Shown here: in pieces, positions 1-64,000 of the stretch
How the letters are laid out: each line of letters begins with the position of its first letter
Numbering within the stretch: position 1 is the stretch's first letter
Assembly (NCBI GenBank): GCA_030429545.1
Contig: JAUIFF010000001.1
Coordinates: forward strand, 83,599-147,598
Reading direction: 5' to 3'
DNA from: Polyangia bacterium
GTDB taxonomy: Bacteria; Myxococcota_A; Polyangia; Nannocystales; Nannocystaceae
Length of the DNA stretch: 64,000 nucleotides
Notes under the pieces: generated by a model
What the model was told of the DNA's origin: nothing
Seen by the model: the letters and a program-made list of their open reading frames with translations, nothing else
The model's database searches: none
Program-made: the position numbers and the translations under genes

Positions 1-371
1 AGCAGGGGGCGGCCAGAAAGCTGCGACGGTACTGTGGTCCATAGGCCGCCGTGGGGCTGCTCCGCCAGGCTGGCCGGGTCGATGGTGAGGGTTCGGCCGT
101 CGTCGAGTCGCAGCGTCAGTGCGTTGGCTAGGCAGTGCGCCACGGCGTTGACCCGCAGCGGGGCGTCGGCAATTTTGATGTAACACCACTGATTGCCGAC
201 ATGCAGCGTGTGCTCACCCTGCTGCGTGACATCGAGCCCATTGCGAAACGCAGCGATCACGCGTGGGTGGGTTACGGGCTCATTGTCGAGCCAAAACCGA
301 CCGGTGGCATCCATCCGCAGGGGAATGCCACGGCGAAGTTGTTCGAGGATTTTGGGGTCGAGCCCGGCCAT
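1..371 (-). CDS. DUF1285-like protein (5' partial, runs off window start)
   Basis: Reverse-strand reading from ATG at 371 gives MAGLDPKILEQLRRGIPLRMDATGRFWLDNEPVTHPRVIAAFRNGLDV..., which resembles the DUF1285 family. GC3-rich codons. No stop before the window edge, so it is absent from the ORF track. Confidence 0.45.
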   Translation of the reverse strand, partial: MAGLDPKILEQLRRGIPLRMDATGRFWLDNEPVTHPRVIAAFRNGLDVTQQGEHTLHVGNQWCYIKIADAPLRVNAVAHCLANALTLRLDDGRTLTIDPASLAEQPHGGLWTTVPSQLSGRPL

Positions 372-401
372 TCACACGACCATACCACCCGCGGCGGCAA
401 C

Positions 402-959
402 TCACTCCGACAGGGTCCCAACGAGTAGCTCGTAGCCATTGCAGGCCATGGTTTCGCCACGTTCCTCGGCGACTTCAGCCGTGCACCCATCCTCCGTGAG
501 CGAGGCGTCTTCGTCGCTGTACCGCCGCAGCTCGATGGTCACGGTTTTGGTGTCGAGGTCGATGTCGAGGGTGCCAGCGGTGTAGCCCAGGTTGCAGGTC
601 GTATCACTGTAGGACGCGACGGCGATCTGTTGGGCCCAGCGCTGGCGGATCACCGAAAACGTCTCGAGAAAGTTGCTGTGGCATTCACCGAGGGTGGGGC
701 ACTCTTCAAACTGCAGGGCTTGCATGCCGAGAAACTCGGTGCCGATGAGTTTGAAGTACTCGTACTCGGTCGAAGCTTCGCCACCGTCGCAGCCGCTACC
801 TACGGTGTGCATATCGACGGTGTACGTACCTTCGATATCCCTTGCATCTACAAGCTCTCCCGGGCCGTCCTCACCTCCGCCGCAGGCGACGGTCCCAACC
901 GCAAAACAGAAAGTCCAAATGAAACAATGTAGGTTGCTTCTAAGTCCCGATGTCCGCAT
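402..959 (-). CDS. secreted lipoprotein, unknown function
   Basis: N-terminal signal peptide with lipobox (FAVGTVAC) followed by GGGEDGPGE linker. 185 aa. Confidence 0.5.
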   Translation of the reverse strand: MRTSGLRSNLHCFIWTFCFAVGTVACGGGEDGPGELVDARDIEGTYTVDMHTVGSGCDGGEASTEYEYFKLIGTEFLGMQALQFEECPTLGECHSNFLETFSVIRQRWAQQIAVASYSDTTCNLGYTAGTLDIDLDTKTVTIELRRYSDEDASLTEDGCTAEVAEERGETMACNGYELLVGTLSE

Positions 960-1123
960 TTTTTAGATCCAGTTCTTTGGGCCAGTTTTTCGTGGGGGAA
1001 ACACCGAAAAACCGACCAGCCGCGACCCCTTGATTTTGCCTGGTTGGTGGGGGTGATGTGAAGCCGATATTGTGAGTTTTCAACTGTGGACATCGGGGCG
1101 CCAGTGCGGGATAACCCGCCACC

Positions 1124-3199
1124 GTGAGCCTTGTCGTGTGTGAGCAGCTGTCGCTGGGTTTCGGCGAAAAGGTGCTGATGTCGGACCTCAACCTGAGGAT
1201 TGCCGACCAGGATCGGGTGGGCCTCGTCGGGCCCAATGGCTCGGGTAAGACCTCGCTCATGCGGATGCTGGCGGGTCAGCAGAGCCCGGATAGTGGCAGT
1301 GTGCGTACACGTCGTGGCCTGCGCATTGGCTACCTGTCGCAGGACTTGCTCGTCGAAGATCCGCGCGCCCTCGGGGAATATGTGCGCACAAGTGTTCCCG
1401 GCCGCAGCGAGCTCGACCGCGACCTGGTGGCGGCAGAAGCCGCGTTGCGCGAGGCCCAGGCGCGGCACGAGCAGGGCGACCCGCAGGCCGGTGACGAGTT
1501 GATGGATGTGGCCGGGAAAATCGCCGACCTCCACGACCGGATCACCCATTTCGAAACTCACTTTAGCGAGCACCAAGCCCTGCGGATTTTGGCCGGCCTT
1601 GGGTTTGGCCCCGACGACCACAAACGACCGCTCACGAGTTTTTCGGGGGGCTGGCAGATGCGTGGTGTGTTGGCCGCCCTGTTGTTTCAACGCCCCGATC
1701 TATTGCTGCTCGACGAACCGACCAACCACCTCGACCTACCTTCGGTCGCGTGGTTTGGGGCATTTTTAAAACGCTATTCGCGGGCGTTTGTCCTCGTGTG
1801 TCACGATCGCGAATTTCTCAACGAGCAGATCGGCAGGGTGGTGAGTTTTGAGCCCGAGGGCGTGCGCCAGTTTGTCGGCGACTACGAGGCCTATCGCCGC
1901 CAGCGGGCCGAAGAAGAAGTTGTGCTCGAAAACCAAGCGCGCAACCACCAGCGCGAGCGCGAAAAAGCCGAGCAGTTTATCGACAGGTTTCGCGCCAAGG
2001 CATCCAAGGCCAAGGCCGTGCAAAGCCGCGTCAAGGCGCTCGAGCGCATGGGCGAGGTCGAGGTGTTTACTCGCCGCAAGGTCATGAAGTTTGAGTTTCC
2101 GGCCTGCGCTCGCACCGGCAACCAAGTGCTCGAGATCCGCGATCTCGCCAAGGCCTACGGCGACCACCAGGTGTTTTCCGGCGTCGACTTGCGGGTGATG
2201 CGTGGTGAAAAAATCGGGATTATTGGGGTCAACGGAGCCGGCAAAACCACCCTCCTGCGGATCCTGGCCGGCGAGATTGAGGCCTCGGCCGGCAACTATG
2301 TGTATGGACACCGAGTTCAGCCCGGGTATTACGCCCAGCACCACTGCGACACCCTCAGCCGCGAGCGCACGGCCTACGAAGAGGTCGCGGCCCAAGATCC
2401 TTCGGCCGGGGCGACCCGCGTGCGGTCGATTCTCGGTGCCTTTTTGTTTTCGGGTGACGATGTCGACAAGTCAGTCTCGGTGCTCTCGGGTGGCGAGCGA
2501 GCCCGGGTGGCACTGGCCCGGTTGTTGGTCTCGCCAGGCAACCTGTTGCTGATGGACGAACCGACCAACCACCTCGACCTAGAGTCGAGTGAGAGTTTGG
2601 CCGAGTCGTTGGTGACGTTCGACGGCACGCTGCTATTTGTCAGCCACAACCGCAGTTTTGTCCGCCGCCTCGCAACCACGATTTGGGATGTGCGCGACGG
2701 CACTGTCACCGTTTACCCGGGCACGCTCGACGAATACATGGACAGTTCCCAGCGGGCCCGTGACGCCGAACAACAGCCTGTCCAAGAGGACACGCAGCGG
2801 GTTGCGCCGGGTTCACCCGGGGGCAAAAAACAGGCCGGCAAACACCGGGCGACTGGCACCCAGCAAAAAGCCCCCGAGCAAAAGGGCAAGCGTGTGAGTG
2901 CCAAGGAGCGTCGGCGGCAAAATGCCCAGCGGCGCGCGGTCAGGCAAAAACGACTGGGTCCGCTCAAGACCAAGGTCAAGAAATTAGAGGACCAAATCGC
3001 CAAGCTCGAAGACCTGCAAAGCGAGCGCAACACGGCCCTGACCGACCCCAAAACCTACGACAACGAAGCCCTGCGGACCGAGTTGTTGACGTCCTACCAA
3101 CAGACCGCGGCGGAGTTAGAGGCTCTCACCGGAGCCTGGGAAGTTGCCCAGGGCGAGTTGGAGGACGCTGAGGCTGAGTTTGAGGCGGATGTGACCTGA
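1124..3199 (+). CDS. ABC-F family ATPase (two ABC domains, C-terminal Lys-rich coiled-coil tail; Uup/YheS-like)
   Basis: Two Walker A motifs (GPNGSGKT, GVNGAGKT), two ABC signatures (LSGGWQMR, LSGGERARV), no TM domain. C-terminal KR-rich coiled-coil. Confidence 0.9.
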   Translation: MSLVVCEQLSLGFGEKVLMSDLNLRIADQDRVGLVGPNGSGKTSLMRMLAGQQSPDSGSVRTRRGLRIGYLSQDLLVEDPRALGEYVRTSVPGRSELDRDLVAAEAALREAQARHEQGDPQAGDELMDVAGKIADLHDRITHFETHFSEHQALRILAGLGFGPDDHKRPLTSFSGGWQMRGVLAALLFQRPDLLLLDEPTNHLDLPSVAWFGAFLKRYSRAFVLVCHDREFLNEQIGRVVSFEPEGVRQFVGDYEAYRRQRAEEEVVLENQARNHQREREKAEQFIDRFRAKASKAKAVQSRVKALERMGEVEVFTRRKVMKFEFPACARTGNQVLEIRDLAKAYGDHQVFSGVDLRVMRGEKIGIIGVNGAGKTTLLRILAGEIEASAGNYVYGHRVQPGYYAQHHCDTLSRERTAYEEVAAQDPSAGATRVRSILGAFLFSGDDVDKSVSVLSGGERARVALARLLVSPGNLLLMDEPTNHLDLESSESLAESLVTFDGTLLFVSHNRSFVRRLATTIWDVRDGTVTVYPGTLDEYMDSSQRARDAEQQPVQEDTQRVAPGSPGGKKQAGKHRATGTQQKAPEQKGKRVSAKERRRQNAQRRAVRQKRLGPLKTKVKKLEDQIAKLEDLQSERNTALTDPKTYDNEALRTELLTSYQQTAAELEALTGAWEVAQGELEDAEAEFEADVT

Positions 3200-3282
3200 G
3201 CTAAGTACTTGGTGATGCAAGTAGTTGCCGGCAAAGCTAGCAGGCCACGGCCATACCCGTGTTGTCCCGAGAACATCCAGGG

Positions 3283-5277
3283 CTAGCTCGCGGGCTGCTC
3301 CCCCAGGACCTCGGCCCGCAACTGGGCCAACTCCTCACGGTAGGCTCCGCTCAAAATCGGAAACCGGCACCAGGTTTTGGGGTCGACGTTTTCGTCGTCG
3401 AGGTGAAACGACGGGGCGTAGCGTTCACGCTTCCACTGATTGCGGCTCCATAGCCCGAAAAACCGTTCGATGTAGTGCAGCAATGTCGCCTCGGGGTGGT
3501 CTGGGTATTCGGCGCGCAGGCATTGATAACAGTCGCGCGGTGGCAACTTGTCGCGGACGGCCGCGCGCTCGATCCGGTCTAAAATCGGGTAGGGCATCAG
3601 GTCGCCCTCGTCGGTTTGCTCGGCCTCCGGCGGGCGCAACTCGGCGGTCGGCTGCTGGACATTGATGGCCGTGAGTGCGGGTATGGGGCCCACGCCGATG
3701 GGGCCGGTGGTTTCGAGCCAGCGCAGCCAGGCCAACAAAAATGCCTTGTCGATGCCAGCTATCGGGCTCAGGCCGCCGCAGGTGTCGCCGTCCATCGTCG
3801 CATAGCCAACGGATGCCTCGGAGCGGTTGCTGGTCGCCAGCAGCAGGGCGCGGCGAATGTTGGCCAACATCCACACCCCCGGCGCACGGGCGCGGGCCTG
3901 GATGTTTTGCAGGGCAATATCATCGGTTTCCCAGGTAATGTCGCGCTGTAGTGCCTTGCCGACCATGCCGATGTACTGCTGGACCACGTCGTCGACATCG
4001 AAGGTAAAAAACGCGGCACCGAGGGCTGTAGCCAGCCCGTGGGCGGCATCGCGGGTGGTCTGCGAGCTGTTGCGCGTGGGCTGGTACACACATGCCAGCA
4101 GGCTGTCCATGAGTTGGTCAAACGCAATATCCTGGGGATAGCCGAGGATGTCGGCAACCTTGGCAAGCCCGAGCTCAACACTCGCAAGCCGGATGGAGAG
4201 GTACACGAGGCAGGCAACCGCCGCCGAATCGGCACCGCCGCTGAGCGAGACGACAAACCCTCGCATCCGGCTCTTTCGCAGGTAGTCAAACAGGCCGAGG
4301 GCCGAGGCCCGGGTGAACTCCTCAAACTTCTCGTGTTCACTGCCAAAGATCGGTGCGTGGGGCGGGGTCACCTGGGTTGTTGGCTCGGCCCGGGGAAACG
4401 TAAATTCCCGGTTCAACACGGCCCGGGCGGCATCGTCGACGGCCGGGGTAAAGCTGGTCGTTCGAGCATGTTTCATGCGGTTGGCCGACAGGTCCATGAC
4501 CGCGGTTGTGAGGTACACCGGGGCAAACCCAAACCGCGGGCCGCTGGCCAGCAGGGTCCCGCGGGTGGCGATGAGTGTGTCGCCCCCGTAGATCACCCGA
4601 CCTGCTTCGTTGCCCAAAAGATTTGCATATACATAGGTTGTGCCAAACGCCCGTGAACCCTCGAGCACAAACCGGCGGCGAATCCCGTGGCGGCCAAAGG
4701 CAAAGTGGCTGGCGCTGAGGTTGAGCAAAATATCGGCCCCAGCCGAGGCCAAGCTCCCGCCCGGGCGGTTGGGCACCCAGGCATCCTCGCAAATCTCAAA
4801 CCCGATCCGCAGGCCGCCGACATCAAACACCTGGTCGCCAAGTGGCAACGAGCGACCGGCGTGGCGGAAGGTTGCCAACTTGCCCTCGGGCCAGGGGCGA
4901 AACCACCGGGGTTCGTAGTGAATCCCGTCGCCCGCCAAAAACCGTTTGGCCACCATCCCGGCAAGCGAACCATCGACGATCAACGCAGCCGCGTTGTAAA
5001 CGGCCCCGCGGTGAACAACCGGCAGGCCGAGGGCGACGATCATACCTTCGGTATAGGGCTCGATCGACTCGAGCGAGGCAAACGCCCGGTCCATCACCCC
5101 GTAGCTATGAAACGCATCCTCGCAGCCGTAGCCGGTGATCGACAGCTCCGGCAGGCACAGCAGGGTGATGCCAGCGTTGCGCGCATCGGCGATCGCCTGC
5201 AGGATGTTTTGCCGGTTGTGTTCCCAGGCCATGGGCACCTGGTTGAGGGCAGCGGCCGCGATTCGAATTAAATGCAT
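3283..5277 (-). CDS. nadE: glutamine-dependent NAD+ synthetase (N-terminal CN-hydrolase domain + NadE domain)
   Basis: 664 aa. N-terminal nitrilase-like domain (LLCLPELSITGYGCED) and C-terminal NAD synthetase domain (SLSGGADSAA P-loop). Confidence 0.9.
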   Translation of the reverse strand: MHLIRIAAAALNQVPMAWEHNRQNILQAIADARNAGITLLCLPELSITGYGCEDAFHSYGVMDRAFASLESIEPYTEGMIVALGLPVVHRGAVYNAAALIVDGSLAGMVAKRFLAGDGIHYEPRWFRPWPEGKLATFRHAGRSLPLGDQVFDVGGLRIGFEICEDAWVPNRPGGSLASAGADILLNLSASHFAFGRHGIRRRFVLEGSRAFGTTYVYANLLGNEAGRVIYGGDTLIATRGTLLASGPRFGFAPVYLTTAVMDLSANRMKHARTTSFTPAVDDAARAVLNREFTFPRAEPTTQVTPPHAPIFGSEHEKFEEFTRASALGLFDYLRKSRMRGFVVSLSGGADSAAVACLVYLSIRLASVELGLAKVADILGYPQDIAFDQLMDSLLACVYQPTRNSSQTTRDAAHGLATALGAAFFTFDVDDVVQQYIGMVGKALQRDITWETDDIALQNIQARARAPGVWMLANIRRALLLATSNRSEASVGYATMDGDTCGGLSPIAGIDKAFLLAWLRWLETTGPIGVGPIPALTAINVQQPTAELRPPEAEQTDEGDLMPYPILDRIERAAVRDKLPPRDCYQCLRAEYPDHPEATLLHYIERFFGLWSRNQWKRERYAPSFHLDDENVDPKTWCRFPILSGAYREELAQLRAEVLGEQPAS

Positions 5278-5306
5278 ATGCAGTCTTTCGAGGTTGTCGA
5301 GGGGGC

Positions 5307-6215
<909 letters not shown>

Positions 6216-6837
6216 CGATCCTCCGTGGCGTGACCATACCGGCAACTGCAAACAGGGCTCAAGCTGCATACGCCTTGGGGTTGCCCCAAGGTTGCGCGGG
6301 CGGTTTTGGAAAAACCCGACTACGCGTTTTGCGAGATGTCGACGCGGTGGTAGTTGACGCGACTTCACAACGGTTCCCTCGCAAGCACGTGGCCAAGGTA
6401 GCCTGGCAAGGACTTCGCAGGCGCTTGCAAAGGTAGCCTCGCAAACTACGACTTTGGCGCGATGACGGCAGCGGCGACTATTGTGTGGAGTCGTGGGCGG
6501 CAGCGATTGCTGTGCTCGATCACACCGGTCCCTAGGTAGAAGTTAACAAGAAAGTCGCGGTGACGTTCGAGGTTGATATGACCAATCGAGCAGGTTGTTG
6601 ACGGGTTCGCTCAGTCGTTCGCCGGTGTTCCGCCACAGGGTCACCCGATAGCCGGTCTCGCGGCAGCTGCAGCGGTCTCCGAGTTCGCCACGGCAGTAGG
6701 GGCGAGACCCCACGACATTGGCGACCCAACTGGCATTCGCCGTTTGGACCACATCTACGACCGGTTGAGGTCGCGATCTACGGAGGTTTCGCGGTTGCCA
6801 GCTAGACGCCGCGGGACTTGCGGGTTAGTTTGAAAAC

Positions 6838-7587
6838 GTGGGGGAGCACCCAGTCCAAGGTTTTGGCTGGTCGGTGTCCTGTCCGGGGCGTTCGGCCACA
6901 CAGCTCGCAGGCGAGGTCGACGAGCTCGAGCGCACGGTTTCGCAGGCAGCCGAGCATTTCTTCCCTTCCGACAAGGGCTATGCGGTTGTGCGTACACAGG
7001 TCGACGGGCCTGTCGATGGCATCCGCATTGAGGTTCGCCGCGGCGACTTTGAGGCCCGCGTCGGGTTGGAGTGCTTTCGGCCGCAACGCCAGGGCGAGCG
7101 GCCGACGACCGCGCTTGCCGTGCGGATGTTTGGCCGCGCCGGGTCCTCCAAACTCGCCCAGGCCGAGCGCGCGGGTCATCGCCTCACCGAGCGTTTGCGC
7201 AAGGTTGGCACCGGGGTCGGGGTTGGAATTTTGCTGGTGATGTTTGGCTACATCCTGACCCACCCGCCACAGTACAGCGTCGATGCCCTCACGTTTTTGA
7301 GTGCCCTGCTGTTTGTCCTGGTCAGTATCGTTACGTTGTCGGCAACAAGCGAGGCGGGCGGGCGGCTGGGCCAGCGGATCGCCGCCATGAGTTGCGCCCG
7401 GGTGCAGGCCGAGCTCGACCACGACGACGGCTTTACCTCAGATGTCGAGCGTTGGCAGGTACTTTCGCGCGGTCTGGCGAGCCAGCGCTCCTCATTAGAT
7501 GGCGAGTTGCGCAGGCAGCCGTTTCGGACCATGCGCCGCGACTGGCAACCCGCGGCCCTACCGGTTGGCGAGACCGAGTCGAGTTAG
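6838..7587 (+). CDS. hypothetical membrane protein
   Basis: 249-aa ORF with GC3-rich codons and two predicted TM helices (GVGVGILLVMFGYIL..., FLSALLFVLVSIVTL). The competing antisense ORFs look like junk. Confidence 0.4.
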   Translation: MGEHPVQGFGWSVSCPGRSATQLAGEVDELERTVSQAAEHFFPSDKGYAVVRTQVDGPVDGIRIEVRRGDFEARVGLECFRPQRQGERPTTALAVRMFGRAGSSKLAQAERAGHRLTERLRKVGTGVGVGILLVMFGYILTHPPQYSVDALTFLSALLFVLVSIVTLSATSEAGGRLGQRIAAMSCARVQAELDHDDGFTSDVERWQVLSRGLASQRSSLDGELRRQPFRTMRRDWQPAALPVGETESS

Positions 7588-7652
7588 GTCGCCAGCGCAC
7601 ACTGGTTGTTTCTACAACGAGTTTGCGAAAACCATGCAGATACAAAAATAGG

Positions 7653-8276
7653 CTATTTCCAGGTCGCGCCGAGCCGGGCCTCGGTGGGGGTCACCGAGGT
7701 AATGCCCCATTTAATGTCCTTGGCACCGGCGGCCGCAAGCGCAGCCAACAACCCACCGGTCAGCATCCGGATGATCAGTCGCGTCTGCAGCGAGTGGGGG
7801 TAGGTCAGCACCACGTTGGCATGGTGGTCTCCATACTCGACCTCAAACACGGTCCCGCGGTGGAAGGTTTCCCAGCGTTTGGAGGCGCCACGCAGGATGT
7901 AGCGTGGCGAGATCACGGCCATCATCATGCGGTACAGCGGCGACTTGAACATGCGTTCGCGGACGTCGCGGTACCACGACACTGCTGCCCGCAGATCTTC
8001 GTTGTAAAAGTGGTCGGTCATCGCCAGCAAAAACGCGTTGTTTTGCACGGCCGGGATCCAGGTGTTGATCGGCTCCGGGTGTTCGAGCAGTGGCAACAGC
8101 TTGCTCGGGAGCTGGTCGACGATCGGCGTGAAGTCGTGCTCCTCGATCAGCCGGCGATACAGCGAGGCCTTGGCGATGCAATCGGGATAGGAGTCGAGAC
8201 CTTCCGGAAGGTTGCGAAGGTAGCCCGCGAGCCGCGGGAACTTGCGCGGGTCGACATCGGATTCGGAAACAGCCAT
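7653..8276 (-). CDS. hypothetical protein, DUF2378-like (myxobacterial paralogous family)
   Basis: 207-aa ORF with good codon bias. Resemblance to the Myxococcales-specific TIGR02265/DUF2378 family is from memory only. Confidence 0.45.
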   Translation of the reverse strand: MAVSESDVDPRKFPRLAGYLRNLPEGLDSYPDCIAKASLYRRLIEEHDFTPIVDQLPSKLLPLLEHPEPINTWIPAVQNNAFLLAMTDHFYNEDLRAAVSWYRDVRERMFKSPLYRMMMAVISPRYILRGASKRWETFHRGTVFEVEYGDHHANVVLTYPHSLQTRLIIRMLTGGLLAALAAAGAKDIKWGITSVTPTEARLGATWK

Positions 8277-8442
8277 AGACGTTTAGCCGCCAGAGTTTAC
8301 CGGTAGGTCGTACACGATCGAAACCGCCGGGCACAGGCTTGATGGCGCCTGACCGTGGTTTTTCTCGCAGCGGCCAAGCGGGCCAAGCGGCTGCATGTGC
8401 AGGGGCACTTGCGATAGTGTCAAGCCCGGTTCAAAACGGGCT

Positions 8443-9354
8443 ATGGCGCAGACTATCTTCCTCACCGGGGCCACCGGACTCATCGGCCAACAGCTTTGCC
8501 AGCGATTGCTTGCGGCCGGCCACAGATTGCGCGCGTGGGTCCGTTCGCCGGATGCTGCCCGTGAAAAACTCGGGCCAAAGGTTGAGCTGGTCCCAACTTC
8601 CGGGGGGGAATCGGCGCTCGTGCAGGCACTCGAAGGTGTCGATTGGGTGGTCAACCTCGCCGGTGAGCCGGTGTTTGGGCGACGCTGGACTCCCGAAGTT
8701 AAACGCAGTTTGGTAGCCAGCCGTGTCGATCTTACGCAAAATCTGGTGTCGGCCATGCGCCGGGCAAAAACCCCACCGAGCGTTTTTATCTCGGCCTCGG
8801 CGATCGGGTACTACGGCATTCGCGAAGATGAAGTCGTCGACGAGAAAAGCGAGCCGGGCGACGATTTTTTTGGCGATCTTTGCCAGCAGTGGGAGGCCGC
8901 GGCCAAGCCGGCACGTGAGCTCGGCACACGCCTCGTCAACATGCGTATCGGCATCGTCCTCGCACCAAAGGGTGGGGCCCTGGCCGAAATGGTCGGGCCG
9001 GTCAAGCTCGGAATCGCGGGCCCGCTCGGGAGTGGTCGGCAGTACATGTCGTGGATTCACATCGACGACATCATCGACATGTTTATCCAGGCCCTTACCG
9101 ACAATCGGGTCGAGGGTCCGGTCAACGCGACCGCCCCCAATCCCGTCCGCAATCGCGAAATGATGAAGGCGATCGGCCGGGCCGTGCACCGACCGGTGTT
9201 TATGCCGGTTCCCGGGTTTGCCCTGCGGTTACTCAAGGGAGAGATGGCAACCTATTTGCTCACCGGGCAGCGGGTTGTGCCGGCCGCAATGCAGTCGCTC
9301 GGGTTCCCATTTCGCTACCCGGACCTCGAGTCCGCACTTGCTTCGTTGCTGTGA
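8443..9354 (+). CDS. TIGR01777 (YfcH) family NAD-dependent epimerase/dehydratase with DUF1731 C-terminus
   Basis: Rossmann motif IFLTGATGLIGQQL at the N-terminus. SDR epimerase fold. Start taken at MAQTIFLTGATG. Confidence 0.8.
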   Translation: MAQTIFLTGATGLIGQQLCQRLLAAGHRLRAWVRSPDAAREKLGPKVELVPTSGGESALVQALEGVDWVVNLAGEPVFGRRWTPEVKRSLVASRVDLTQNLVSAMRRAKTPPSVFISASAIGYYGIREDEVVDEKSEPGDDFFGDLCQQWEAAAKPARELGTRLVNMRIGIVLAPKGGALAEMVGPVKLGIAGPLGSGRQYMSWIHIDDIIDMFIQALTDNRVEGPVNATAPNPVRNREMMKAIGRAVHRPVFMPVPGFALRLLKGEMATYLLTGQRVVPAAMQSLGFPFRYPDLESALASLL

Positions 9355-9393
9355 ACCCGCGATTGGCTGCGCAAACGATCTACACTCGCGGCG

Positions 9394-10008
9394 ATGAAGA
9401 TCTACGGATTTCCCAACAGTCGTTCCAACCGTGCCGTGTGGGCCGCCGCCGAAGCGGGCGTCGACTACGAGTATGTCCAAGTCAACCTCACCCAGGGTGG
9501 TGGCCGTACCCCCGAGTACTTGGCGATCAACCCCAATGGCAAGGTGCCGGCGCTGGCCGATGGTGACGACATCATCTGCGAGTCGGGAGCAATCTGTACA
9601 TACATCGGAGATAAGGTGCCCGAAAAAGGTCTGACCCCAGCGGCCGGTACCTATGCGCGGGCGCGTTACAACCAGTGGATGTTTTGGGTGATTGGCGAGC
9701 TCGAGCAACCGCTGTGGACGATCGCCAAGCACTCGTTCATTCTCCCCGAAAAACACCGGGTGCCGGCGATCGTCGAGACCGCCAAGTTCGAGTACAAAAT
9801 CGTCACCAAGGTCCTCGCCAAGGAGCTTGGTGACCAGCAATTCATCCTTGGGGACACCTTCACCATGGCCGACGTGATGATCGGTCACACCCTGTTGTGG
9901 GCGCAGAAGTTCCTGGGTGAATCAGAGCACGCCAACCTCAATGCCTATATTGGGCGTCTTGTCGCGCGACCGGCCTTCCAAAAGATAGCTGCCAAGCCGG
10001 CCAACTAA
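9394..10008 (+). CDS. glutathione S-transferase
   Basis: MKIYGFPNSRSNRAVWAAAEAGVDYEYVQVNL...GKVPAL is a typical GST N-terminal thioredoxin-like domain, followed by a helical C-terminal domain. Confidence 0.85.
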   Translation: MKIYGFPNSRSNRAVWAAAEAGVDYEYVQVNLTQGGGRTPEYLAINPNGKVPALADGDDIICESGAICTYIGDKVPEKGLTPAAGTYARARYNQWMFWVIGELEQPLWTIAKHSFILPEKHRVPAIVETAKFEYKIVTKVLAKELGDQQFILGDTFTMADVMIGHTLLWAQKFLGESEHANLNAYIGRLVARPAFQKIAAKPAN

Positions 10009-10159
10009 AGCACGTTGCATCTGCAACCGCTGCGATCGCGGCACGGATCAACCGCTGAGATCCGTGCGCGTACCCTTGTGGGCTTGCTACCACTTGTGGA
10101 GCGAGAATTCCCGGTTTCGGCATGTTATAAGCCGGGCTCTCGCGGGCGGGATCGGTCCT

Positions 10160-10561
10160 ATGGCAAAGCAAAATACACATCATGAAATTCACCCTCGCCT
10201 GGTCGGTGTACCGATTCGTATCGCCAAGGGCATTGCAGTTGTGACCCTGGTGGCAACTGCCGACATGGCCGCCGATGCCAAGGGACTTGTCCATGGTGGC
10301 TTTGTGTTCGGCATGGCCGACTACGCCGCGATGCTGGCGATCAATCATCCCAACGTTGTCTTGGGAGCTGCCGAGGTGCGGTTTTTAAAGCCCGTCGTTG
10401 TCGGCGATGCGCTCGCGGCAACGGCCAAGCGCGGCGAAGATGCCGGCAAAAAGCAGATGGTCGAGGTCGAGGTCAAACGCGGCGACGAGCTCGTGTTTAC
10501 CGGCACCTTTACCTGTTTTAGCCCAGATGGGCACGTCCTCGACCGGCAACAGTCGGCCTAG
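10160..10561 (+). CDS. hotdog-fold thioesterase (PaaI/YbgC-like)
   Basis: [14 protein letters not shown] motif typical of PaaI-family thioesterases. Start at MAKQN. Confidence 0.7.
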
Positions 10562-10615
10562 CGGGCAACATCACGGCCACATCTAAATGCGTGTACAACT
10601 AAAAAGAGAGGTACC

Positions 10616-12364
10616 ATGAACGGTGGAGAACGGATTGCCGAAGTGTTGGTGCGCCATGGCGTGCGCTGGCTTTTTACCCTGTGTGGTGGACACATCTCGC
10701 CGATCTTGGTCGGGGCCAAGCACCGGGGCATTCGCGTCGTCGACGTTCGTCACGAGGTCAATGCCGTGTTTGCGGCCGATTCGGTCGCCCGGCTCACCGG
10801 CGTGCCCGGGGTCGCAGCGGTCACAGCTGGCCCAGGCCTGACCAACACCATCACCGCCCTCAAAAACGCCCAGATGGCCCAGTCGCCCATCGTGTTGCTC
10901 GGCGGGGCCACGGCCACGGTGCTCAAGGGGCGTGGCTCGTTGCAAGACATCGACCAGATGGCGTTGATCCGCCCGCACGTCAAATGGGCGGGCGCGGCCA
11001 AGCGCGTCAAAGACCTGGTGCCGATGCTCGAGCGGGCGTTTCGCATTGCCCAGTCTGGCGTGCCTGGCCCGGTGTTTTTGGAGTGTCCGGTCGACCTCCT
11101 CTACGACGCCGACACCGTCAAAAGTTGGTACATGGCCAAGTCCAAGGACCCCAACCGCAAGCCGAGCATGCAGGAGCGGGCCCTCAACGCGTTTTTTACG
11201 GTGCATACGCATCGACTTTTTTCGGGTACCAAACGCCAAAAGATCCACGAGCCCGAGGCCGTGGCCGTGCCCAAGCCGGCGCGCAACCTGGTCGAAGCCG
11301 CCGGCGAAAAACTCCGAGCAGCCAAGCGCCCGGTGATGGTGGTTGGCAGCCAGGCGATGTCGCGGGCCGACGAGGCCCAGGCGATTGCCCAGGCTGTCGA
11401 AGCCCTCGGGATTCCGGTGTACCTGTCGGGCATGGCGCGTGGCCTGCTTGGCAAGGGCCATCGCTTGCACATGCGGCACGGTCGGCGAAAGGCCCTCAAA
11501 AAAGCTGATGTCGTGATTTTGGCTGGGGTTCCCTGCGACTTCCGCCTCGACTACGGCCGCCATATCTCGCGCAAGTCGTTTTACATCTCGGCCAACCGTT
11601 GTGCCGCCGAGATGAACAAAAACCGCAAGCCCTCACTCGGTGTGTTGGGTTGCGCCGGGCGGTTTGTCCAGGACCTTTCCCGTGTATGTGCAGCTAACGA
11701 GGGCGACCATACCGAGTGGATCGCCGAACTGCGCGAGGCCGACATGGCCCGCGATACAGACATCCGCAGCAAGGGCTCGGTCAAGGCCGAGGGCGCCGAC
11801 CTCCTCAACCCGTTGGAGCTGTGTTCGCAAATCGAGGAACAACTCGACGACGACAGCATTTTGGTGGCCGACGGTGGCGATTTTGTTGCAACTGCATCGT
11901 ATATCGTGAGTCCGCGCGGCCCGCTTTCGTGGCTCGACCCCGGTGTGTTTGGGACCCTGGGCGTCGGTGCCGGTTTTGCCCTGGGAGCCAAGCTCGTGCG
12001 TCCCTCGGCCGAAACCTGGATTATCTACGGCGACGGTTCGTCGGGCTACAGCCTGGCCGAGTTCGACACCTTTGCCCGCCACAACATCCCGGTGATCGCC
12101 GTGGTTGGCAACGATGCCTGCTGGACGCAGATCGCCCGCGACCAGGTCGAGATATTGGGCGACGACGTCGGCTGCCCGCTGGTCCGCACCGAGTATCACC
12201 GCGTGGCCGAAGGCTTCGGTGGTGTCGGCCTGTTGCTCAACAAAACCGAGGATATCCCCGAGGTGTTGGCCAAGGCCAAGGCGGCCGCGGCCGCGGGTAA
12301 GCCGGTGCTGATCAACGCCCACCTCGACAAAACCGACTTTCGCAAGGGCTCGCTGTCGATGTAG
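10616..12364 (+). CDS. thiamine pyrophosphate-dependent enzyme (acetolactate synthase large subunit / 2-hydroxyacyl-CoA lyase family)
   Basis: N-terminal TPP-Pyr domain, central domain, and C-terminal TPP-binding motif ([22 protein letters not shown]...VGNDACW). Strong RBS AAAGAGAGG upstream. Confidence 0.85.
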
Positions 12365-12404
12365 GCACAAGCCCCAATCGAGTCGGTACTGTTCAGTGCC
12401 CACC

Positions 12405-12434
12405 CAAAAAACCGCCGCATGTCGGCGGTTTTTT
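12405..12434. terminator. bidirectional intrinsic terminator between convergent genes
   Basis: A-tract, GC hairpin (ccgccg...cggcgg), T-tract. Confidence 0.6.
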
Positions 12435-12465
12435 ACGTCACGCGATCGAGACGTTATGCAGATAC

Positions 12466-12497
12466 AAAAACACCCGCGCGAAGCGGGTGTTTGTTTG
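12466..12497. terminator. second hairpin terminator (cacccgcgcgaagcgggtg + T-rich)
   Basis: aaaaa-cacccgc-gcgaa-gcgggtg-tttgttt. Confidence 0.5.
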
Positions 12498-12515
12498 GGT
12501 GGAGTGCCTGTCGCA

Positions 12516-15107
12516 CTACATCGCCGGCGGCGGCTCGCGGTCGAGGGTGATTCGCTCTTCGAGGTCGGCCTCGATTTCGTCGCGGTCAAACAACAGCGGG
12601 CGGAAGTTGCCATCGACCCAATCCATCAGGCGGTCGTCAAAGTGCGGGCTGTCGGGGTTGGCCGAGTTGCCGATGGGGAAGTTGACCTCACTGCGGGGCA
12701 CGCCGTCATCGTCAAACGAGGTCACGATGCGGAAGATCGGGCCGTCGTGCGAACCCCACTGGCCGTTGACCTGGGTCGTGTCTTCGCCGGCGTAGAACTT
12801 GCTTGACGATACATTGACCGTATCCTCGCCACCCTCGGTCGCTACCCAGCCGTAGTTGAGGCGCGGGGTCGGATTGCGAAACTCGGTGCCGTGACGGTCG
12901 CCCCACGAATAGCCGGCCGGGTCGGTGCCGCCAAACTCGGCCGTCAACCAGTCAGCCGTTGCGGCAAGTGCCTCGTAAATGGCGACATCGGCCCCCTGCT
13001 GGACAACCGCGTCGCCACCAGGGTAGGTGCCATCGACCGCGAGCGCGGCAAACTTGAGCGAGAACTGCGGAGCCTCGCCCAAAATCGCCGAGTGCAACAG
13101 GGTGAGGTCGTCTTCGAGGACGCCGGTCGTCAGGTTGTGTGCAAATACATGGAAGGCCAGGGCGCCCGCCGAGCTGCGGGTCATCTGTCGGTCCCACCCG
13201 GCGATCAGGTTGGCAACCTCGGCGATATCTGCACGGCCGCGGTAGGGCTCTAGCTCCGGCGCCGAGTCGAGGCGGCCCATGGCCCCTTCAAGCGGCGGCA
13301 CCATGAGGTCGGCGAGGGTGCTGTAGACATCGAGCAGCAGGGTTTGCATGTCGGCCACCGAAACCTGACCGCGTTGGGTCAGGCGCTGCAGCTCGTCGTC
13401 GAGGCGTTTGGCCCGATAGCCGGCGGCATAGAAAAACCCGTAGTACCAGGGGTCGTTGTGGACATCGCCATCGCCGGTAAAGCCCCACGGGTCGTTGTTG
13501 GCGGTGGTGATAAACCCGGTCGCCGGGGCGCGGCTACGCGGCAGTTTTTCGGGCGGCAGCCAGCTGCCATTCCAAAACGTCGCCGGGTCCTCGTCTTTGA
13601 TAATTGTGTACGGCATCTTGCGCGCCGAGGGGTCGCCGCGGTCGGGGAGCAGGACATTCACGCGATAGGAGATGTCGCTTTTGTCGGCCGACAGCCAGTT
13701 GAAGGTGCCGACTTGCATGAGGTCGACTGCAGCTTCGTATTCGTCGACGGTTTGCGAGCGGGCAAAGTCCAAGAACGCCGCGGTCTCGCTGGTGGGGCGA
13801 AAACCTGTCCAATTGAGCAGGAGGCGGCGGTCGTTGCCAACTAAGAAGGCTTCGTTGATCCCGAGGGGCTCGAGCAGGGTGTCGCCCAACAACACGCCGT
13901 AGCCTTCGATTTCGCCAATATCGAGGGCGAGCTCCGGCATCCCGGCAACGCTGATGACCTCATTGCGGTAGGTGATTGGCCGCTGTTGGCCTGCAACCGT
14001 GCCCATGCTCCCACTTTCGTCGACGGTGATCGCCCACAGGTCCATGGCGTCGGCAAACCCGGTGGTCGCGGCCCAATGGACACCGCGGGTGTGGCCCAGG
14101 TGGAGCCCGGGCGCGCCGACAAACGAAAAACCGACGACATCAAAGTTGCCCCCGGCGTCGGCACTGTTGAGATGTTGCGCATACATCAAAGATGGGCTTT
14201 GCAACGGTTGGTGGGGGTCGTTGCAAATCAGCGGCTTGCCATTTTCGGTAAACCGCCCGTCGACCACCCAGTTGTTGCTGCCGAGCACATCAAACGCATC
14301 CATGGTTTCGCCTAGGCGGTGCAGGCCCGCGGCGAGTCCAGGGGGCGGGGTCTTGGCGGCCGGTTTGGCACGCGGGGTGAGGCCCGGCAGGGTATCGGGC
14401 TGCGGTCGGTCTTCGGGCGGCAGCGTGTACACGGGAAATGCCGGGCGCGCGAGCTCAATCGCCTCGGCGGCGTCGGGCGAGAGCATCTCGAAGACGGTCG
14501 CCAGGATTTCAAACTCGAGCGAGTTCGAGTTGCCAAACATAAACATTTTGGCGATCGCAAACGTGTCTTCGACGGTGTAGGGCTCGGGGGCATAGTTGAG
14601 CTCGCCGTCGGTGGTGCCAAACCCATAGGGCAGGGGGGCATCGCCGGCGTTGACCTCTTCGATCCGCTTGTTGACACCCTCGACCCACGCCTCAAACAAC
14701 CGGAAGTCGTCGGGGCGCTCGGTTTGCAGGTGTTGCGCGTCGAGCTTGCCCCAATCGCGAAAGTTCATGATCCGCGACACGGCATCTTCGTTGACCTTGG
14801 CCTCACCGAGTACTTCGGCACCACGGCCGAGTGCACGACGTCGCAAAAGGTCCATCTGAAACAGCCGGTCGGTCGCCATCTGGTAGCCCGCGGCGTACAT
14901 CAGATCTTCGTCGTTTTCGGCATAGATGTGGGGAATGCCCTGGCTGTCGATCAGGATTTCGATGCCACCGGGCTCCCCGTCGGTGTCCGACTCGGTGTCC
15001 TGTGTTCCTCCGCAGGCGGTGATCGAAGTGCACAACAAGGTCGCAAGCGCGAGCGCATGCGATGTACGAAGGTGGCGGCGAAGGTAGGGCATAGGCGCAT
15101 TGTCCAA
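12516..15107 (-). CDS. penicillin acylase / acyl-homoserine-lactone acylase family (Ntn hydrolase S45) lipoprotein
   Basis: 863 aa. Lipoprotein signal (LLCTSITACGG), then the characteristic PHIYAENDEDLMYAAGYQMATDRLFQMDLLRR segment of penicillin amidase. Confidence 0.85.
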   Translation of the reverse strand: MDNAPMPYLRRHLRTSHALALATLLCTSITACGGTQDTESDTDGEPGGIEILIDSQGIPHIYAENDEDLMYAAGYQMATDRLFQMDLLRRRALGRGAEVLGEAKVNEDAVSRIMNFRDWGKLDAQHLQTERPDDFRLFEAWVEGVNKRIEEVNAGDAPLPYGFGTTDGELNYAPEPYTVEDTFAIAKMFMFGNSNSLEFEILATVFEMLSPDAAEAIELARPAFPVYTLPPEDRPQPDTLPGLTPRAKPAAKTPPPGLAAGLHRLGETMDAFDVLGSNNWVVDGRFTENGKPLICNDPHQPLQSPSLMYAQHLNSADAGGNFDVVGFSFVGAPGLHLGHTRGVHWAATTGFADAMDLWAITVDESGSMGTVAGQQRPITYRNEVISVAGMPELALDIGEIEGYGVLLGDTLLEPLGINEAFLVGNDRRLLLNWTGFRPTSETAAFLDFARSQTVDEYEAAVDLMQVGTFNWLSADKSDISYRVNVLLPDRGDPSARKMPYTIIKDEDPATFWNGSWLPPEKLPRSRAPATGFITTANNDPWGFTGDGDVHNDPWYYGFFYAAGYRAKRLDDELQRLTQRGQVSVADMQTLLLDVYSTLADLMVPPLEGAMGRLDSAPELEPYRGRADIAEVANLIAGWDRQMTRSSAGALAFHVFAHNLTTGVLEDDLTLLHSAILGEAPQFSLKFAALAVDGTYPGGDAVVQQGADVAIYEALAATADWLTAEFGGTDPAGYSWGDRHGTEFRNPTPRLNYGWVATEGGEDTVNVSSSKFYAGEDTTQVNGQWGSHDGPIFRIVTSFDDDGVPRSEVNFPIGNSANPDSPHFDDRLMDWVDGNFRPLLFDRDEIEADLEERITLDREPPPAM

Positions 15108-15191
15108 ACCTTGGGTCGGGATCTCAAGCGGCTGCAGCCGCTAAATCTCACCACGAACGGGCACCGTGGATTTCTCGACAAGTCCGCTCAT

Positions 15192-15245
15192 TCGCCGATT
15201 TTGGAGAAACTCCACGGGCGACTCCACGGGCGACTCCACGGGCGA
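15192..15245. repeat. tandem 13-bp direct repeats (ccacgggcgactc, ~3.5 copies)
   Basis: ctccacgggcgactccacgggcgactccacgggcgactccacggac, read in the intergenic region. Confidence 0.7.
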
Positions 15246-15257
15246 CTCCACGGACTA

Positions 15258-15788
15258 CTAGGACATGCCACATTCGCCGAGGCAGGTATCGAGGGCCTCC
15301 TGGCACATCGTTTTACAGGCTAGGTTTTCCTGCTCACAGTCCTGGGTGCACGCCGGCATCATCGGTGGACAGGTGGCCTCGCACGCCGACTGCGAGCCGT
15401 CGCAAAGGTCGGTGCAGGTCTCGGAGGCATCGACACAGGCCTCGGCACAGGTTCCGGTTGTGTCCTGTGTTTCACCCTCGGTGGCGTCGCTTTCGGTCGC
15501 AGTGGTTTCACCGGTGGTTTGGGTGTCCGAGGTCGAATCGGTCGAACCCTGCGAAGTCGATTCGCCTCCGGTGCCCACCGGTCCTTCGGTGGTCTCGGGA
15601 TTTTCGGTTGTCCCGTCGGTATCCGGCTCACCGGTCGTCGAAGTCGTCGGCACGGTTGCCGTCGTCGTTTGGGGATCGCCACTCGACTCAGTTTCGCCCG
15701 GATCTTTGTACGGATCGACACACCCAGTGGTCGATGAAATGAGCAGGCAAGGGCCGACCAACCAGTGTGCGGCGAGGAATTTATGCAT
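15258..15788 (-). CDS. secreted lipoprotein with T/S/D/E-rich linker and Cys-rich C-terminal domain
   Basis: Signal plus lipobox (LLISSTTGC). Low-complexity acidic Thr-rich linker. 12 Cys in the last 60 aa. Confidence 0.55.
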   Translation of the reverse strand: MHKFLAAHWLVGPCLLISSTTGCVDPYKDPGETESSGDPQTTTATVPTTSTTGEPDTDGTTENPETTEGPVGTGGESTSQGSTDSTSDTQTTGETTATESDATEGETQDTTGTCAEACVDASETCTDLCDGSQSACEATCPPMMPACTQDCEQENLACKTMCQEALDTCLGECGMS

Positions 15789-15878
15789 GCGAGTCCCCCT
15801 TTTTTAGCTTTGTTTCCGCCCGAGTGTACGCGATCTTGGCGCTTGATTCCTCGGCTGCGAGCGGGCATCAATTCCCTG

Positions 15879-17117
15879 ATGGAGATGTCTGCCCCACGCT
15901 CCCCCAAAACTTTGTCCACGCGCCGGGTCCTCGGTGCCACGCTGGGCTCGACAGGACTCGCGCTCAGCCTGATCGTTGCTTGTCAAAGCAACAAACAGGG
16001 GCCAAATGCCCCAGTCGTCCACGGCAAGGGGTCGCTCGATGGCAACCTCCAGCGCTTGGGATTTCGCCTGCCGCCCGATCTCACCTCGGGCCCGTTGATG
16101 GTCGGCATGGTGCTCGACCTCAGCACCGGCGCGGTTGTGTGTACACCGGAACGCATGTTGCCGGCCGGTGCCGTGCAGGAGGTGCCCGCTGCCAACTCGC
16201 AGGCGGCTGAGATCGCCGATAGCACGTTTGGGGTGGGCTCCAACTACTACCGCCTGATCGCTTCGGCCGGGGTGCAGTTGCGGGGCAACGTTGTCGTCTC
16301 CAATGCCATCCACAGCCAGGTGGCCGGGGCATTGGCACGACCGGTCGATCCGGGGTGTGACGCCGCGGCGGCAAAGCTGCAAGACGAGGGCAAGACCGTC
16401 GCCGTCATTACCCAGGCTGTCCGCGCAGATCTTGCATTTACACTGAATACCCCGCAACCCCTCGATGGCGGTTCGCAGATGCGTGTGGCTGGGGTCCTTG
16501 GCGGCACCCTGTCGGGGCAAAACGCCGGGGGTTTTTCGGTCACAAGTCCGGCCCGGGTCATCGGCTACAAAACCACCGATCTACCCAACCCAATCCCGTG
16601 TGTGTCTGAAGCTCCGTGCACGCAAACCCGCCGGGTCGACGGCGTGTGTCGCTGTGTCCGGTGCGACTCGTCGGTGGCCGATTGGGCCAATGCCAGCGGC
16701 TACACCGACCTAGGCGGCAGCGGGCGTGTGCGGTTTGAGCAGGGCAAGGGCTTTGATGTCCTGTGCAAAAACATGCCCGAGGACAAGATCGAAGTTGTCG
16801 CCCAGGGGAGTGTGTTGACAGCGATTACCGAGGCAGAGTGCCCGGGCGACCCGCTGTGGGAGGGTTGCTTGGAGCTCGTCGACCAACCCATGGGGGCGGT
16901 GATCGGCCAGGTTTGTCACGGTCCGCCGCGCACTGACTTGGAGCAGCGGGTGTTGTTGACCCCGTCGACCAAGGGACTGATCCGGCGCGACGCCAACTCC
17001 GGAGATGTGCACGTTGCCGTGCGCAACCGCGGGACAAGTCGTTGCACAGTCAACGCCGGCCCGATCTACATGCGCGGGTTCAATGTCACGGTCCGCGCCC
17101 CGTCCTACTCGCGGTAA
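15879..17117 (+). CDS. secreted lipoprotein, unknown function
   Basis: Start at MEMSAPRSP. Signal with lipobox LALSLIVAC. 413 aa. Confidence 0.5.
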   Translation: MEMSAPRSPKTLSTRRVLGATLGSTGLALSLIVACQSNKQGPNAPVVHGKGSLDGNLQRLGFRLPPDLTSGPLMVGMVLDLSTGAVVCTPERMLPAGAVQEVPAANSQAAEIADSTFGVGSNYYRLIASAGVQLRGNVVVSNAIHSQVAGALARPVDPGCDAAAAKLQDEGKTVAVITQAVRADLAFTLNTPQPLDGGSQMRVAGVLGGTLSGQNAGGFSVTSPARVIGYKTTDLPNPIPCVSEAPCTQTRRVDGVCRCVRCDSSVADWANASGYTDLGGSGRVRFEQGKGFDVLCKNMPEDKIEVVAQGSVLTAITEAECPGDPLWEGCLELVDQPMGAVIGQVCHGPPRTDLEQRVLLTPSTKGLIRRDANSGDVHVAVRNRGTSRCTVNAGPIYMRGFNVTVRAPSYSR

Positions 17118-17263
17118 GTCGGGTTTTGCGAAAACTCCAGGCGGTCAACCGACAAACCGCTCGCCGGTCTTATCCTGGCTTCGCCAAATTTGCTGCACCC
17201 GTGTAGCAAGTTTGGCGAAACGCTGAGCACAACATCTTGTGCACAAGGAAAGACCTCCGACTG

Positions 17264-18865
17264 CTAGCGTTGGCCGAGCTTGGGCAGTTCATAAACTTCG
17301 ATGCGCGGTTGGTGGTACAGTCCCACGGTCACGCCAAACACATTGGCGCCGGGGATCGGCGGCGGATGTAGTTGTAACAGCAAGTTTCCTCGGCGCCTGA
17401 GCTCGCTGCGAAAACGAGAGACTTCGCTCGCCTGTTGGGGAAACCGCTGCGGGTGCAGAGCATAGCGATCGTCGCCGCCGCTGCTATAGACAACATGCGT
17501 AAATCCGCGTTTGCGCAGGTAGTCGAGGTCGCGCTGCGTCATCGGGTGGCTTTGTGCCGGGGCGGGAGCGGGGCCGTAGTAGGTACCCGGCATGAGCGCG
17601 ACCCGGGCATTTGCGGGGAGTTGGTGTTTGAGCCACTCCCCCGCGACCCGCCGCGAATCCGGTTGCGCGACCAAAACAGCCTGTCGGTAGCTCATCCACG
17701 CACCCTGGCCCAACATCGCCACAGCCAGCAGCCCTGCCCACACACGCGAGGAAGCGTGCGATGAACTTGTATAAACATGTTCGATGGCCAGGGCTGTCCA
17801 CACCGCGAGCAGCGGAAGCCACGGCAGGGTGAGGCGAGCAAAAAATACGCTTTGCATGCCGACAAGTAGGGCCATGACCCCGAGGGTCGTGCCGAGGGCG
17901 AGGGCGACGGGCCGCAGCTGACTACGCGACAACGCAACCACGCCGGGAAAGGCCGCTAAAATCGGCACGATGCCAAGGCCAAACCAGGCGAGCTGACGGA
18001 CCGCGTCGCGCAGTGGTGTGGTCGTGTCAAACCCGCCGTGCCCCTGTTGTTGGTAGTGCATCCATTCGTGGCGAAGTCCCTCGACAAGTGCCGTGGGGTC
18101 GTCGCCAAAGCACAGCAACGGCAGGATAAACGCGACGAGGCTGACACCGGCGAGCAGACCGACGTCGATGACGCGCTCGCGCAGCGTGCGAGGAGTGAGG
18201 ATTGCGAGTAACACTGGCGCGAGGACGATGACCCCGGCGTTGTATTTACATGCCGCAGCAGCTCCAGAGGCAAGGCCTGCCAAGCCGAGGGCTCGACGAA
18301 ATCGCCGGGGCTGGTCGTCAAAAATCCACATGCGCGCGACCGCGACAAGCACAAGAGCAACCGCGGCGGTTGCCAAAATGTCGGGCTTGGCATAGCGAGA
18401 ACATTGTATGTGCAAGGGAGACAGGGCCAGGACCATCGCCAGTAGCCAGGCAACGCCGCGGCGAACCTCGAGCGTGCGCGAGGCGAGATAGGTCAGCCCA
18501 ACCGTCGCTACCCCGGCAAGCACCGAGAGCAGGCGGGATACAAGAAGGACCTGGCTCGGCCGACAGCCGCCCGTGTCGCACAGCCCAAGGGGCCCCAAAA
18601 CGACAGCCGAAGCACCGGTAAGCCCGGCCATCGTCGGTGGGTACTTCCACATGCCAAACGTCCACTCACCCCCACGCAGCCACTCGACAGCGGGTTGAAG
18701 CACCCCGAGCTCGTCGGGGTGAAGCATGTGTGGGAGGCCAAAGTCGCTGCCCGAGAGGCGAAATCCGGCGGCGACCACCAGGGGGCTGAGCCAAAAAAAT
18801 GTATGCACAACAACCGCACGGGTGCGGTTGTCGGAGCCACGGTCGGTGGTTTCGCCTGGGGCCAC
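17264..18865 (-). CDS. glycosyltransferase family 39 (ArnT/PMT-like) polytopic membrane protein
   Basis: Multiple TM helices and GT-C/ArnT-like motifs. Co-oriented immediately downstream of vanW. Confidence 0.6.
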   Translation of the reverse strand: MAPGETTDRGSDNRTRAVVVHTFFWLSPLVVAAGFRLSGSDFGLPHMLHPDELGVLQPAVEWLRGGEWTFGMWKYPPTMAGLTGASAVVLGPLGLCDTGGCRPSQVLLVSRLLSVLAGVATVGLTYLASRTLEVRRGVAWLLAMVLALSPLHIQCSRYAKPDILATAAVALVLVAVARMWIFDDQPRRFRRALGLAGLASGAAAACKYNAGVIVLAPVLLAILTPRTLRERVIDVGLLAGVSLVAFILPLLCFGDDPTALVEGLRHEWMHYQQQGHGGFDTTTPLRDAVRQLAWFGLGIVPILAAFPGVVALSRSQLRPVALALGTTLGVMALLVGMQSVFFARLTLPWLPLLAVWTALAIEHVYTSSSHASSRVWAGLLAVAMLGQGAWMSYRQAVLVAQPDSRRVAGEWLKHQLPANARVALMPGTYYGPAPAPAQSHPMTQRDLDYLRKRGFTHVVYSSGGDDRYALHPQRFPQQASEVSRFRSELRRRGNLLLQLHPPPIPGANVFGVTVGLYHQPRIEVYELPKLGQR

Positions 18866-18905
18866 GACAGATGTTGTACCGCAACCGCTGCCCAGGTTGT
18901 CGGAA

Positions 18906-20474
18906 CTACTGGACGATCCGCATCTCGTTGGCCGGGTCGCGCAGTGGGAGGAGGTTTTGCGGCTCGGGAACCTTACCCGCGGGGTTGCTGCCGCGATTGA
19001 TGATCTCCCGGGTGGGCGGATAGGTCAGGTCCCAGTCCTCGGCCTTGATGAGTTTGCCGGCCTGGTAGAGCTTGCGGATCCGTTTGACCTTAAACCCCCG
19101 TTTGCCGCGTTGGGCGACCTTGGTCGAACCCGTGCGGAGTTTGGGATCGTCGCGGACCACCGTGTTGTAGGGGAGGACCTCTTCGACCTTGCGCTCAAAT
19201 GCAACCTGGTAGCTGCGTTGGGGTCCGAGCAGTTCAACCTCGACCTTGCCCTGGTGCACGGCCATGTGGACGACCACCGGGAAGTCGTAGGGGTTTTGCA
19301 GTTTCATGTCGATGGCGCCGTAGACCACCGTCGAGTCCAACCCCATGTCGACGTAGCTCGACGGGCGCGAGTGGGGACGCGACGAGGTGAGCTCCAGGCC
19401 GGCGAAAAATGCTGCGGCGTACAGGGTTGAGCTGACCTGGCAAATGCCACCGCCGACCACGTCGACGACTTCGCCCGAGGTAATCCCCGGCGCGTAGCGA
19501 AACCCGGCCTCGGTCGTGCGTGGGCCGACGACATCGTTAAACGAGAACTGCTCGCCGGGCATCAGCACAAACCCGTCGAGCCGGGCGGCACCGACCTTGA
19601 GGTTGTGGGTACGGTCGGCCGAGCGGGCTTCGGTGGAGTAGGGCGTCGAGTAACGGCCGAGGACAATACCGATGTCGAGCTTGTCGGCCAGCGACCCGAG
19701 CGGGTCTTCGACGGGGGGCAGGGCCTGGGTGGCGAGTTCAATTTCCGAGCTGCCGCTGGCGAGGCCCACGGCGACACTCGAAAGCGAGTCGTAGGCCAAC
19801 AGCCCGGTCCCGCGCTCGGCCGGGACCACGCGGCGCGCCTCAAAATCAAACCGGGTGGGCAGTGAGGGTTTTTGTACGGCCGGCACCAATGCAAGTAACT
19901 TTGTAAGTGCAACTTCTTCGTCAAACGCGTAGCCGATGGCGATGTCGACCTGACCCTCGCGGGCGAGGGTACGTTCGCGCAGGTCGGTCAAAAAGTTGCC
20001 CTGGTGACCGACTTCGAGGGCAGCCTCGATCGCAGCTTCGGGGGCCGGCACCGCACCGAGCTCGCGGGCGTTTGCCGGTTGGTTGATATCGCCAGCGTGG
20101 AGCGTGAGCGGACGGTCGAGGCCTGTTTGCGCAAGCTCGCCAGCGAGTTGCTCGAGTTCCGGCCGGGTCAACCCGCCGACATCGTGGCCCGCGAGCTTGA
20201 CCCCGGGGACAACACGCACGTCGTCGACCTGCCCGGTGGCTCCAACGATCGAGGCGGCGGCCCACAACCCGGCACCCGCCATCACGAGGGTTTCGGCGAC
20301 CTTGCCAATCCGGCCCCACGGCAACCGACGGGCGGGCTGGGGTTGCACGTTCGAGGAAGGTTGTGGAGATGCGTCGACCTCCGGAGAAACCTCAGTCGTC
20401 ACCTCGGCTTTCGCCGAGCGGCGGCGGGATCGAAGTTGTGGACGTTTGCTCGGGGCTGTCGCGGGGCGGCTCAT
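18906..20474 (-). CDS. VanW family protein
   Basis: VanW domain segment (GGGICQVSSTLYAAAFFAGLE). N-terminal TM anchor. Confidence 0.8.
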   Translation of the reverse strand: MSRPATAPSKRPQLRSRRRSAKAEVTTEVSPEVDASPQPSSNVQPQPARRLPWGRIGKVAETLVMAGAGLWAAASIVGATGQVDDVRVVPGVKLAGHDVGGLTRPELEQLAGELAQTGLDRPLTLHAGDINQPANARELGAVPAPEAAIEAALEVGHQGNFLTDLRERTLAREGQVDIAIGYAFDEEVALTKLLALVPAVQKPSLPTRFDFEARRVVPAERGTGLLAYDSLSSVAVGLASGSSEIELATQALPPVEDPLGSLADKLDIGIVLGRYSTPYSTEARSADRTHNLKVGAARLDGFVLMPGEQFSFNDVVGPRTTEAGFRYAPGITSGEVVDVVGGGICQVSSTLYAAAFFAGLELTSSRPHSRPSSYVDMGLDSTVVYGAIDMKLQNPYDFPVVVHMAVHQGKVEVELLGPQRSYQVAFERKVEEVLPYNTVVRDDPKLRTGSTKVAQRGKRGFKVKRIRKLYQAGKLIKAEDWDLTYPPTREIINRGSNPAGKVPEPQNLLPLRDPANEMRIVQ

Positions 20475-20630
20475 GCAGACCTCCGGCGGACGCTAGGCCA
20501 TGGCGCGAAAGAATGCGAAAAAATCGCAATTTGAGGCGAACCATGCCGATCTCAAAGTCGCACGCCATCCCAGAAGTTTGACCGCGCAAAACCAACTGCT
20601 AGGGTCGGTGGCGATGGACGGACAGGGAGG

Positions 20631-20862
20631 ACAGGTCTAGCTACGTGCATCTGCACGGCGGGTGGCGCTGCGCCACCCAAGCGTCCTTTGCGACACACTT
20701 CACAAGGAAGGCTATTCCAGAATTTCGCTATCCCGCCGGTGCGTTCATACTGCCGACGGGCTGGCGCAACCCCGCGGATCGGAGTTCCGTACGGCAGTAT
20801 GAACGCACCGGCGGGGCGAATTCAGTGAGCCTTCCATATCCCAGGTCGAGGAGTAGACACTT
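20631..20862 (+). ncRNA. candidate structured RNA element, copy 1 (5' of the HU/IHF gene)
   Basis: Shares conserved blocks with 23922-24150. The inverted repeats between the blocks differ between copies but stay complementary. Confidence 0.45.
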
Positions 20863-20977
20863 CCTGTTCCGTCCATCGTTTTCGTGAATCCGTCGCAATT
20901 CTTCAGTGGACCGCCGGTGCTGGGGTTCGCCTTGACAGGCGCGTGCCGGCGGGCGACTCCACGGGGCGGAGAAGTCG

Positions 20978-21268
20978 ATGACGCGCAAAGAATTGGTCGA
21001 GTCGGTCACCCAAACAGTCGCAGCTTCGCTCGAGGTCGAGGTCGGCCGCCGCGAAGTTGCGGAGATCATCGATGCCGCTTTCGACCGGATCGGTGAGGCG
21101 ATTCGCAGCGAGGGACGCTACGCCCACCCGGGCTTTGGCACCTTCAAACTCCAGCGCCGCGGACCTCGGCCAGGGCTCAATCCACAGACGGGCGAGTCGA
21201 TTTTAACCCGTGCATCTGCAACGGTTGGATTTACGCCAGCAGCCCGGTTCAAGCAAACCCTGGGATAG
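20978..21268 (+). CDS. HU/IHF family DNA-binding protein
   Basis: MTRKELVESV...GFGTFKLQRRGPRPGLNPQTGESI...FKQ is the typical HU/IHF fold signature. 96 aa. Confidence 0.8.
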   Translation: MTRKELVESVTQTVAASLEVEVGRREVAEIIDAAFDRIGEAIRSEGRYAHPGFGTFKLQRRGPRPGLNPQTGESILTRASATVGFTPAARFKQTLG

Positions 21269-21441
21269 GGCGTGCGAACAAAAGGTGCCTATACACTTAT
21301 ATCGGGCGAGCGACCGGGAGCAGCGCGATGTTGCCCCGCTCGAACCCGCCGCCCGCAAGATCGCCCATCTCGTCCCCAACTTCTGGGGCCGGTACCCACG
21401 CCAATTGATACACTTTGCCCGCGTTAGCAGGAGACAGCGTC

Positions 21442-22848
21442 GTGAAACACACCCACGAGTTTGATGTAATTGTGATCGGTAGCGGACCAGGGGCCGAGGG
21501 CGCGGCGATGAAGGCTGCGAAGTCGGGCAAGTCAGTCGCAATTGTCGAACGTCATAGGATCGGTGGTGGTTGTACACACAAGGCGACGATCCCGAGTAAG
21601 GCGCTGCGCCACAGCGTGCGCATGATGACTGAACTGCGCCGCTCCCCGCTGTTTGCCGATGCGATTGCCCACTGCAACATCACCTTTCCCCAACTGATCC
21701 GCAGCGCCGAGTCGGTGATCTCGCGCCAGGTGTCGATGCGGCGCGACTTCTACGACCGCAACGATGTCCGGATTATCCACGGCCATGCCCGGTTTGCCGA
21801 CCCCCACACGATCGAGGTCGATCCGGTTGACGACCCGCGTAGCCCGGGGTGCACGCTGCGGGCCAAAAACTTTGTGATTGCCGTTGGTTCGCGGCCCTAT
21901 CGTCCGACCGATGTCGATTTCAGTCACGCGCGGGTGTTCGACAGCGACAAGATTTTAACCCTCGACCACACCCCACAAAGCATCACGATCTACGGGGCCG
22001 GCGTGGTCGGCTGTGAATATGCATCGATTTTTCGGACGCTCGGCGTCAAGGTCAACCTCGTCAACAGCCGCGACAAACTGCTGTCCTTCCTCGACGATGA
22101 GATTATCGATGCCCTGAGCTACCACCTGCGCGACCAGGGGGTGCTCATTCGCCACAACGAGGTCTACGAGCGGATCGAGCCGCACGCCGATCGGGTCGTC
22201 GTCCACCTGCGCTCGGGCAAGCGGATCAAGTCGGACATCGTGTTGTGGGCCCAGGGCCGGACAGGCAATACTCAAAACCTCGGGCTCGAACACCTCGACA
22301 TCACACCCAACAGCCGCGGGCAGCTCGAGATCGACGAATTCTACCGGACCTCACAGCCGCATGTGTATGCCACCGGCGATGTCGTGGGCTATCCGAGCCT
22401 GGCGTCGGCGGCCTACGACCAGGGGCGGTTTGCCGCGACCCATCTCGTTTCAGGCAAGTGCGATCATCGGCTTGTCGAGGACATCCCAACCGGCATCTAC
22501 ACAAATCCAGAGATCAGCTCAGTCGGTCGCACCGAACGCGAACTCACAGCCGAAAAGGTGCCCTACGAAGTGGGTCACTCGATGTTTCGCAGCCTCGCAC
22601 GGGCCCAGATCACCGGTCATACGGTCGGCATGCTGAAGATCCTGTTTCACCGCGAAACCCTGGAAATCCTCGGTGTGCACTGTTTTGGCGATCAGGCGGC
22701 AGAGATCGTGCACATCGGCCAGGCGATCATGGCCCAGTCGGGTGAGGCCAACCATCTCGAGTACTTCGTCAACACAACTTTCAACTACCCGACGATGGCA
22801 GAGGCCTACCGGGTTGCCGCGCTCAATGGCCTCAATCGAGTGTGCTAG
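21442..22848 (+). CDS. sthA: soluble pyridine nucleotide transhydrogenase (Si-specific NAD(P)+ transhydrogenase)
   Basis: Very high similarity to E. coli SthA along the whole length ([16 protein letters not shown]..., [17 protein letters not shown]..., ...[20 protein letters not shown]). GTG start with AGGAGA RBS. Confidence 0.9.
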
Positions 22849-23024
22849 GCGGTTTTTTGGCCGCCGCTCGGCCGCCGCAACGGATGCGTGCGCGGTCTGG
22901 CACGCAGCTTCTCGGCGTATGCGCGCGCGTTGGCGTGAACGTCGGTTGTCCAACACATGGGCGCAATCTCGGCCTGGAACTGATATGGTTCCAGCGCCTC
23001 ACCTGATGCGGGAGGACCTCGCCC

Positions 23025-23810
23025 ATGCCCGAGCATGAACTCGCCACGCGCACTTCGGTTACAGCCTACTACTCCCGTAGTCAGCTCTTGATCATCGCCG
23101 AAGGAAAACTCCCGACACCAGATTGGGAGATCGACATCAGCCAAGACCACTCGAGGTCTGAGCTGCCAACTTTCGTGCTCACACGGCGCCCGCGACCAGG
23201 CGATACGTCCAACGATGAGACGCCCTTTCGCTATGGCGAGATCTTTACGATCGGCCGTCCTCCCGACTACATCATGCTGCGCCATGTCGACGGCACCGAC
23301 CGTGTCAATGTCGAGTTTACCCGCGACGATCTCGTCGACATTGTGTTGAGCCTCAGCCTCGAAGACAGCGCCAGCGAGGTGCTTGAGATCCCGTTGAACC
23401 TCGATGCCGATGAGCGGCCACCCCCACCGTCGAAGCCGGTGATGGTCGGGAAGCCAGCGATGGTCGGTCAGCCGGCAACGGTCGGGAAGCCAGCGATGGT
23501 CGGCCAGCGAGCCAACCCGGGGCCAAACAACGGCGGAGGCCTGCAACTGTCGCCCGTCGGCGGTACAGCAACCCTCGGCAGCGACAGCAACCTGACCGAT
23601 ATGGGTGTCCGCTACCGCGAAGCCGTTGGCTATTCCAACAAGCTTTCGTTCGACGAAGCGTTTGCCGATGCCCTCAAGAAATTGCCACCTCCATCGATGA
23701 AGTTCCCCGACATGATGGAGACCGTCGAAGTCGTCCATATCGGCGGCACGTTCGGTGGAATCGCCGGCTTTCATCGGCTCGAAGTGCGGATTCGGGCCTA
23801 CCCAGACTGA
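23025..23810 (+). CDS. hypothetical protein with internal KPAMVGQPATVG tandem repeats
   Basis: GGGAGGA RBS, coding-like codon usage, 18-bp in-frame DNA repeats. The overlapping antisense ORF 22845-23891 is rejected. Confidence 0.45.
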   Translation: MPEHELATRTSVTAYYSRSQLLIIAEGKLPTPDWEIDISQDHSRSELPTFVLTRRPRPGDTSNDETPFRYGEIFTIGRPPDYIMLRHVDGTDRVNVEFTRDDLVDIVLSLSLEDSASEVLEIPLNLDADERPPPPSKPVMVGKPAMVGQPATVGKPAMVGQRANPGPNNGGGLQLSPVGGTATLGSDSNLTDMGVRYREAVGYSNKLSFDEAFADALKKLPPPSMKFPDMMETVEVVHIGGTFGGIAGFHRLEVRIRAYPD

Positions 23811-23921
23811 TGTGTCTGTGGGGGCTGCCACGAAAGTTCGTCTGGCCGGATTGAGCTGTTGATCTGGGTCCCAAGAGCGTGGTATTTCCAATTCCGTTCA
23901 AACCCACCCGCGAGGAGTGAA

Positions 23922-24150
23922 ACAGGTCTAGCTTGTACTTCGGTACGTGATCGGCGTTGCGCCGCTCGAGCAAACTTCATCCCATTCATCACAAGGAAGG
24001 CTATTCCAGAATGTCGCTATCCCGAGAAGTACCCGTAGACGGCGACGGGCTGGAGCAACCTCGCGCATCGAAGTTCCGTACGCCGTCTACGGGTACTTCT
24101 CGGGGCGCATTCAGTGAGCCTTCCATGTCCCAGGTCTTGAGGTAGACTAC
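23922..24150 (+). ncRNA. candidate structured RNA element, copy 2 (paralogue of 20631-20862)
   Basis: Same conserved blocks. Variable helix with compensatory substitutions. Followed by a rho-independent terminator. Confidence 0.45.
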
Positions 24151-24184
24151 TTTCTCGCTACAAATTTTGGACGCTCTCATGCGG

Positions 24185-24228
24185 CCGGCAAAGCATCCCC
24201 CCTAAGAACGCTTTGCCGGTCCTTTTTA
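24185..24228 (+). terminator. rho-independent terminator
   Basis: ccggcaaagc-loop-gctttgccgg followed by tccttttt. Confidence 0.65.
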
Positions 24229-24329
24229 AATGGTTTTGGGCGCGCGGGTTCTTTTGGCCGTGAGACCGGCCCTGAGAAGCTTGCAGTAGGTGACTACAGC
24301 TTCGCTTCTCAGGGCTCGGTTCACGGCCA

Positions 24330-25400
24330 AAAGCCCTCCGCGAATCTTGGTGCGGGGTGTTCGGGAAGCGTAGGCGTTTGGTGTTCGGGAAGCGTAGCGG
24401 GAAGCGCGGGCGTTTTGGTGTTCGGGAAGCGTAGGCGTTTGGTGTTCGGGAAGCGTTTGGTGTTCGGGAAGCGTAGGGTCGCTAGGGTGCGGGTTTGGTG
24501 TTTGGGTAGCGCAGGCGTTTGGGGTAGCGCAGGCGTTTGGGGTTGTCGGGTAGCGCAGGCGTTTGGTGTTCGGGAAGCGTAGGGTCGCTAGGGTTCGGGT
24601 TTGGTGTTTGGGTAGCGCGGGTTCGGGAAGCGTAGGCGTTTGGTGTTCGGAACGCGTAGGCGTTTGGTGTTCGGGAAGCGTAGGCGGTGTTTGGGTAGCG
24701 CAGGCGATGGTTGGGTTGCGCGGGCGTTGGTGTTTGGCGCAGGCGTTTGGTGTTCGGGTTGGGTAGCGCGGGCGTGTTGGGGTAGCGCGGGGCGTTTGGT
24801 CGCGCGTGTTGGGCGTGTTGGGGTAGCGCGTGTTGGGCGTGTTGGGGCGTTTGGTCGGGTGTTGAGTCGCGCGGGCATGTTGGGCTAGCGCGGGTGTTTG
24901 GTCGGGGTTGGGTAGCGCGGGGCGTTTGGTCGCGGTTGGGTAGCGTGGGGTAGCGGAAGTTTGGCCGCAGCGTGGGGTTCGTTTGTAGTGGTTGGGGTAG
25001 CCGACATTGGTCGCAGGGGTGCGGGGTTCGTTTGGGTAGCGTGGGGGGTCGTTTGTAGTGGTTGGGGTAGCCGACATTGGTCGCAGGGTGCGGGGTTCGT
25101 TTGGGTAGCGCCGACGTTTGGCCGCAGGGTGGGGGTTCGTTTGTAGTAGTTGGTAGCGCCGTCGCTTGGTCGCAGGTGCGGGCCTCGTTTTGGGTGATGG
25201 TCGCGGTTGGGTCGCGCCGACGTTTGGTCGCAAGGTGCCGGCTTCGTTTTGGGTAGTGGTTGGGTGGCGTTTGGTCCGGCGGGGTTTCGTGTCGGGTAGC
25301 GCGGAAGTTTGGCCGCAGGGTGGGGTTCATTTGTAGTGGTTGGGTAGCCGACGTTTGGTCGCAGGGGGGCGGGGTTCGTTTGGGTAGCGCCGACGTTCCC
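24330..25400. repeat. ~1.1 kb degenerate G/T-rich tandem repeat (minisatellite-like)
   Basis: Units such as gcgtaggcgtttggtgttcgggaa and ggtagcgccgacgtttggccgcagggtgggggttcgtttgtagtggttg iterated head-to-tail. Strong strand asymmetry. No spacer periodicity. Confidence 0.8.
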
Positions 25401-25691
25401 GACTGGCTGTTGAGGGCCGGCCTCGACTGCTGTGCGACGTACTTCGCAGTTGCCTGTTCTTTTTGTGTGCCCCGGGGGAGCCGCTGGTCGTCGTTGGTCG
25501 GTTGTGCCGGTTTTCTATTGTGTCGGGGCGGACTTGCCTGCGGGCCTTGGTCTTGTTCAGTTGGTTCGTTCGATTGCCTCTGCTGTGAGGCCTGCTTCAC
25601 AGTTGATGGCTTTGGCGGGGATATTTTTACGGTCTGCGAGTTTGATGTACGGTGCACGTCGATCCGCTGCTGCGGTTCGAGGAGCAAGTCT

Positions 25692-26321
25692 GTGAAGCGA
25701 GTCCTGCGGGATGCTAGTCAAGCCTGGAACTTTTTTCGCAGTGGTTTTACCAGCTGGGAAACGACGGCTGCGTTCTTGCCGAGCCAGCGGTTTCTTGTGC
25801 GTACATTGGTTTCGGCGGCCCGCCTCAATGGGGCTCGCAATGTCGTTGAGCTCGGGCCGGGTTTGGGCCATGTCACCTCCAAAATCCTTGCTCGGATGGG
25901 TCACGACTGTCAGCTCTACAGCGTCGAGATCGATCCGGCGATGGTCGAGGCGATGGCGACCAAAGTTACCGATCCGCGACTTCACGTGATCGAAGGCGAT
26001 GCCGCCAAACTGCCGCAATTGCTCGAGCAGGCTGGTTGTACCGGGCCGGTCGACGCGGTGATTTCATCCCTCGGGATGAGCCTGTTGCCGCCGGAGGTGC
26101 GTGAGTCGATCTTTACGGGGATCAAAACGGTGCTCGCCCCTGGCAAGCCCTATGTGCAATACGCCTACTTCCATGCTCGGGTGATTGTGTGGACGGGCTC
26201 CCGTGGCTTTAGCCAGTTTAATATCCGTGAACACCTCGCGCCCCACTTTGGCCAAATGCAGCGCCAACTGGTGTTTGCCAACGTGCCTCCGGCCGCGGTT
26301 TATACCTGCAGCAACAGCTGA
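25692..26321 (+). CDS. class I SAM-dependent methyltransferase (phospholipid N-methyltransferase / rRNA adenine dimethylase-like fold)
   Basis: VELGPGLG SAM-binding motif I. GTG start proposed at 25692 because upstream sequence is repeat-derived. Confidence 0.65.
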   Translation: MKRVLRDASQAWNFFRSGFTSWETTAAFLPSQRFLVRTLVSAARLNGARNVVELGPGLGHVTSKILARMGHDCQLYSVEIDPAMVEAMATKVTDPRLHVIEGDAAKLPQLLEQAGCTGPVDAVISSLGMSLLPPEVRESIFTGIKTVLAPGKPYVQYAYFHARVIVWTGSRGFSQFNIREHLAPHFGQMQRQLVFANVPPAAVYTCSNS

Positions 26322-26341
26322 GACTACTTGTATCAACAATG

Positions 26342-26367
26342 AACCCGGGCCCTGGCCTGGGTTTTTG
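26342..26367 (+). terminator. intrinsic terminator after the methyltransferase gene
   Basis: ccgggc-cctg-gcctgg hairpin plus TTTTT. Confidence 0.55.
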
Positions 26368-26392
26368 TGCAACCGAAGGGCTTTTTAACAAC

Positions 26393-26423
26393 AAAAAACC
26401 CGGACACGCTGGCCCGGGTTTTT
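26393..26423. terminator. bidirectional terminator (A-tract, hairpin, T-tract) serving the convergent minus-strand gene
   Basis: aaaaaa-cccgg...ccggg-ttttt. Confidence 0.5.
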
Positions 26424-26439
26424 GCGGCAACGAAGGACG

Positions 26440-27120
26440 TTAGGGGCAGGCGATCGGGAAGTCGGGGGTGGCTGGCACCGGCAGGTCTGCCGGGTCGGTG
26501 CTCTCAATCCGGACTGCGCCAAAGGTCGAGCCATCGAGCGAAAGCTCGGCCGGCGAGGTGAGGGTGCCGTTGACCAGGCCGCAGATGAAGTTTTCGTCTT
26601 GGATGAAACCCGACATCGTCAAGGTCGCCACCAACTCGCTACCGGTGATCGGGTTGGCCTCGCCGATCACCGTGACCTCGCCGAGATCGACATCGTAGCT
26701 ACCGTCTTCGCGAACCTCGATGTCGTTGAAGATCAGGGCATCTCCCACGGGGAGCCGCGGCATCGTTGTCTGTTGCGGCTCGAGGCTCAGGGGCTGCATC
26801 TCCAGGTTGAGGCTGCCGCCGGTCGGGCTCGGTGTGAAGGTGCCGGTGACGATAAATTGGAGGGGCAGGCCCGGGTTGACCGAGGGATCGAGGCCGAGAA
26901 TAAATGTCCCCGAAACGTCCGCCAACATGGCGCCTAGGTCTTCCTTGGGCGGGGGAATGTCGCGGATCGCCTTGGTGTTGTCGAGGAAGTCCGAAAGCTT
27001 GGCATCGGTGTCGGGGCAACCGGTTGCTCCCGCGAGTGCGGCGACAAGGCTGATGCCTGCAAAGCGCAGCCGCCCAGAGCTTTTGCGTGTGCCAATAGCG
27101 TTTGCCAAATCTGTTGCCAT
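26440..27120 (-). CDS. secreted lipoprotein, unknown function
   Basis: Start at MATDLANAIGTRK. Lipobox LAGATGC. 227 aa. Confidence 0.5.
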   Translation of the reverse strand: MATDLANAIGTRKSSGRLRFAGISLVAALAGATGCPDTDAKLSDFLDNTKAIRDIPPPKEDLGAMLADVSGTFILGLDPSVNPGLPLQFIVTGTFTPSPTGGSLNLEMQPLSLEPQQTTMPRLPVGDALIFNDIEVREDGSYDVDLGEVTVIGEANPITGSELVATLTMSGFIQDENFICGLVNGTLTSPAELSLDGSTFGAVRIESTDPADLPVPATPDFPIACP

Positions 27121-27361
27121 GTCGTCCCGATCCTCAGTTACCTGACCACGGCAGTGTGGCATACCGGCGTGCGAGTCGAAACCTCCAATCGCCACGGTGG
27201 TGGCGAACCTTCGTTTGCGCTGAACCTAGCCAGCTCACATCACCGGGGGACTCCTACTTAAGTGGGATTGTCTCTGGTGTCGGTACAACTTCATAGTAGA
27301 GTGCCCGCGGCAGGGCCTGCGGCCGGCTCCTGTCACTTCATCACCGGAAAGTTGAATCGTC

Positions 27362-28864
27362 ATGGGTTTCATCACCAAACCAACCACCGCCCGCTTGCGT
27401 CGACTCCCACACACCCTTGCAAGTGTCGCGGCGATCGCTGGTTTGTCGCTCGGGTTGGCTGCCGACGCCCAAGCCTCGGGGCTTTCGACGGCACGTTTTG
27501 GTGGCGAGCACGGGCACCCGACGACGGACAACGCGACTGCTGTCTACTACAACCCGGCCGCGTTGGGGTTTAGCAAGGGCACCCACTTTTTTGTCGATGG
27601 CAGCCTGGCGCTGCGGTGGTCTAGCTACACCCGGCCCGAGTCGGCACTGAGCGCGACCGGGCCCGGCGGTGGCACGCCGGACGATGCGGTCTCGGCCAAC
27701 TCGGGTAGGGCTTCGCTGTTCAACCCAATCGCCGCGCCGATGGCCGCTGTTTCGTCGGACTTTGGGACCAAGTTTATGACGGCCGGTGCCGGCTTTTATG
27801 TGCCGTTTGGCGGGGCTGCGGTGTGGAACCAAAATCCCGACTACGAAAACAGCCGCGAGTATCCGGGGGCCAAAGATGGGGTGCAGCGTTGGTACACGAT
27901 CGACGGCTCGTTGCGATCGATGTACTTCACCGGCGCGCTCGCGTTTAACATCGAAAAAATCGGCCTCTCACTCGGGCTTTCGGGCAGTGCCATTCGCAGC
28001 AATGTCGACACCATTCGGGCGCGCAACACCGATGGCACAGACCACGTGGTCGATGCCATGGGGAGGCTCAAAGAGGGCCGCAGCCTGGTCAATGTCAAGG
28101 GCTGGCAGGGTGGCTTTGGCGTGGGTGTGGGTTGGCGGTTGCGCGACCTGCTGTGGATCGGGGCCTCGTACACAAGTCAGCCCAACGTCGCCGGCGGGAT
28201 GCGGCTTAAGGGTGTACTTACAAATGTTCTGACAACTCAGGACCGCGAGGACACCGACGTCATTTTAACCCAAACCCTGCCCGAGATTATTCGCCTAGGC
28301 GTGCGTGTGCGCCCCATCAAGAAGCTCGAGTTGCGGCTGTTTGGCGACTACACCCGCTGGTCGGTGATGGACAAGCAGTGCGTGTTTCCCCAGGGGATCG
28401 AGGGCGACCCGTGCGACGAGTTCACCAACACCGACACCGCGCTGACCGATCCGGCCAATTTCGGTGGTGAGCCCGACCTCGCCGACGGTGTCAGCATCAC
28501 CCAGCACTTGCCGCGGTTTTGGAAAGATGCCGGTGGCGTGCGCGTGGGTGCCAGTTACTGGATTATTCCCCAGGTCGAGGCCTATATCGGTGCCGGCTAC
28601 GACAGCTCGGCGGTCCCCGCCGAAACCATTGAGCCGGCCCTGATGGACGCCAACAAGGTCACGGCATCGCTCGGGGTGCGGGCCCAGATCATCAAGAACT
28701 TTGCCCTCGCGCTCACGCTGACCGACATCATCTACCTGCCGGTCGACACCGACGGGAGCAACGTGCTCAACGACTTTCAGGCGCCGACCAAACAGGCCGA
28801 TGCCAACGGTGTCTACAAGCAAAATATCGGCCTGCTCAACGTCTACGTCGACGTCTCGTTTTAG
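27362..28864 (+). CDS. outer-membrane beta-barrel transporter, FadL/OmpP1/TodX-like (putative)
   Basis: Signal peptide ending AQA, alternating amphipathic beta-strand pattern, C-terminal aromatic (..VDVSF). Loose resemblance to the FadL family. Confidence 0.5.
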   Translation: MGFITKPTTARLRRLPHTLASVAAIAGLSLGLAADAQASGLSTARFGGEHGHPTTDNATAVYYNPAALGFSKGTHFFVDGSLALRWSSYTRPESALSATGPGGGTPDDAVSANSGRASLFNPIAAPMAAVSSDFGTKFMTAGAGFYVPFGGAAVWNQNPDYENSREYPGAKDGVQRWYTIDGSLRSMYFTGALAFNIEKIGLSLGLSGSAIRSNVDTIRARNTDGTDHVVDAMGRLKEGRSLVNVKGWQGGFGVGVGWRLRDLLWIGASYTSQPNVAGGMRLKGVLTNVLTTQDREDTDVILTQTLPEIIRLGVRVRPIKKLELRLFGDYTRWSVMDKQCVFPQGIEGDPCDEFTNTDTALTDPANFGGEPDLADGVSITQHLPRFWKDAGGVRVGASYWIIPQVEAYIGAGYDSSAVPAETIEPALMDANKVTASLGVRAQIIKNFALALTLTDIIYLPVDTDGSNVLNDFQAPTKQADANGVYKQNIGLLNVYVDVSF

Positions 28865-28978
28865 GTCGTCGCGGGCCGTGTCGACCGTCGAGAACGCCCG
28901 GGCAGTGCTTGTAGCTGCACCGAGTGCGGGGTTGGCTGAGAGCTCCACATTTGCCCACGGACCGGCTAACATCCGGTT

Positions 28979-29467
28979 GTGACCCCCGTCGAACGTTTTC
29001 GCCTGTGTTGGGACCATGTCAACCGCCTGATGTCGCGGCGGCAATCGGTCACCAGCATCTACTTGAGTGTCAATGCGGCGATCATTGGTGCACTCGCGTA
29101 CATGCTCAAAGGGTCACACCCGCTGACGCTCGGCCAGCAGGTTGCGATGGTGCTGCTGATGATCGCGGGGATCGTCGCCTGCAGCCTGTGGCGACGGCTT
29201 GTGCTGCGTTACAGCGCGCTACTCGACTGGTGGTACGCCGAACTTCGTAGCCTCGAGCAGCGTGAGCCAGAGCTTGGGGACCTCGTCAATCGCGAGTTCG
29301 CGGCGTTTTATCAGCGTCGCAAAACAAGTGCAGATACACGCAGTCGGCCCGAGCTCCATCTTACCGTTTACGAAAGCCGGCTCTCCTGGCTTTTTACGGT
29401 GACATACGCGGTCTTTACGGTGATTTTGTTGGGGCTGATTGCCCTCGAGTTGCCGGCGATGTTGTAG
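28979..29467 (+). CDS. hypothetical small membrane protein
   Basis: 162 aa, three predicted TM segments, coding-like codon usage. Confidence 0.45.
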   Translation: MTPVERFRLCWDHVNRLMSRRQSVTSIYLSVNAAIIGALAYMLKGSHPLTLGQQVAMVLLMIAGIVACSLWRRLVLRYSALLDWWYAELRSLEQREPELGDLVNREFAAFYQRRKTSADTRSRPELHLTVYESRLSWLFTVTYAVFTVILLGLIALELPAML

Positions 29468-29600
29468 CCGCGTGACCCCCGGCGCTGGCACCTGATGACC
29501 GTTGACTCAGGGCAGGGCGGCAGTCGATTTGCCGCAATCTAGTGTGGATACACATTCTCCTGTCGATGTACGGGTCCACGAGTTTTTGTACCCTGGGTCC

Positions 29601-32219
29601 ATGCCACACATCCGCCGACAACCCGGGGTTGTGACCGATAGCTCAATCGGTTGTACCCGCAACAAGCTCTGGTCGACCGCTTCGTTTTTCACCATCGCCC
29701 TGGCGCTGGCCGGGTGCGGCGACGACACGACCGGCACTGCGACCGATTCAGCCTCCGAGACCGACGGCACGACAGGTGGCAGCGACAGTCCGACAACCGC
29801 GGGGCCGACCACCCAAACCGGGACCGACTCGAGCTCGAGTGAGTCCGAGTCGGACGCCGGGACGACGCCGACAACAACTGGCCCCACGGACAGCGAAACG
29901 TCGGACTCCGAGTCGACTTCGTCCGACTCCGAAAGCGACAGCGAGTCCGACTCTGATACCGGCGAGCCCGTGTTGTTCAAGGCCGGCGTGGGCATGCGCT
30001 ACGTCGATGGACCGGTGGGGATTTCGATGGCCGGCTACGGCGGGCGGCTAGGTGCCAACTCGACACCGTGGAGCGGCGTGTTTTTTGGCACCAAGGGGTT
30101 TTACGGGTTTCAAACGGTCAAGGCGATGGTCGTCGAAGATGCCGACGGCGACCGCATGGCCCTGCTCAAGATCCCAACCATGAGCTCGGAGTCGTCGCTC
30201 ACCGACGGCACAGTGGCCAAGCTCAAAGAGCTCTACGACATCGACCTCGAGGGCCGGATTTTCACCGGGGCGACCCACTCACACCACACCAACGCCCGCT
30301 ACTGGCGGTTGCCCGACATCTTTGGCCCAATCGGTGCAGATACACACGACGAAGAGGTCATCGACCGTCTGTCGACGATTTTTGCCGGCGCCATCAAAGA
30401 CGCGATCGACGACCTCGATGCCGCCGAATGGGCCTACGGCTACCAAGACGATTGGGACCCGGGCGACCAAATTTACCGTGACCGGCGCAGTCACAACAAT
30501 CCCACCTACCCCAAGGACCCGCGGCTCACCCTGTTGGCGGTACGCCGTCCGGGCGGTGAGCCAATGGCCGCAATCGTCAATTTTGGCATGCACGGCATTG
30601 TGTTTGGGACCGACAACGAGTTGCTCACCGAAGATGCCCCCGGCGGCTTAGAGCTCAAGTTTGAGGAGGCGTTTTATGAGCACACCGGCTCGCCGATTTT
30701 TGGCATGTTCATTCAGTCAGGTGGGGGCGATGCCTCACCGTCCGGCGGGTTTTTGGGACACTCCAAAACCCAGAAAATCGAGATGATCGGCGAGACCGCT
30801 GCGCCGCGGATTCTCGACCTCTACGACAGCCTCGAGTGGCGTAACGAGGGGGATGTTGCGGCTCGCTCGCGGCGAATCGACCTGCGCTTCGACAAGATCG
30901 GCTACGACGACTACAAAGAATTCGAGGCACTCGGCGGCCTGGTCAAATACGAGTGGGGCGGGTTTCAGTGCCAGGTGCTCGGTGAGGACCTCAACGACGA
31001 CGACCCCAACACCTCGATGGAGGGCAAGGACAAAACCTGTATCCCGGTCAATACCCTGCTCGGGGGCGATGTCCCGCACCAGGAAGTGCACACCGCATTT
31101 TTGACCACCGGACACATCGGCGACTTTTACCTTGTGTCGATTCCCGGCGAGCCGGCCTACTCGGTGGTCAAATACCTGCGCGAGCAGGTCGAGGAGCGGT
31201 CGACCCCAGAGCGTCCGCTCGACGTCATGGCCTACGGTTATTCGCAGGACCACCTGCTGTACTTCACCCACCCCGACGACTGGTTTCAAGCGGGTTACGA
31301 GGCCGAGATGAGCCTGTGGGGGCCGCTCGCCGGCAAGTACATCATCGACACACAAATGGGCCTCGTCGATGAGTTGCTCGACGACATCACCGACCCGGTG
31401 TTCGAGGAAGACTCGCCCCACGACCCGCCCGGCAACTTTAGTCCGCGGGGGTTTGAGCGCAGCCTCAACCAAGGCGATGTGCTCGACGATGTTCCGCCGA
31501 TGGCCGAGCGAACCGAACGCATCCGATTTGGCTTTGGTGGCGGCGACCCGTCGATCGCCTCACCGATTGTCCGCGTGCAAGTCGATGCCGAAGACAACGG
31601 CACGTTTGTCGATGTGCCACACCCGGCCGGTTGGGCCGGCAAGGCCCTCGACAACACGCGCTACCACATGATCACCCACTACGACCCCAACCCGGGGCCC
31701 AATGGTCAGATCGCCGAATCGCGCTCGCACAACTGGTATGTCGATTGGGAAATCCCCGACGACCTCCCGGCCGGGACCTACCGCCTGGTTGCCAGCGGCC
31801 AATATTTTGATGGTAATACAACCAACGAGTTCGAAGCCGTCTCGAGCTCGGTTGTGATCACCCAGGCCGCCGCGGCCAACCTCGATGTCGAGCGCAATGG
31901 CGCGCAACTCAACCTCGCGCTCACGCTGCCACCGACGGTGTGGACAACCGAGGGCAGCTGGCCGGTCACTGGTTGGCGACTGTTTGACCACACCGTCGGC
32001 CCCGACGAGCCGATTCATGTACAGGCAACCCTCGCGCTTGAATTCCTGATTGACGGGCAAGTTCAACCAGGGACCTACACGGCTAATTTTAGCGATGGCG
32101 CCCATGCGTTTGACATGGGTGAGACCGGTATCGACCCCAGCACCCCGGGGTTGAGCGTACGCGCCTACTTGGCTGACGATATCGTCCCGAGTTTGGTGAC
32201 CGGTGTGATCAACCCATAG
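29601..32219 (+). CDS. neutral/alkaline ceramidase family lipoprotein
   Basis: Lipobox (ALALAGCG) and acidic T/S-rich linker. Ceramidase-like core (AGVGMRYVDGPVGISMAGYG..., ...TGATHSHH...). Confidence 0.65.
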   Translation: MPHIRRQPGVVTDSSIGCTRNKLWSTASFFTIALALAGCGDDTTGTATDSASETDGTTGGSDSPTTAGPTTQTGTDSSSSESESDAGTTPTTTGPTDSETSDSESTSSDSESDSESDSDTGEPVLFKAGVGMRYVDGPVGISMAGYGGRLGANSTPWSGVFFGTKGFYGFQTVKAMVVEDADGDRMALLKIPTMSSESSLTDGTVAKLKELYDIDLEGRIFTGATHSHHTNARYWRLPDIFGPIGADTHDEEVIDRLSTIFAGAIKDAIDDLDAAEWAYGYQDDWDPGDQIYRDRRSHNNPTYPKDPRLTLLAVRRPGGEPMAAIVNFGMHGIVFGTDNELLTEDAPGGLELKFEEAFYEHTGSPIFGMFIQSGGGDASPSGGFLGHSKTQKIEMIGETAAPRILDLYDSLEWRNEGDVAARSRRIDLRFDKIGYDDYKEFEALGGLVKYEWGGFQCQVLGEDLNDDDPNTSMEGKDKTCIPVNTLLGGDVPHQEVHTAFLTTGHIGDFYLVSIPGEPAYSVVKYLREQVEERSTPERPLDVMAYGYSQDHLLYFTHPDDWFQAGYEAEMSLWGPLAGKYIIDTQMGLVDELLDDITDPVFEEDSPHDPPGNFSPRGFERSLNQGDVLDDVPPMAERTERIRFGFGGGDPSIASPIVRVQVDAEDNGTFVDVPHPAGWAGKALDNTRYHMITHYDPNPGPNGQIAESRSHNWYVDWEIPDDLPAGTYRLVASGQYFDGNTTNEFEAVSSSVVITQAAAANLDVERNGAQLNLALTLPPTVWTTEGSWPVTGWRLFDHTVGPDEPIHVQATLALEFLIDGQVQPGTYTANFSDGAHAFDMGETGIDPSTPGLSVRAYLADDIVPSLVTGVINP

Positions 32220-32436
32220 TGCGTTGCGCGAAGGTGGGGTGCCGGTCGCGGATTTTTTCGCCCGGTGCCCCATTTTTATACACCTCGAACGTTTGTGCGC
32301 TTGTATGTGCATCGTACTTGCGGTAACGCGCGAACTCTCTTGTAGCCGCACACAGATCGGGGCGACATAGCCGAGAGGTGACTTCAGATGCGGGTGTACC
32401 TCCCGTAAGCCCCCACGGCCTGCTACCCTCGCTGAG

Positions 32437-33357
32437 ATGTCCTACCGAACCTGTAGCCGGATGTTGGGCGCAATCGGATGTGCTTGGGTGCTGGCAGCCG
32501 CGTGCTCGAGTGAAAGCAACGACACCCTGACGCTCAGCGGTGGCACTGCAGTCACCACCATCACCTCGAGTACATCGACGACCGAGACCGGCAGTGAGAC
32601 CGCGCAAAGTACCGGCGATGAAACCACCGAGGGCGGTAGCGACAGTTCGACGACCGCCATGGACGGGTGTGGGGACGGTGTCTGTGGCGGACTCGAGTAT
32701 TGCGCCGTCTGCCCAGAGGACTGTGGCAGCTGCCAACCGGGCTGTGGCGACGGTTTTTGTGGTGCGGGCGAGGATTGCAACAGTTGCGCCGAGGACTGTG
32801 GAGCGTGCCCCGACTTTTGCGGCGATATGGTGTGCAGCGAGCAGGAAACCTGTCAGTCGTGCCAGGCCGATTGCGGAGCGTGCCCCGAGTTTTGCGGCGA
32901 CGCGATTTGTGCCGACAGCGAAACCTGCGAGGACTGTTCGCTCGATTGCGGGGAGTGCCAACCATCCTGCGGAGACGGGATGTGCCTCGATGCCGAGACC
33001 TGCGTGAACTGCAAAATGGATTGCGGGGAGTGCCCGGCAATTTGCGGCGATGCCCAGTGTAACGGCGACGAAACCTGTGCGACCTGCGAAAACGACTGCG
33101 GCACCTGTGCACCGGTTTGTGGCGACAATGAGTGTAACGGCAACGAATCGTGCAATACCTGTGCAGCCGACTGCGGGATGTGCCTGTGCCCCTGCAGCAA
33201 CGACCCCGAATTTAGCAATTTTTGTCACTACGGGCCCAACACGCCCAATTGTGCAATGACCCAACCCGGTGGCTACTGCGACCCGAACGGCGACGGGAGC
33301 TACCAGGACGGCGACTGGGATCAGGGGTGGTATGACTACAACGACCAATGCAACTAA
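32437..33357 (+). CDS. lipoprotein built of Myxococcus-type cysteine-rich repeats (CGDGxCxxxExCxxCxxDCGxC x ~9)
   Basis: Lipobox LAAACS. Nine about 20-aa repeats, each with 5-6 Cys, as in the myxo_disulf_rpt family. Confidence 0.7.
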   Translation: MSYRTCSRMLGAIGCAWVLAAACSSESNDTLTLSGGTAVTTITSSTSTTETGSETAQSTGDETTEGGSDSSTTAMDGCGDGVCGGLEYCAVCPEDCGSCQPGCGDGFCGAGEDCNSCAEDCGACPDFCGDMVCSEQETCQSCQADCGACPEFCGDAICADSETCEDCSLDCGECQPSCGDGMCLDAETCVNCKMDCGECPAICGDAQCNGDETCATCENDCGTCAPVCGDNECNGNESCNTCAADCGMCLCPCSNDPEFSNFCHYGPNTPNCAMTQPGGYCDPNGDGSYQDGDWDQGWYDYNDQCN

Positions 33358-34720
33358 TACCAACAGGCGTTGTTTTGGTGTCGCGCTAGCGGTGGCGCTG
33401 GCGGGCCTGTCGGGTTGCTCCTCGGCCACAGACGACAGCGAAACCAACCCGTCGATCACCTCGGCTTCGGCGACCTACACAACCTCGACAACCGGGAGTG
33501 GCAGCGAAACCACCGATGGCGAAGGTTCGGACTCCGACGAAACCGTGGGCCCGACGTCGACGACCGCCGAGCCGACAACCGGGCCGACGACCGGACCGAC
33601 GACCGGACCAACCACAGGACCGACAACGGGCGACCCGACGACGACCACGGGCAACACCACCGACGACCCCTGTGGTGAACTCACCATGGGTTGCGACACC
33701 GACACGGGTAATCCGCTGCCACCCGATCCGTGTATGGACAAGCAAGACGGGCTCTACTGCGGCAGCAACCTCGGGGGCCTTGCCGACCACAACAGCATTT
33801 ACCAGTGCATGGACGGCAAGACCTTCAGTGCCCAACCGTGCCCGAATGGTTGCGAAAACAACCTGTGCAAGCCCGTGGTCGAAGACCCCTGCAGCTCGGC
33901 CCAAAGTGGGGATGGCCACTATTGTGGTGAGACCCTCAGCGGCGGGCAAGCGGGTGTGTTGTACGAGTGCCAAGGCGGCTCGACCTCTGGCACCGAAAGC
34001 TGTGCAAACGGGTGTCAGGTCAATCCACCGGGGTTTCCCGACGAGTGCAAGCCCGATGGCGACCTGTGCCAGTTCGCCGACGGTGGCGACGGGCCCTACT
34101 GCGGTGGCTCGCTCCAACCCGGGGAGTCGGAAAACATTCTGTTTGAGTGCCAAAACATGATGACCATTGGCGAGCAGACCTGCCCCAATGGCTGCATCAT
34201 GATGCCGCCCGGTGAGCCCGATGTATGTGCACCCAACGAGGGCATGAACGAGTGTTGCCTCGAAGTGCCGCCCGGCGTGCTCACCCAGGCCTTTACCGCC
34301 TGCGGTGGTGGTGGGTCGCACTATGGGATTGACTACGGGACTGCCGTGGGCACCCCGATTTTCTCAGGCATGGCCGGGACAGTGGTGGGACACGCCCTAG
34401 GCTACCCCAACTGTTACAACAACGGCTGTTCGATGAGCTGCTGGAATGCCTTTAACTACGTCAAGCTCAAGGCCGATTGTGGCGACCCCAACCAGCCCGG
34501 CAACGATTTTTATATCTACTACCTCCACATCGATGACATGGCGCCCGGAATTGGCAATGGCACCCATGTCGACCAAAACCAACTACTTGCATATGCGGGG
34601 AACTCGGGGTGCTCCTCGGGGCCGCATATTCATATCGAGACGGTTTCGGTTCCGCAGGGGCAAAATGCGGTGCTCAACACCTGCTCGTCGCAAAACCCGG
34701 GCGACCACTACTGCAACTGA
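33332..34720 (+). CDS. M23 (LytM-type) metallopeptidase lipoprotein with three N-terminal 'DGxYCG...C.NGC' repeat modules
   Basis: M23 motifs HYGIDYG...D and GPHIHIE. Lipobox LAGLSGCS. Start overlaps the preceding gene by 26 nt. Confidence 0.75.
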   Translation: MTTTTNATNTNRRCFGVALAVALAGLSGCSSATDDSETNPSITSASATYTTSTTGSGSETTDGEGSDSDETVGPTSTTAEPTTGPTTGPTTGPTTGPTTGDPTTTTGNTTDDPCGELTMGCDTDTGNPLPPDPCMDKQDGLYCGSNLGGLADHNSIYQCMDGKTFSAQPCPNGCENNLCKPVVEDPCSSAQSGDGHYCGETLSGGQAGVLYECQGGSTSGTESCANGCQVNPPGFPDECKPDGDLCQFADGGDGPYCGGSLQPGESENILFECQNMMTIGEQTCPNGCIMMPPGEPDVCAPNEGMNECCLEVPPGVLTQAFTACGGGGSHYGIDYGTAVGTPIFSGMAGTVVGHALGYPNCYNNGCSMSCWNAFNYVKLKADCGDPNQPGNDFYIYYLHIDDMAPGIGNGTHVDQNQLLAYAGNSGCSSGPHIHIETVSVPQGQNAVLNTCSSQNPGDHYCN

Positions 34721-34721
34721 C

Positions 34722-35588
34722 CTACTCGCAGTGAATCAGCACGGTCACACCCGGGCATGAGTTGCCGCCACCTCCGGCAATGTCGATGTCGGCACCTCCG
34801 GTGTAGGGCTCGGGGCCGGCACACCAGGTGAACGGGTCTTCCCACGTGCCGCCGGTGACAAGCCCCAAGTAGCCGCCGCCATAACTCAGCCAAACGTCCG
34901 CGTCGTAGTCGACACTGTTGTTGTGGTAGGTGATTTGCAAGGTCTCGTCGGCCGGAACCCACAACTCCATGGGGTCGGCCGAGACGTTGCAAAAGTTGTC
35001 GATATAGATGTCGACGGTGGCAAACGGATCAAACCCGCCAGTGTCCGAGTCGCTCGTGTCTGAGTCCGTTTGGCTGTCTGTGCCCGAGGTTTCGGAGTCG
35101 GTTGTGTCCGTGTCGGTGGTGCCATCGGTGTCGGTGGCCGAGTCCGACTCAGACCCGCCCGTTGCGTCGGAGTCGGTTGCGTCGGAATCGGTTGCGTCGG
35201 AATCGGTTGCGTCGGATTCGGTTGCGTCGGAGTCAGTTGAGTCGGAGCCAGTTGCGTCGGAATCGGTCGAGTCGGAGTCGCTTGAGTCAGAGTCGCTTGT
35301 GGGGCCACCGGTGAGGGAAACGCAGGAGCACGACCATTCGCCATTGATACACATGATGTCTGAGCACGACCAGTCGGTATCCGAGAAGCAGTTGCTGTCG
35401 AACAGCTCGCCACACTCGCCCGCGGTCCCGCTTCCCGTTGCTGCCGTTGTCTCGGTTGCGCTGCCGCCTTGTGTCGCTGTGGTGATAGTTCCGTCGGTTG
35501 TCGAGGTGTTGGCATCACCACATCCACAAAACAGGACCGAGCAGAACACAAGTACTGGAACAGGGCGCAGCATCGCTCGCATATACAC
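34722..35588 (-). CDS. secreted lipoprotein with (DSDAT)n acidic repeat linker
   Basis: Lipobox LFCGCG. 15-bp tandem DNA repeats encode DSDATDSDAT.... Confidence 0.55.
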   Translation of the reverse strand: MYMRAMLRPVPVLVFCSVLFCGCGDANTSTTDGTITTATQGGSATETTAATGSGTAGECGELFDSNCFSDTDWSCSDIMCINGEWSCSCVSLTGGPTSDSDSSDSDSTDSDATGSDSTDSDATESDATDSDATDSDATDSDATGGSESDSATDTDGTTDTDTTDSETSGTDSQTDSDTSDSDTGGFDPFATVDIYIDNFCNVSADPMELWVPADETLQITYHNNSVDYDADVWLSYGGGYLGLVTGGTWEDPFTWCAGPEPYTGGADIDIAGGGGNSCPGVTVLIHCE

Positions 35589-35669
35589 CGCGGGAAAGAT
35601 GTATGGCCACGGGGTTGATGTGAGAATGGCAATGCCCGAGCAAACACTTCGTGAGCCGGCCGACGCTCG

Positions 35670-36341
35670 CTAGTCACGACCCGCAACAACCGACGACAGT
35701 AGCCGCCTGCGCGAGCCGCTGGCTCCCCACCAAAGTTTATCGAGGGCGCGGCGATAGCCCGCACGGGTGGCGTGAAAGATTGCAGATACAATCTCACCAA
35801 CCTCGGGGTAGTGCTCTGTTAGCGACCCGACCTGGGTAGCCCCGATCCTTGCCAGCAATGGCCATGCCCGGCGGTTACACACCGGCTCGAGCACCGTGGT
35901 GGTCATGAGGTGTGCGTGGTCAGCAAACAACAGGTCGACCGTTTGCAAAGCCAGCAGCAAACCCGCCATCCGTGTGCCCAAGCCCGGGAGCACCGCGAGT
36001 TGGTCAAAGTAGGCAACGGGCTGGTCCAAAAACGGGGTGGGGTCGAAGGCCTGCCACTGGATCTCACTGCGGCGCGTCCACACGTCGGAGACGCGCAGGA
36101 CAGCATCGGGGAGGGCGGTGCTAAACCCAACGACACGGGTGTCGAGCAGGGCAACGCGGACAATTGCATGCTCAACTAAAAAGCGATAGCGGGCGGGTGA
36201 TGCCCCGAGCAAAAAACCTCCATCGCGGTTGGCACAAAGCCGCAGTTGTTGCTTGATCGCCACCATTGCGGGCACATCCTCAACCGTGGCCGCCCGCAGC
36301 AGGAGGCCCGATGTCGTCGTGGGAGTAGGGTGCAGATACAT
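35670..36341 (-). CDS. GNAT-superfamily N-acyltransferase (Acetyltransf_5/OlsB-like, putative N-acyl amino acid synthase)
   Basis: 224 aa. ATG overlaps the stop of the upstream desaturase (TAATG coupling). Confidence 0.6.
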   Translation of the reverse strand: MYLHPTPTTTSGLLLRAATVEDVPAMVAIKQQLRLCANRDGGFLLGASPARYRFLVEHAIVRVALLDTRVVGFSTALPDAVLRVSDVWTRRSEIQWQAFDPTPFLDQPVAYFDQLAVLPGLGTRMAGLLLALQTVDLLFADHAHLMTTTVLEPVCNRRAWPLLARIGATQVGSLTEHYPEVGEIVSAIFHATRAGYRRALDKLWWGASGSRRRLLSSVVAGRD

Positions 36342-37288
36342 TAATGATGAGCACCGGGCTGCGGCCCGGCTGCGTTGTCGACGTTGGAGGCGACGAGTGT
36401 CGGACCCCGGAGTTGTTGGAGGACAGCGGCAAAAAATCCCATCCGGTCCCCGCCATGCTCGGCGCCAGCGGTGGGTAGCTGGTACCAGGGGAGGTTGGGG
36501 TTTTGGTGATGGGCGGTGTGTTCGTGGAAATTGAGGAGCCAGTAGGCGATAAGTGGGTTGCGCTGCAGCGAGCGGACGTTTCGTTGGGTTGGCGTGCCGA
36601 TGCCGGTGCGGTAGTGGTAGATGTAGACAAACAGCGAATAGACCCAGGCAAACACGAGCATGGGGTAGCCGCAGGCCTGTGCCCACACCTCGGGGCCGCA
36701 GGTTTGATAAATCAGTGTGTGTACACCGAGCCCGGCGAGTAGTGCCACCCACGAGAGCAGCCGGTCACGGGCGCCCCAGCCCGAAAACGCCGGGGAGATT
36801 CGCCGGGCAACCTTGAGCGGGAGCAATAAAAACAGGACGATTGACACCACCGAGTGGATAAAAAATCCGCCGGCAAACACCGCACAAAACCATACGAGGT
36901 AGCAACAGGCGCGCCGGAGCGGGCCGGCCTGTGGCGAGACGACAACGATGTCGAGGGCCGAGGTGTGGATGTCGCGGCGGTTGTGGGCGTGGTGAAAGTA
37001 GTGAATCTTGCGATAGACCGGCAGTGGGACGAGCATCGGCAACAGCAACAGCTGGCCTAGGAGGTCGTTGACCCGCGGCCAACCCGGGAGCAACTTGCGA
37101 TGCACAGCCTCGTGCCCAACCACGTAGATCCGGTGGATCCAGCAGCCGGCAAGGACAATCGCCAGCCACCGCACAGGTGCCGAGACGCCGGCAACAGTCG
37201 CACAGCAGGCAAACACCGCAGCGAAGACAACGGTTTCGCAAACAAGGCGCGCTGTGATCCACGCGTGCGCGGGGTGGTATTCGCCCAT
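36341..37288 (-). CDS. membrane fatty acid desaturase family protein
   Basis: Three histidine boxes (HEAVHR, HHAHN, HTAHH) and multiple TM helices. Confidence 0.8.
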   Translation of the reverse strand: MGEYHPAHAWITARLVCETVVFAAVFACCATVAGVSAPVRWLAIVLAGCWIHRIYVVGHEAVHRKLLPGWPRVNDLLGQLLLLPMLVPLPVYRKIHYFHHAHNRRDIHTSALDIVVVSPQAGPLRRACCYLVWFCAVFAGGFFIHSVVSIVLFLLLPLKVARRISPAFSGWGARDRLLSWVALLAGLGVHTLIYQTCGPEVWAQACGYPMLVFAWVYSLFVYIYHYRTGIGTPTQRNVRSLQRNPLIAYWLLNFHEHTAHHQNPNLPWYQLPTAGAEHGGDRMGFFAAVLQQLRGPTLVASNVDNAAGPQPGAHH

Positions 37289-37408
37289 GGCCGCAGTATA
37301 TGCCGAACAGCCCTGCCGGCGCGTCCGTAGTTGAGCTGGCGATGGCTAGATTCGCGCGTCGATCGAGCCAAGATGTCTATACATGCAAAACCTGAGTAGG
37401 GGCCACGG

Positions 37409-38353
37409 CTAGGGTTGGGCGTGCTCGTTGACACGGATCCACTGCTGGTCGAGCCACGCCCGTTGGTCCCGGGCGTCGCGGGGAATGTCGGCCGCGCGCA
37501 CCCGCCAAAAGTGTACGGATATTGTTGTGCCTACAACAGTTCCAGTGAGTAGGTCCTGGGCCCGCATCATGCCCTCTAGGCCGCGATGGCTGCAAAACAC
37601 CACATCGGTTGTGCCCTCGGCAAGCAGGGCGAGGGCACCACCAGCACGGGGCGGGAGCACATGGGTGAGCCCGCTAAAAAGTTGGTGTCGCCCAGGGTCG
37701 GCCGCACGTACCCGTTCGAGGGCGCGGTTGCGTTTTTTAGGGGTAAAGCGGGTGCCCTCGGGGTAGATCAACACGCCCTCATCGGGTTCGAGCCCGAGCG
37801 CGAGTTTGCCAACCTCGCGGGCCTCGCGGGCCGTGTCTCCCCCGCGGTCGACAAAGTAGTTGGGGAGCCGATTGCCAACGACATCGAGGCACGGGTCGAC
37901 GAGCAGTTCGCGTTTGAGCACGTAGCGCAGGCGATAACCGAGGTTCCACGAGACGAGCGCGCCCGGCAACAGCGTGTCGAGGACGCTGGCATGGCGCATA
38001 AACAGGAGGACCGGTCCGCCGCGGACACAGTCGCTGCCGTGTATTTGTATGCGCATGGAAAATGCGCGGGTCACCGTTGTCAACAGTGTGCGGGTCCACC
38101 AAGCCTGCAACCGGTGGTTGCGATCGAGGTACCACCGCCAACTTGCCGCCTTGAGGCAGCGGTGGAGGACCCACAGGCCAAAGGCCGCCAGCAGACCCAA
38201 CAGCTCGCAGGTGAAGTAGACCCATACACACGCAAATAGCCGGACGCTGGCATATCGACGGTTGCCGAGGACGTCGCGCAGGACAAGCACGGCCACCCAC
38301 AACGGGGCAAACGCCGTGAGTGTGGCCCAGATGCCACAGTACAACCCGAACAT
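37409..38353 (-). CDS. lysophospholipid (1-acyl-glycerol-3-phosphate-type) acyltransferase, PlsC family
   Basis: HXXXXD motif (FMRHASVLD) and PEGTR motif (IYPEGTRF). Start at MFGLYCG, consistent with divergent promoter spacing. Confidence 0.75.
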   Translation of the reverse strand: MFGLYCGIWATLTAFAPLWVAVLVLRDVLGNRRYASVRLFACVWVYFTCELLGLLAAFGLWVLHRCLKAASWRWYLDRNHRLQAWWTRTLLTTVTRAFSMRIQIHGSDCVRGGPVLLFMRHASVLDTLLPGALVSWNLGYRLRYVLKRELLVDPCLDVVGNRLPNYFVDRGGDTAREAREVGKLALGLEPDEGVLIYPEGTRFTPKKRNRALERVRAADPGRHQLFSGLTHVLPPRAGGALALLAEGTTDVVFCSHRGLEGMMRAQDLLTGTVVGTTISVHFWRVRAADIPRDARDQRAWLDQQWIRVNEHAQP

Positions 38354-38502
38354 CGCGGGGCGGCGTATCCAGCGGGACGTCACGGGGGAATCATACAAGA
38401 GCAGGCAAGAACGTGGGCGCGCCGGATCTGCGCCCGATCGGAGATGGTTGTCGATTCGGCTAAAAACCGATTTTCGTGTCACGATGTCGTGGGAGCGCAG
38501 CC

Positions 38503-39294
38503 ATGGACATCTGGGAAGTTTATTTTGGCGGGCTATTTTGGCTGATGACGGCCATGACCCTGTTGTGGGTGTGGAGTGTTCGCCTGCGCAATGCCGGGAT
38601 CGTCGATGTCTTTTGGGGGTCGAGCTTTGTCCTGTCGGCGGGCTACTACTGGCTACACACGCCCACGGGAGATCCGCTGCGTAAGGCGATTTTACTGGCC
38701 TGTGTTGCGATTTGGGGACTGCGCCTCACGCTCCACCTGGCGTGGCGAAACCACGGTCCGGGGCGCGGGGGTGAGGACTTTCGCTACCAGGCATTTCGCA
38801 AACACTACGGTCCCGAGCGCTACTGGTGGGTCAGCCTGTTTCAGGTATTTTGGCTGCAGGGGCTGCTCTCGTGGTTGGTCTCGGCACCGTTGCTCGGCGC
38901 CCAATATGCATCTACACCATTTTCCTGGCTCGACGTCGTCGCGGTGTGCGTGTGGCTGGTCGGGTTCGTGTTTGAGGCGGGCTCCGACCTTCAGCTCGCC
39001 CACTTTCGGGCAAATCGTCGCCATCCCAAGCAGCTGTTGACGACCGGGTTTTGGCGCTACACGAGGCATCCCAACTACTTTGGCGATGCAGCTTGCTGGT
39101 GGGGCTACGGGCTGTTTGCCGTGGCTGCCGGCGCGCCGTTGTGGGCCGTGGGTTCGCTGTTGATGACGGGACTCATCGTGCGGGTTTCGGGCGTGGCCAT
39201 GCTCGAGCGCTCGCTCAAGCAGGAAAAGCCGGGATATGCCGAGTATGCCCGGCGGACGTCCGCGTTTATTCCGTGGTTTCCCAAGCGCAACTAA
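38503..39294 (+). CDS. DUF1295 / steroid-5-alpha-reductase / ICMT-like membrane methyltransferase-fold protein
   Basis: RHPNYFGD signature. Polytopic membrane protein. Confidence 0.7.
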   Translation: MDIWEVYFGGLFWLMTAMTLLWVWSVRLRNAGIVDVFWGSSFVLSAGYYWLHTPTGDPLRKAILLACVAIWGLRLTLHLAWRNHGPGRGGEDFRYQAFRKHYGPERYWWVSLFQVFWLQGLLSWLVSAPLLGAQYASTPFSWLDVVAVCVWLVGFVFEAGSDLQLAHFRANRRHPKQLLTTGFWRYTRHPNYFGDAACWWGYGLFAVAAGAPLWAVGSLLMTGLIVRVSGVAMLERSLKQEKPGYAEYARRTSAFIPWFPKRN

Positions 39295-39305
39295 AACGAC
39301 GCGAA

Positions 39306-40409
39306 CTACTGGCTACCGGTGGCCTTGCGCTTACGTGCACGCATTTCCTGAATCAGCGTGGCGATAAACGTGACAACTGTCAGCGGGACGGCAAACCAGA
39401 CGATCACGTTGGCAAACGTCTCGGTGCTGCCGTGCTCGAGCTCCACCAGCACGCGATAGGTCGTGTAGGCGATGTAGTAGCCGACAAACACGGCTCCCTC
39501 CCACCGCGCGAGTAGGTTGCCGGTGATAAACGGGGGGAGGCAGGCGATTGCGATCGCCAGCATCACCGGCAGGTCAAAGGTCATCACACTGTCCGACACC
39601 GGGAGCTCGATGGGCGAGCACACCGCGGTCAGGCCGAGGACCATCAGAATATTGAAGATGCTGCTGCCAATCGCGTTGCCAACTGCGATGTCGCGTTCGC
39701 CCCGGGCAACCGCGATCACCGAGGTGGCCAATTCCGGAAGCGAGGTACCCACGGCGACCACGGTGAGACCAATGATGAGCTCACTGACGCCAAACATCGT
39801 TGCAAATGCAACGGCTCCGTCGACCAGCCACCCCGAACCGACGACCAACATGACCAAGCCAACCGCGACAAGCCCGAGCTGCTTGGGGATGTTGACCGGC
39901 TTGTCGCCGCTGGTCGTGCTTTCGTCGCCCTCGGCCTGGGCCGCTTCAGGGTGCTTGCGAGTGCTGCGAATCAGCACGTAGGTGTAAAGCAGTAGGCCGG
40001 CAAACAGGATGGCGCCGTCGAGCTTGCCGATCCCGCCGTCGAGCGACATCAGTAGGCACAGGGCGGAGGCGGCGATCATCACCGGGACGTCGAGGCGAAT
40101 GAGCTGGCGCTCGACCATCAGCGGGGCAACGATGGCCGACACGCCGAGGATCATCAAAATGTTGAACAGGTTGCTGCCAATGACGTTGCCAAGGGCAAGC
40201 TCGACGGTGTCGTCACCGGCGATCGCCGAGGTGACAGAGACCGCGAGCTCCGGGGCACTGGTCCCAAAAGCGACAACCGTGAGGCCGATGACGAGTGAGG
40301 AAATGCCAACTTTTTTTGCGATCGTCGAGGCGCCACGAACGAGTAGGTCGGCCCCCACAACGAGGAGGACCAAGCCAATCAGGAAAAGGACGATCGTGAT
40401 CAAATCCAT
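39306..40409 (-). CDS. Ca2+/Na+ antiporter, CaCA (YrbG) family
   Basis: Two alpha-repeats (GTSAPELAVS, GTSLPELATS). About 10 TM helices. Confidence 0.85.
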   Translation of the reverse strand: MDLITIVLFLIGLVLLVVGADLLVRGASTIAKKVGISSLVIGLTVVAFGTSAPELAVSVTSAIAGDDTVELALGNVIGSNLFNILMILGVSAIVAPLMVERQLIRLDVPVMIAASALCLLMSLDGGIGKLDGAILFAGLLLYTYVLIRSTRKHPEAAQAEGDESTTSGDKPVNIPKQLGLVAVGLVMLVVGSGWLVDGAVAFATMFGVSELIIGLTVVAVGTSLPELATSVIAVARGERDIAVGNAIGSSIFNILMVLGLTAVCSPIELPVSDSVMTFDLPVMLAIAIACLPPFITGNLLARWEGAVFVGYYIAYTTYRVLVELEHGSTETFANVIVWFAVPLTVVTFIATLIQEMRARKRKATGSQ

Positions 40410-40661
40410 AGGGGGCAGCCCGCTGATCTTAGGTGTTTGTTGGCCGCGGCGCATCCGTTGGCCAAGGCTCGTAAATGCCAACCGCGCGTGTCTGGCCCGC
40501 GTGCAGTTGCGAGGCTGTGGGGCAATGCCCACGCGCGGGATTGTGGTGACGCTGCCCCTGCGATACCGGGTTGTCGGCGTTCACAAACGCCGCCGACGAC
40601 TGTCAACACAGCTGTCTTGATGGGCAGGTAACCATGGTCTCGCCCGTTCATGGGAGGTGTT

Positions 40662-42335
40662 TCAAGAGGTCGACTCTGGCGCGAATTTAAGGTTGTTGAG
40701 CTCAAAGCGGATTTTAGCGACCAACCACCAGGGGAGGTAAATCCCGAGCGTGAGCGGGATGAGGATCGCCTTGAGAGCGAGGACAAACAGTTGCCCACCA
40801 GTGCCGTTGAACGAGGCAACCCGGGTCCCGGAGGCGAAAGTGAGCCGGGTGTGGCCCCAAAAAAACTTCCGCAGGCTGACACCAAACCACGCGAAGTAGA
40901 TCCCCGCGGTGATCATCGATAGGAACATGCCCTTAAGCGCAGTCACAAACAGCTTGCCACCGGTGCCAGCGAAATCGAGTTGGCCGACGACCTCGCTGTC
41001 GTTTTCGATGACTTGTATATGCGTGTACAACAGTTTTCGCAGCGAGCACTGAAACCATGCCCCATAGATCCCCGCGGTGATGGCCGTGAGTAGGCCTCCG
41101 AGGATCAGCGGGCCGATGAGATCGCCACCGGTAGCGGAAAACCGCAGGCGGTAGCGGGTGCCGTCTCCAGCTGTAAATACAAGGTTGTTGAGCGACCAGC
41201 GGATGATGCCGGCGATGTACCAGGCACCGTATATTCCGGCTGTCAGCGGTACCAGGATGCCCTTGAGCATGAGGACGAACAGTTGGCCGCCGGTCCCCTC
41301 GAACGCCACCGTCATGGGGCCACGCGCGGTGGGTTCGACAACCGTGCGCTCGGCCTCGTAACGCCGCGCTCGGACAGACAGCCACGGCGCGTAGATCCCA
41401 GCTGTCGGGATGCACAGCAGTGCGTGTGGCAGCAGAGTGCGGAGCATCTCCCCGCCGGAACCGCGAAAGTCGACGCCGACAGGTTCCGTACTCGGGGCAG
41501 GTGCCGGGGTCGGAGCCGGGGCCATGCGTTGTTCGGGTGGGGCGATACCTGTGGCTGCAAGCGCAGGGTCGTCGGTCCGTTGCATCGACACACCCCCGAC
41601 AGGTGTTTGTACCCCGACCGGACCGCCGACAAGCGGCGAAGCCGGGGCAGCCGGGGCGGGGTTCGAGACGGCGAGTTTTGGCGCGCTCTCAGAACCGCCG
41701 ACAGGAGTGATACTCGCGGGGTCCTTTGTAGTTACATCTGGTTGCGGGGTGGCACTTGGCGTCGCTGCGTCACCCATCGGTGGGCGCACGCCACCCCCGG
41801 GCGGAGGAGCTCCACCCATCGGCGGACGCATGCCACCCCCGGGCGGGGGAGCACCACCCATCGGCGGACGCATGCCACCCCCGGGCGGGGGAGCACCACC
41901 CATCGGCGGACGCATGCCACCCCCGGGCGGGGGAGCACCACCCATCGGCATCCCACCCATCGACGGAGCTCCAAGTCCAATCATTGTTCTGCCGCCACCA
42001 AATGCTTGGCTCGGCCCTTTGATCTCACGTACGACCAGGGTTGTTTGGCCACATATAAAGGCCTGCCCCGGGTTCACAGCAAACTGTGGTGTGCGCGCGC
42101 CATTGAAGATCACGCCGTTGGTGCTGCCTAGGTCCTTGACGGTGAGCTTGCCATTGACGAACTGCAACTCGGCATGCCGTCCCGAGGACTGATTGTCGCC
42201 TAAGACAATATCCCCGGACTCACGGCCAATCACGACGAGCCGCTCGGTGAACTTCCGTGTTTCAGCAGGTTTATCGGAATATTTGATTTCGAGGACGTAG
42301 TACGACTCGGACACGCAGCGCCTCCACTTGAGCAC
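40662..42335 (-). CDS. FHA domain protein fused to Pro/Gly-rich repeats and a C-terminal DUF898 (YjgN-like) membrane repeat domain
   Basis: N-terminal FHA (GRESGDIVL...SSGRHAEL...STNGVIFNG). (GGAPPPGGGMRPPM)x4. Four copies of the F.GTGG.LF....LKG......TAGIY..W membrane repeat. Confidence 0.7.
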   Translation of the reverse strand: MLKWRRCVSESYYVLEIKYSDKPAETRKFTERLVVIGRESGDIVLGDNQSSGRHAELQFVNGKLTVKDLGSTNGVIFNGARTPQFAVNPGQAFICGQTTLVVREIKGPSQAFGGGRTMIGLGAPSMGGMPMGGAPPPGGGMRPPMGGAPPPGGGMRPPMGGAPPPGGGMRPPMGGAPPPGGGVRPPMGDAATPSATPQPDVTTKDPASITPVGGSESAPKLAVSNPAPAAPASPLVGGPVGVQTPVGGVSMQRTDDPALAATGIAPPEQRMAPAPTPAPAPSTEPVGVDFRGSGGEMLRTLLPHALLCIPTAGIYAPWLSVRARRYEAERTVVEPTARGPMTVAFEGTGGQLFVLMLKGILVPLTAGIYGAWYIAGIIRWSLNNLVFTAGDGTRYRLRFSATGGDLIGPLILGGLLTAITAGIYGAWFQCSLRKLLYTHIQVIENDSEVVGQLDFAGTGGKLFVTALKGMFLSMITAGIYFAWFGVSLRKFFWGHTRLTFASGTRVASFNGTGGQLFVLALKAILIPLTLGIYLPWWLVAKIRFELNNLKFAPESTS

Positions 42336-42572
42336 CCGAGTCTCCCAACCGCGGGCGACTCGCGCAAGCGGTGTATCGCGTTCGATACCGTGCCCTGAGG
42401 ACGAAGATTTGCTTGTCTGTGCACACAGTCGCGCGCAGAGGTCGAAATCTCGCGACGCGAATCAGTTGTAAACCTGCGCAACTGTTGAGTTGTTGCTGAG
42501 TGCATCGAGCAAGCCGCTCAACGCGTTGGCGTGCTCGCCAGGTTGAGCGGCCGTTTCGAGCAAGCCGGTTGT

Positions 42573-43863
42573 CTACTGCGGCACGACCGTGTCACAGCCA
42601 AACTGGACGTTGATCTCACCATTTTCCTCGCCCTGGACCTTGGCGCAGGTTGCATCGCAAAGGACGATCTTCGTCGGATTTTGCTCGTCGTCGTAGTACC
42701 AGCCGTCGGGGACGTCCATGCACTGTTCGGGGCCCTCGACCTTGGGAAACACCTCTTCCATGCCGTTGTAGTCAAACTGGACATTGACCTTGCCGAAATC
42801 GATGTCCTCGCCCATTGGCTCGGGGATCTCGAATTCGCAGGGGATGGGCGCGCTGTCGACAACCTCGGTCGAAAGCTCGTTGAAGATCGGGGTGAAGTCC
42901 TGGTCGCACAGGTCGCCAAACAGGCCGCCGGTCATGGCGATCAGGTCGAGGTACACATCGCCCTTATCTGCCGTGAGAGCACAGCAGACGGCATTCTGCG
43001 CACATTCGAGGATGTCGCCCGAGTCGATTTCGGAGACGATCGCGTGGAACCGGTAGCTTTCGTACTCGGGGCCAAACGCCTTGAACGCGTTGTGGAAGGC
43101 ATTGGCACCCATGCTCGCGTTGTCGTCGGAGACCACCACAACGTGCTTGAGCCCGTCGGGGCGCATGGAGTCTTTCCACAGGTCGTGGGTGTTGAGAACC
43201 TTGTCGAGGGCGTTGTTGCTGCCGACCCCCTCATTGACATGTAGATACACCGGCTCGTTGGAGTCGGCCGGGCACATCCCGGAGCCGAGCGGCGCGGCGA
43301 TACAGACCTCGCCCGGGTCGGCGATCACGACCACGTGGGCATCGGTTGATGATCGTCGATGAGAACGCATTCATGTTGTTCTTCACCGAGCTGATCTCGA
43401 TATCCATGCTGCCCGAGGTATCGAGGGCAAAGATGATGTCGGCCGGTAGCGGTTTGAGCTCGGCCGACTCTGAGATCGCGGCACACTCCTCGCCGGTGTC
43501 GGAATCGGAGTCGGTTGGATCGCCGGTGGTTGGATTGCCAGTGGTGGGATCGTCAGTCGGGTCGCCCGTCGTCGGGTCGTCGGTGGTCGGTTCATCGGTC
43601 GGGTCGCCGGTGGTCGGATCACCGGTGGCATCGGTTGCATCGGTGGAGGCATCGCCCGAACTACCGTCGGTGCCGGCCTCGGTCTCCTCGCCGGTCTCCG
43701 TCTCCGTGTCGTCGCCCGTTTCAGAGGTTGTTGTCAGGGTTGTCAGGCCCTGGCTCGCCGATGTGATCTGTCCCTGGGTGTCGGTGTCGCGGCCATCGCC
43801 GTCTCCACAGGCAGTCAGTAAAACAATGGCACTTCCGAATGCGATAACACGTTGCATCTGCAC
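42573..43863 (-). pseudogene. VWA-domain lipoprotein gene interrupted by a frameshift near 43370
   Basis: ORF 43231-43863 (signal, lipobox LLTACG, MIDAS motif DTSGSM) continues in another frame as ORF 42573-43370 (...AHVVVIADPGE... remainder of the VWA fold). Confidence 0.5.
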
Positions 43864-44192
43864 GCTCCTCAGATCGATAGATTGCTATTACAACGGTCTA
43901 CATTGACTGACAACTGTGCGGTTGCAGGTGTACGTCGTTGATTCGTGGTTAATGTCACCTCTGCTGCGTTGCATGCGCAACGATGTAAAGTGCGTTCTTT
44001 TCGCGGGAACATCGTTGCAGACACAAAAAACTTCATGCGCATACATCGCACTTGGCGAAGCACACGAGAGACCTCTTCGCAAACCCTGGCTTGGACGTGG
44101 GACTTCGCCAAACCCCGGCGACTTGCGTCGTGCCCCGTATACTCGCTACCACTAGCCAAGAACTGTCGTCAGTACGACATGGCAACCACTTT

Positions 44193-46040
44193 ATGAGCAC
44201 CTCTTCGATGACCCGCGACGTTGCGCCGACGATACCCGTCGACCAGGGGACGGGCCGTTTAAGGGTCACGGGAAGTGGGCCGTGGGGTAGTGAAAGGGCC
44301 CACGCGGTGCCGACGCCCCTGCGCGAGCGACCGGGTCTGTACGAACGCAAGCCCTGGCTGCCGCCGGACCTCAGCGGGCAGATCCTCAACAACTACCGCG
44401 TGATTGAGCAAATCGGTTGTGGGGGGATGGCCACAGTCTTCCGCGCCGAACACATCGAGATTCAAAAAATCGTGGCGATCAAAGTGTTGCAGCCGCGGTT
44501 TGCCCGCAACCCCGAAAGTGCGTCGCAGTTTCGCAAGGAGGCCCAGGCTGTTTGCAACCTCCGGCACGAGCATCTGGTTGAGGTTTGGGACTACGGTCGC
44601 ACACCCGACCAGCTCGTCTACTACATCCTCGAGTACCTCGACGGCCAGGACCTTGCAGATACACTGGCTCAAGAAGGTCCGCTGCCGTGGCCGCGGGTGA
44701 TCTCGATCGCCAAACAAATCTGTCTGGCACTCCAGGCCGCCCACGAACGCGACATTATCCACCGCGATATCAAGCCTGCGAACTGCTTTCGCATTCGCCA
44801 CAAGGACAATCCCGACTTCATCAAGGTGTTGGACTTTGGGATTGCGATCACCGCGATCGAAGCCGGTGCCGGTGGTGGTCCGCGGATGGGCACGCCCGGG
44901 TATATCGCCCCCGAACTCAACAGCGGGCAGGGCTACGACAACCGTGTCGATATCTACTCGCTCGGCGTCTTGATGCACGAGTTGTTGACGGGACAACTGC
45001 CCGAACGACCGGCGGAGAGTGTGCTCGATGCCCACGGCCAGGAGGGGCGCACCCGGTGTGCAGCGTCGATGGTGCAGGCGCTCGATGAGGACATCGAAGT
45101 TCCAGCGCCGCTCGAGATGATCATCCTCCACGCGATGGCCCACGACCCGGACAAGCGGTTTCGCAGTGCGCAGAAACTCTACGAAGCGCTCGAGGATGCC
45201 GAAAACTACCTGCGGACGACGCCACAGCCCGACATGCGGGCGACCCTGCCGACAGCGACGGCCTCGAGTTCACACAGCATGGCGGAACTCGGGGCTGCGG
45301 TTTCTGGGGCCGCGCATTCCCAGGTTTCCGTTGTATCAACAAATAGCCGCTTGGCGATCCTCGTCGTCGTCGTCATCACCCTCGCGGTTGTTGCGATTGG
45401 CCAGTTGCTGGTGCGCGAGAGCGGGGCGCTGCGTACCGAAGAAAAAGTTGTGCCTGCAACTTCTCCAGAGCCGACGCACGACGAGGTGACGCCAGCGCCC
45501 AACCAGCTGCCATCCCGGTCTGAAGTGGTGCCGAGCGCAGTTGAATCCGGGGGTCGTTCGTTCGCCGCGGAGGGGGCCCCCGAGACGGATGCAACGAGCG
45601 CGGCCGAGCCGGATGCAGCGAGCGCGGACGAGACGGATGCCGCGCGTGCGGCCGAGCTGGGAGCCTCGGGCCAGGCCGAGTCTGAAGCGAGCCAGGCCGT
45701 GCGAGTGAGCCCAAAGTCAAAAAAAGCTCCAGCACAAAATGCCAACTCCGAAGCCTCTGTGCCACAGATCACCGAGCTCTCGCGCAAGTCCATGCGCAAG
45801 GCAATTCGTCGGCAGCGGGCGAGCCTCGAGGCATGTGTGGAAAAATTCGGGGGGCTGACAGGCCGTCGAAGTGCCCGGGTTGTGGTGTCCCCAACCGGCT
45901 TTGTCCGCTCGGTCGACAAGCTCGGGGGCATGTCTGTGTTGTCGGATTGCTGCGAGAAAGCCCTTCGCAAGATGCGATTTCCAAAGTCCCGGGATGGGGG
46001 CGTCCACACGGTACCGATCTTGCCGCTCGACGACCTCTAG
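44193..46040 (+). CDS. Hanks-type Ser/Thr protein kinase with TM segment and C-terminal periplasmic TonB-C-like domain
   Basis: GCGGMATVF...AIK, HRDIKPAN, DFG, APE motifs. TM helix LAILVVVVITLAVVAI. C-terminal ~90-aa domain reminiscent of TonB-C. Confidence 0.85.
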   Translation: MSTSSMTRDVAPTIPVDQGTGRLRVTGSGPWGSERAHAVPTPLRERPGLYERKPWLPPDLSGQILNNYRVIEQIGCGGMATVFRAEHIEIQKIVAIKVLQPRFARNPESASQFRKEAQAVCNLRHEHLVEVWDYGRTPDQLVYYILEYLDGQDLADTLAQEGPLPWPRVISIAKQICLALQAAHERDIIHRDIKPANCFRIRHKDNPDFIKVLDFGIAITAIEAGAGGGPRMGTPGYIAPELNSGQGYDNRVDIYSLGVLMHELLTGQLPERPAESVLDAHGQEGRTRCAASMVQALDEDIEVPAPLEMIILHAMAHDPDKRFRSAQKLYEALEDAENYLRTTPQPDMRATLPTATASSSHSMAELGAAVSGAAHSQVSVVSTNSRLAILVVVVITLAVVAIGQLLVRESGALRTEEKVVPATSPEPTHDEVTPAPNQLPSRSEVVPSAVESGGRSFAAEGAPETDATSAAEPDAASADETDAARAAELGASGQAESEASQAVRVSPKSKKAPAQNANSEASVPQITELSRKSMRKAIRRQRASLEACVEKFGGLTGRRSARVVVSPTGFVRSVDKLGGMSVLSDCCEKALRKMRFPKSRDGGVHTVPILPLDDL

Positions 46041-46169
46041 TCGCTCGATAGCGAGAACTTGTGTGCAGGTACACAAGCTGGTGTTCATAAACCTGTCGGC
46101 GTGAGGCCGCATGGGAAGCTCACAGCGCGGCGTTTGGGTGTACGTCGCTCACGTCGTAGCCTCAGCGCG

Positions 46170-47228
46170 ATGCCTGGTTTGACGATTATTGGCACGGGTC
46201 ACTATGTCCCCGGCGATCCGGTGACAAACGACGACCTCAAACGTGTGATGGATACCGACGATGCCTGGATTCGTCAGCGAACTGGGATTCACCAGCGTTA
46301 CTACGCCCCCGAAGGTGTGGGTAGCAGTGAGCTAGGCGCCAAGGCTTCGGCGTTGGCCATCGAAGCCGCTGGCATCGACCCCAAGGAAATCGACTACATC
46401 GTTGCGGCGACCATGACCGCCGACTATGTGTTCCCTGGAATTGGCGGCCAGGTTGCGGAGAAACTCGGCCTCGGCTGGATCCCGGCGCTCGACATTCGCC
46501 AGCAGTGTGCGGCGATTCCCTATGCGATCCAGGTGGCCGACGCACTCGCAACCGCCGGGGCGGCCTCGACTGTCCTGGTGGTTGGTGCCGATGCCCATGC
46601 CGGGTTTATGCCGTGGACCGACTGGGACGTTGTCTACGGCAAGACTGAGCGGAAGGTGTCCCCAGAGGCATATGCCCGTGCGACCGCCCATCGCGGGCTC
46701 GCCGTGTTGTTCGGCGACGGGGCGGGGGCCATGATTCTGCGCAAGTCACCGACGCCGGGCCACGGGTTTATGTCGGCCGACCTCCACACCGATGGCGCGT
46801 TGGCGGAGGGGATTTACATCCCCGGCGGAAGCTTTCTCAACCGGCCCTATTGGACCCCGGAGATGTACGAGCGGCAGGAGCAGGTACCCCGCATGAACGG
46901 GCGCGAACTGTTTAAAAGTGCCGTCAAACGGCTTCCCGTTTCGGTTCGCAAGCTCTGCAAGCGCCATGGCGTCACCCTCGATGACATCGATTGGTTTATC
47001 GCCCACCAGGCCAACGACCGGATCAACGCTGCAGTGCGTGATGCACTCAAAATTCCGGCCGAAAAAGTCCCCTCCAACATTGCCCGGTTCGGCAACACCT
47101 CGGCCGGGACCATCGGGATTTTGATGGACGAGATGGTGCGCGACGGAAGGATCCAGCGTGGTCAGCTGCTGTGCCTGTTTGCCCTCGGGGCCGGGCTCAA
47201 CTGGGGCGCGCTGCTGATGCGGTACTAG
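46170..47228 (+). CDS. 3-oxoacyl-ACP synthase III (FabH/KAS III family)
   Basis: Catalytic Cys (ALDIRQQCAA), HQANDRIN, and FGNTSAGTI motifs (Cys-His-Asn triad). Confidence 0.8.
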   Translation: MPGLTIIGTGHYVPGDPVTNDDLKRVMDTDDAWIRQRTGIHQRYYAPEGVGSSELGAKASALAIEAAGIDPKEIDYIVAATMTADYVFPGIGGQVAEKLGLGWIPALDIRQQCAAIPYAIQVADALATAGAASTVLVVGADAHAGFMPWTDWDVVYGKTERKVSPEAYARATAHRGLAVLFGDGAGAMILRKSPTPGHGFMSADLHTDGALAEGIYIPGGSFLNRPYWTPEMYERQEQVPRMNGRELFKSAVKRLPVSVRKLCKRHGVTLDDIDWFIAHQANDRINAAVRDALKIPAEKVPSNIARFGNTSAGTIGILMDEMVRDGRIQRGQLLCLFALGAGLNWGALLMRY

Positions 47229-47270
47229 CAAGTAGGTGTGGATACATCTATCTCGCGAAAGCCGGCGCGC

Positions 47271-48899
47271 CTACTTGGCGTTTTTGAGGAACGTCCGGCG
47301 GTAACGGGCGATGCCCTGGGTCGGACCACAGACATAGATGGTGTCGTCGGGCTGAATCGAGAACGCATCATCGAACTCGAGCACCGTCTCCTCGCCACGC
47401 TCGATCGCCACGATCGAGCACCCGGTACGCCGCTGAACCCGGGCGCCAGTGGGGCTGTGACCGGCGAGCGAGCCCGCCTTGAGTTTGACGACTTTGATCC
47501 GGGTTTCGATGGCGACCGCACTCTCTTTGAGGAGGTGGTGGGACAGCATTTGGCCCGCGACATGACTGAGTGACAGGGCAAAGTCTGCACCGGCGCCGTG
47601 GATCCGGTTGACGTTTTCCCCGCGGTTGACCCGGGCGATCAAAACAGCCTCGGGCGAGAGTCCGCGGATGATCGAGATTGCAAACAGGGTGGCGCTGTCG
47701 CTGCTGAGGGCGACAATTACGGCCCGGGCTTCGACAATCCCGGCCTTCTCGAGCACGGCATGGTCGAGGGCGTCGCCGACAAAATCGACTCCCTCCCCCT
47801 CATCGCGATTGATCACCCGGGTTTCTTCGCCGGCATCGTGCAGCAGCTCGACCACCTTGCGCCCGACTTCGCCATAGCCGACCACCACAATTGGCCCCTT
47901 GCTCGGCAGGGGGCGGGCGAGGTCGGCGAGTTTTTTGAGTCGCTCGGGGCTGCCGATCGCGACAATAATTGTACCTGCAACGAGTCGATCCGAGGCCTGG
48001 GGTTGGGCCGAAAACTCTCCGCCTTGCCAAAAGCCGATGATGGTCGCGCCGGTTGTCCGCCGGAGGTTGACTTCGGCCAGGGTTTTGCCTGCCAGCGTAC
48101 TTTCGCGGTGGATTCGCAATTCGGCGACATCGAGGTGGCTACTGAGCTGGCGAATACCCGCGACCCGCGGGGTAATGCGTTCACTGGCCCGGGCTGCCAG
48201 GGCGGCGGCGAGGATATGCTGCGGCGTAAACACAACATTGGCACCGGCCCGGGTCATGGGGTGGCGGTGAAACGGATCTCTTGCAAGTGCAAGTATCTCA
48301 CCCTTAAAGCCAAATTGCCGGGCCGCGATGATCACCGCGCCATTGTCGTGGTCGGTACCGTTGGCGACAATGACACGACTGCGTTTGATCACCTCGGGTT
48401 CGGGGTCGCCGTCTTCGAGCCGGCCGTAGACAACTCGCACGCCGCGGTCGACGAGCCGCCGGGTTGTCGCCTCATCCTCCTCAAACACGACAGCCGGGAC
48501 CTTGGCCGCCTGCAGGCTGTCGAGCAGGGTCGCAACCGCCGGGCCCCAGCGATAGATCAGCACGTAGTTGCGCAGTTTGGGTATTTTGCGTGGCATTCGG
48601 CCCGAGAGGGTGTCCTCGAGCACCGGTACCAAATAAAGTGGTAATACAAAGAAAACCATCGACACACCCAAGAACTGGGCGAAGATCACCAGCAGCACCA
48701 TGGCCGGGTGGTGCCACTCGGCATCGGCTCCGTAGCCGGTGGATGTCAGGGTTTCTGACGCCCATTCGAGGCTCGACCAGAAGTCGCGCGGCCGGCCCTC
48801 GAGGTGGGTCATGCCGAGGCTGTAGATGAGCGCAAAGCCGACAACCACGATAGGCAGGATCAGGATGACCGGGCGCAGGCGTCGGAAGGTCGACGACAT
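47271..48899 (-). CDS. potassium channel with two RCK (TrkA-N/TrkA-C) domains
   Basis: Selectivity filter TLTSTGYGAD. Two TM helices. Rossmann GYGEVG and IVANGTDHDN RCK domains. Start may instead be 48980. Confidence 0.8.
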   Translation of the reverse strand: MSSTFRRLRPVILILPIVVVGFALIYSLGMTHLEGRPRDFWSSLEWASETLTSTGYGADAEWHHPAMVLLVIFAQFLGVSMVFFVLPLYLVPVLEDTLSGRMPRKIPKLRNYVLIYRWGPAVATLLDSLQAAKVPAVVFEEDEATTRRLVDRGVRVVYGRLEDGDPEPEVIKRSRVIVANGTDHDNGAVIIAARQFGFKGEILALARDPFHRHPMTRAGANVVFTPQHILAAALAARASERITPRVAGIRQLSSHLDVAELRIHRESTLAGKTLAEVNLRRTTGATIIGFWQGGEFSAQPQASDRLVAGTIIVAIGSPERLKKLADLARPLPSKGPIVVVGYGEVGRKVVELLHDAGEETRVINRDEGEGVDFVGDALDHAVLEKAGIVEARAVIVALSSDSATLFAISIIRGLSPEAVLIARVNRGENVNRIHGAGADFALSLSHVAGQMLSHHLLKESAVAIETRIKVVKLKAGSLAGHSPTGARVQRRTGCSIVAIERGEETVLEFDDAFSIQPDDTIYVCGPTQGIARYRRTFLKNAK

Positions 48900-49094
48900 G
48901 TCGCGGATTGTAACAGCTCGCACGGCGATGCCTGCCGCGATAGCCCCGGGTGGCGGGGCAAATTTGCGAGGGCCGGACACACCGTCTATGGTCGGACCGT
49001 TGGCAAGCGCACGGATCGGTGAAGGTCCGGTGCTCCCGCCCAGTTCGAGCCGGGAGGGGCCTCAAAATATATGCAAATACATGATTTTCGCCAA

Positions 49095-50933
49095 CTAGAG
49101 TGGACGCAGCTCGTCAACACCATATAGGTCGGCGTAGCGCCGGCGCACGCCAAAACACTCTGATGCCCGGCTGCACGATCTACAGGCAGGCGCCCGGATA
49201 AACTCACCCCCGTCGAAACCCTCGGGGATAGCCGCGAGGTGAAATTGCGACATCACATCGCCGGGGACCAGGCACAGCGGGATTCCACACATCGAATCAA
49301 ACCCCGCGACTTCGACCCCACGTGTACGCGCGATTTTCAGGCCGGCTTGGAGGTCGGGGAGGATCTCCCGGTAGCGCGGAATAAGCTCGGTGCTGTGCGG
49401 GACCATGTCGGTCGATGCTCCGACAAACGACACACAGATCGAAGCCTCGGGCCAGCGTGTGGCGACCATGTCGACATAGGCGGGAAACTCGTGGTGATTG
49501 CGGCGACAGAATACAAAGTTCAGCTGGGTTGTGACCGAAAATTTTGCAAGTACATCGATTCCCGCGAGGGTTTTGACATGGGTACCCGGCGCGGCCGTGA
49601 CCGCGTCGGAGGTTTGTGCGGTGGCCCCGTGTAGCGAAACAAACGCCCGTTGTAGGCCGGCGTCGACGAGTTCGCGGGTGCGGTGCTCGTCGGCCAACAA
49701 AATCGCGTTGGACTGGATTTCAATACTCGCTGCCCCGTGACTGCGGGCGAGGGCGATGTACTCGCGCAGCCGGGGGTTGAGGGTCGGCTCACCGCCCGAC
49801 AAAATCACATGCCCCGAATCCTGTGCAGCTGCAATAATCTCACGGCGGACCCGAGCCTCCGAAGCCGGTGGCAGGTGGGTGGAGACAAAGCAAAAATGGC
49901 ACGCCTGGTTGCAGTGAAAGTTGACCCGGATCGTGGTGCCACGCACCAGTACCCCGTCGTGGCGGGTGTAGAGCTCAGGCGTGACTAGCTCGCGCTCGAT
50001 CTGTTGTTCGACCGAGGCGATGATCGAAAGCCGCCGGCGGATCCGGTCGGCAGCAATCGGACGGGCAGCAAAGCCTGCCGCGGTCAGGTCTGTCGACGGT
50101 CCCGGGCAGCGGTCGAACACCCGGCAGTCTTCGCAGGTTGCTTGGTGCTGGTGCCCCGGGCGGTCTCGGCCCCCCGGTGTCAGCGAAAACAGATGGGCGA
50201 CCCGCCCCGGATGTTCAAAGGCACACGGGGGGATCGGCGGTTCATTTGCAAGTACAAGTGTAAGCCCATGCTGGCGACAGTCGCGGGCGAGCCCTTCGAC
50301 CACCGCACAGGCAGCGGGCAGCGGCAAGCAAGTGTCGGGGTGCGGGCTTTGGCGCGGGACCACGGCGATAACCCGCGACACCGGTAGTGAATGGGCCGCG
50401 ATTTGGGCCGGGATATCGACGACCGTGCAGGTGTTTTTGTGTGCGTCGTTGTGCTGCGTACCAACTGTTTGGCGGGTTATCGGCACGGTCAGGTCGACCT
50501 CGAGGCCCGCGGCGGCGAGGGCCCGGATCGCCGCGACGGTGCGTGTGTGACCTCCGACTTCACCCGTCACGGAGTCGGCCAGTGGGCCCCAGCCGGGCAT
50601 ATGCACCCGCACGCGGGTGAGCCCGGCACGCTTGAGGTTGGCCGCAAGTTCGGGGGTGATCCGGGTGGCATTGGTTTCGAGCTCAATCCCGCCGATCCCT
50701 CGCTTTTTTGCATAAGCAACAATGTCAACGAGATCGCGGCGCAGGGTTGGTTCGCCCCCGGTCACCACAAGTTGTTGACAGGCCTGCTCGGCCGCGTGGT
50801 CGAGCTGTTGCCGAAGCACCTGCGGACCGGCGACTTCTGGACGTTCGCGCTCGCGGCGGACATGACAAAACCGGCACCGATGGTTGCAGGTTTCGTTGGT
50901 GATGAGCTTGAACGTCCGCATGGCCCCAGGCAT
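49095..50933 (-). CDS. fused tandem radical SAM/SPASM enzyme (two complete rSAM modules in one polypeptide)
   Basis: Two CxxxCxxC clusters (CNHRCRFC, CNQACHFC), each followed by GGEPTL and a Cys-rich SPASM-like tail (CEDCRVFDRCPG, CRSCSRASEC). ATG 5 nt after the upstream kinase stop. Confidence 0.8.
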   Translation of the reverse strand: MPGAMRTFKLITNETCNHRCRFCHVRRERERPEVAGPQVLRQQLDHAAEQACQQLVVTGGEPTLRRDLVDIVAYAKKRGIGGIELETNATRITPELAANLKRAGLTRVRVHMPGWGPLADSVTGEVGGHTRTVAAIRALAAAGLEVDLTVPITRQTVGTQHNDAHKNTCTVVDIPAQIAAHSLPVSRVIAVVPRQSPHPDTCLPLPAACAVVEGLARDCRQHGLTLVLANEPPIPPCAFEHPGRVAHLFSLTPGGRDRPGHQHQATCEDCRVFDRCPGPSTDLTAAGFAARPIAADRIRRRLSIIASVEQQIERELVTPELYTRHDGVLVRGTTIRVNFHCNQACHFCFVSTHLPPASEARVRREIIAAAQDSGHVILSGGEPTLNPRLREYIALARSHGAASIEIQSNAILLADEHRTRELVDAGLQRAFVSLHGATAQTSDAVTAAPGTHVKTLAGIDVLAKFSVTTQLNFVFCRRNHHEFPAYVDMVATRWPEASICVSFVGASTDMVPHSTELIPRYREILPDLQAGLKIARTRGVEVAGFDSMCGIPLCLVPGDVMSQFHLAAIPEGFDGGEFIRAPACRSCSRASECFGVRRRYADLYGVDELRPL

Positions 50934-50938
50934 GGGTA

Positions 50939-52978
50939 TCACGACGCCGCGGTACGTGCCGCCGCAGGCTGCGGGTGCAGCCACAACACCAGGCAGTTGA
51001 TGGTGAGGCCACAATGGGCGGCCGACATTAGCCAAAACCGCAACTCGGGCTGGTAGGCGCTTACCACCAGTGCGGCCAAATAGCCCAGGCACGCCGGGAC
51101 CAGGCGTTTTGACACGCTGAGGGCCAACATCGAGGCAACCGAGAACCACAGAAAAAACAACAGTACTTGTAGCTGTGTCGGCGAGAGGTCGAGGGCGGCA
51201 CCAATGATCTGCAGGACAATCTGGGCAAACAACGTGAGCACCAGGGCTCCGGCAAAGCGCCGGTTGATCGCAGTTTGCAGCATGGCCTTGCGGGTGAGGA
51301 GCAACAGCACGCTGACCAGGACAAACGAGGCTACCGGCCACAACAACGCGACGGTGCGGTTGTCGGCCGTTGGCGAGGCGGCGCGAAAAAGCGGGGCCAC
51401 GGTAAAGGCCAGGCCAACGGCAACGATCAGGAGGCTCCGGGTACGACGCCCGGTCCCGGGGTCGAGGTCCCGACGGAGGCTGATGAGCTCGAGTGCCTGG
51501 GAACGCGCCGTCGCCAGTTGCTCGCTACGGGTGCGCAGCTCATCGGTCAAGCCGGTGGGGGGGTCGACAATCGCCTCGATCAGGGTCGACGCCGTCCGCA
51601 GGTCGCCGTGGCGCAGCTCAAACTCGGCGAGCGCGACATCGGCCTGTCGCAGGCCTGCCTGGGCAAGGGTGTTTTGTGGTTCGCGGGCGAGCGCCGTGCG
51701 AAAGCCAAACCGACACTCTCCGTGGGTGCTGTAGACGAGGCCACGGACCTCGTCGGGTTCGCCACCGTCGGCCCGCTCGCATAGTGCTTGTAGCTGCAAT
51801 AAGCTTGCCTGGGCCGTATCGAGGATTTGCTGGCGCCCGCGCGACTGCAGAAAGTTTTGCAGTTCGAGGCGAAGCGCCTGTGCCGAAGCGGGGCGGTTTT
51901 TGGGGTCGTAGTCGAGGGCGCGCCGGCAGATATCGGCAAGTTGTTCGGGGACATTTTCTCCGGCTATTTCGGGGGTCGAGCGCGTGACCTTGGCCAGGAC
52001 TTCCCGCGCACTGCCGCCGGCGTGGGGCGGGTGTCCGGCGAGCAGGCGAAACAGGGTGCTGCCGAGCAGGTAAATGTCGGTGTGCTTGCCAAGCCCGTGT
52101 GGGGCGGCCCCGGGGATCATTTCGGGGGCCATATACATCGGTGTACCTGCAACTTCGTGGGCATCCTTGGCCAGGGGAATGCGGCCATCAAAGTCGTGGT
52201 CGACACTCACGGCAATACCCCAGTCGAGTACGTAGACCTCGCCAAAACCTCCGACCATGACATTTTCGGGCTTGATGTCCCGGTGGATAATCCCGCGGCT
52301 GTGGGCGAAGTGCACGGCGTTGCAAACTTGCATCAAGATCCGCAGGTTCCACTCGAGCGGGTCGCTGGCGCCAAATTGGCGGGCAATCGCCTCGGGGTCG
52401 TCCATCAGCGCGTCCCACGACTGCCCCTCGATGCGCTTGAGCACGATCAGCGGCTCGCCATCGGCATTGAGGGCGATGTCGTGGATCGGCACGATGTTTG
52501 GATGTTCTAAAAGACCGGTAACCCAAGATTCGTGCACGAGCTTGAGCGCATCGACCGATACACCGGTTTCAAGTGCGGTCTCAGCCTGGTTTTGGGGGGT
52601 CGAGCGTTGGCGCAGGCGTTTGACCGCGACCGCCCGGCCGAGCGACGTCTGCACAGCTTCGCGAACCTCGCCCATGCCGCCGCGACCGAGAAGCTTGCCA
52701 AGCACGTACTGGGCGGTTTCGGTGTCGGCCTCGGTCGGCGCGGCCAGGCGAAACAGGCTTGAGGGCCGCAAAGTTGTTGCATCTGCATCAATATCGACAT
52801 CGAGCAGATCGACCCGGGCCAACCTGGCCATGGCGGCCCGGGTTCGTGCGTGGAGGCCTGCGCCTCCCTCCGGGGCAATGGTGCGGTCTAAACTGCCGGC
52901 GAGCGACGCCAAAATCGGCCGCGGGAATTCGGCCTGACCCGTGGCAATCGTCTCGTCGAATTCGGCAGTTTCGGGCAT
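50939..52978 (-). CDS. Ser/Thr protein kinase with C-terminal ~5-TM membrane domain
   Basis: GRGGMGEV...AVK, HRDIKPENV, DWG, APE motifs. C-terminal 160 aa strongly hydrophobic. Confidence 0.85.
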   Translation of the reverse strand: MPETAEFDETIATGQAEFPRPILASLAGSLDRTIAPEGGAGLHARTRAAMARLARVDLLDVDIDADATTLRPSSLFRLAAPTEADTETAQYVLGKLLGRGGMGEVREAVQTSLGRAVAVKRLRQRSTPQNQAETALETGVSVDALKLVHESWVTGLLEHPNIVPIHDIALNADGEPLIVLKRIEGQSWDALMDDPEAIARQFGASDPLEWNLRILMQVCNAVHFAHSRGIIHRDIKPENVMVGGFGEVYVLDWGIAVSVDHDFDGRIPLAKDAHEVAGTPMYMAPEMIPGAAPHGLGKHTDIYLLGSTLFRLLAGHPPHAGGSAREVLAKVTRSTPEIAGENVPEQLADICRRALDYDPKNRPASAQALRLELQNFLQSRGRQQILDTAQASLLQLQALCERADGGEPDEVRGLVYSTHGECRFGFRTALAREPQNTLAQAGLRQADVALAEFELRHGDLRTASTLIEAIVDPPTGLTDELRTRSEQLATARSQALELISLRRDLDPGTGRRTRSLLIVAVGLAFTVAPLFRAASPTADNRTVALLWPVASFVLVSVLLLLTRKAMLQTAINRRFAGALVLTLFAQIVLQIIGAALDLSPTQLQVLLFFLWFSVASMLALSVSKRLVPACLGYLAALVVSAYQPELRFWLMSAAHCGLTINCLVLWLHPQPAAARTAAS

Positions 52979-53030
52979 GGGCCTTCAACCGCGCAGGGTA
53001 ACACGCAACGCGGGGATACCCGCGAGTGGG

Positions 53031-54239
53031 TCATTGCACCACTTCAAATGTGATGCCGGCCGCCTGCAAACGCTTAAGCAGGTGTGTGCCTAGGGCTGCC
53101 GCAGTCGTTGCAACACCTCCCTGCAATGGCAGTTCGTCACGCGCATGTACAAGTGTCAACGCTGACTCTGCAAGCATTTTGGAGGTTTCACCGTAACCCG
53201 GGTCGCCGCCGCGGACTTCGGTGACGACGCGCTCGTGCCCGCGGGTGCCGACGAACGTCACCTTAAACCAGTTGCGCTCACGCTGCGCCCGATTGGGCCC
53301 CTCGCCAGATGGCCGAAGGCGCAGGAGCAGACGCCGGGTGACAGCCAGTTGCGCGAGTGCGGTGACTGAGCCAACGCCGGCGAGCAGGGCCACGAGTTGG
53401 CGCAGGTTTTTTGTCTGCAAGTAGTGGTGGTACGAAAACGACTCGCCAAACGCATGTGGGGAGAGTTTGGCACTGCGGCGGACAACCAACGGGTCGATCG
53501 TGGGCATGGGCGTGACCCACCGGCCAATCGCCTCCGAAAAATGGATACCCCGCGGTTTGTTGCCCTTGGATTTGCGCCCACCGGTCCGCGGCTTGTTGCG
53601 AGCTTCGCGAAGCTTGCCCAAGTAGCGCACCAGCGATTGCCAGGTTCCACCCGAGGCGGTGCCCTTGGCCGCGACATAGCCGTCGATATGGATAGGCCCA
53701 CTGCCGCGGTCGATCAGTTGTTGGGCGCAAAACATCGCCCCCAGGTCGTGGGGGATCGAGTCGAACCCGCAGCAAGGGACCACCAGGGAGCCCGAGAGAA
53801 TTGCCCGCTCGTGGTAGCGCTCGATGATGCCGCCCCAAAAGTCGGGCTCGCCGGTGATGTCGACATAGTCTGTCCCATGGGTCACGCAGGCGGCCACCAG
53901 CGGCTCGCCGTGGATGGCGTAGGGCCCAACTGTTGTCAATACAACTTTGGTACTTCGTGCCATGTCCTCGAGTGCTTGCCGGTCATCGCTCGAAGCGACG
54001 ATCGGCGTGACGTCGGCGACTTCGGGCGCGATTGTGCTGAGGCGGGCCCGCAGCGACATGAGCTTGTCGAGGTTGCGGCCGGCAATGGTCCAGCGAACCT
54101 GCGAGAGCGGGACATTGGCGGCGAAGTACTCCGCGACCAGCGTACCGGTAAAGCCGGTTGCACCAAACACAACGACGTCGAGGGGACGCTCGGATTTGGG
54201 GCGGATGGTTGATTCGGAGGCCGAGTTTTGGCGGGACAT
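53031..54239 (-). CDS. saccharopine dehydrogenase NADP-binding domain protein (trans-enoyl-reductase-like)
   Basis: VVVFGATGFTG Rossmann motif. Sacchrp_dh-like architecture. 402 aa. Confidence 0.8.
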   Translation of the reverse strand: MSRQNSASESTIRPKSERPLDVVVFGATGFTGTLVAEYFAANVPLSQVRWTIAGRNLDKLMSLRARLSTIAPEVADVTPIVASSDDRQALEDMARSTKVVLTTVGPYAIHGEPLVAACVTHGTDYVDITGEPDFWGGIIERYHERAILSGSLVVPCCGFDSIPHDLGAMFCAQQLIDRGSGPIHIDGYVAAKGTASGGTWQSLVRYLGKLREARNKPRTGGRKSKGNKPRGIHFSEAIGRWVTPMPTIDPLVVRRSAKLSPHAFGESFSYHHYLQTKNLRQLVALLAGVGSVTALAQLAVTRRLLLRLRPSGEGPNRAQRERNWFKVTFVGTRGHERVVTEVRGGDPGYGETSKMLAESALTLVHARDELPLQGGVATTAAALGTHLLKRLQAAGITFEVVQ

Positions 54240-54354
54240 CGGGGCGGACTATACGGGGTTTTGCCGGGGTTGGCATCCGTTTGTGCAAGGGTTTTATCGC
54301 CGCAAAACCTCGATAAACCACGACCTTTGCGGACCTCACGTAGCCGACAAACTA

Positions 54355-55395
54355 CTAGAAGCGTTGAATCGCCACGGGCTCATGCTCGCCGAGCAGGTTT
54401 TGCACGCGGGTCAACAGTTGCGGGAGCGGCTCGACATCTGGCGCCGTATAGATGCCAGGGGCCAGGTTCTTCTCGAGACACGCAGCCAGCACCGAAGCAA
54501 CGCCGACGGCCGTGGCTTGCCGGCCCTCATGAAACTCCAAGGTCGCAGTTTTTGTACCTACACCTGTTTTGACCTGAGCCGTGAGCTGAACCGGACTGCC
54601 GACGTTTTTGAGAAGCATGCCACGGGAGAGTCGCAACAGCCAGCGCGACATCCAGCGCATCACCGGGCGCAACGGACCCGCCCAGCGGGTCAGGGCGGCG
54701 AGCAGACGAAAGTTGAAGCGCAAAAACCCCGGGTTGACCGCAAGTGCCGTGGTGATGCTTGGGACCACAGTTGCGTGGGCGAGTAGGGCTGCATCTGGCA
54801 GCCCGCACCCGAGATAGTATGCGTATACATCTTGTTTGACCGACAGCCGATGGGTTTCACCCAGTGGTGGCCCCTCGTGCAGCTGTCCATTGTGCACATG
54901 CAATGAAGGCGCTTCGAACATGTGGGTCATGAGCTCGCAGTTGGCCATCCCAGCACCCGAAAGTGGCGAGATCCGAACCCCGAGGGTGAGTGCCTCAACA
55001 CCCTCGGTCGTGCTGACGAGGTGGTGTGCGAGCGAGGTACTCAGGCCAGGAAACACACCAACGCCGACAACCACGGGTGCGCCGGGGGCCTCAAGCCCGA
55101 GAAGTCGACGGGCCGCATGGGCCTCGGCACCCATGTCCAACCACCCGATTCCGGCCGACTGGCAAAAGGCGATTGCTTGGTCGGGTGGGGCGAGCACCGA
55201 GTCTGAGCAGTTGACGACCCAGTGCGCTCCCTTTAATTGAGCAAACGTTGATGGCTTGGTGAGGTCGACAGCCAGGCCGCCTGCGGGTGGCCGACGACCC
55301 GCGATCACAACCTCGACAGCGGGGAGGCGCGCGATGTGTTCGGCTACCACACTCCCGTAAAAGCCAGTCCCACCAATCACGATCACGCGCGTCAT
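54355..55395 (-). CDS. saccharopine dehydrogenase-like NAD(P)-binding protein (paralogue)
   Basis: VIVIGGTGFYG Rossmann motif. Similar domain layout to the neighbour. Confidence 0.7.
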   Translation of the reverse strand: MTRVIVIGGTGFYGSVVAEHIARLPAVEVVIAGRRPPAGGLAVDLTKPSTFAQLKGAHWVVNCSDSVLAPPDQAIAFCQSAGIGWLDMGAEAHAARRLLGLEAPGAPVVVGVGVFPGLSTSLAHHLVSTTEGVEALTLGVRISPLSGAGMANCELMTHMFEAPSLHVHNGQLHEGPPLGETHRLSVKQDVYAYYLGCGLPDAALLAHATVVPSITTALAVNPGFLRFNFRLLAALTRWAGPLRPVMRWMSRWLLRLSRGMLLKNVGSPVQLTAQVKTGVGTKTATLEFHEGRQATAVGVASVLAACLEKNLAPGIYTAPDVEPLPQLLTRVQNLLGEHEPVAIQRF

Positions 55396-55469
55396 TTCGA
55401 CCACAATAGCCGGTGTGTCAATTTCTATCAATTTGAAATTACTAGTTTAAAAAAGTCGGATTGGAAAAG

Positions 55470-55495
55470 TGTAAAGTAAAGCTTGACACTTTACA
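55470..55495. promoter_or_regulatory. palindromic operator (TGTAAAGT-N10-ACTTTACA) embracing a TTGACA -35 box in a divergent AT-rich promoter region
   Basis: tgtaaagtaaagcTTGACActttaca lies in the only AT-rich stretch for several kb. Confidence 0.5.
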
Positions 55496-55517
55496 TGTGG
55501 TCCGACATGATTCGCCT

Positions 55518-56717
55518 ATGGCATCGCAAACCTGGTTCACCCGACGGCTACAACAGGCCCGACGTGACTTCTCGATGTTGGTCGAGGGCTTTCGCGCGAG
55601 CAAACCCCCGTCGTTTCAAGTGCGAAGCGCCCGACGGTTTTCCCAAAGCCCAAGGCCGGTTGCCCAACCACTTGCGCCGGTGCGCTTGCCCGGTTTGCGA
55701 GAGTTGCGGGTGGTCGAGGTTATCGACGAAACACCCAATGCTCGCAGCTTTGCTCTGCTCGACCCCAACAACGCCCCAATCGAGTTTGTCCCGGGTCAAT
55801 TTTTGACGGTCGAAGTCGAAGTTGAGGGCCAGCGGCTCCGGCGGGCGTACTCACTTTCAAGCCGTGCAGGTGAGGGGCCAGCGACAATCACGGTCAAGCG
55901 TGTTGCCGGAGGCCGGGTGTCGAACTACCTCAACGACAATTTGCGGGTTGGCGACCACCTGCGTGTGTTGGGACCTTCGGGTGATTTCGGGGCCACGCCC
56001 TCGGAGGTTGCCGGGCGCTTGGTGTGTATTGCCGGCGGTAGCGGGATCACGCCGATCATGTCGGTTGTGCGTACATGGATTTGCCAGGGGCAGGGGGAGG
56101 TCCATTTGGTGTACGGCAACCGCAACCCGAGCGAGACGATCTTTTTTGACGAGCTGTCGCGGTTGCAAGCGGACTACAAAAAGTTGCATGTGCACCATGT
56201 TTGGGAGGACGGGGGCGAGGAAGGTAGCCTTGCAGGTCGCCTCGATGTCGCCAACCTCACGGCAGTTTTTACTACCCTGGGTGGTGTTGGTGGTGACGAC
56301 CTGTTTTTGGTCTGTGGGCCAGAGCCGATGATGGCGGCCGCACGGTCGTACCTCCTCGACGCAGGAATCGAGCCCACGCAAATCCGCGAAGAGAAGTTTA
56401 GCCAGCCACACCTGCGCAGCGCCGATGCACAAGCCCATGAACATGCACTGGTGTCGATTCGGGTGGGTGAGACCACCAAGACCGTGACCGTCAAGGGTGG
56501 GCAAACCCTGCTCGAAGCAGGCCTCGACGCCGGGCTGACAATGCCGTTTAGCTGTGCCATGGGCGGTTGTGGTGCCTGTCGGGTGCGCGTGGTCGAGGGC
56601 GTTGTGACGGCCGAAGAACCCAACTGCCTGACACCCGAAGAGCGGGCCGGCGGCTATACGCTTGCCTGTGTCGGGCGCCCCAACGGACCGTGCCAAATCG
56701 CTGTGGAGGGCGCATAA
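55518..56717 (+). CDS. FNR-type oxidoreductase (FAD/NAD(P)-binding) with C-terminal 2Fe-2S ferredoxin domain
   Basis: RAYSLSS FAD motif, GGSGITP NAD motif, Cys cluster C..MGGCGAC.V. Start at MASQTWF, since the upstream ORF part covers the operator. Confidence 0.8.
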   Translation: MASQTWFTRRLQQARRDFSMLVEGFRASKPPSFQVRSARRFSQSPRPVAQPLAPVRLPGLRELRVVEVIDETPNARSFALLDPNNAPIEFVPGQFLTVEVEVEGQRLRRAYSLSSRAGEGPATITVKRVAGGRVSNYLNDNLRVGDHLRVLGPSGDFGATPSEVAGRLVCIAGGSGITPIMSVVRTWICQGQGEVHLVYGNRNPSETIFFDELSRLQADYKKLHVHHVWEDGGEEGSLAGRLDVANLTAVFTTLGGVGGDDLFLVCGPEPMMAAARSYLLDAGIEPTQIREEKFSQPHLRSADAQAHEHALVSIRVGETTKTVTVKGGQTLLEAGLDAGLTMPFSCAMGGCGACRVRVVEGVVTAEEPNCLTPEERAGGYTLACVGRPNGPCQIAVEGA

Positions 56718-57464
56718 ATGGCTGCCCGCAAAGTCGATCGCTCACGGTTCCCCTACCGCATGAAAGACCTGTGCAAAGCGACAGGTCTCGATCGCCAGAC
56801 GATTCACTTTTACATCTCAAAGGGCCTGGTGCCCGAGGGGCATAAGACCGGGCGCAACATGGCCTACTACGGCGACGAGCACCTCGATCGCCTGCGGTTG
56901 GTGCGTCGCCTACAACACGAACGGTTCTTGCCGCTCAAGGCGATTCGCGGGCTGCTCGACGGCGACATTGCCGGGTTTACGAGTGAGCAACAGGGCCTGC
57001 TGCGCGACCTTAAAACCCGGCTCGCGCCGGTGGTGGGCCAGCCGACCGAGGTCGCCGATGCCGTGGCTGTCGACCCCCTACTTGCGCGGCACGAGATTCG
57101 CCTCGACGAGTTGCAAACCCTGGACAAAATGGGGTTGTGCAACTTGATTGAGCGGGATGGACAGTTTTTCTTGCCACCGTCGGACACCTGGGTTGTCGAG
57201 GTTTGGGGCCAGTTGCGGGCGGCTGGACTGACCGAGGAGCTCGGCTTTACGGCGGCCGACTTGCAAGTACATGAAAAAGCCGTGTCCCAACTTTTTGCCC
57301 ATGAGACCGAGCTGATCCTCGGCCGCTTGGGCCACCTCCCCGCCGAGCAGATTGCCAGCGTGATCGCCCGGGCATTGCCGGCGATCAATTCACTCCTCAC
57401 CCATTACCACCTGGCCAAGGCGCGCAACCTGCTGGCCGCGGTTCCCGAAGTTCAAGCAAATTAG
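56718..57464 (+). CDS. MerR family transcriptional regulator
   Basis: N-terminal HTH YRMKDLCKATGLDRQTIHFYISKGLV. ATG immediately after the preceding stop. Confidence 0.75.
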   Translation: MAARKVDRSRFPYRMKDLCKATGLDRQTIHFYISKGLVPEGHKTGRNMAYYGDEHLDRLRLVRRLQHERFLPLKAIRGLLDGDIAGFTSEQQGLLRDLKTRLAPVVGQPTEVADAVAVDPLLARHEIRLDELQTLDKMGLCNLIERDGQFFLPPSDTWVVEVWGQLRAAGLTEELGFTAADLQVHEKAVSQLFAHETELILGRLGHLPAEQIASVIARALPAINSLLTHYHLAKARNLLAAVPEVQAN

Positions 57465-57474
57465 GTGTATCAGC

Positions 57475-58695
<1,221 letters not shown>

Positions 58696-58934
58696 CCTGC
58701 AATCCGGGTGAGGTCTCAACGTCTCGCCGGCCAAGGGGCGTTTTGGGCTCGGGTCCGGCCCCCGGGATAGGTGTGGCCAGACATTGTTTTTACACCGTTG
58801 TATGTGAAACTTTTGCGTCCAAGCGGAGGTCTGGGTAGGTAGTGATTTCACCTGTTTCGCGGCAAAAAAACGTACGCGCGTTCTCGACATTGCCCCGGTA
58901 GAAGGTGCATAATCCTGAGACAAAGGGATTCCAA

Positions 58935-59897
58935 ATGAAACAAACATACCTACCGTTGCTCCTTTCGAGTGTGTTTTTGTTCGCATGTGGCGACAAAGGC
59001 GGTGAAACCGACGCAACTGCGACGGCTGGCCCGACCGGCGACATGACGACCGGCGACGACACCACCACAACCGGAACCCCGACGACCACCGATCCCGGTC
59101 CGGGAACGGACACGGATGGCACAACTGCCGATCCGACCACGACGACGACAACCGATCCAACCACCACGACGTCCGACTCGGACACCGAGTCGTTCCTCGT
59201 CGATCCCGATGTCGACATGGCGACCGAGTGCGATATCTGGTCGTTCGACGATTGCCCCGATGGGCAAAAATGTATGCCGTGGGCGAACGACGGCGGGTCT
59301 TCGTGGAACGCGACCAAGTGTGTCGATATCCAAGACAACCCCGGCGCCGACGGTGATGCCTGTAACACCATTGGTAGTGGTGTCAGCGGTGAAGACACCT
59401 GCGACAATCACCTGTTTTGCTACTACACCAACGACGAGGGCTCGGGTGTGTGCGTGCCGATGTGCGTGGGCAGCCCCGAAAACAAGATGTGCGAGGACCA
59501 GGAGGCCGTGTGTTCGGTTTCCAACGACGGTGTGCTCATCCTGTGCCGCAAGAAGTGTGACCCGCTGTTGCAGGACTGCGATTACCCGGTCGACACCGCG
59601 TGCCTTCCGGCCGCCGGCAGCAACTCGTTTGTCTGTATCGCCGACGCCTCGGGTGATGCCGGCATGCCCGGCGATCCGTGCGAGTTCCTCAACGCCTGTG
59701 ACCCGGGCAACTACTGCGAGGGCGCCGACATCGTGCCGAACTGCCAGGGTGGCATCGGCTGCTGCACCCCGTTTTGCGACGTCAACGACGACAACTGTGA
59801 TCAGCTGGTCCCCGGAACCGTGTGCACGCCGTGGTACGGCGAAGAAAACCCCGAGCCGGGCTACGAGCACGTCGGTGGGTGCACATTGCCGCAGTAA
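58935..59897 (+). CDS. secreted lipoprotein with Thr-rich linker and Cys-rich C-terminal domain
   Basis: Signal with lipobox VFLFACGD. TTTTDPTTTT linker. More than 30 Cys in the C-terminal 200 aa. Confidence 0.6.
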   Translation: MKQTYLPLLLSSVFLFACGDKGGETDATATAGPTGDMTTGDDTTTTGTPTTTDPGPGTDTDGTTADPTTTTTTDPTTTTSDSDTESFLVDPDVDMATECDIWSFDDCPDGQKCMPWANDGGSSWNATKCVDIQDNPGADGDACNTIGSGVSGEDTCDNHLFCYYTNDEGSGVCVPMCVGSPENKMCEDQEAVCSVSNDGVLILCRKKCDPLLQDCDYPVDTACLPAAGSNSFVCIADASGDAGMPGDPCEFLNACDPGNYCEGADIVPNCQGGIGCCTPFCDVNDDNCDQLVPGTVCTPWYGEENPEPGYEHVGGCTLPQ

Positions 59898-59927
59898 CAG
59901 GCATTTGCATGTTCAACAAAATGGTCG

Positions 59928-59958
59928 GCCCCGCGCCGGCCATTTTTGTTTGGCCAGT
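59928..59958. terminator. bidirectional intrinsic terminator between convergent genes
   Basis: aaaATGGtCGGC-cccgc-GCCGgCCATttttg. Confidence 0.6.
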
Positions 59959-60003
59959 GAAACTGCCACATCGGCGAGGAACGGGCTGGGTATAGCCAGA
60001 AGC

Positions 60004-61410
60004 TCACATACTAGCCGGCAAGCGGCGACGAACGGTTGCCATCACCGGCCCGCGCGGGCGAAGTGTGACCCGACCTTGCAGCGGGATGTCTCGCAGCTTG
60101 GCTTCGGGCTCAAACCGCAGGTTTTGGGCCAGGGTCGCCAACACCAAAATGGCTTCCATGCGCGCAAAGTGGTTGCCAATACAAATACGTGCACCGCCGC
60201 CAAACGGGAAGTAGGCAAACCGTGGGAGCTGTTGCTCCAATCCGTCGAACCAGCGACCCGGGTCAAACGTTTCGGGGTGGGGAAACCACCGAGGGTCACG
60301 CTGGGTATGTAGCTGGGCGAAATACAACTGGGCACCCTTGGGGATCGGGACGCCGGCGACTTCGCAATCTCGCAGCGCTTCGCGGCCGATCGCCCAGGCC
60401 GGCGGATACAGCCGCATGGTCTCGAGCACAACGGCCTCGGTGTAGCGCAGTTGGGGAAGGGTCTCCAACGTAGGTGGCTCGCCCGCGAGAACATTGTCGA
60501 GCTCGGCGACCAACTGTGCATATACACCAGGGTGTTCGGCCAGGAGGATAAAGGCAAACGTGAGGGCGAGGGCAGTGGTTTCGTGGCCCGCCGAAAACAT
60601 CGTCACCGCCTCGTCCCGCAGTTGGCCGATTTCCATGGGCTTGCCGTCCTCGTCCCGGGCAGCGAGCAGGCGTGACAGGAGGTCGTCGCCGAGGTTTTGC
60701 CGACGTCGCTCGATCATGGCATCGACGGTCCCGCGCAGACGGTCCCGCGCCTGCATAAACTCGCGTGTCATCGGAATAACCCCGCCGAGCATCGACCGTA
60801 GATAGGCGCGGTTGGAGGCCTGGAGTTGTTCGATCGCCGTCCCGATAGCCTCGGTAATTTCCTCACCGCCGTCACCTAGATCGAGGTCAAATAGGGTTTT
60901 CACGACGATCTCGAGGGTGAGCTGCATCATCACCGCGTGGATGTCGACCCGCGAGCTGTCGCCTAGGTCAGCCTGGATTTTTGATGCAAATGCAACCATT
61001 TGGGAGGCATAGTTGGCGATCTGTCCACGCCGCAGCGGCGGGGCAGCGAGTTTGCGTTGACGTCGCCAAAAGTTGCCTTCGCTCACCAGCAACCCATTGC
61101 CGAGAACCTCCGAGAGCATCCGCGTGGATGCGTCTTTGATAAACCCATCGGCGCGGGTGAGCAGAACTTCCTCGATCGCGGATGGTTGGTAAAATATGTA
61201 ACAGGGGACAGGTCCAAAGTAGAACATCACGACGTCGCCATAGCGGCGACAGTCGGCAAAGAAGTCGAGTTCGCTGCCGACCATACGCGAGATGTTTGAG
61301 AGTGGTCCCCGCGGGCCCGGTGGGTGCTGTCCACTGATTGCTGGGCGCAGTAGGGGAGGGCAGCGCTCGGCGATTCGCTGGCGAACGCGTTGAAGGCGGG
61401 CACGCAACAT
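60004..61410 (-). CDS. cytochrome P450
   Basis: Heme-binding loop FGGGARICIG, EXXR (ETMR), PERF-like region. 468 aa. Confidence 0.9.
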   Translation of the reverse strand: MLRARLQRVRQRIAERCPPLLRPAISGQHPPGPRGPLSNISRMVGSELDFFADCRRYGDVVMFYFGPVPCYIFYQPSAIEEVLLTRADGFIKDASTRMLSEVLGNGLLVSEGNFWRRQRKLAAPPLRRGQIANYASQMVAFASKIQADLGDSSRVDIHAVMMQLTLEIVVKTLFDLDLGDGGEEITEAIGTAIEQLQASNRAYLRSMLGGVIPMTREFMQARDRLRGTVDAMIERRRQNLGDDLLSRLLAARDEDGKPMEIGQLRDEAVTMFSAGHETTALALTFAFILLAEHPGVYAQLVAELDNVLAGEPPTLETLPQLRYTEAVVLETMRLYPPAWAIGREALRDCEVAGVPIPKGAQLYFAQLHTQRDPRWFPHPETFDPGRWFDGLEQQLPRFAYFPFGGGARICIGNHFARMEAILVLATLAQNLRFEPEAKLRDIPLQGRVTLRPRGPVMATVRRRLPASM

Positions 61411-61561
61411 GTTCCGATCTAATCACGATTTGGAGGTGTTGCCCATGCCTGCGACCAGATGTCGGAGCCGGCATGTCTGGGTGCGTGCATAAACACCTAT
61501 TTTACGAAACCTGGGTCGTCCCGCGGCGGGTCGCTCATGTTGTGTGTACAACGAGGTTCGA

Positions 61562-62590
61562 CTAGGCCGGTACCGGCACAAACTCGTCCCAGCCGTTGCG
61601 TCGCAGGTAGTTGCCCCACACGCCCTCGCACACGGGGTTGTAGCGACAGCTGTCGCACTCTGGCCGCTTGCGGCGCTGGTTGTCATCGAGGTCGCCGCGG
61701 CGAATTTGGACGAGCTCACCACTTTGTCCGGCTGCTCGCGACTGCGGGTCGACATCCTGCAAGAGGGCTGCATTGACCTCGTTGGGCGGCTCAAAGTGGA
61801 CGTAGTCCTCGACGTAACCGCGGTTGAAGTCGGGAATGCCGGTGGTCGTACAAAGCGGGATGTCGACCAAAAACGCCATGACCTCGTGTTCGCGCTGGTA
61901 CTGCTCTTGAAAGAAGGTGCGCGCCTGGTCGGCGATTTCGGTGTAGCTCGGGAACAGCTGCTCGAAGTAGGTGTTGGCCCGGCCGTTGGCCTGCATCACG
62001 TTAAACACAACCTGGTCAACACCATGCATACGCAAGAATCGGTAAATCTCACCCATGTAGGGGAGGTTGCGTTTAGTGATCACCGTGCTGGTGTGGAGGG
62101 TGACGCCGTAGGGCTTGAGGCTGGTGACCATGTCGAGCCCAGCCACGGTTTGGGCAAAGCTCTTGGGCGTGCGTGTGAGGCCCTCGTGGAGCTTTTTGGT
62201 GTGCCCGTGAATCGAGATGTAAAACCGATTCATCCCGCGGGCGACAAGCATCTTGGCGTAGCGCTCGTAGCTCAGCGCGCGACCATTGGTCATCATGCTG
62301 ACCATACGAGCGCCCGCAGTCTTGGCCATCCGCACCCAATGCGGTAACCGAGGATTGGTCGTGGGCTCGCCGGAGGTGAAGCAGACTTCTTCGAACGCGT
62401 TGTGCTGGCGCAGAATCCAGGCGACAGACTCGTCGGTCGTGGCGGAGTTGGTGACGTAGCGAGCGTCACGGTCCTCCTCCATACAGAAGATGCAGTTGTT
62501 ATTACAAATCGCGCCCGTCAGGATATGAACCCGAGGGGCGCGGTTTGTGATCCGCTGCTCGATGGACTCCGGTTGCAACGGGTACTCCAC
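61562..62590 (-). CDS. radical SAM/SPASM-domain maturase (HxsB/HxsC-like)
   Basis: CNNNCIFC cluster and C-terminal Cys-rich CDSCRYNPVCEGVW. GTG start 21 nt after the HGS-repeat peptide gene. Confidence 0.8.
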   Translation of the reverse strand: MEYPLQPESIEQRITNRAPRVHILTGAICNNNCIFCMEEDRDARYVTNSATTDESVAWILRQHNAFEEVCFTSGEPTTNPRLPHWVRMAKTAGARMVSMMTNGRALSYERYAKMLVARGMNRFYISIHGHTKKLHEGLTRTPKSFAQTVAGLDMVTSLKPYGVTLHTSTVITKRNLPYMGEIYRFLRMHGVDQVVFNVMQANGRANTYFEQLFPSYTEIADQARTFFQEQYQREHEVMAFLVDIPLCTTTGIPDFNRGYVEDYVHFEPPNEVNAALLQDVDPQSRAAGQSGELVQIRRGDLDDNQRRKRPECDSCRYNPVCEGVWGNYLRRNGWDEFVPVPA

Positions 62591-62611
62591 AGGGGGATTT
62601 TAACCCACCTG

Positions 62612-62968
62612 CTACCAGGATCCGTGAGAACCGTGGGAGCCGTGGGAGCCGTGGGAGCCGTGGGAGCCGTGGGAACCGTGGGAGCCGTGAGACCCGTGGG
62701 AGCCGTGAGACCCGTGGGAGCCGTGAGACCCGTGAGACCCGTGAGATCCGTGAGACCCGTGAGACCCGTGAGAACCATGCGAACAGTGGCCCGAGTCCCC
62801 AGGCCCTACCATGACCGTGGTCAGTGACATACTCGCCGGCCCAGCATCGGCGTAGAGTCGGGCCTTGTCGGATATTTCCCGCTGGCCCTTGCTCAGCACT
62901 GGTCCCTTGCGGGTGAACGTCGGGAGAGCGTTCAGATCGTCGGTTGCCTTTCCATCACTCTTCGCCAT
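62612..62968 (-). CDS. His-Gly-Ser repeat precursor peptide (HxsA-like; ~60-aa leader + (HGS)x18)
   Basis: MAKSDGKATDDLNALPTFTRKGPVLSKGQREISDKARLYADAGPASMSLTTVMVGPGDSGHCSHGSHGSH...GSW. Encoded by 9-bp tandem repeats (GGCTCCCAC on the coding strand). GAGGA RBS 7 nt upstream. Confidence 0.7.
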   Translation of the reverse strand: MAKSDGKATDDLNALPTFTRKGPVLSKGQREISDKARLYADAGPASMSLTTVMVGPGDSGHCSHGSHGSHGSHGSHGSHGSHGSHGSHGSHGSHGSHGSHGSHGSHGSHGSHGSHGSW

Positions 62969-63386
62969 AACTCAGTCCTCTGTCCGCGCCGTAATCGCCA
63001 CGCATCCTACCACGGAGCTGTCCAGTGTGAAATCCCGGACAAACCGGCGTTCGTCACGGAACAAGGGTCGTTTTCGACAGTTGCGGCGGGACGACTCTCC
63101 TCAGATAACGCCTGAGATGGGTCTGAGAGCATATTTTCAGGAGAAAGGGCCACTTTCGGTCACTACCCGATGACTGCTCGCCGGAAGATCTAGAAAGGAA
63201 ATTCGCCCAATTGGAGATCCGTAAGGATGCGCCGTTGCCCGCGCCTAGGGGGCACGGACGTGTGTTGGCGAGCGAGTGCACCCGGTCGTCCCCTCCGCTC
63301 GCGGATGCTCACCAACCTAATCAACCCGTTGCGGCCGAGACCAACAACGGGTTGCATGTACAAACGATTGCGCTGCTCTGCGTGAC

Positions 63387-64000
63387 CTACGAGGCTGCGT
63401 TGGCGGGCTCGCTGTCCTGGACGAAGTGTTCGCGCGCACGAATCGTCGTCCATTTCTCGAAAATATCGAGTAGCTCCTGATCGGCGGTGGCAATTTTTTC
63501 AAACAGGAAATCCTGGATTCCCTTGTGCACCGCACACACGTTGTTTTCTCGCATGCGGCCAAAAATGCTGCCCTGGGCCTTGTGATTGGTGGCCGAAATG
63601 GTGCCGCAGTAGGGGTTGTAGGCACAGTTCACGCAGTCGGGTTGGGAGTCGAGGTTCGAGGCCAACACCATCGCCCGCACGGTTTCGTGGCCGACGAGCT
63701 CGCGGTAGGTGTGGGTATCGACATGTCCCAAGTGAAAGGTGTCCTCACCCATGGCGTACAGCATGCGCCCCTCGTCGCAGGTAAAAACCTTGCCGTCGAA
63801 GCTGTAGGCGAGCTGGCCAACACCGGCACCGGCCGGGCTGCGCAGGTCGAGGAAGTTGGGGTCCTGACCCTGCAAAATTTTGGTGAGGAAGATGCCGGCA
63901 AACCGCTCTAAGACCTCGACACCCTGGCGGTTGAGCTCGATCATGTAGTTGACCGCGTTGCGGTAGAACTCGAGGTATGCGCTGCGTGGGTATTCGATTT
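63387..64000 (-). CDS. second radical SAM/SPASM-domain protein (3' part; gene continues beyond the window end)
   Basis: SPASM-like motifs CVNCAYNPYCG and CAVHKG. Reading frame stays open upstream of the listed Met to the window edge. Confidence 0.65.
   Translation of the reverse strand, partial: IEYPRSAYLEFYRNAVNYMIELNRQGVEVLERFAGIFLTKILQGQDPNFLDLRSPAGAGVGQLAYSFDGKVFTCDEGRMLYAMGEDTFHLGHVDTHTYRELVGHETVRAMVLASNLDSQPDCVNCAYNPYCGTISATNHKAQGSIFGRMRENNVCAVHKGIQDFLFEKIATADQELLDIFEKWTTIRAREHFVQDSEPANAAS

Follow-up and report, generated by a model that had tools for sequence, protein, structure and literature searches.

Two paralogous RNA elements and their surroundings

The window, i.e., the whole stretch of 64,000 nt analysed here (Polyangia bacterium, Nannocystaceae; assembly GCA_030429545.1, contig JAUIFF010000001.1, 83,599 to 147,598, forward strand), harbored two paralogous elements of about 260 nt each, both on the + strand, at 20613-20877 and ~23912-24168. 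All coordinates are positions within the window, whose closest assemblies were Nannocystaceae and Polyangia metagenome-assembled genomes. The two copies were separated by 3.3 kb and were the only ones retrieved in the 64 kb with a covariance model (R1). An earlier note, made from the sequence, had described the pair, which was recovered at the same place with its four common blocks aligning as claimed; 18-nt core blocks each occurred exactly twice in the window (0-0.01 expected from shuffles). The elements had been delimited too short in that note: an outer closing helix extends copy 1 (20613-20877) by about 18 nt per side and copy 2 (23912-24168) by about 10-18 nt. Features of the two copies are as follows.

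20578-20605, +, promoter-like site of copy 1, read from the sequence: -35 TTGACC (20578-20583), 16-nt spacer, extended -10 TGcTAGGGT (hexamer 20600-20605)
20613-20877, +, ncRNA copy 1 (w1), complete retron-type msr-msd gene (R1 234.9 bits, E = 6e-74)
20613-20639, +, a2, 5' strand of the closing helix of copy 1 (fold and alignment)
20640, +, predicted priming (branch) G of copy 1, inside UAGC
20644-20678, +, msr hairpins of copy 1 (fold and covariation): CGTGC-ATCT-GCACG (20644-20657) and GGGTGGCG-CTG-CGCCACCC (20660-20678)
20699-20853, +, predicted msd template of copy 1, ~150-155 nt, with a putative 5' limit (cDNA fold and near Watson-Crick-only stem)
20736-20755, +, variable arm of copy 1, 5' side (CCGGTGCGTTCATACTGCCG)
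20756-20791, +, conserved apical element of copy 1 (ACGGGCTGG.GCAACC-hairpin-GTTCCGT)
20792-20811, +, variable arm of copy 1, 3' side, perfect complement of 20736-20755
20854-20877, +, a1, 3' strand of the closing helix of copy 1 (fold and alignment)
23859-23888, +, promoter-like site of copy 2, read from the sequence: -35 TTGATC (23859-23864), 18-nt spacer, extended -10 TGgTATTTC (hexamer 23883-23888)
23912-24168, +, ncRNA copy 2 (w2), complete retron-type msr-msd gene (R1 238.5 bits, E = 4e-75)
23931, +, predicted priming G of copy 2 within UAGC, placed as in known retrons (PMC6868368)
23988-24142, +, predicted msd template of copy 2 (cDNA fold)
24025-24044, +, variable arm of copy 2, 5' side (AGAAGTACCCGTAGACGGCG)
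24081-24100, +, variable arm of copy 2, 3' side, perfect complement of 24025-24044
24181-24235, +, intrinsic terminator of copy 2, read from the sequence: GCGGCCGGCAAAGC...GCTTTGCCGG then TCCTTTTT

Both RNAs were predicted to fold far more stably than shuffled sequences (-129.4 kcal/mol, z = -8.8 for copy 1; -114.6 kcal/mol, z = -7.3 for copy 2). The small open reading frames called over the two copies did not share a frame with respect to the conserved block CACAAGGAAGGCT, as noted earlier, and we agree that both elements are predicted non-coding, structured RNA genes of the + strand. Scanning the whole window with the Rfam 15 covariance models returned no match at gathering thresholds, in agreement with the earlier reading. 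Sub-threshold matches were to microRNA hairpins only, fell on both strands and were trivial matches to a long hairpin.

The promoter-like motif TTGAYC...TGnTAnnnT was found upstream of all eight Myxococcota copies (8/8) within otherwise diverged surroundings, and that of copy 2 was identical in its ortholog L005a, the flanks of which were only ~57% identical. The site of copy 1 was not listed by a simple consensus promoter scan, and the terminator of copy 2 was missed by a simple scan because its loop exceeds 8 nt. An equivalent hairpin and T-run lay 3' of three homologs (L005a, L011a, L013b), and a T-run reaching 20885 followed copy 1. Copy 2 is, as first proposed, a stand-alone unit with a terminator at its end. 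Each copy appears to be a gene of its own with a conserved promoter-like site, from which it would be transcribed.

Retron-type architecture and pairing of the long stem

Homologs were gathered by a DNA pattern scan and with R1 (E = 1e-52 to 1e-76), and 17 of them were used for the family structure. The ends of copy 1 pair through the outer helix GATGGACGGACAGGGAGG / CTTCCTGTTCCGTCCATC and through inner closing pairs between GTCTA (20635-20639) and TAGAC (20854-20858). Such a2/a1 duplexes (-7.6 to -22.1 kcal/mol) formed in 17/17 homologs, and the inner helix (helix 1) covaried. Directly 3' of a2 stood UAGC in 16 homologs and CAGC in the remaining one; according to PMC6868368, a TAGC at the point where the 5' stem strand ends on its inner side is the usual place of the priming G in retrons. 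The two msr helices (helices 2 and 3) both covaried and were 98-99% paired. The two small hairpins of copy 1 described earlier stand as covarying helices, with the first corrected from GTGCA-TCT-TGCAC and the second from GTGGCGC-T-GCGCCAC to the forms given above. They are followed by an interrupted hairpin of ~50 bp, in line with the definition of retron ncRNA in section 16 of PMC7736814 (one to three msr hairpins, then one long stable msd stem-loop). The overall architecture (a2/a1 helix, UAGC, two msr hairpins, long msd hairpin) is that of a retron msr-msd RNA, from which a bacterial reverse transcriptase makes a small DNA hairpin.

The predicted msd of copy 1 starts at the base helix GGAAGGCT/AGCCTTCC, runs through the long hairpin and ends at the base adjoining a1. 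When the reverse complements of the msd regions (155 nt) were folded as DNA, they reached -57.1 kcal/mol (z = -11.4) for copy 1 and -55.5 kcal/mol (z = -11.3) for copy 2. The variable 20-bp helix in the middle of the stem was as initially reported, both pairs of arms being perfectly complementary and the arm sequences differing between the copies. Copy 1 and its ortholog L005b differed at 8 of the 20 stem positions, all compensated, and the arm of L013a corresponded to that of copy 2 with two compensated changes. The apical GCAAC...GUU core persisted even in low-GC homologs.

Across the 17 homologs, 94.7% of the family structure was paired (74.5% in shuffles, 36-45% in slid controls), changes on both sides were found in 38/56 pairs, and none of 500 shuffles reached the observed values. 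The covarying helices and conserved apical loop of the earlier reading were thereby borne out.

G·U pairs were nearly absent from the long msd stem (2/636 pairs) and made up 8-9% of the RNA-only helices (23/266 in the msr hairpins, 17/192 in a2/a1), in counts drawn from sequences that are partly orthologs and hence not independent. This near-absence is expected if the stem has to pair as DNA as well, and the G·U pairs of the RNA-only helices indicate that the + strand is the transcript. A conserved G·U closing ACGGG/UUCCGU in the apical element fits pairing at the RNA level better than at the DNA level. A shortage of G·U pairs in the msd stem and in no other helix provides a simple signature separating reverse-transcribed from RNA-only helices. 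The variability of the helix, from which a "programmable" stem had been proposed, stands; the programmable reading does not, the helix being the msd stem, part of the region predicted to be copied into DNA.

Type XIII operons elsewhere and orphan copies in Myxococcota

In other genomes, RNA homologs lay directly upstream, on the same strand, of a gene recognised by PADLOC HEAT-ARM_XIII (E values as low as 1e-235) at at least seven loci (L002, L009, L019, L037, L040, L048 (=L038) and L049). Three tandem copies with different stems preceded the planctomycete operon of L037. The full operon order in L048 and L049 (Frigoriglobus tundricola CP053452.2) was RNA, HEAT-ARM, giant HEAT-ARM, a ~120-aa protein, a ~620-aa protein (SWIM) and an RVT_1 reverse transcriptase (RT). 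The L039 counterparts of these operon proteins matched SWIM_XIII (E = 3e-186) and RT_XIII (E = 2e-40). In Mestre et al. 2020 (PMC7736814), HEAT/ARM, SWIM and RT (clade 10) are the components by which type XIII retrons are defined. In L048 and L049 the RT lay in the same operon as the RNA, ~12.5 kb downstream, and the gaps beside it were only ~125-130 nt, leaving no room there for another ncRNA. The first HEAT/ARM gene of L040 and L041 had neither giant HEAT/ARM, SWIM nor RT nearby, and the RNA occurred in L040 only. No copies of the RNA family were found in phages or plasmids.

The RNA therefore belongs to the type XIII retron family, as RNAs of this family head HEAT/ARM-SWIM-RT operons; retron identity had been rejected earlier because no RT gene was nearby. 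The window locus itself consists of orphan ncRNA genes and is not a complete retron. No RT (sought by RVT_1 match and YxDD motif), SWIM or HEAT/ARM gene was detected in the 64-kb window, so that both copies are orphans: no RT gene adjoins the ncRNAs, nor does one occur within at least 20 kb 5' and 39 kb 3' of the copies, and the set of clade 10 RT, SWIM and HEAT/ARM proteins that makes up a type XIII system is missing from the window. A conserved protein partner, which the earlier note had suggested looking for, thus exists in other genomes (HEAT/ARM, SWIM, RT) and is absent here.

The orphan arrangement was also found in three other Myxococcota assemblies, L005 (three copies, with a recent tandem duplication), L011 and L013, where copies were syntenic around HU, sthA and hyp261 genes. 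Copy 2 was 95.8% identical to its ortholog L005a, while adjacent coding genes were 79-83% and intergenic flanks ~57% identical, and the stems of orthologous copies differed by compensated changes. Judging from these comparisons, the orphan copies are syntenic across genera and appear to be under purifying selection.

Proposed function and comparison with known retrons

We consider it likely that the two copies are complete, independently transcribed type XIII retron msr-msd genes, orphan at this locus and used in trans by a distal RT. Each RNA would be transcribed from its own sigma-70-like promoter, and its ends would pair as the a2/a1 helix. A type XIII RT encoded elsewhere in the genome would recognise the conserved msr hairpins and prime from the 2'-OH of the G in UAGC (G20640, G23931). 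The msd would then be copied from about 20853 back to 20699 and from 24142 back to 23988, with predicted ends, giving branched msDNA of about 150 nt. Of the courses considered, copying of both RNAs by such a distal RT is the most likely. No RT was found for the source organism, the genome of which is known from the window and short metagenome contigs, and use in trans is therefore assumed. The ncRNA of classical myxobacterial retrons is described as contiguous with the RT, which counts against such use.

The msDNA would fold into a long hairpin, with conserved basal internal loops and the apical element as likely protein-recognition features. The 20-bp middle stem would be free to vary as long as its arms stay Watson-Crick complementary, so that different copies may give different msDNA species working with the HEAT/ARM-SWIM-RT machinery, possibly in defence.

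It is unlikely that the copies are instead exapted, RT-independent RNAs derived from retron ncRNAs, such as scaffolds or sponges for HEAT/ARM-type or nucleoid proteins, acting without reverse transcription. The lack of an RT in 64 kb, the strong conservation with own promoter-like site and terminator, the HU/IHF-like gene adjoining the RNA in three genomes, and the HEAT/ARM gene of L040 and L041, as an example of system parts occurring apart from the RT, would all suit such a role. However, an RNA-only function leaves the G·U shortage of the long stem unexplained, UAGC and the a2/a1 helix are kept invariant in orphans although needed for priming only, and a HEAT/ARM gene is missing from the window.

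Less probable still are non-functional relics, dispersed duplicates or retrotransposed msr-msd copies persisting by chance. The tandem duplication in L005 is compatible with relics, and Lampson & Rice, as summarised in PMC6868368, read the repeats of Nannocystis exedens as possible retrotransposition. Against this stand the synteny across genera, conservation above that of adjacent coding genes, the retained promoter-like and terminator motifs and stem changes that are always compensated. The copies also carry a2 and the msr hairpins, which lie outside the DNA moiety of msDNA and which a retro-copied msDNA should lack, making duplication at the DNA level more likely.

Very little speaks for cis-regulation of the HU/IHF-like gene by a riboswitch or by a 5' leader, the latter having been proposed earlier for copy 1. 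The HU-like gene does lie about 100 nt downstream of the end of copy 1 and shares its strand, but copy 1 has its own promoter-like site and a T-run after the closing helix, copy 2 closes with a terminator and is followed by no gene, L013 has its HU gene upstream of the RNA, the RNA precedes HEAT/ARM genes in other phyla, and no Rfam riboswitch matched. Just as implausible is a DNA-level palindromic repeat (MITE-/REP-like or a recombination site) without RNA function, to which the short terminal inverted repeats GGTCTA/TAGACC, the perfect long palindrome and the several copies per genome could point, but which is at odds with strand-specific G·U pairs (msr and a2/a1 helices of the + strand together have 40), a fixed orientation relative to the retron operon in seven loci, inner arms wholly different between conserved flanks (unlike MITE copies), only two copies in 64 kb and none in phages or plasmids.

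Returning to type XIII msr-msd genes used in trans, a broader scheme may be put forward tentatively, and we hold it to be less probable than not: Nannocystaceae and Polyangia could possess a multiplexed retron, in which a single distal set of type XIII RT and effectors serves several dispersed or tandem ncRNA genes with their own promoters. The stems would diversify fast, their arms perhaps kept complementary by quasi-palindrome template switching, each msDNA variant might be a separate sensor or decoy, and the L037 arrays would be the linked form. If one RT indeed serves several unlinked or tandem templates, this would set a precedent from nature for multiplexed retron editing and open a route to studying type XIII retrons.

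An apparently novel programmable RNA thus finds its place in a known class that has been little studied, the type XIII retrons, and a covariance model with 17 diverse sequences becomes available for a retron ncRNA family missing from Rfam. For Nannocystaceae, the results also provide evidence that msr/msd copies lacking an RT are not debris but conserved genes that carry promoters.

In Retron-Eco1 (Ec86), the ncRNA is contiguous with the RT and the msd hairpin tolerates sequence replacement. The window copies follow a similar logic (inverted repeats, priming G in TAGC, msr hairpins, a replaceable msd hairpin, and msDNA that would act with effectors), but they share no sequence similarity with Retron-Eco1, belong with another RT clade and other effectors, and have a much longer msd with conserved apical and basal elements.

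Type XIII, as listed in Mestre et al. 2020 (PMC7736814), corresponds to RT clade 10 and is the class of Retron-Mxa1 (Mx162), Mxa2 (Mx65), Sau1 (Sa163) and Nex2 (Ne144). The window RNAs resemble type XIII ncRNA in belonging to the family that heads HEAT/ARM_XIII, SWIM_XIII and RT_XIII operons, in the architecture described above and in their myxobacterial host, and the predicted msDNA of ~150 nt falls within the size range of Ne144, Ne160 and Mx162, a likeness of size and architecture rather than of aligned sequence. Unlike type XIII systems, they have no linked RT, SWIM or HEAT/ARM gene; in planctomycete type XIII operons the RNA does not adjoin the RT either, lying ~12.5 kb upstream of it.

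A parallel in arrangement is Retron-Nex1 (Ne160) of the related myxobacterium Nannocystis exedens, for which the passage of PMC6868368 citing Lampson & Rice 1997 gives several msr/msd repeats and no RT within 1 kb. The window likewise carries several msr/msd copies with no RT within 1 kb, in the same family Nannocystaceae, a likeness drawn from that description. Beyond Retron-Nex1, the window copies are complete, with their own promoter-like site and terminator, and are syntenic across genera under apparent purifying selection, which favors DNA-level duplication and continued function over retrotransposed relics.

Two paralogous structured elements and their homologs

Two elements were found where the earlier note, made from the sequence alone, had placed them. 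Their alignment spans ~260 nt and comprises four near-identical blocks plus two 20-nt segments that differ completely:

20613-20877, + strand: RNA copy 1 (w1)
20736-20755 and 20792-20811: variable arms of w1
23912-24168, + strand: RNA copy 2 (w2)
24025-24044 and 24081-24100: variable arms of w2

Each core block occurred exactly twice in the window (0-0.01 expected from shuffles), and the complementarity claimed for the variable arms was perfect within each pair. Fold stability was far above that of shuffled controls (z = -8.8 for w1 and -7.3 for w2). The element was larger than first described, as an outer helix of GATGGACGGACAGGGAGG (from 20613) and CTTCCTGTTCCGTCCATC (to 20877) encloses the whole of w1. 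The small ORFs over the copies did lie in frames that differ relative to the conserved block, and a coding reading was ruled out by these frames together with the covarying helices.

Rfam 15 gave no match in the window at gathering thresholds. The Rfam comparison proposed at the outset, here run on the window and five loci at gathering and permissive thresholds, returned no known family; spurious microRNA-hairpin matches, on both strands at permissive thresholds, are trivial for any long hairpin. A tRNA/tmRNA scan found nothing. The suggestion of a target-specifying variable stem fared less well: a window search gave only self-matches and chance words of up to 12 nt, and a guide or antisense role of the arms within these 64 kb has no support.

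One genome per species was scanned with two conserved loop motifs as pattern, chance matches accounting for 11 of the 16 loci retrieved. True homologs were present in Myxococcota MAGs assigned to Nannocystaceae (L005, three RNA copies), Polyangia (L011) and Myxococcales (L013, two copies), and unexpectedly in low-GC Cyanobacteriota/Sericytochromatia MAGs (L002, L009). One further true homolog (L019) came from a pattern scan of metagenomes, the remaining matches of which arose by chance; viral contigs and phage and plasmid collections yielded no homolog. Searches with nhmmer and a covariance model of the family (built from 14 sequences) located the RNA directly upstream of a HEAT/ARM gene in further loci. 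The copies sought in relatives were found in Myxococcota, Cyanobacteriota/Sericytochromatia and Planctomycetota.

Further loci with the RNA upstream of a HEAT/ARM gene
L037: three RNA copies in tandem (6960-7863), each with a different msd stem, directly upstream of a HEAT-ARM_XIII gene
L040: one RNA copy, upstream of a HEAT/ARM gene
L038/L048: one RNA copy, upstream of a HEAT/ARM gene
L049 (Frigoriglobus tundricola, complete genome): one RNA copy, upstream of a HEAT/ARM gene

The L037 arrangement resembles a naturally occurring array of retron templates. Two near-identical tandem copies were also observed in L005 (5522-6131), at the position of w1.

Type XIII retron operons and msr-msd anatomy

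Type XIII retrons are defined by HEAT/ARM proteins together with a SWIM-domain protein and a reverse transcriptase (RT) of clade 10, and include the myxobacterial Mx162, Mx65, Sa163 and Ne144 (Mestre et al. 2020, PMC7736814). In L002, L009 and L019, the three low-GC loci, the RNA lay just upstream of a same-strand gene matching PADLOC HEAT-ARM_XIII, an accessory protein of these retrons, with E = 1e-122 to 1e-136 where the gene was sufficiently complete; homologs of this protein led to the further loci. Conserved protein partners of the kind that the earlier note had proposed to look for (HEAT/ARM, SWIM, RT) are encoded near the RNA in other genomes. Whole operons in L048 and L049 were ordered as RNA, HEAT/ARM, giant ~2,290-aa HEAT/ARM, ~120-aa protein, ~620-aa protein and RVT_1 reverse transcriptase, and the homologous proteins of L039 matched SWIM_XIII (E = 3e-186) and RT_XIII (E = 2e-40). 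The RT of L048 and L049 is bordered by intergenic gaps of no more than ~125-130 nt, which leaves this RNA as the sole candidate retron ncRNA of these operons.

Retron ncRNAs are expected to have pairing terminal inverted repeats, one to three msr hairpins and a long msd hairpin, with the priming G at the inner end of the 5' strand, usually in TAGC (PMC6868368; PMC7736814). All of these features were present in the RNA family. The closing helix (a2/a1) formed in 17 of 17 homologs, the priming motif was UAGC in 16 copies and CAGC in the other, and two covarying hairpins were followed by a ~50-bp interrupted hairpin. Covariation, first claimed from two copies, was borne out on the 17-sequence alignment, with 94.7% of cells pairing versus 74.5% in shuffles and changes on both sides in 38 of 56 pairs; no shuffle or slid register came close. 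The initial exclusion of a retron, for want of an RT gene, does not stand, as homologs head type XIII operons elsewhere and the anatomy is that of a retron. From these operons and this anatomy, w1 and w2 are type XIII retron ncRNAs occurring as RT-less orphans.

Parts of the system were also seen apart. L039 (74% GC) carries a full HEAT-ARM / giant HEAT-ARM / SWIM_XIII / RT_XIII operon (1-22106), and no RNA copy was detected with default filters in its 22 kb, in L036 or in L041, nor in L039 6000-14000 with filters off. L040 and L041 have the first HEAT/ARM gene only, with the RNA present in the former and absent in the latter. Type XIII parts can therefore be unlinked. Myxobacterial RTs sought with the planctomycete RT as query gave close planctomycete relatives only, among the 120 matches listed. 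The low-GC loci lie in defence-island contexts, with a type III-B CRISPR Cmr1 gene in L019 (2231-3277) and a BrxHI/Lhr-like helicase in L009 (1977-4094).

Wobble pairs and reverse transcription

G·U pairs, which an RNA-only helix tolerates, turn into C·A in the complement and are therefore not tolerated in a helix that must also form in cDNA.

Base pairs by helix in the RNA family
msd long stem: 634 Watson-Crick, 2 G·U
msr hairpins: 243 Watson-Crick, 23 G·U
a2/a1 helix: 175 Watson-Crick, 17 G·U

The sequences are partly related and the counts carry no formal probability; the contrast is large and in the predicted direction. Exaptation of the element as an RNA-only structure would leave this pattern unexplained, as well as the retention of the priming features. 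Strand-specific wobble pairs, and an orientation that is fixed ahead of retron operons, contradict a DNA palindrome or MITE. The G·U pairs of the RNA-only helices further mark the + strand as the transcript.

The predicted 155-nt cDNAs of the retron reading folded as DNA at -57 (w1) and -55 (w2) kcal/mol (z ~ -11). Read as RNA, the apical 7-bp hairpin (20769-20787 and 24058-24076; AAC..../....GTT) had a C·A apposition that is conserved. Such A·C appositions occurred in ~10 of 17 homologs, from about two independent events, and true G·U pairs in none, the single one counted being a mis-parsed row. As an A·C apposition is a G·T wobble in cDNA, this gives a weaker hint that the apical hairpin was selected in its DNA form.

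Maintenance of the orphan copies

The window encodes housekeeping functions (VanW, an HU/IHF-like protein, SthA transhydrogenase, penicillin amidase, kinases, P450 and others), and no RT, SWIM or HEAT/ARM gene was found in its 64 kb by Pfam on 30 ORFs, a YxDD motif scan or tblastn with HEAT/ARM, SWIM and RT proteins. The covariance model recovered the two copies only. The same neighbourhood also bears RNA copies in L005, L011 and L013, at shifting positions.

Gene order around the RNA copies
Window and L005: RNA / HU / sthA / hyp261 / RNA
L013: HU / RNA / sthA / hyp261 / RNA

All eight Myxococcota copies were preceded by a promoter-like TTGAYC-N16-18-TGnTAnnnT and followed by either a GC-rich hairpin or the closing helix, with a T-run. 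Identity between w2 and its L005 ortholog was 95.8%, compared with 79-83% (nucleotide) for adjacent genes and ~57% for intergenic flanks. Orthologous stems differed by compensated changes (w2 versus L013a; L011a versus L013b), and 8 of 20 stem positions changed between w1 and L005b with perfect pairing kept in both arms. This conservation and compensation contradict the view of the copies as relics; judging from their sequences, they are maintained genes and not debris. The reading of w1 as an HU-gene leader or riboswitch is rejected by synteny, HU being upstream of the RNA in L013, and by the terminators. Since a2 and the msr hairpins are part of the copies, duplication at the DNA level seems a likelier origin than the retro-copying of msDNA.

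In the window, as in L005 and L013, the HU/IHF-like gene (20978-21268) has an RNA copy next to it, but on differing sides; its protein was matched only on short metagenome contigs. The assemblies nearest to the window are Nannocystaceae and Polyangia MAGs. In every Myxococcota locus a conserved gene, that of the 261-aa hyp261 (23025-23810 in the window; 64-82% identity), separates sthA from the RNA copy downstream. It includes a tandem repeat of 18 nt (23432-23503), and its product had no Pfam, NCBIfam or PADLOC match. Immediately past the w2 terminator is an inverted repeat (24251-24333; 30-nt arms, 87% complementary, 23 nt apart), absent downstream of the w2 ortholog in L005. Degenerate tandem repeats (24360-24950, period 18-24, GGTGTTCGGGAAGCGTAGGCGTTT) fall within two ORFs of the - strand that overlap each other (24226-25233 and 24482-25687). 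Neither ORF had a Pfam match and the latter also had no NCBIfam match; they possibly encode repetitive low-complexity protein. Independent assemblies of the locus in metagenome contigs of the same organism (L042, L043) stop ~100 nt past w2, probably breaking at this repeat-rich stretch.

As retron ncRNAs, the copies would each be transcribed separately and bound at the msr hairpins by a type XIII RT encoded elsewhere; priming at G20640 or G23931 would then copy the msd region into ~150-nt branched hairpin DNA. Use in trans is plausible because L039 is the mirror image, its full protein operon lacking any RNA copy inside 22 kb. Recognition probably falls on the basal loops and the apical element, which are conserved, and the 20 bp in the middle can presumably vary as long as they remain Watson-Crick paired; we consider quasi-palindrome template switching a plausible way of keeping the arms matched.

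The structure is real, well observed and of a known kind, and the new part is modest: an RNA family missing from Rfam, its place in Planctomycetota at the head of the operon and distant from the RT, tandem arrays with different stems, and orphans that, from promoter-like sites, appear to be conserved, promoter-bearing genes. RT-less msr/msd copies were reported in Nannocystis in 1997 (Lampson & Rice, as cited in PMC6868368), and the window, which derives from an uncultured relative, holds orphans of the same sort.

Follow-up and report, generated by a model that had tools for sequence, protein, structure and literature searches.

Our analysis covered a 64-kb stretch of DNA, in the following called the window. 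On its + strand it carries a G/T-rich, degenerate tandem array (24340-25398), which we delimited using Tandem Repeats Finder (TRF), approximate unit matching and an anchor-based segmentation. The array forms the central part of a ~1.4-kb insertion between the gene of a conserved small RNA (sRNA) and a methyltransferase gene. On balance, we consider the tract to be a young, non-coding minisatellite of the VNTR type that is probably neutral and grows by slippage and unequal recombination. Most likely the array has no sequence-specific function.

Composition and repeat units of the array

The base composition of the tract is strongly asymmetric. Between 24330 and 25400 we counted 510 G, 296 T, 173 C and 92 A, i.e. 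47.6% G over 1.07 kb, with a GC skew of ~+0.55 and an AT skew of -0.5 to -0.6. The G+T fraction of the top strand amounts to 0.758 for the tract and reaches 0.80 in the best 300-nt window, compared to a mean of 0.508 (sd 0.038) and a maximum of 0.64 in the remainder of the 64 kb. In 1.27 Mb of sequence from 80 loci of other bacteria no 400-nt window attained 72% G+T or C+A. A preliminary description of this DNA had reported a degenerate head-to-tail repeat with extreme strand asymmetry and had considered it unusually large for a bacterial minisatellite. Both statements agree with our data, given a G+T content of 76% over 24340-25398 and the lack of a comparably skewed window among the bacterial loci. 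The limits assigned to the tract at that time, 24330-25400, need correction: the repeats proper cover 24340-25398, and the A-poor skew runs on without repeats to ~25636.

The repeat structure is nested rather than uniform. TRF returned overlapping periods of 18, 19, 20, 24, 28, 37, 40, 47, 49, 70 and 106, among them the 24-nt unit that had been described before, with the consensus CGGGAAGCGTAGGCGTTTGGTGTT. The 21-mer GCGTTTGGTGTTCGGGAAGCG occurs 10 times when up to 3 mismatches are allowed, compared to 0 times in shuffled sequences. Cutting at the anchor GG[TA]AGC[GC] splits the array into 28 directly abutting pieces, mostly of 10-48 nt; decay of the anchor leaves a few longer pieces. In this segmentation no unique spacers were found between the units, in line with the earlier remark that spacer-like inserts are absent. 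Depending on where the cuts are placed, the ~1.06 kb of the array comprise ~28 to 45 units.

Along the + strand three zones can be distinguished. The first (24340-24700) consists of ~24-nt units, the second (24700-24950) of 19-28-nt units and the third (24950-25398) of units of 40, 48 and 70 nt. All zones share the core motifs GG(T/A)AGCG and GTTTGG. Within the array, identical blocks of 29-40 nt recur 61, 106, 70 and 279 bp apart, a sign of recent segmental duplication.

The asymmetry also concerns runs of G. Runs of at least 3 nt number 69 for G on the + strand and 1 for C. G-quadruplex (G4) motifs are predicted exclusively on the + strand, with 4 motifs for loops of up to 7 and 6 motifs for loops of up to 12. 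With such dense G-runs on one strand the tract should, on paper, be prone to form G-quadruplexes and R-loops. The potential for G-rich structures that had been suspected before is thus found at the level of prediction.

Insertion site, flanking genes and strain variation

Directly upstream of the insertion lies copy 2 of a conserved, structured sRNA of ~300 nt (23925-24231, + strand). We aligned it with its counterparts in the relatives L092 (GCA_964621785.1), L093 and L097; the alignment contains 79 predicted pairs, 15 of which show compensatory changes. Copy 2 matched no Rfam family. It is closed by an intrinsic terminator with stem arms at 24185-24194 and 24210-24219, followed by a T-run. 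The other, diverged copy of the sRNA is located at ~20640-20900. The gene upstream of copy 2 (23025-23810) encodes a 261-aa protein. Its homologues place the organism among Nannocystaceae-like Myxococcota, and through them we also established the synteny with the relatives.

In L092 the gene order is identical, with 82% identity for the flanking 261-aa protein and 90% for the methyltransferase. There, ~75 bp separate the sRNA terminator from the methyltransferase start. Homology between the window and L092 stops at the terminator T-run (~24231) and resumes at ~25637 (GCGAGTTTGATGTA), corresponding to position 11166 of L092. Relative to L092 the segment 24232-25636 is therefore a ~1.4-kb insertion, which takes the place of a spacer of ~20 bp. 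It starts directly after the T-run and consists of a palindrome, the array and an A-poor tail, all three of which are jointly missing from the orthologous site. L093 (68%) and L097 (64%) possess the same sRNA and terminator, followed by no G/T tract. A scan of a genome collection with the Pyr_redox protein gave relatives of at most 74% among the matches listed. Judged from these sequence comparisons, the insertion is lineage-specific, and the relatives lack it at the orthologous site.

Downstream of the insertion, a GTG codon at 25692 starts the gene of a SAM-dependent, lipid N-methyltransferase-like protein of 209 aa (25692-26321, + strand), which we assigned from Pfam, NCBIfam and its orthologue. 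The protein matches the Pfam family Methyltransf_25. An OlsG/PmtA-like NCBIfam match spans residues 8-206, albeit below the curated cut-offs; the profiles concerned are those of ornithine-lipid and phospholipid N-methyltransferases and align from residue 8. Identity to the L092 orthologue is 90% over all 209 residues, the first 40 being identical. The gene is therefore intact, and the earlier impression that its N-terminus had been eaten by the repeat was wrong: the start codon lies 293 bp beyond the end of the array. Given this start and the full-length orthologue, the 353-aa "extended" ORF that reaches into the repeat is a composition artefact. Exact-protein lookups of the 353-aa and the 209-aa version gave no match. 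The placement of the tract between RNA element copy 2 and a methyltransferase gene was, on the other hand, described correctly, with the terminator upstream and the GTG start downstream.

The left edge of the insertion is formed by a near-perfect palindrome of 102 nt (24241-24342), detected in an inverted-repeat search and by DNA folding. Its arms of 30 nt are 87% complementary and are complemented by an inner stem; the predicted fold has an energy of -44.1 kcal/mol (z = -9.6). A role as terminator is ruled out in both directions, since on either strand the T-run comes ahead of the stem. In the 62 kb of the window outside the insertion, neither the palindrome nor the array units occur again. 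In JGI metagenome contigs the palindrome pattern matched 11 hairpins, all of which were unrelated. Neither the palindrome hairpin nor a 19-mer of the units was found in viral contigs, where a search with the tract units gave one chance match within a GCG-trinucleotide coding repeat.

At the right edge lies the A-poor, non-repetitive tail (25399-25636, + strand; 238 bp, 68% G+T), which was delimited by composition. Its similarity to the array is no greater than its composition predicts. That the G/T skew extends into this non-repetitive part goes beyond what the amplification of a single seed would account for. The tail includes a hypervariable patch (~25439-25600) as well as the sole sigma-70-like promoter match of the region, a predicted site at 25596-25625 oriented toward the methyltransferase gene. 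Around the array we found a weak inverted repeat (24262-24280 vs 25406-25424) with 15/19 matching positions, which is the chance level at this composition. TTTTTA is present at both junctions of the insertion; this low-complexity motif lies within the terminator T-run and is likewise at chance level. Inversion of the segment between 24262-24280 and 25406-25424 was considered and rejected: the right-hand contigs pass through 25406-25424 into the array and do not branch.

For the comparison between strains we used SRR24075713 (L007), which is ~99% identical to the window and for which 340 bp of the array (25059-25398) can be compared. Within these 340 bp we found 3 indels (4, 1 and 1 bp) and 0 substitutions, and within the 238-bp tail 9 substitutions and 3 indels (1, 9 and 1 bp). 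In the adjacent coding sequences (786 bp for the 261-aa protein, 630 bp for the methyltransferase and 1503 bp for FadL) we found 0 substitutions. This shows that the insertion is a local hotspot of change between near-identical strains. Of the former proposal of a recombinogenic or phase-variable locus, the variability is supported by the differences from L007; phase variation lacks a suitable geometry (see below).

The assembly behaviour of the locus is characteristic. In each of five runs, the short-read (Logan) contigs end at 24272, within the palindrome, and they resume either at 25059 (the ~99% identical strain) or at 25369 (an identical strain and a further one). A start at 25059 is expected for a k=31 graph from the 40-nt repeat of the window (24979/25049), from which it follows that the upstream copy is present in L007 too. 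The other start, 25369, is where a 29-nt direct repeat inside the array (25090/25369) begins. A co-existing variant with a 279-bp deletion would produce such a break, and the position of the contig ends hints at this variant. The stop at 24272 is accounted for by no 31-mer repeated within the window, which is an observation against a purely local expansion. At k=31 an end at this position corresponds to a repeated path starting at ~24243, i.e. within 2 nt of the palindrome start at 24241. The contig ends suggest either copies of the palindrome elsewhere in the genome or co-existing variants.

The sequence of the interior (24273-25058) comes from one assembly, and the array interior could in principle be a repeat that was mis-expanded or collapsed during long-read assembly. 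In this direction point the independent contigs, which leave 24273-25058 uncovered, as well as an internal 96-aa ORF for which a lookup gave no match. We nevertheless regard an assembly artefact as very unlikely. Illumina-based contigs reproduce the right part of the array in two strains, over the 340 bp of 25059-25398 in the ~99% identical one and from 25369 onward in the identical one. Moreover, the contig start in L007 was predicted by the 40-nt repeat, and the two-sided breaks in every sample indicate that unassemblable sequence truly lies in between.

Coding potential and candidate functions

The longest open frames of the tract are found on the minus strand, with ORFs of 401 aa (24482-25687) and 335 aa (24226-25233) and a third frame that is nearly open. 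All three frames are open because of composition, since a C/A-rich strand hardly makes stop codons. Measures of coding sequence do not indicate translation. In each of the six frames the GC content is much the same at the three codon positions (0.62-0.65), compared to ~0.65, 0.46 and 0.75 for the genes of the window. The 3-periodicity index is 0.72 for the tract and 5.6-21 for the genes. A codon model trained on the window genes gave a negative log-likelihood in six out of six frames. Most TRF periods and duplication offsets (61, 70 and 106 bp) are not divisible by 3. A Pfam search of the tract gave no match. For the 401-aa ORF no homologue was found among 5.8 billion proteins and for the 335-aa ORF none among 1.84 billion representatives, a called copy of the respective ORF itself included. 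The tract is non-coding, and the translations it yields are only of low complexity, as had been stated before. That a disordered, Pro/Thr/Asn-rich repeat protein is encoded on the minus strand (24482-25687 or 24226-25233) is thus extremely improbable. The length of the two open frames speaks for such a protein, but these are open purely through composition, both codon signal and periodicity are absent, the indels between the strains break the frame, and domains and homologues are missing in the searches given above. A gene for a Pro/Thr-rich repeat-containing protein accordingly fails with respect to codon periodicity, frame conservation and homologues.

Several functions at the RNA or DNA level were considered and rejected. 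A structured or sponge RNA of the Csr/Rsm type is not indicated: the tract matched no Rfam family at the gathering score or at E values of up to 1, and its RNA folds no better than composition gives (z = -0.4 on the + strand and -1.2 on the - strand, relative to shuffles). A succession of small terminators or of sRNA units is rejected with 4 terminator-like sites compared to 6.0 expected in shuffles, and a chi-like or uptake-type motif is rejected because the 6- to 8-mers of the tract show no enrichment and no strand skew across the remainder of the window. No sigma-54 promoter is found in 24232-25691, and their window-wide count is at chance level, such that an enhancer array for this sigma factor is dismissed. 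The binding-site array suggested in the preliminary description finds no support either: motifs of the tract lack enrichment in the rest of the window, and a sigma-54 promoter is missing nearby.

Two further readings assign the array a role in the expression of its neighbours. A contingency locus, in which the repeat number switches the methyltransferase on or off, would be consistent with an indel-prone array upstream of a gene and with the promoter-like site in the tail. However, 293 bp lie between the end of the array and the start codon, and ~200 bp separate the array from the sole promoter-like match, such that a gain or loss of units would leave reading frame and promoter spacing unchanged. 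Lying neither inside an ORF nor between promoter hexamers, it does not have the arrangement that the previously proposed phase variation would need. The methyltransferase is in addition intact and identical among the strains, and contingency repeats differ from the long, degenerate units seen here. We find this reading hardly credible. The alternative role is that of a selected, cis-acting transcriptional insulator between the sRNA and the methyltransferase genes. On the + strand, read-through from the sRNA would produce a G-rich RNA that forms R-loops or G-quadruplexes, so that the polymerase would stall before reaching the methyltransferase. On the - strand, a C-rich, G-poor and unstructured transcript would be a loading site for Rho and would keep antisense transcription off the sRNA gene. 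The G content together with the G-runs and G4 motifs of one strand fits this idea, as does the minus-strand RNA, which over 991 nt folds only weakly (-156 kcal/mol, compared to -355 kcal/mol for the + strand) and has a C/G ratio of ~3. The position immediately after a terminator and ahead of a gene is suitable too, and the skew spans the entire insertion including the non-repetitive tail. Against this, L092 does with ~75 bp and no tract, the sequence is fast-evolving rather than conserved, and amplification of a G/T-rich unit yields the same composition trivially. Altogether we judge a selected insulator to be unlikely.

Origin of the insertion and comparison with known systems

A different origin would apply if the whole 1.4-kb insertion were a non-autonomous, MITE-type element with an internal minisatellite and several copies in the genome. 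In such an element the palindrome would serve as the leader, followed by the array and the A-poor tail, and its insertion point would be directly behind the sRNA terminator. The joint absence of the three parts from the L092 site is in agreement with this, and the five contigs that end at 24272 imply a repeat elsewhere that starts at ~24243. The inverted repeat around the array and TTTTTA at both junctions resemble marks of an insertion event, but both are at chance for 1.5 kb of this composition. Composite elements of this kind have a precedent in BrickBuilt (PMC4596501). On the other side, palindrome and units are not repeated in the remaining 62 kb of the window, the JGI metagenome and viral contigs contain no related hairpin, the protein databases provide no ORF-level echo of other copies, and no transposase is present nearby. 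A mobile origin therefore seems rather unlikely to us. Improbable as well is the bolder notion of an undescribed composite repeat element of the Nannocystaceae, either mobile and targeting the 3' ends of sRNAs, or acting as a G-rich R-loop/Rho insulator after a highly expressed sRNA.

We thus return to the neutral minisatellite as the preferred reading. In this scenario, a G/T-rich seed would have been amplified by replication slippage and by unequal recombination between direct repeats such as GGTAGCG and GTTTGG. Blocks of several units would then have been duplicated at the offsets of 61, 70, 106 and 279 bp and would have decayed through point mutation. Block duplication followed by decay leads to mixed unit lengths and to zones of differing homogeneity. 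The strand asymmetry would be a legacy of the amplified seed and not of selection. Aligning the units with the ancestral-type spacer, the flanks or the neighbouring sRNA gave scores like those of shuffled sequences and no blastn seeds. The absence of a seed, with an ancestral-type spacer that is not significantly similar to the array, is an observation that speaks against local expansion.

Even a neutral array may have passive effects. It would have put 1.4 kb between the sRNA terminator and the methyltransferase gene, and it would constitute a spot that is prone to recombination and indels and that cannot be assembled from short reads. Bacteria usually delete useless DNA. The 1.4-kb insertion is nonetheless kept in strains that have diverged by up to 1.4%, which suggests that it may be retained.

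The tract explains why short-read assemblies of this organism all break at this locus. It also provides a warning, since the long minus-strand frames and the 353-aa methyltransferase ORF are artefacts of composition. For the uncultured, Nannocystaceae-like lineage it is a candidate locus for strain typing. In more general terms, it represents a kilobase of repetitive non-coding DNA that arose over a short evolutionary distance, with a conserved feature on either side. If the insulator or the mobile-element reading were true, the tract would constitute a new type of cis element or a MITE, in a phylum whose repeats are poorly catalogued.

Among known systems, BrickBuilt is a MITE of Porphyromonas gingivalis with a 23-nt minisatellite, 19 copies per genome and defined inverted-repeat ends (PMC4596501). 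Like the tract, it consists of spacerless tandem units of ~23-24 nt flanked by a non-repeat leader and tail, and it is strictly intergenic, located near gene starts and equipped with promoter-like sequence in its flank (PMC4596501). In contrast to BrickBuilt, the tract is present in a single copy within the 64-kb window and its terminal inverted repeats are at chance level. CRISPR arrays share with the tract short motifs that recur regularly in intergenic DNA. Such an array is rejected here: unique spacers are absent, the units abut and are degenerate, and the repeats are not palindromic.

A physical analogy, and only that, can be drawn to the class-switch regions of mammalian immunoglobulin genes, which are kilobase-long, G-rich, degenerate repeats that form R-loops, with the G-rich strand being the non-template strand. 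The tract resembles them in its degenerate units of ~20-50 bp, its kilobase scale and its G-rich non-template strand. Organism and context are wholly different, however, and we claim no family membership.

Another class for comparison comprises intergenic minisatellites or VNTR loci, such as the MIRU-VNTR loci of Mycobacterium tuberculosis, which vary between strains and have no demonstrated function. Like the tract, they are non-coding and intergenic and are built from head-to-tail units of some tens of bp; they change by slippage or unequal recombination, as is proposed for the tract. Compared to them, the tract is much longer (~1.06 kb) and far more degenerate, with unit lengths of 10-48 nt and above. 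In addition, it has an extreme G/T skew and sits in a larger insertion together with the 102-nt palindrome and the skewed tail. With head-to-tail units in the range of ~10-100 bp that lie outside coding sequence, the tract is a bacterial intergenic minisatellite, unusual in its length, its degeneracy and its skew.

Structured RNA and adjoining palindrome

The 261-aa gene (window 23025-23810) is followed on the forward strand by a structured RNA of approximately 300 nt (23925-24231) that ends in an intrinsic terminator, and a diverged copy of this RNA lies on the same strand at around 20640-20900. In three Nannocystaceae-like relatives (the syntenic L092, GCA_964621785.1, and the more distant L093 and L097) the RNA is kept 3' of the 261-aa gene. 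Its fold is rod-like with internal loops, and 15 compensatory pairs were found, the majority of them within the variable apical stem. Comparison with Rfam families gave no match to the RNA apart from hits to miRNA hairpins, all of which were spurious.

Directly 3' of the terminator we found a near-perfect palindrome of 102 nt (24241-24342), for which a DNA fold of -44 kcal/mol (z = -9.6) was obtained. Five independent short-read contigs all terminate within it, at exactly position 24272, which suggests that further copies of the palindrome exist in the genome or that variants co-exist.

Sequence differences between strains and contigs

Between the window and a strain of ~99% identity (SRR24075713), a 160-bp patch at 25439-25600 carries 9 substitutions and 3 indels, while the neighbouring genes are identical. 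It represents a hotspot of mutation or else a very small segment exchanged by recombination. A short-read contig from sample SRR15635857 (L004) begins with 467 bp that fail to align with the window sequence 5' of 22956, which suggests that in this sample the region preceding the 261-aa gene has been rearranged or holds another neighbour.

Repeats in coding or probably coding sequence

Within the 261-aa gene an 18-bp repeat is present in four copies (23432-23503) and encodes KP(A/V)MVG-type repeats; the homologues of the protein vary in length from 238 to 283 aa. Four other tandem repeats, of 42 bp x 4.3 with 96% identity (41771-41949), 9/18 bp x 17 (62622-62773), 15 bp x 9.3 (35161-35299) and 12 bp x 3.8 (15209-15253), all have periods that are multiples of 3 and are therefore probably in-frame coding repeats. 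L092 contains at approximately 19251-19550 a stretch of 300 nt with 69% C+A inside a 467-aa ORF, in which no Pfam domains were found. This stretch is probably a low-complexity coding region, and it is unrelated to the G/T-rich tract of the window.

Methyltransferase gene

Orthologue and profile matches support a methyltransferase of 209 aa starting at GTG 25692 (25692-26321, forward strand). Public gene calls on short-read contigs give only 141 aa (ATG 25896), such that the SAM-binding motif is lost. The surrounding genes are lipid-related, with FadL, a ceramidase, a fatty-acid desaturase, an acyltransferase and DUF1295 among them, and the methyltransferase itself is similar to ornithine-lipid and phospholipid N-methyltransferases.

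Follow-up and report, generated by a model that had tools for sequence, protein, structure and literature searches.

The 64,000-nucleotide stretch of Polyangia bacterium DNA analysed here (the window) encodes a tandem radical SAM (rSAM) protein that, judged from its sequence, belongs to a large, uncharacterised, mainly myxobacterial family whose modules are nearest to HxsC4 and HxsC. On balance, this protein is probably a stand-alone HxsC-like enzyme acting in trans, placed next to a kinase gene in its own lineage only. Its substrate would be encoded elsewhere, and a protein or peptide would be the most likely class. An earlier note on this DNA had delimited three minus-strand ORFs (50939-52978, 49095-50933 and 47271-48899), and all three were recovered. 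The features of this region are:

47271..48899, minus strand: 2-TM K+ channel, 542 aa, with a TSTGYG filter and two RCK (TrkA_N + TrkA_C) units
49066..49094, minus strand: sigma-70-like promoter match, TTGGCG / 17 nt spacer / TATATT (consensus match only)
49095..50933, minus strand: tandem radical SAM protein, 612 aa from the first ATG, with two PF04055 stretches
49155..49184, minus strand: C-module auxiliary motif CRSCSRASEC (C584, C587, C593), invariant in alignment A1
49890..49913, minus strand: C-module rSAM cluster motif CNQACHFC (C341, C345, C348), invariant in A1
50106..50135, minus strand: N-module auxiliary motif CEDCRVFDRC (C267, C270, C276), invariant in A1
50865..50888, minus strand: N-module rSAM cluster motif CNHRCRFC (C16, C20, C23), at least 90% conserved in A1
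50939..52978, minus strand: Hanks-type Ser/Thr kinase, 679 aa (PF00069, 127.7 bits against a cut-off of 31.7)
50969..51433, minus strand: C-terminal membrane domain of the kinase, residues 516-670 (hydropathy)
51869..52708, minus strand: kinase domain, residues 91-370 (Pkinase, PF00069)
53031..54239, minus strand: saccharopine-dehydrogenase-like NADP-binding protein, SDH1 (PF03435, 43.5 bits)

The tandem rSAM protein comprises an N-module (residues ~1-300), a conserved linker (~296-336) and a C-module (~337-612), as delimited in an alignment of 24 sequences (A1). PF04055 matches it in two stretches (141.7 bits, above the gathering score), making it a two-copy member of the radical SAM superfamily, and both CX3CX2C and both GGEP SAM-binding motifs are conserved over the 24 homologues. 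The two modules are 32% identical to each other over 146 aa, and the AF2 model of the protein has a pLDDT of 89.1 and a pTM of 0.84. In the N-module, CEDCRVFDRC and the invariant C237 (nt 50223-50225) together provide four cysteines, which is enough for one auxiliary cluster. The auxiliary motif of the C-module is followed by the tail FGVRRRYADLYGVDELRPL; other cysteines of this module that are invariant in A1 are C476, C549 and C554, with CGIPLC at nt 49272-49289. In both modules the CX3CX2C cluster for SAM cleavage and the GGEP motif for SAM binding are kept, as is a Cys-rich tail in which CX2CX5C is accompanied by further invariant cysteines; each tail should hold one auxiliary Fe-S cluster, a stoichiometry that we infer. 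The protein would act as a covalent pseudo-dimer, with two active sites carrying out two radical steps on one substrate.

The two rSAM domains of FbiC, a CofG-CofH fusion, act one after the other on a single pathway intermediate; to our knowledge, they do not have C-terminal CX2CX5C motifs. The tandem protein is like FbiC (mentioned in PMC11917521) in containing two complete rSAM domains in a single polypeptide, but has no sequence relationship with it, and FbiC/CofG/CofH models are absent among the NCBIfam matches listed.

The two modules had been described in the earlier note as complete rSAM/SPASM units. The rSAM part of this description stands, with two PF04055 stretches and the four quoted Cys motifs in place, but the SPASM part does not. 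SPASM assignment was taken to need PF13186 / TIGR04085 together with the seven-Cys motif CX9-15GX4C...CX2CX5CX3C...C. No match to PF13186 (SPASM) was found in the whole tandem protein at E<=0.01 (Pfam), neither Cys-rich tail, taken in isolation, has any Pfam match even at E<=10, and TIGR04085 is absent among the NCBIfam matches listed. In A1 the CX2CX5C of the tails leads into PGPS or FGVR and not into CX3C. A SPASM-domain identity was rejected on these two counts, the lack of a profile match and the missing CX3C. The CX2CX5C triad does resemble the core of the SPASM seven-Cys motif, and profiles of the SPASM maturases anSME, PqqE and MftC match the rSAM cores weakly (33-63 bits); unlike these maturases, however, the tandem protein has no SPASM profile match, no CX3C and fewer cysteines. 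The tails are best described, from their motifs, as twitch-like or partial-SPASM, with no full SPASM domain.

Assignment of each half by profile HMMs, which had been proposed as a check, yielded no housekeeping family. Neither half reaches any NCBIfam cut-off, and a housekeeping rSAM identity (MoaA, AhbD, PqqE, NirJ and others) was discarded on scores far under the NCBIfam cut-offs. The best NCBIfam matches of the C-module are HxsC4 and HxsC. It aligns with the HxsC profile over nearly the full length (30-288 of 292) and is 25% identical end-to-end to the HxsC4 encoded in the same window; its IPLC and CxxCx5C.G..Y...G.DE..P features, comprising the C-terminal CxxCx5C and the G.DE..P tail, align with HxsC4. 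The scores are nevertheless far below the family cut-offs: against HxsC (TIGR03977, cut-off 267.9 bits) the whole protein reaches 105.7, the C-module 69.5 and the N-module 40.1, and against HxsC4 (NF038332, cut-off 500 bits) the whole protein reaches 127 and the C-module 92.4. The tandem protein also differs from HxsC4 and HxsC in being a two-module fusion, in having an N-module that is weakly HxsC-like (40-45 bits) and in being encoded by a gene that adjoins no HxsB, HxsA or HxsD.

Searches of the PDB by Foldseek and by sequence profile gave BlsE, GDGT-MAS, MoaA, viperin and SkfB as best relatives; these are mostly small-molecule or lipid enzymes, SkfB being a RiPP maturase. The BlsE match has 67 bits and a Foldseek E-value of 4e-10. 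No two-module relative was found in the PDB by either search, the matches being generic and confined to a half-length rSAM. BlsE (7vob), MoaA (1tv7) and SkfB (6efn) resemble the tandem protein in that a short Cys-rich region, expected to hold one auxiliary cluster, comes after a partial TIM-barrel rSAM core, but identity is 17-21% over about one half of the protein and none of them is tandem-fused. Their substrates (cytosylglucuronate, GTP and the SkfA peptide) are not transferable to the tandem protein.

Fused tandem rSAM proteins had been called rare, which proved wrong for Myxococcota, where the architecture is common. Relatives number 349 representatives of 50%-identity clusters at E<=1e-30, mostly from this phylum, and include fusions of 1000-1500 aa; triple fusions exist. 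The best 120 matches are all ~600 aa long, with 99% coverage and 46-69% identity, and come from Nannocystaceae, Polyangium, Sandaracinaceae, Paraliomyxa and Archangium. Fused in pairs or triplets, divergent HxsC-like modules thus number in the hundreds in myxobacteria. A literature search returned nothing on the tandem family; a paper on HXS (PMC13128918) alone was relevant.

An HXS-like pair 9 kb away, as the earlier note had put it, is in fact a complete type-4 HXS cassette in the order HxsB-HxsA4-HxsC4, of which the nearer end, HxsC4, is 8.6 kb upstream of the kinase start:

61562..62590, minus strand: HxsC4, a single-module rSAM paralogue of the C-module (NF038332, 620 bits against a cut-off of 500)
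62612..62968, minus strand: HxsA4, 118 aa (NF038313, 91 bits against a cut-off of 55)
63387..64000, minus strand: HxsB, C-terminal part only, the gene running off the window end (TIGR03978, 229 bits)

The HxsB match is partial (profile positions 284-466), and HxsA4 contains a run of HCS followed by 18 HGS repeats. [quoted passage not shown] The tandem rSAM gene is separated from the cassette by 8.6-11.7 kb and nine unrelated genes, and is not a member of the HXS operon. HxsC4, HxsA4 or HxsB occurs within 10 kb of tandem orthologues in L014, L015, L035, L011, L031, L052 and L060, while most orthologue loci are without any HXS part; conversely, 3 of 80 HxsC4 loci hold a tandem orthologue and 77 do not in the DNA examined. 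For a genome of ~10 Mb with one copy each, proximity in both directions is estimated at roughly 50-100 times the expected rate. By this estimate the neighbourhoods of orthologues are enriched in HXS parts, the association being loose and not obligatory; it could have been left behind by paralogue duplication or by regional synteny. The suggestion of a peptide-modifying system acting in trans with the HXS pair survives: the full-length likeness of the C-module to HxsC4 and HxsC and the enrichment of HXS parts agree with it, but the putative link is loose. It is the best available lead. Of single candidates for the substrate the best, though a tentative and somewhat doubtful one, is HxsA4, the poly-(His-Gly-Ser) protein whose gene lies 11.7 kb upstream in the HxsB-HxsA4-HxsC4 cassette.

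The kinase and rSAM genes had been viewed as a coupled system, but comparison of the neighbourhoods of related loci found the linkage largely not conserved. Only the window, L060 and L145, all of one Nannocystaceae sub-clade, have the rSAM gene directly behind the kinase gene, and L060 and L145 keep this order at ~60-67% protein identity. A module of this kind, in which the kinase senses an envelope or membrane signal and phosphorylates the rSAM enzyme or its substrate, the pair making up a signalling or redox unit that may be coupled to K+ flux through the RCK channel, would agree with the conserved order, the intact catalytic motifs of the kinase and the close spacing of the two genes. Homologues of the tandem protein, including the two closest syntenic relatives, begin at MR(T)FKL, which corresponds to Met5 in the window (ATG at 50921), the probable true start. 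The gap of 5 nt given in the earlier note holds from the first ATG only; it is 17 nt from Met5, and 22 nt in L145. With a gap of 5-17 nt on the same strand, we infer that the rSAM gene is probably co-transcribed with the kinase gene. However, the kinase is missing from the same syntenic block in a close relative (L006), which does have the rSAM gene; in a further relative (L062) it is the rSAM gene that is missing, the kinase and channel being present; and at ~50 other orthologue loci, with a kinase-domain density of 0.85 per 100 kb, no kinase adjoins the orthologue. Kinase-family members elsewhere occur in an unrelated PrpD-permease-RecQ context, and the channel gene lies behind a 195-nt gap with its own promoter-like site. 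A kinase-controlled module is thus improbable. There is no conserved kinase-rSAM gene pair across the enzyme family, and from these comparisons the juxtaposition appears lineage-specific and dispensable, although a local functional tie may exist in the one clade that has kept the pair across ~35-40% protein divergence. The conserved block of this sub-clade reads MerR-FNR | SDH2like-SDH1-kinase-[rSAM]-K channel, and the rSAM gene would be a stand-alone unit moving from context to context. The kinase and channel, as lineage-specific neighbours, contribute little.

A small-molecule rSAM enzyme without any HXS connection, performing two radical steps (for example, dehydrogenation, decarboxylation, epimerisation or C-C coupling) on a sugar, cyclitol, nucleotide, lipid or cofactor intermediate from enzymes encoded elsewhere, is a rather unlikely alternative. 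It would suit the best solved relatives (BlsE, GDGT-MAS, MoaA and viperin), and the single auxiliary-cluster motif resembles that of the twitch enzymes BtrN, BlsE and MoaA. Several orthologue neighbourhoods look carbohydrate- or lipid-related, with ~1000-aa rSAM-GFO_IDH fusions, a DegT aminotransferase, a PMT_2 glycosyltransferase and NAD-epimerases; Rossmann-type SDH-like genes lie upstream in the window, and an adjacent precursor ORF is lacking. None of the small-molecule pathway genes is conserved as a neighbour, however: clustering of 513 flanking ORFs and phmmer on the immediate neighbours revealed no conserved non-rSAM partner, and only other rSAM proteins recur. Such a protein is an immediate neighbour in 14 of ~48 orthologue loci, and those scanned against NCBIfam are HxsC-like. 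The fold matches, moreover, are limited to the generic rSAM core of one half. The top named profiles of the C-module, aligned at full length, are those of two protein maturases, HxsC4 and HxsC; orthologue neighbourhoods are also enriched in HXS parts. Although rSAM enzymes with auxiliary clusters are typical RiPP maturases, a second RiPP cluster with a missed local precursor is highly improbable. As the earlier note had remarked, no precursor peptide is visible nearby: the gaps of 5, 52 and 195 nt are too short for a precursor gene. No conserved small ORF flanks the orthologues in 48 loci, no tripeptide-repeat ORF was found beside them, and Pfam detected no RiPP recognition element, protease or transporter.

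The preferred reading, a stand-alone HxsC-like enzyme acting in trans, can be extended to the HxsC-like rSAM proteins of Myxococcota with one, two or three modules, which would form a toolkit for HxsA4 maturation in an elaborated type-4 HXS (phage defence or metal binding). The tandem enzyme would add additional or iterative radical modifications in trans, and the membrane kinase would gate its activity in this Nannocystaceae lineage. This extension is speculative and, taken as a whole, has little likelihood of being correct. Some HxsC-like fusions lie near HxsA4 genes that encode about 19 HGS repeats. Should HxsA4 prove to be the target of the tandem enzymes, these would offer a richer, perhaps more tractable system for HxsB/HxsC chemistry; otherwise they represent one more uncharacterised rSAM family.

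The kinase is, as had been noted, of the Hanks type with a C-terminal domain of about five TM helices: Pkinase matches above its cut-off and hydropathy indicates four strong and one to two weaker hydrophobic helices (about 5-6 TM). Its G-loop (GRGGMG98), VAIK Lys (VAVK117), HRD (HRDIKPEN232), DFG-type (DWG252, a DFG variant) and APE motifs are intact. The kinase family (~640-680 aa) is widespread in Myxococcota, and homologue matches span 84-92% of the query, that is, well past the kinase domain. PADLOC returned PD-T4-6 (199 bits) and mad6 (178 bits), both confined to the kinase domain (residues 81-388), and NCBIfam MADS6 scored 102 bits against a cut-off of 460. The partner genes of the PADLOC defence kinases PD-T4-6 and mad6 are not present, and a defence-system identity was not adopted, the PADLOC matches being only generic ones to the kinase domain and viperin core. 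Kinases adjoin HxsC4 in L086/L087, L090 and L015. A general kinase-HXS link was not adopted for these three to four cases, set against a background of ~1-2% per neighbour.

The channel likewise agrees with its earlier description as a 2-TM K+ channel with two RCK domains. Its TSTGYG filter (residues 52-57, nt 48729-48746) lies between TM helices 11-29 and 68-86, and TrkA_N (97.5 bits) and TrkA_C (76.6 bits) each match in two stretches above their cut-offs, while the pore profile Ion_trans_2 stays below its own (16.3 against 22.5 bits). The TxGYG filter, two TM helices and RCK domains place it among RCK-gated 2-TM K+ channels (MthK/TrkA-type). It is syntenic in L006 (91% identity) and L062 (59% identity). 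An AT-rich promoter had also been predicted for the channel gene, and the sigma-70-like match lies in the AT-rich 195-nt gap ahead of it, where one such site was found against 0.2 expected from shuffles. The channel gene is best regarded, on this consensus match, as a separately transcribed syntenic neighbour of the kinase and rSAM genes. On the other side, SDH1 is 52 nt upstream of the kinase gene and syntenic in L006, L060 and L062, and may be co-transcribed with the kinase and rSAM genes.

The tandem radical SAM (rSAM) protein is of the HxsC-like rSAM kind, in a variant form that fuses two modules, and is encoded between genes for a Ser/Thr kinase and a K+ channel. What the earlier note described is largely right, apart from the terms 'SPASM' and 'rare' and the exact gap between the kinase and rSAM genes. 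All three open reading frames that the earlier note had described were found, and the four Cys motifs that it quoted are present in the 612-aa product (residues 16-23, 267-276, 341-348 and 584-593):

47271-48899, minus strand: K+ channel, 542 aa; TSTGYG filter between two TM helices, then two TrkA_N/TrkA_C (RCK) units
49095-50933, minus strand: tandem rSAM protein, 612 aa; two separate Radical_SAM stretches
50939-52978, minus strand: Ser/Thr kinase, 679 aa; Pkinase at residues 91-370, 127.7 bits (cut-off 31.7)

No NCBIfam model reached its cut-off for the whole tandem protein or for either half. The C-module (residues ~337-612) scored 92 bits with HxsC4 (cut-off 500) and 70 bits with HxsC (cut-off 268; aligned over 30-288 of 292), and the N-module (residues ~1-300) scored 70 bits with archaeal MoaA (cut-off 325) and 45 and 40 bits with HxsC4 and HxsC, respectively (cut-offs 500 and 268). 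The two modules are 32% identical over 146 aa. The C-module also aligns end-to-end with the HxsC4 protein of the window, including IPLC and the C-terminal CxxCx5C.G..Y...G.DE..P tail. When the window protein was aligned with 23 homologs (46-72% identity), both CX3CX2C motifs, both GGEP motifs, cysteines C237, C267, C270 and C276 of the N-module, and C476, C549, C554, C584, C587 and C593 of the C-module were invariant or at least 90% conserved. Judged by these conserved motifs and cysteines, both modules look catalytically competent, each with an auxiliary-cluster motif. The description of the modules as SPASM domains did not hold: the whole protein has no Pfam SPASM match at E<=0.01, the isolated Cys-rich tails match no Pfam family of any kind at E<=10, and their CX2CX5C triads lack a following CX3C, which rules out a SPASM identity for the tails.

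The fusion is not rare, contrary to the earlier note. The best 120 database matches are all ~600 aa long, with 99% query coverage and 46-69% identity, and come from Nannocystaceae, Polyangium, Sandaracinaceae, Paraliomyxa, Archangium and similar metagenome-assembled genomes (MAGs). Searched exhaustively, 1.84 billion 50%-identity representatives yielded 349 matches at E<=1e-30, many colinear across both modules and some lying within proteins of 1000-1500 aa; triple fusions are also present. This abundance shows that the tandem architecture is common in Myxococcota. Database entries exist under the label "radical SAM protein"; a literature search found no paper on the tandem family.

The kinase motifs (GRGGMG, VAVK, HRDIKPEN, DWG and APE) are intact, and hydrophobic helices follow in the C-terminal region of the kinase, four of them strong and one or two weaker. 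Same-strand gaps are 52 nt between SDH1, an upstream saccharopine-dehydrogenase-like gene, and the kinase gene, 5 nt between the kinase and rSAM genes, and 195 nt between the rSAM and channel genes; one sigma-70-like match falls in the last of these, which is AT-rich. The 5-nt gap is correct from the first ATG, but the rSAM protein probably starts at Met5 (ATG at 50921), where the starts of its homologs (MRxxxxTNETCN) and of its two closest syntenic relatives (MRTFKL) align, and the gap is then 17 nt. Co-transcription of the two genes is likely with this gap as well.

Conservation of the pairing was assessed in 51 genome loci, loci reached via individual proteins, and the window. Locus L006, from a Nannocystaceae MAG, shares a block of MerR, FNR, SDH2like, SDH1, rSAM, channel, FabH and second kinase genes (rSAM 69%, channel 91% and SDH1 80% identical to the window), with SDH1 and the rSAM gene spaced by just 118 nt, so that the paired kinase is absent there. 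Locus L062 has SDH2like-SDH1-kinase-channel and no rSAM gene (kinase 46%, channel 59% identical). The kinase gene is followed by the start of an rSAM gene in L060 (kinase 61% identical), and in L145 by an rSAM gene starting 22 nt past the kinase stop (rSAM 67%, kinase C-terminus 59% identical). The same slot is thus filled by a kinase without an rSAM gene or by an rSAM gene without a kinase, depending on the locus. In the ~50 other ortholog loci no kinase gene adjoins the rSAM gene. Further kinase-family members lie in an unrelated PrpD-permease-RecQ context, and the compared loci average 0.85 kinase domains per 100 kb. The comparison traces the kinase-rSAM pair to a single evolutionary event; the pair persisted in a single sub-clade, with at least one loss. 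By the refutation criterion that the earlier note had set, the proposal of a kinase-coupled system is largely refuted, being unsupported beyond one small clade, where a local regulatory tie may exist.

A complete His-Xaa-Ser (HXS) cassette of type 4 (61562-64000, minus strand), ordered HxsB-HxsA4-HxsC4, lies upstream of the kinase at a distance of 8.6 kb, and two genes separate HxsC4 from the rest of the block:

58905-59897, plus strand: Cys-rich, Thr/Asp-rich probable lipoprotein
60004-61410, minus strand: cytochrome P450
61562-62590, minus strand: HxsC4; 620 bits (cut-off 500)
62612-62968, minus strand: HxsA4, 118 aa; 91 bits (cut-off 55); HCS, then 18 HGS repeats and W at the end
to 64000, minus strand: HxsB, partial, running off the window end; 229 bits

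No HxsD was seen within the window. HXS genes also occur within 10 kb of orthologs elsewhere: HxsC4 in L014, L015 and L035 (60-64% identical to that of the window; L014 612 bits, L035 585 bits) and in L060, HxsA4 in L011 and L031, and HxsB in L052 (570 bits). Conversely, among 80 metagenome HxsC4 loci, with flanking DNA as available, three (L069, L091 and L142) contain an ortholog. Where the flanks suffice, HxsB-HxsA4-HxsC4 is the recurrent order, seen in dozens of metagenome loci, with a few inverted arrangements. Enrichment is ~50-100x in both directions by our own estimate, which assumes about one copy per 10-Mb genome. The link is loose, not obligatory, and the proximity could be a leftover of paralog duplication.

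In an antiphage system, HxsB and HxsC were shown to be required for HxsA, the HxS-repeat effector, to be cleaved and to gain a +8 Da modification (2026; PMC13128918). By analogy, the tandem enzyme would most likely modify, by radical chemistry, a protein or peptide whose gene lies elsewhere, its two fused modules working as a covalent pseudo-dimer. The earlier suggestion of action in trans with the nearby HXS genes remains the best lead, favored by the C-module/HxsC4 alignment and the HXS enrichment and weakened by the looseness of the link; HxsA4 is the best single candidate substrate, if itself a rather unlikely one.

The leading alternative is that the enzyme acts on a small molecule (for example a sugar, cyclitol, nucleotide or lipid). 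The best structural relatives point that way. An AlphaFold2 model built from the homolog alignment was confident (pLDDT 89.1, pTM 0.84); a Foldseek comparison with the PDB, like a profile search of its sequences, gave solely half-length generic rSAM matches (BlsE, GDGT-MAS, MoaA, SkfB and viperin; 12-21% identity). The twitch-like single auxiliary motif and the GFO_IDH fusions, DegT, PMT_2 and NAD-epimerases among ortholog neighbors also favor it. When the flanking ORFs were clustered, neither a conserved partner other than rSAM proteins nor a conserved small ORF emerged. The only recurrent immediate neighbors are other rSAM proteins (14 of ~48 loci), HxsC-like where scanned against NCBIfam; they include single-module proteins, the ferredoxin and GFO_IDH fusions detailed below, a ~655-aa protein with a twitch-rSAM match, and triple-rSAM proteins of 982 aa (L014:3941-6889) and 1041 aa (L015:4867-7992) in Minicystis rosea and Byssovorax. 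A protein or peptide remains the likelier class of substrate.

Each triple-rSAM protein has three HxsC/MoaA-like modules; their genes lie 3-4 kb upstream of the ortholog, with the 655-aa gene between, and 6-8 kb from HxsC4. A ~760-aa fusion (L018:7647-9923; also L009, L016, L020 and L032) has an unknown N-terminus, then an rSAM core that is HxsC-like, and at its C-terminus a plant-type 2Fe-2S ferredoxin, which may be a built-in electron donor. Its gene is directly upstream of the ortholog in L009, L016 and L018; in L020 and L032 it adjoins the ortholog from the other strand or on the downstream side. Proteins of at least ~1000 aa resembling the tandem protein adjoin orthologs in L003 (4931-7939), L011 (12569-15556), L010, L025 and L026; those of L003 and L011 are confirmed fusions of rSAM with GFO_IDH_MocA/inositol-dehydrogenase-like domains, which hints at carbohydrate or cyclitol chemistry. 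The L059 ortholog (GCA_975901815.1) is surrounded by six further rSAM genes, one of which has a B12-binding domain, together with genes for a DegT aminotransferase and an ArnT-like glycosyltransferase (PMT_2).

Ser/Thr kinase genes lie directly beside HxsC4 in three to four independent loci (L086/L087 ~4207-5088, L090 ~3516-4388 and L015 20746-21818); these cases, too few for a firm conclusion, slightly exceed the ~1-2% per neighbor expected from kinase density. In L011 (2-2878) and L031, HxsA4 directly adjoins a ~900-aa protein of Cys-rich acidic myxo_disulf_rpt repeats, with a ~700-aa unknown protein on its other side.

Within the window, the plus strand at 55461-58695 carries a conserved trio of genes, for a FAD/NAD/2Fe-2S reductase of PaaE-like type, for a MerR regulator, and for a 406-aa protein whose matches to AurF/R2-like di-iron oxygenases are weak. 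L060 and L062 share the trio in synteny, as does L006 as far as the contig end, and it probably forms a separate oxygenase unit. Matches of the P450 to terpene oxygenases and to the RiPP P450 ApyO are weak, all under cut-offs. One 2-kb bin (24001-26000) is anomalous in composition, with a GC skew of +0.31 and an AT skew of -0.40 against about +/-0.05 elsewhere.

Follow-up and report, generated by a model that had tools for sequence, protein, structure and literature searches.

Organization of the locus

The window analyzed here, a 64,000-nucleotide stretch of DNA from a Polyangia bacterium (GCA_030429545.1 JAUIFF010000001.1:83599-147598), carries near its end a set of co-oriented genes on the minus strand. 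In the direction of transcription these are the 3' end of hxsB (63387..64000), which codes for a radical SAM/SPASM maturase and continues past the window end, the peptide gene hxsA4 (62612-62968), the radical SAM enzyme gene hxsC4 (61562-62590), and a cytochrome P450 gene (60004..61410). Judged from sequence, the first three belong to a type-4 His-Xaa-Ser (HXS) system of the HxsA4/HxsC4 branch, because HxsA4 and HxsC4 pass curated cut-offs and the truncated gene matches HxsB. A preliminary description had already read the repeat peptide between two radical SAM genes as an HXS system, and a search with the HXS models and their type-4 siblings upheld this reading, placing HxsA4 and HxsC4 above cut-off and matching the C-terminus of HxsB.

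The genes are unevenly spaced. HxsB ends at 63387, 418 nt upstream of hxsA4, in agreement with the second radical SAM/SPASM gene described earlier as running from this position to beyond 64000. The start of hxsC4 lies 21 nt past the hxsA4 stop codon in the same frame, and the P450 gene has the coordinates and orientation first given for it and follows hxsC4 after a 151-nt gap. Two putative signals occupy the hxsB-hxsA4 interval. A consensus scan yielded a sigma-70-like promoter candidate for hxsA4 (TTCACA, 16 nt, TG-n-TAGGAT; 63004..63031, minus strand). The site, proposed previously as TTCACA-16-TAGGAT, is present and its -10 block (CGTGnTAnnnT) is conserved in four related loci (L003, L004, L005 and L025), but the consensus match is by itself not significant, with 2 matches found versus 1.1 expected. 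The hairpin reported after hxsB is also present, although its arms measure 10 nt and not 9: this putative element on the minus strand (63322-63331 / 63345-63354, 13-nt loop) starts 32 nt after the hxsB stop codon, is followed by no T-run, and has an unexceptional fold energy (z-score -1.46). No sequence corresponding to it was found in the alignment with L003.

The predicted HxsA4 precursor peptide

The hxsA4 gene encodes a predicted peptide of 118 amino acids. Residues 1-60 (62788..62968) form a hydrophilic leader that contains the family-wide conserved motif LPxFxR..L..QRxIS..A...AD and no hydrophobic signal sequence. Residues 61-117 consist of one HCS followed by 18 perfect HGS triplets, giving 19 H-x-S units without Lys or Arg, and the core closes with Trp118 and the stop codon (62612..62787). 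The leader of about 60 residues, the 18 HGS triplets and the final Trp were correctly recognized from the outset; the preceding HCS raises the count to 19. An in-frame TGA lies 6 nt 5' of the ATG, and the ORF therefore cannot belong to a larger protein, which excludes a possibility that the preliminary description had singled out for checking. A Shine-Dalgarno-like AGAGGA is found 7 nt before the ATG.

Profile searches against NCBIfam assigned the peptide to the HxsA4 family NF038313 (91.1 bits, cut-off 55) and gave no match to HxsA (TIGR03979) at E <= 0.01. In Pfam, the sole match was a spurious Collagen hit on the repeat, with no peptidoglycan-binding domain. A conserved leader and a core beside modifying enzymes, with two radical SAM genes flanking hxsA4, are features of a RiPP precursor.

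At the DNA level, the 9-bp tandem repeat noted earlier was recovered by Tandem Repeats Finder as 16.9 copies of a 9-bp period (62622-62773). Differences between the units are confined to synonymous third positions, with His written as CAC17/CAT1, Gly as GGC7/GGG6/GGT3/GGA2, and Ser as TCT9/TCC9. The related locus L003 writes the identical HGS protein repeat with other Ser codons (TCG/TCA). Because the unit differences are synonymous and L003 uses different Ser codons, the pattern points to selection acting on the HGS protein sequence and disfavors a neutral microsatellite.

The flanking radical SAM enzymes

HxsC4 scores 620.1 bits against NF038332 ('rSAM_rare_HxsC4', cut-off 500), and carries a CNNNCIFC cluster motif and a C-terminal CxxCx5C. 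Canonical HxsC (TIGR03977) is the closest family, yet the score of 84.8 bits falls far under its cut-off of 267.9, and HxsC4 may not share the chemistry of E. coli HxsC. Eight Cys are invariant across relatives; those outside the radical SAM motif are only C70, C247 and C312-x2-C315-x5-C321. An AlphaFold2 model (pLDDT 82) has generic radical SAM cores as its best structural matches, at a TM of about 0.5. The radical SAM motif and the position 21 nt downstream of hxsA4 are as first described, but the SPASM label is not supported for this gene: Pfam detects Radical_SAM only, no SPASM model (PF13186 / TIGR04085) matches in Pfam at E <= 0.01 or among the best 25 of 41 NCBIfam families, and a seven-Cys motif is lacking. 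The label fits HxsB better. The same HxsC4 protein occurs in two Logan contigs, both of which start inside the hxsA4 repeat.

The HxsB fragment comprises the C-terminal 203 residues and scores 229 bits over positions 284-466 of TIGR03978 (183 positions; the cut-off of 370 applies to the full length), with 26.3 bits against the SPASM model TIGR04085 (cut-off 27). The window contains neither hxsD, which would be located past its end, nor the part of hxsB that encodes the N-terminal two thirds. In the closest relative, the Nannocystaceae MAG of locus L003, hxsD and a full-length hxsB lie directly upstream, encoding proteins above their cut-offs (HxsD, 71.2 bits versus 50 for TIGR03976; HxsB, 566.6 versus 370). 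The window proteins are 96% (HxsB fragment) and 91% (HxsC4) identical to their L003 counterparts.

Conservation of the cassette in Myxococcota

We compared the locus with 80 related Myxococcota loci. Of these, 64 contain a gene for an H-x-S-repeat peptide, and nearly all of these peptides are pure (HGS)n ending in Trp; a pure repeat, first regarded as unusual, is instead the family norm. The number of repeats ranges from 7 to 21 with a median of 13, which places the 19 units of the window at the high end. HxsB was found in 51/80 loci and HxsD in 46/80, in most cases in the same-strand order D-B-A4-C4. The leader motif is conserved among 58 aligned peptides, the C-terminal HGSHGSW is almost invariant, and the start context, leader and terminal Trp of hxsA4 are conserved in about 60 genomes. 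HxsC4 becomes less similar with growing taxonomic distance, its identity spanning 63-91% from Kofleriaceae to Nannocystaceae.

The remaining 16 loci have no peptide gene. Fifteen encode an intact HxsC4 orthologue and have no such gene up to 10 kb away; in the sixteenth (L032), an assembly gap of 100 N lies immediately upstream of hxsC4. Because these loci do without the peptide gene, HxsC4 may have another substrate or act in trans. Neighbor-family clustering across the 80 loci revealed no leader protease or exporter among annotated conserved neighbors, which include biosynthetic-type enzymes such as a radical SAM-methyltransferase fusion and an HExxH beta-hydroxylase. NCBI already labels many of the database relatives HxsC4 or HxsA4, and in the library searched no paper mentions the type-4 branch. 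The cassette in the window adds a member to a catalogued myxobacterial branch of the HXS system.

Comparison with characterized systems

The HXS system reportedly goes back to an in silico definition by Haft and Basu in 2011 (cited through PMC9062424). Li et al. (Nat Commun 2026) characterized E. coli HxsABCD as an antiphage system that blocks phage DNA entry (PMC13128918), and the earlier statement that HXS is biochemically uncharacterized is outdated. In that system, HxsA processing needs HxsB, HxsC and HxsD, HxsC binds HxsD, a +8 Da change maps to an H-x-S-containing SHRSS motif, and both the signal peptide and the peptidoglycan-binding domain of HxsA are essential (PMC13128918). The two branches share orthologue-level HxsB and HxsD, as judged from L003, tandem H-x-S repeats in the substrate, and a pair of enzymes that each have a radical SAM cluster and a second Cys motif. 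They differ in gene order, which is HxsD-HxsB-HxsC-HxsA in 99.6% of canonical systems (PMC13128918) and D-B-A-C in type 4, seen in the window as hxsB-hxsA4-hxsC4. They differ also in the substrate, since HxsA4, 118 residues long, has an uninterrupted run of 19 almost pure HGS units that ends in Trp, and neither a signal peptide nor a peptidoglycan-binding domain. HxsC4 falls under the HxsC cut-off, type-4 relatives add the radical SAM-methyltransferase fusion and other enzymes, and the type-4 branch occurs in Myxococcota and Omnitrophota, not in Gammaproteobacteria.

Among other radical SAM systems, the SPASM enzymes HaaB, HtkB and YhhB install cross-links from His-C2 to the C-beta of residue 3 on His-X-X motifs (PMC11499958). 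As SPASM-type enzymes working on an aromatic-X-X triplet, a pattern that H-G-S fits, such triceptide synthases offer a chemical precedent for making this bond repeatedly along a precursor. HxsB, however, lies outside those families and belongs to no characterized cyclophane-synthase (3-CyFE) family, as the full-length L003 protein scores 45.5 bits against the YhhB model (cut-off 445) and 43.7 against AmcB (cut-off 425). In addition, the E. coli HXS modification amounts to +8 Da instead of -2 Da, and HXS depends on another radical SAM enzyme together with HxsD. Repeat-core RiPPs, such as the TVGG-repeat peptide converted to poly-cyclopropylglycine by radical SAM chemistry (PMC9062424) and the Gly-rich substrates of GrrM/OscB, likewise place a leader before many identical short repeats, each of them modified by a radical SAM enzyme, but the enzyme families, repeat and chemistry differ (HxsC4 versus GrrM/OscB, TIGR04261: 36.2 bits, cut-off 310).

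Proposed maturation model and alternatives

The region is, with good probability, the downstream half of a type-4 HXS peptide-maturation cassette from a Nannocystaceae-like myxobacterium. The identities of the genes, their arrangement and their conservation are shown above, whereas leader-guided iterative modification, partnership with HxsD, the chemistry and the eventual biological role are inferred. The cassette would have the order (hxsD)-hxsB-hxsA4-hxsC4, with hxsA4 apparently driven by its own promoter. HxsA4 would serve as a cytoplasmic precursor in which a leader of roughly 60 residues with a conserved recognition motif precedes the HCS-(HGS)18-W core. HxsB, a radical SAM/SPASM enzyme, and the radical SAM enzyme HxsC4, with its additional invariant Cys, would act on the His and Ser of each repeat by radical chemistry, HxsC4 probably in complex with HxsD by analogy to E. 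coli HxsC-HxsD. The likeliest reaction would be iterative carbon-carbon cross-linking or ring formation inside each H-x-S triplet, and the product would be a His-rich peptide carrying extensive modifications.

By analogy with E. coli, the cassette might be an antiphage defense in which mature HxsA4 blocks phage DNA entry at the cell envelope, a role compatible with the maturation model yet one we consider rather unlikely. HxsB and HxsD are common to the E. coli system, HxsC is the family nearest HxsC4, and the HXS repeats form a functional array in E. coli (PMC13128918); the hydrophobic signal- or TM-like stretch in HxsA4-like peptides of Omnitrophota and other MAGs further suggests export. 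Myxobacterial HxsA4, however, lacks both elements that are essential in E. coli HxsA, and a repeat free of Lys and Arg would weaken the proposed electrostatic DNA binding. The identity of HxsC4 tracks taxonomy and looks vertical, unlike a mobile defense island, and the conserved neighbors are of biosynthetic type. PADLOC-DB 2.0, a 2023 library that has no HXS model and predates the HXS report, returned generic viperin-level (pVip) similarity only. His-rich tracts commonly bind metals, and with 19 His within 57 residues HxsA4 could be a peptide or storage protein that binds Ni, Zn or Cu, next to unrelated radical SAM genes. We regard this as highly improbable, given that the peptide gene recurs in tight linkage with hxsB, hxsD and hxsC4 in dozens of genomes, stops 21 nt short of hxsC4 in the same frame, and encodes a conserved leader motif typical of enzyme-recognized precursors; genetic work in E. 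coli identifies HxsA as the target of the enzymes (PMC13128918). The modified HxsA4 product may nonetheless bind metal. Short-read assemblies do break inside the repeat, where two Logan contigs start, but a non-coding 9-bp microsatellite or assembly artefact with a spurious ORF is effectively refuted by unit differences that are synonymous only, by relatives that encode the same repeat with different codons, by the HxsA4 model score, and by the start context, leader and terminal Trp shared by about 60 genomes.

The maturation model leaves out the P450, which had been taken as a sign of additional tailoring. The enzyme matches PF00067 (270 bits) and displays the heme-binding FxxGxRxCxG and ExxR motifs, and its fold is intact; it reached no NCBIfam cut-off, its best matches being terpenoid P450 models far below theirs. 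That it is an integral tailoring enzyme, for example one that cross-links or hydroxylates the His/Trp at the C-terminus of the modified peptide, seems improbable. Consistent with such a role, the gene is co-oriented with hxsC4 with no terminator-like site in the gap, one such site lies just past its own stop codon, the same position holds a P450 in L003 (78% identity) and L005 (49%), and there is weak similarity to the RiPP-tailoring P450 ApyO (NF050147; 159 bits, cut-off 525). The terminator scan, however, performed at chance level (4 sites versus 3.6 expected), and a P450 follows hxsC4 in just these 2 of the 68 loci with enough downstream sequence, so that it is not conserved with the cassette. 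L004 and L025, at 83-85% HxsC4 identity, have instead a lipoprotein gene directly after hxsC4. The P450 has three close homologues only; beyond these, identity is at most 50% throughout a large family of thousands of P450s in many phyla. Two of the next-closest sampled homologues occur in unrelated contexts, and the contig of the third starts at the P450 gene and is uninformative upstream. The P450 is thus probably a lineage-specific neighbor and not a core component. The core genes are no different from the NCBIfam type-4 families NF038313 and NF038332, and the P450 neighbor is special to the lineage of the window.

Identity of the peptide gene and its neighbouring enzymes

Curated models assign the genes at the end of the window to a type-4 His-Xaa-Ser (HXS) system. 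The hxsA4 gene (62612–62968, minus strand) encodes a 118-aa peptide, MAKSDGKATDDLNALPTFTRKGPVLSKGQREISDKARLYADAGPASMSLTTVMVGPGDSG-HCS-(HGS)18-W, an ORF confirmed in the sequence, which matches the NCBIfam model NF038313 (HxsA4) with 91.1 bits (cut-off 55). An in-frame TGA, read from the sequence 6 nt 5′ of the ATG, rules out that this ORF is a fragment of a larger protein, and an AGAGGA motif lies 7 nt 5′ of the start. Tandem Repeats Finder detected a 9-bp period at 62622–62773. The 18 HGS units differ from one another solely at synonymous third positions (His, CAC 17 and CAT 1; Gly, GGC 7, GGG 6, GGT 3 and GGA 2; Ser, TCT 9 and TCC 9), and L003, the closest relative, specifies the same HGS repeat through different Ser codons (TCG/TCA). 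The repeat is therefore maintained as protein sequence and does not represent a neutral microsatellite.

The enzyme encoded downstream (61562–62590, minus strand) scores 620.1 bits against NF038332 (HxsC4, cut-off 500), and canonical HxsC, its second-best family, reaches only 84.8 bits (cut-off 267.9). The truncated upstream ORF (63387–64000, minus strand) matches positions 284–466 of TIGR03978 (HxsB), with 229 bits on 183 residues. This search, proposed as a check in the preliminary description, bears out the HXS identity advanced there; the spacings also hold, hxsA4 being separated by 21 nt from hxsC4 and by 418 nt from the upstream gene, and hxsC4 by 151 nt from a cytochrome P450 gene.

The SPASM label originally given to HxsC4 finds no support, as Pfam finds Radical_SAM alone and no SPASM family is among the best 25 of 41 NCBIfam families. 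All eight cysteines of HxsC4 are invariant in 119 homologues, namely C29/C33/C36 of the radical SAM (rSAM) motif, C70, C247, and C312-x2-C315-x5-C321, a set that suggests an auxiliary cluster like that reported for E. coli HxsC (PMC13128918). An AlphaFold2 model of HxsC4 (pLDDT 82) retrieved only generic rSAM cores from the PDB with Foldseek (BlsE, GDGT-MAS, DesII, viperin, and MoaA; TM ~0.5), giving no functional clue beyond the superfamily, and PADLOC, which contains no HXS model, returned only generic viperin-like rSAM similarity.

The closest relative and the complete cassette

An identical HxsC4 protein is present in only two short Logan contigs, both starting inside the HGS repeat. Because these contigs break in the repeat, species-representative genomes were scanned and L003 was used as a stand-in. 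HxsC4 relatives are encoded by 224 species-representative genomes, and we examined 80 loci, all from Myxococcota or 'Deltaproteobacteria' MAGs. L003, from an uncultured Nannocystaceae bacterium, shares 91% identity with the window in HxsC4 and 96% in the HxsB C-terminus. Its locus consists of hxsD (TIGR03976, 71.2 bits, cut-off 50), a full-length hxsB (566.6 bits, cut-off 370), a gap of ~250 nt, hxsA4, and hxsC4, with parA/parB and lon located farther upstream. From this layout, what the window contains is most probably the 3′ half of a D-B-A4-C4 cassette.

L003 also displays a single 473-aa in-frame HxsA4-HxsC4 fusion ORF (L003:9587–11008, plus strand) that matches both models. The TAG and TAA stops of the window (62590–62614, same frame, 21-nt spacer) are replaced by sense codons TCG and CAA in L003, which could reflect either a genuine fusion of precursor and enzyme or an error in the MAG.

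The type-4 family

The usual gene order across the 80 loci is D-B-A4-C4 on one strand. An H-x-S-repeat peptide gene is found in 64 loci, HxsB in 51, and HxsD in 46. The peptides of these loci lack a signal peptide, share the leader motif LPxFxR..L..QRxIS..A...AD, and consist of nearly pure (HGS)n with 7–21 units (median 13), the first of which is usually HCS, HAS, or HGS. They end in ...HGSHGSW nearly without exception, with a single HGRW among the recovered termini, and the terminal Trp is invariant. A pure HGS repeat, initially thought unusual, is therefore the norm among relatives, and the window locus simply lies at the high end of copy number.

No peptide gene was found within 10 kb in 16 of the 80 loci. 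Fifteen of these are intact (L018, L019, L029, L031, L047, L049, L051–L053, L058, L069, L073, L077, L078, and L081), and the remaining one, L032, has an assembly gap of 100 N immediately 5′ of hxsC4. All sixteen keep an HxsC4 orthologue (62–72% identity) and have no H-x-S repeat ORF in the sequence examined. In L018, L019, and L029, hxsB abuts hxsC4, leaving no space for a peptide gene, and several other peptide-less loci have a long (~780 aa) rSAM paralogue nearby. HxsC4 may act in trans in these genomes or on another substrate.

A database search with the peptide recovered further HxsA4-named peptides in Omnitrophota and other MAGs. The HxsA4-like matches P0121, P0138, P0148, P0155, P0170, P0196, and P0225 come from metagenomes or MAGs, and the three that are source-named (P0138, P0148, and P0225) are all from Omnitrophota. 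Peptides of this group combine a related N-terminal motif, LPxIKKDIKxFLxSEEGK, with a hydrophobic stretch resembling a signal peptide or TM segment; their H[GASN]S repeats are mixed, and they terminate in GQW, GSW, or RGGWC. A terminal Trp seems general to HxsA4-like peptides as a class.

The hxsB-hxsA4 intergenic region

Four related genomes with otherwise dissimilar intergenic regions share a conserved extended −10 block, CGTGnTAnnnT, located ~35 nt 5′ of the hxsA4 ATG. In the alignment of the gap with L003, only the ~110 nt adjoining the ATG align. The promoter-like sequence TTCACA-16-TAGGAT noted earlier, at about 63004–63031, was recovered by a scan whose result is itself at chance level. 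The hairpin described upstream of hxsA4 is present with arms of 10 nt, not 9; it has no T-run, and its fold is unexceptional. An Rfam scan of 59800–64000 gave zero matches at E ≤ 1, and the 418-nt gap therefore contains no known riboswitch or leader RNA. Two candidates for a second small ORF in the gap (63007–63153 and 63054–63281) were rejected as not conserved.

Accessory genes in related loci

A fifth conserved gene, co-oriented and directly 5′ of hxsD in 39 of the 80 loci, encodes a fusion of an rSAM domain with a class I methyltransferase. An aKG-HExxH peptide β-hydroxylase (TIGR04267) is encoded in 17 loci and an rSAM-AhpC/peroxiredoxin fusion in 12, and subsets of loci also have a 343-aa rSAM enzyme/paralogue or a Tat-signal protein of 199 aa. 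Examples of these accessory genes are located at L009:4669–6756 (plus strand), L071:3476–5617 (plus strand), L004:1628–3157 (minus strand), and L009:2747–3778 (minus strand). Every extra rSAM domain in the relatives has HxsC4 as its best, sub-threshold model. L003 has no such accessory genes within 10 kb, and the window contains no orthologue of either rSAM fusion, the 343-aa paralogue, the HExxH hydroxylase, or the Tat-signal protein, its sole distant counterpart being a tandem rSAM protein at 49095–50930. Long minus-strand ORFs 5′ of hxsD (clusters 10 and 14) were discarded as a conserved gene, since codon-position GC identifies them as shadows of hxsD and of the rSAM-methyltransferase fusion gene, both on the plus strand.

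The adjacent cytochrome P450

The gene 3′ of hxsC4 (60004–61410, minus strand) encodes a genuine P450 (PF00067, 270 bits). The protein reaches no specific NCBIfam cut-off, its best matches being terpenoid P450 models, and scores 159 bits against the RiPP P450 model ApyO, whose cut-off is 525. The preliminary description regarded this neighbour as special and suggestive of tailoring, yet a P450 follows hxsC4 in only 2 of the 68 loci where ≥3 kb of sequence is available downstream, L003 (78% identity) and L005 (49%). In L004 and L025, related loci with 83–85% HxsC4 identity, the Cys-rich lipoprotein gene described below lies directly 3′ of hxsC4. The protein search returned only three close P450 relatives (100, 78, and 74% identity), beyond which identity is 50% or less to thousands of P450s from many phyla. 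Of three distant homologues examined, one belongs to a Persicimonas locus and one to a copper-ATPase/CsoR neighbourhood, both unrelated contexts, and the third is uninformative upstream, its contig beginning at the P450 gene. The distribution rules out the P450 as a conserved cassette partner; as judged from this distribution and the homologue contexts, it is probably a lineage-specific neighbour that should not count as part of the HXS system. A terminator scan, itself at chance level, finds no terminator-like site between hxsC4 and the P450 gene and one just 3′ of the P450 stop, and co-transcription of the two genes is conceivable.

Possible function of the type-4 system

The E. coli HxsD-HxsB-HxsC-HxsA operon blocks phage DNA entry (Li et al., Nat Commun 2026, PMC13128918), which makes the earlier view of HXS as biochemically uncharacterised outdated. 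Its activity depends on each of the four genes and on the Fe-S Cys motifs, HxsC binds HxsD, and HxsA, which is processed N-terminally, shows a mass shift of +8 Da at an SHRSS motif; in vitro reconstitution failed (PMC13128918). Neither HxsA4 nor HxsC4 was mentioned in the literature searched. A chemical precedent for the H-x-S triplet is provided by the SPASM rSAM enzymes HaaB, HtkB, and YhhB, which form His-C2 to residue-3 Cβ cyclophanes on His-X-X motifs (PMC11499958). HxsB lies outside these families.

By analogy with E. coli, a defence role for the type-4 cassette is reasonable but weakly supported, because the type-4 peptide lacks a signal peptide, a peptidoglycan-binding domain, and basic residues, the cassette is conserved in a pattern resembling vertical inheritance, and its conserved neighbours look biosynthetic. 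The opposite reading, which as a whole we consider unlikely, is that myxobacterial type-4 HXS is a biosynthetic pathway rather than a phage-defence effector. Each HGS would become a cross-linked or heterocyclic unit, turning the signal-less precursor into a rigid poly-modified His-derived oligomer or into released small units. The rSAM-methyltransferase fusion, rSAM-peroxiredoxin fusion, and aKG-HExxH β-hydroxylase added by many relatives would extend this chemistry, and the P450 next to the cassette in this Nannocystaceae lineage would have the invariant C-terminal His/Trp as its target. Such a pathway would define a new class of RiPP scaffold, and the peptide, with its 18 identical minimal units, would also be a favourable substrate for solving the +8 Da HXS chemistry.

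At the level of mechanism, we propose that hxsA4 has its own promoter, which would supply the precursor in excess, and that HxsB and/or an HxsC4-HxsD pair captures the peptide by docking to its leader motif. Both rSAM enzymes would then modify the His and Ser of each triplet iteratively, yielding a heavily cross-linked, His-rich mature peptide.

The locus adds to the catalogued HxsA4/HxsC4 branch, whose annotation is already covered by curated models, and will not surprise a specialist who knows the NCBIfam families. Its value is potentially that of a convenient substrate: with 18 identical His-Gly-Ser units in a short peptide, a change made to every repeat would give an amplified mass-spectrometric signal and a simple NMR readout, offering a practical handle on HXS chemistry. 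The type-4 branch also indicates that in Myxococcota HXS enzymes serve a differently built substrate, often with extra rSAM paralogues, hinting at more than an E. coli-type defence effector, so that the biology of HXS may extend beyond phage defence.

Other genes in the window

A further rSAM gene in the window (49095–50930, minus strand) immediately follows a gene for a Ser/Thr protein kinase (50939–52978, minus strand). It encodes a two-rSAM protein of ~611 aa with tandem CNHRCRFC and CNQACHFC domains and a C-terminal CRSCSRASEC. Its best NCBIfam models include HxsC4 (127 bits) and HxsC (106 bits), both below their cut-offs, and MoaA and heme b synthase models reach similar scores, likewise below cut-off.

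Three tightly packed, co-oriented genes (55461–58695, plus strand) encode a ferredoxin reductase resembling PaaE (FNR + 2Fe-2S), a regulator of the MerR family, and a di-iron protein weakly similar to AurF and R2-like oxidases. The trio keeps its synteny with the HXS locus in three relatives, complete in L004 and L025 and cut off within the di-iron gene by the contig end in L003. These genes may provide a redox partner set for the P450 or form an independent oxygenase unit.

Convergent with the P450 gene is a gene (58905–59897, plus strand) for a Thr-rich, Cys-rich lipoprotein with lipobox LFAC and no family match. Homologues (34–36% identity) occur in five Nannocystis genomes (L020, L023, L026, L028, and L030, at about 8630–9570, minus strand), directly 5′ of and divergent from hxsA4. 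Searches by tblastn with HxsD, HxsB, and the C-terminal HxsB fragment gave no match in the ~20 kb examined at each of these five loci. On this comparison, the Nannocystis loci represent a second, different arrangement beside the cassette.
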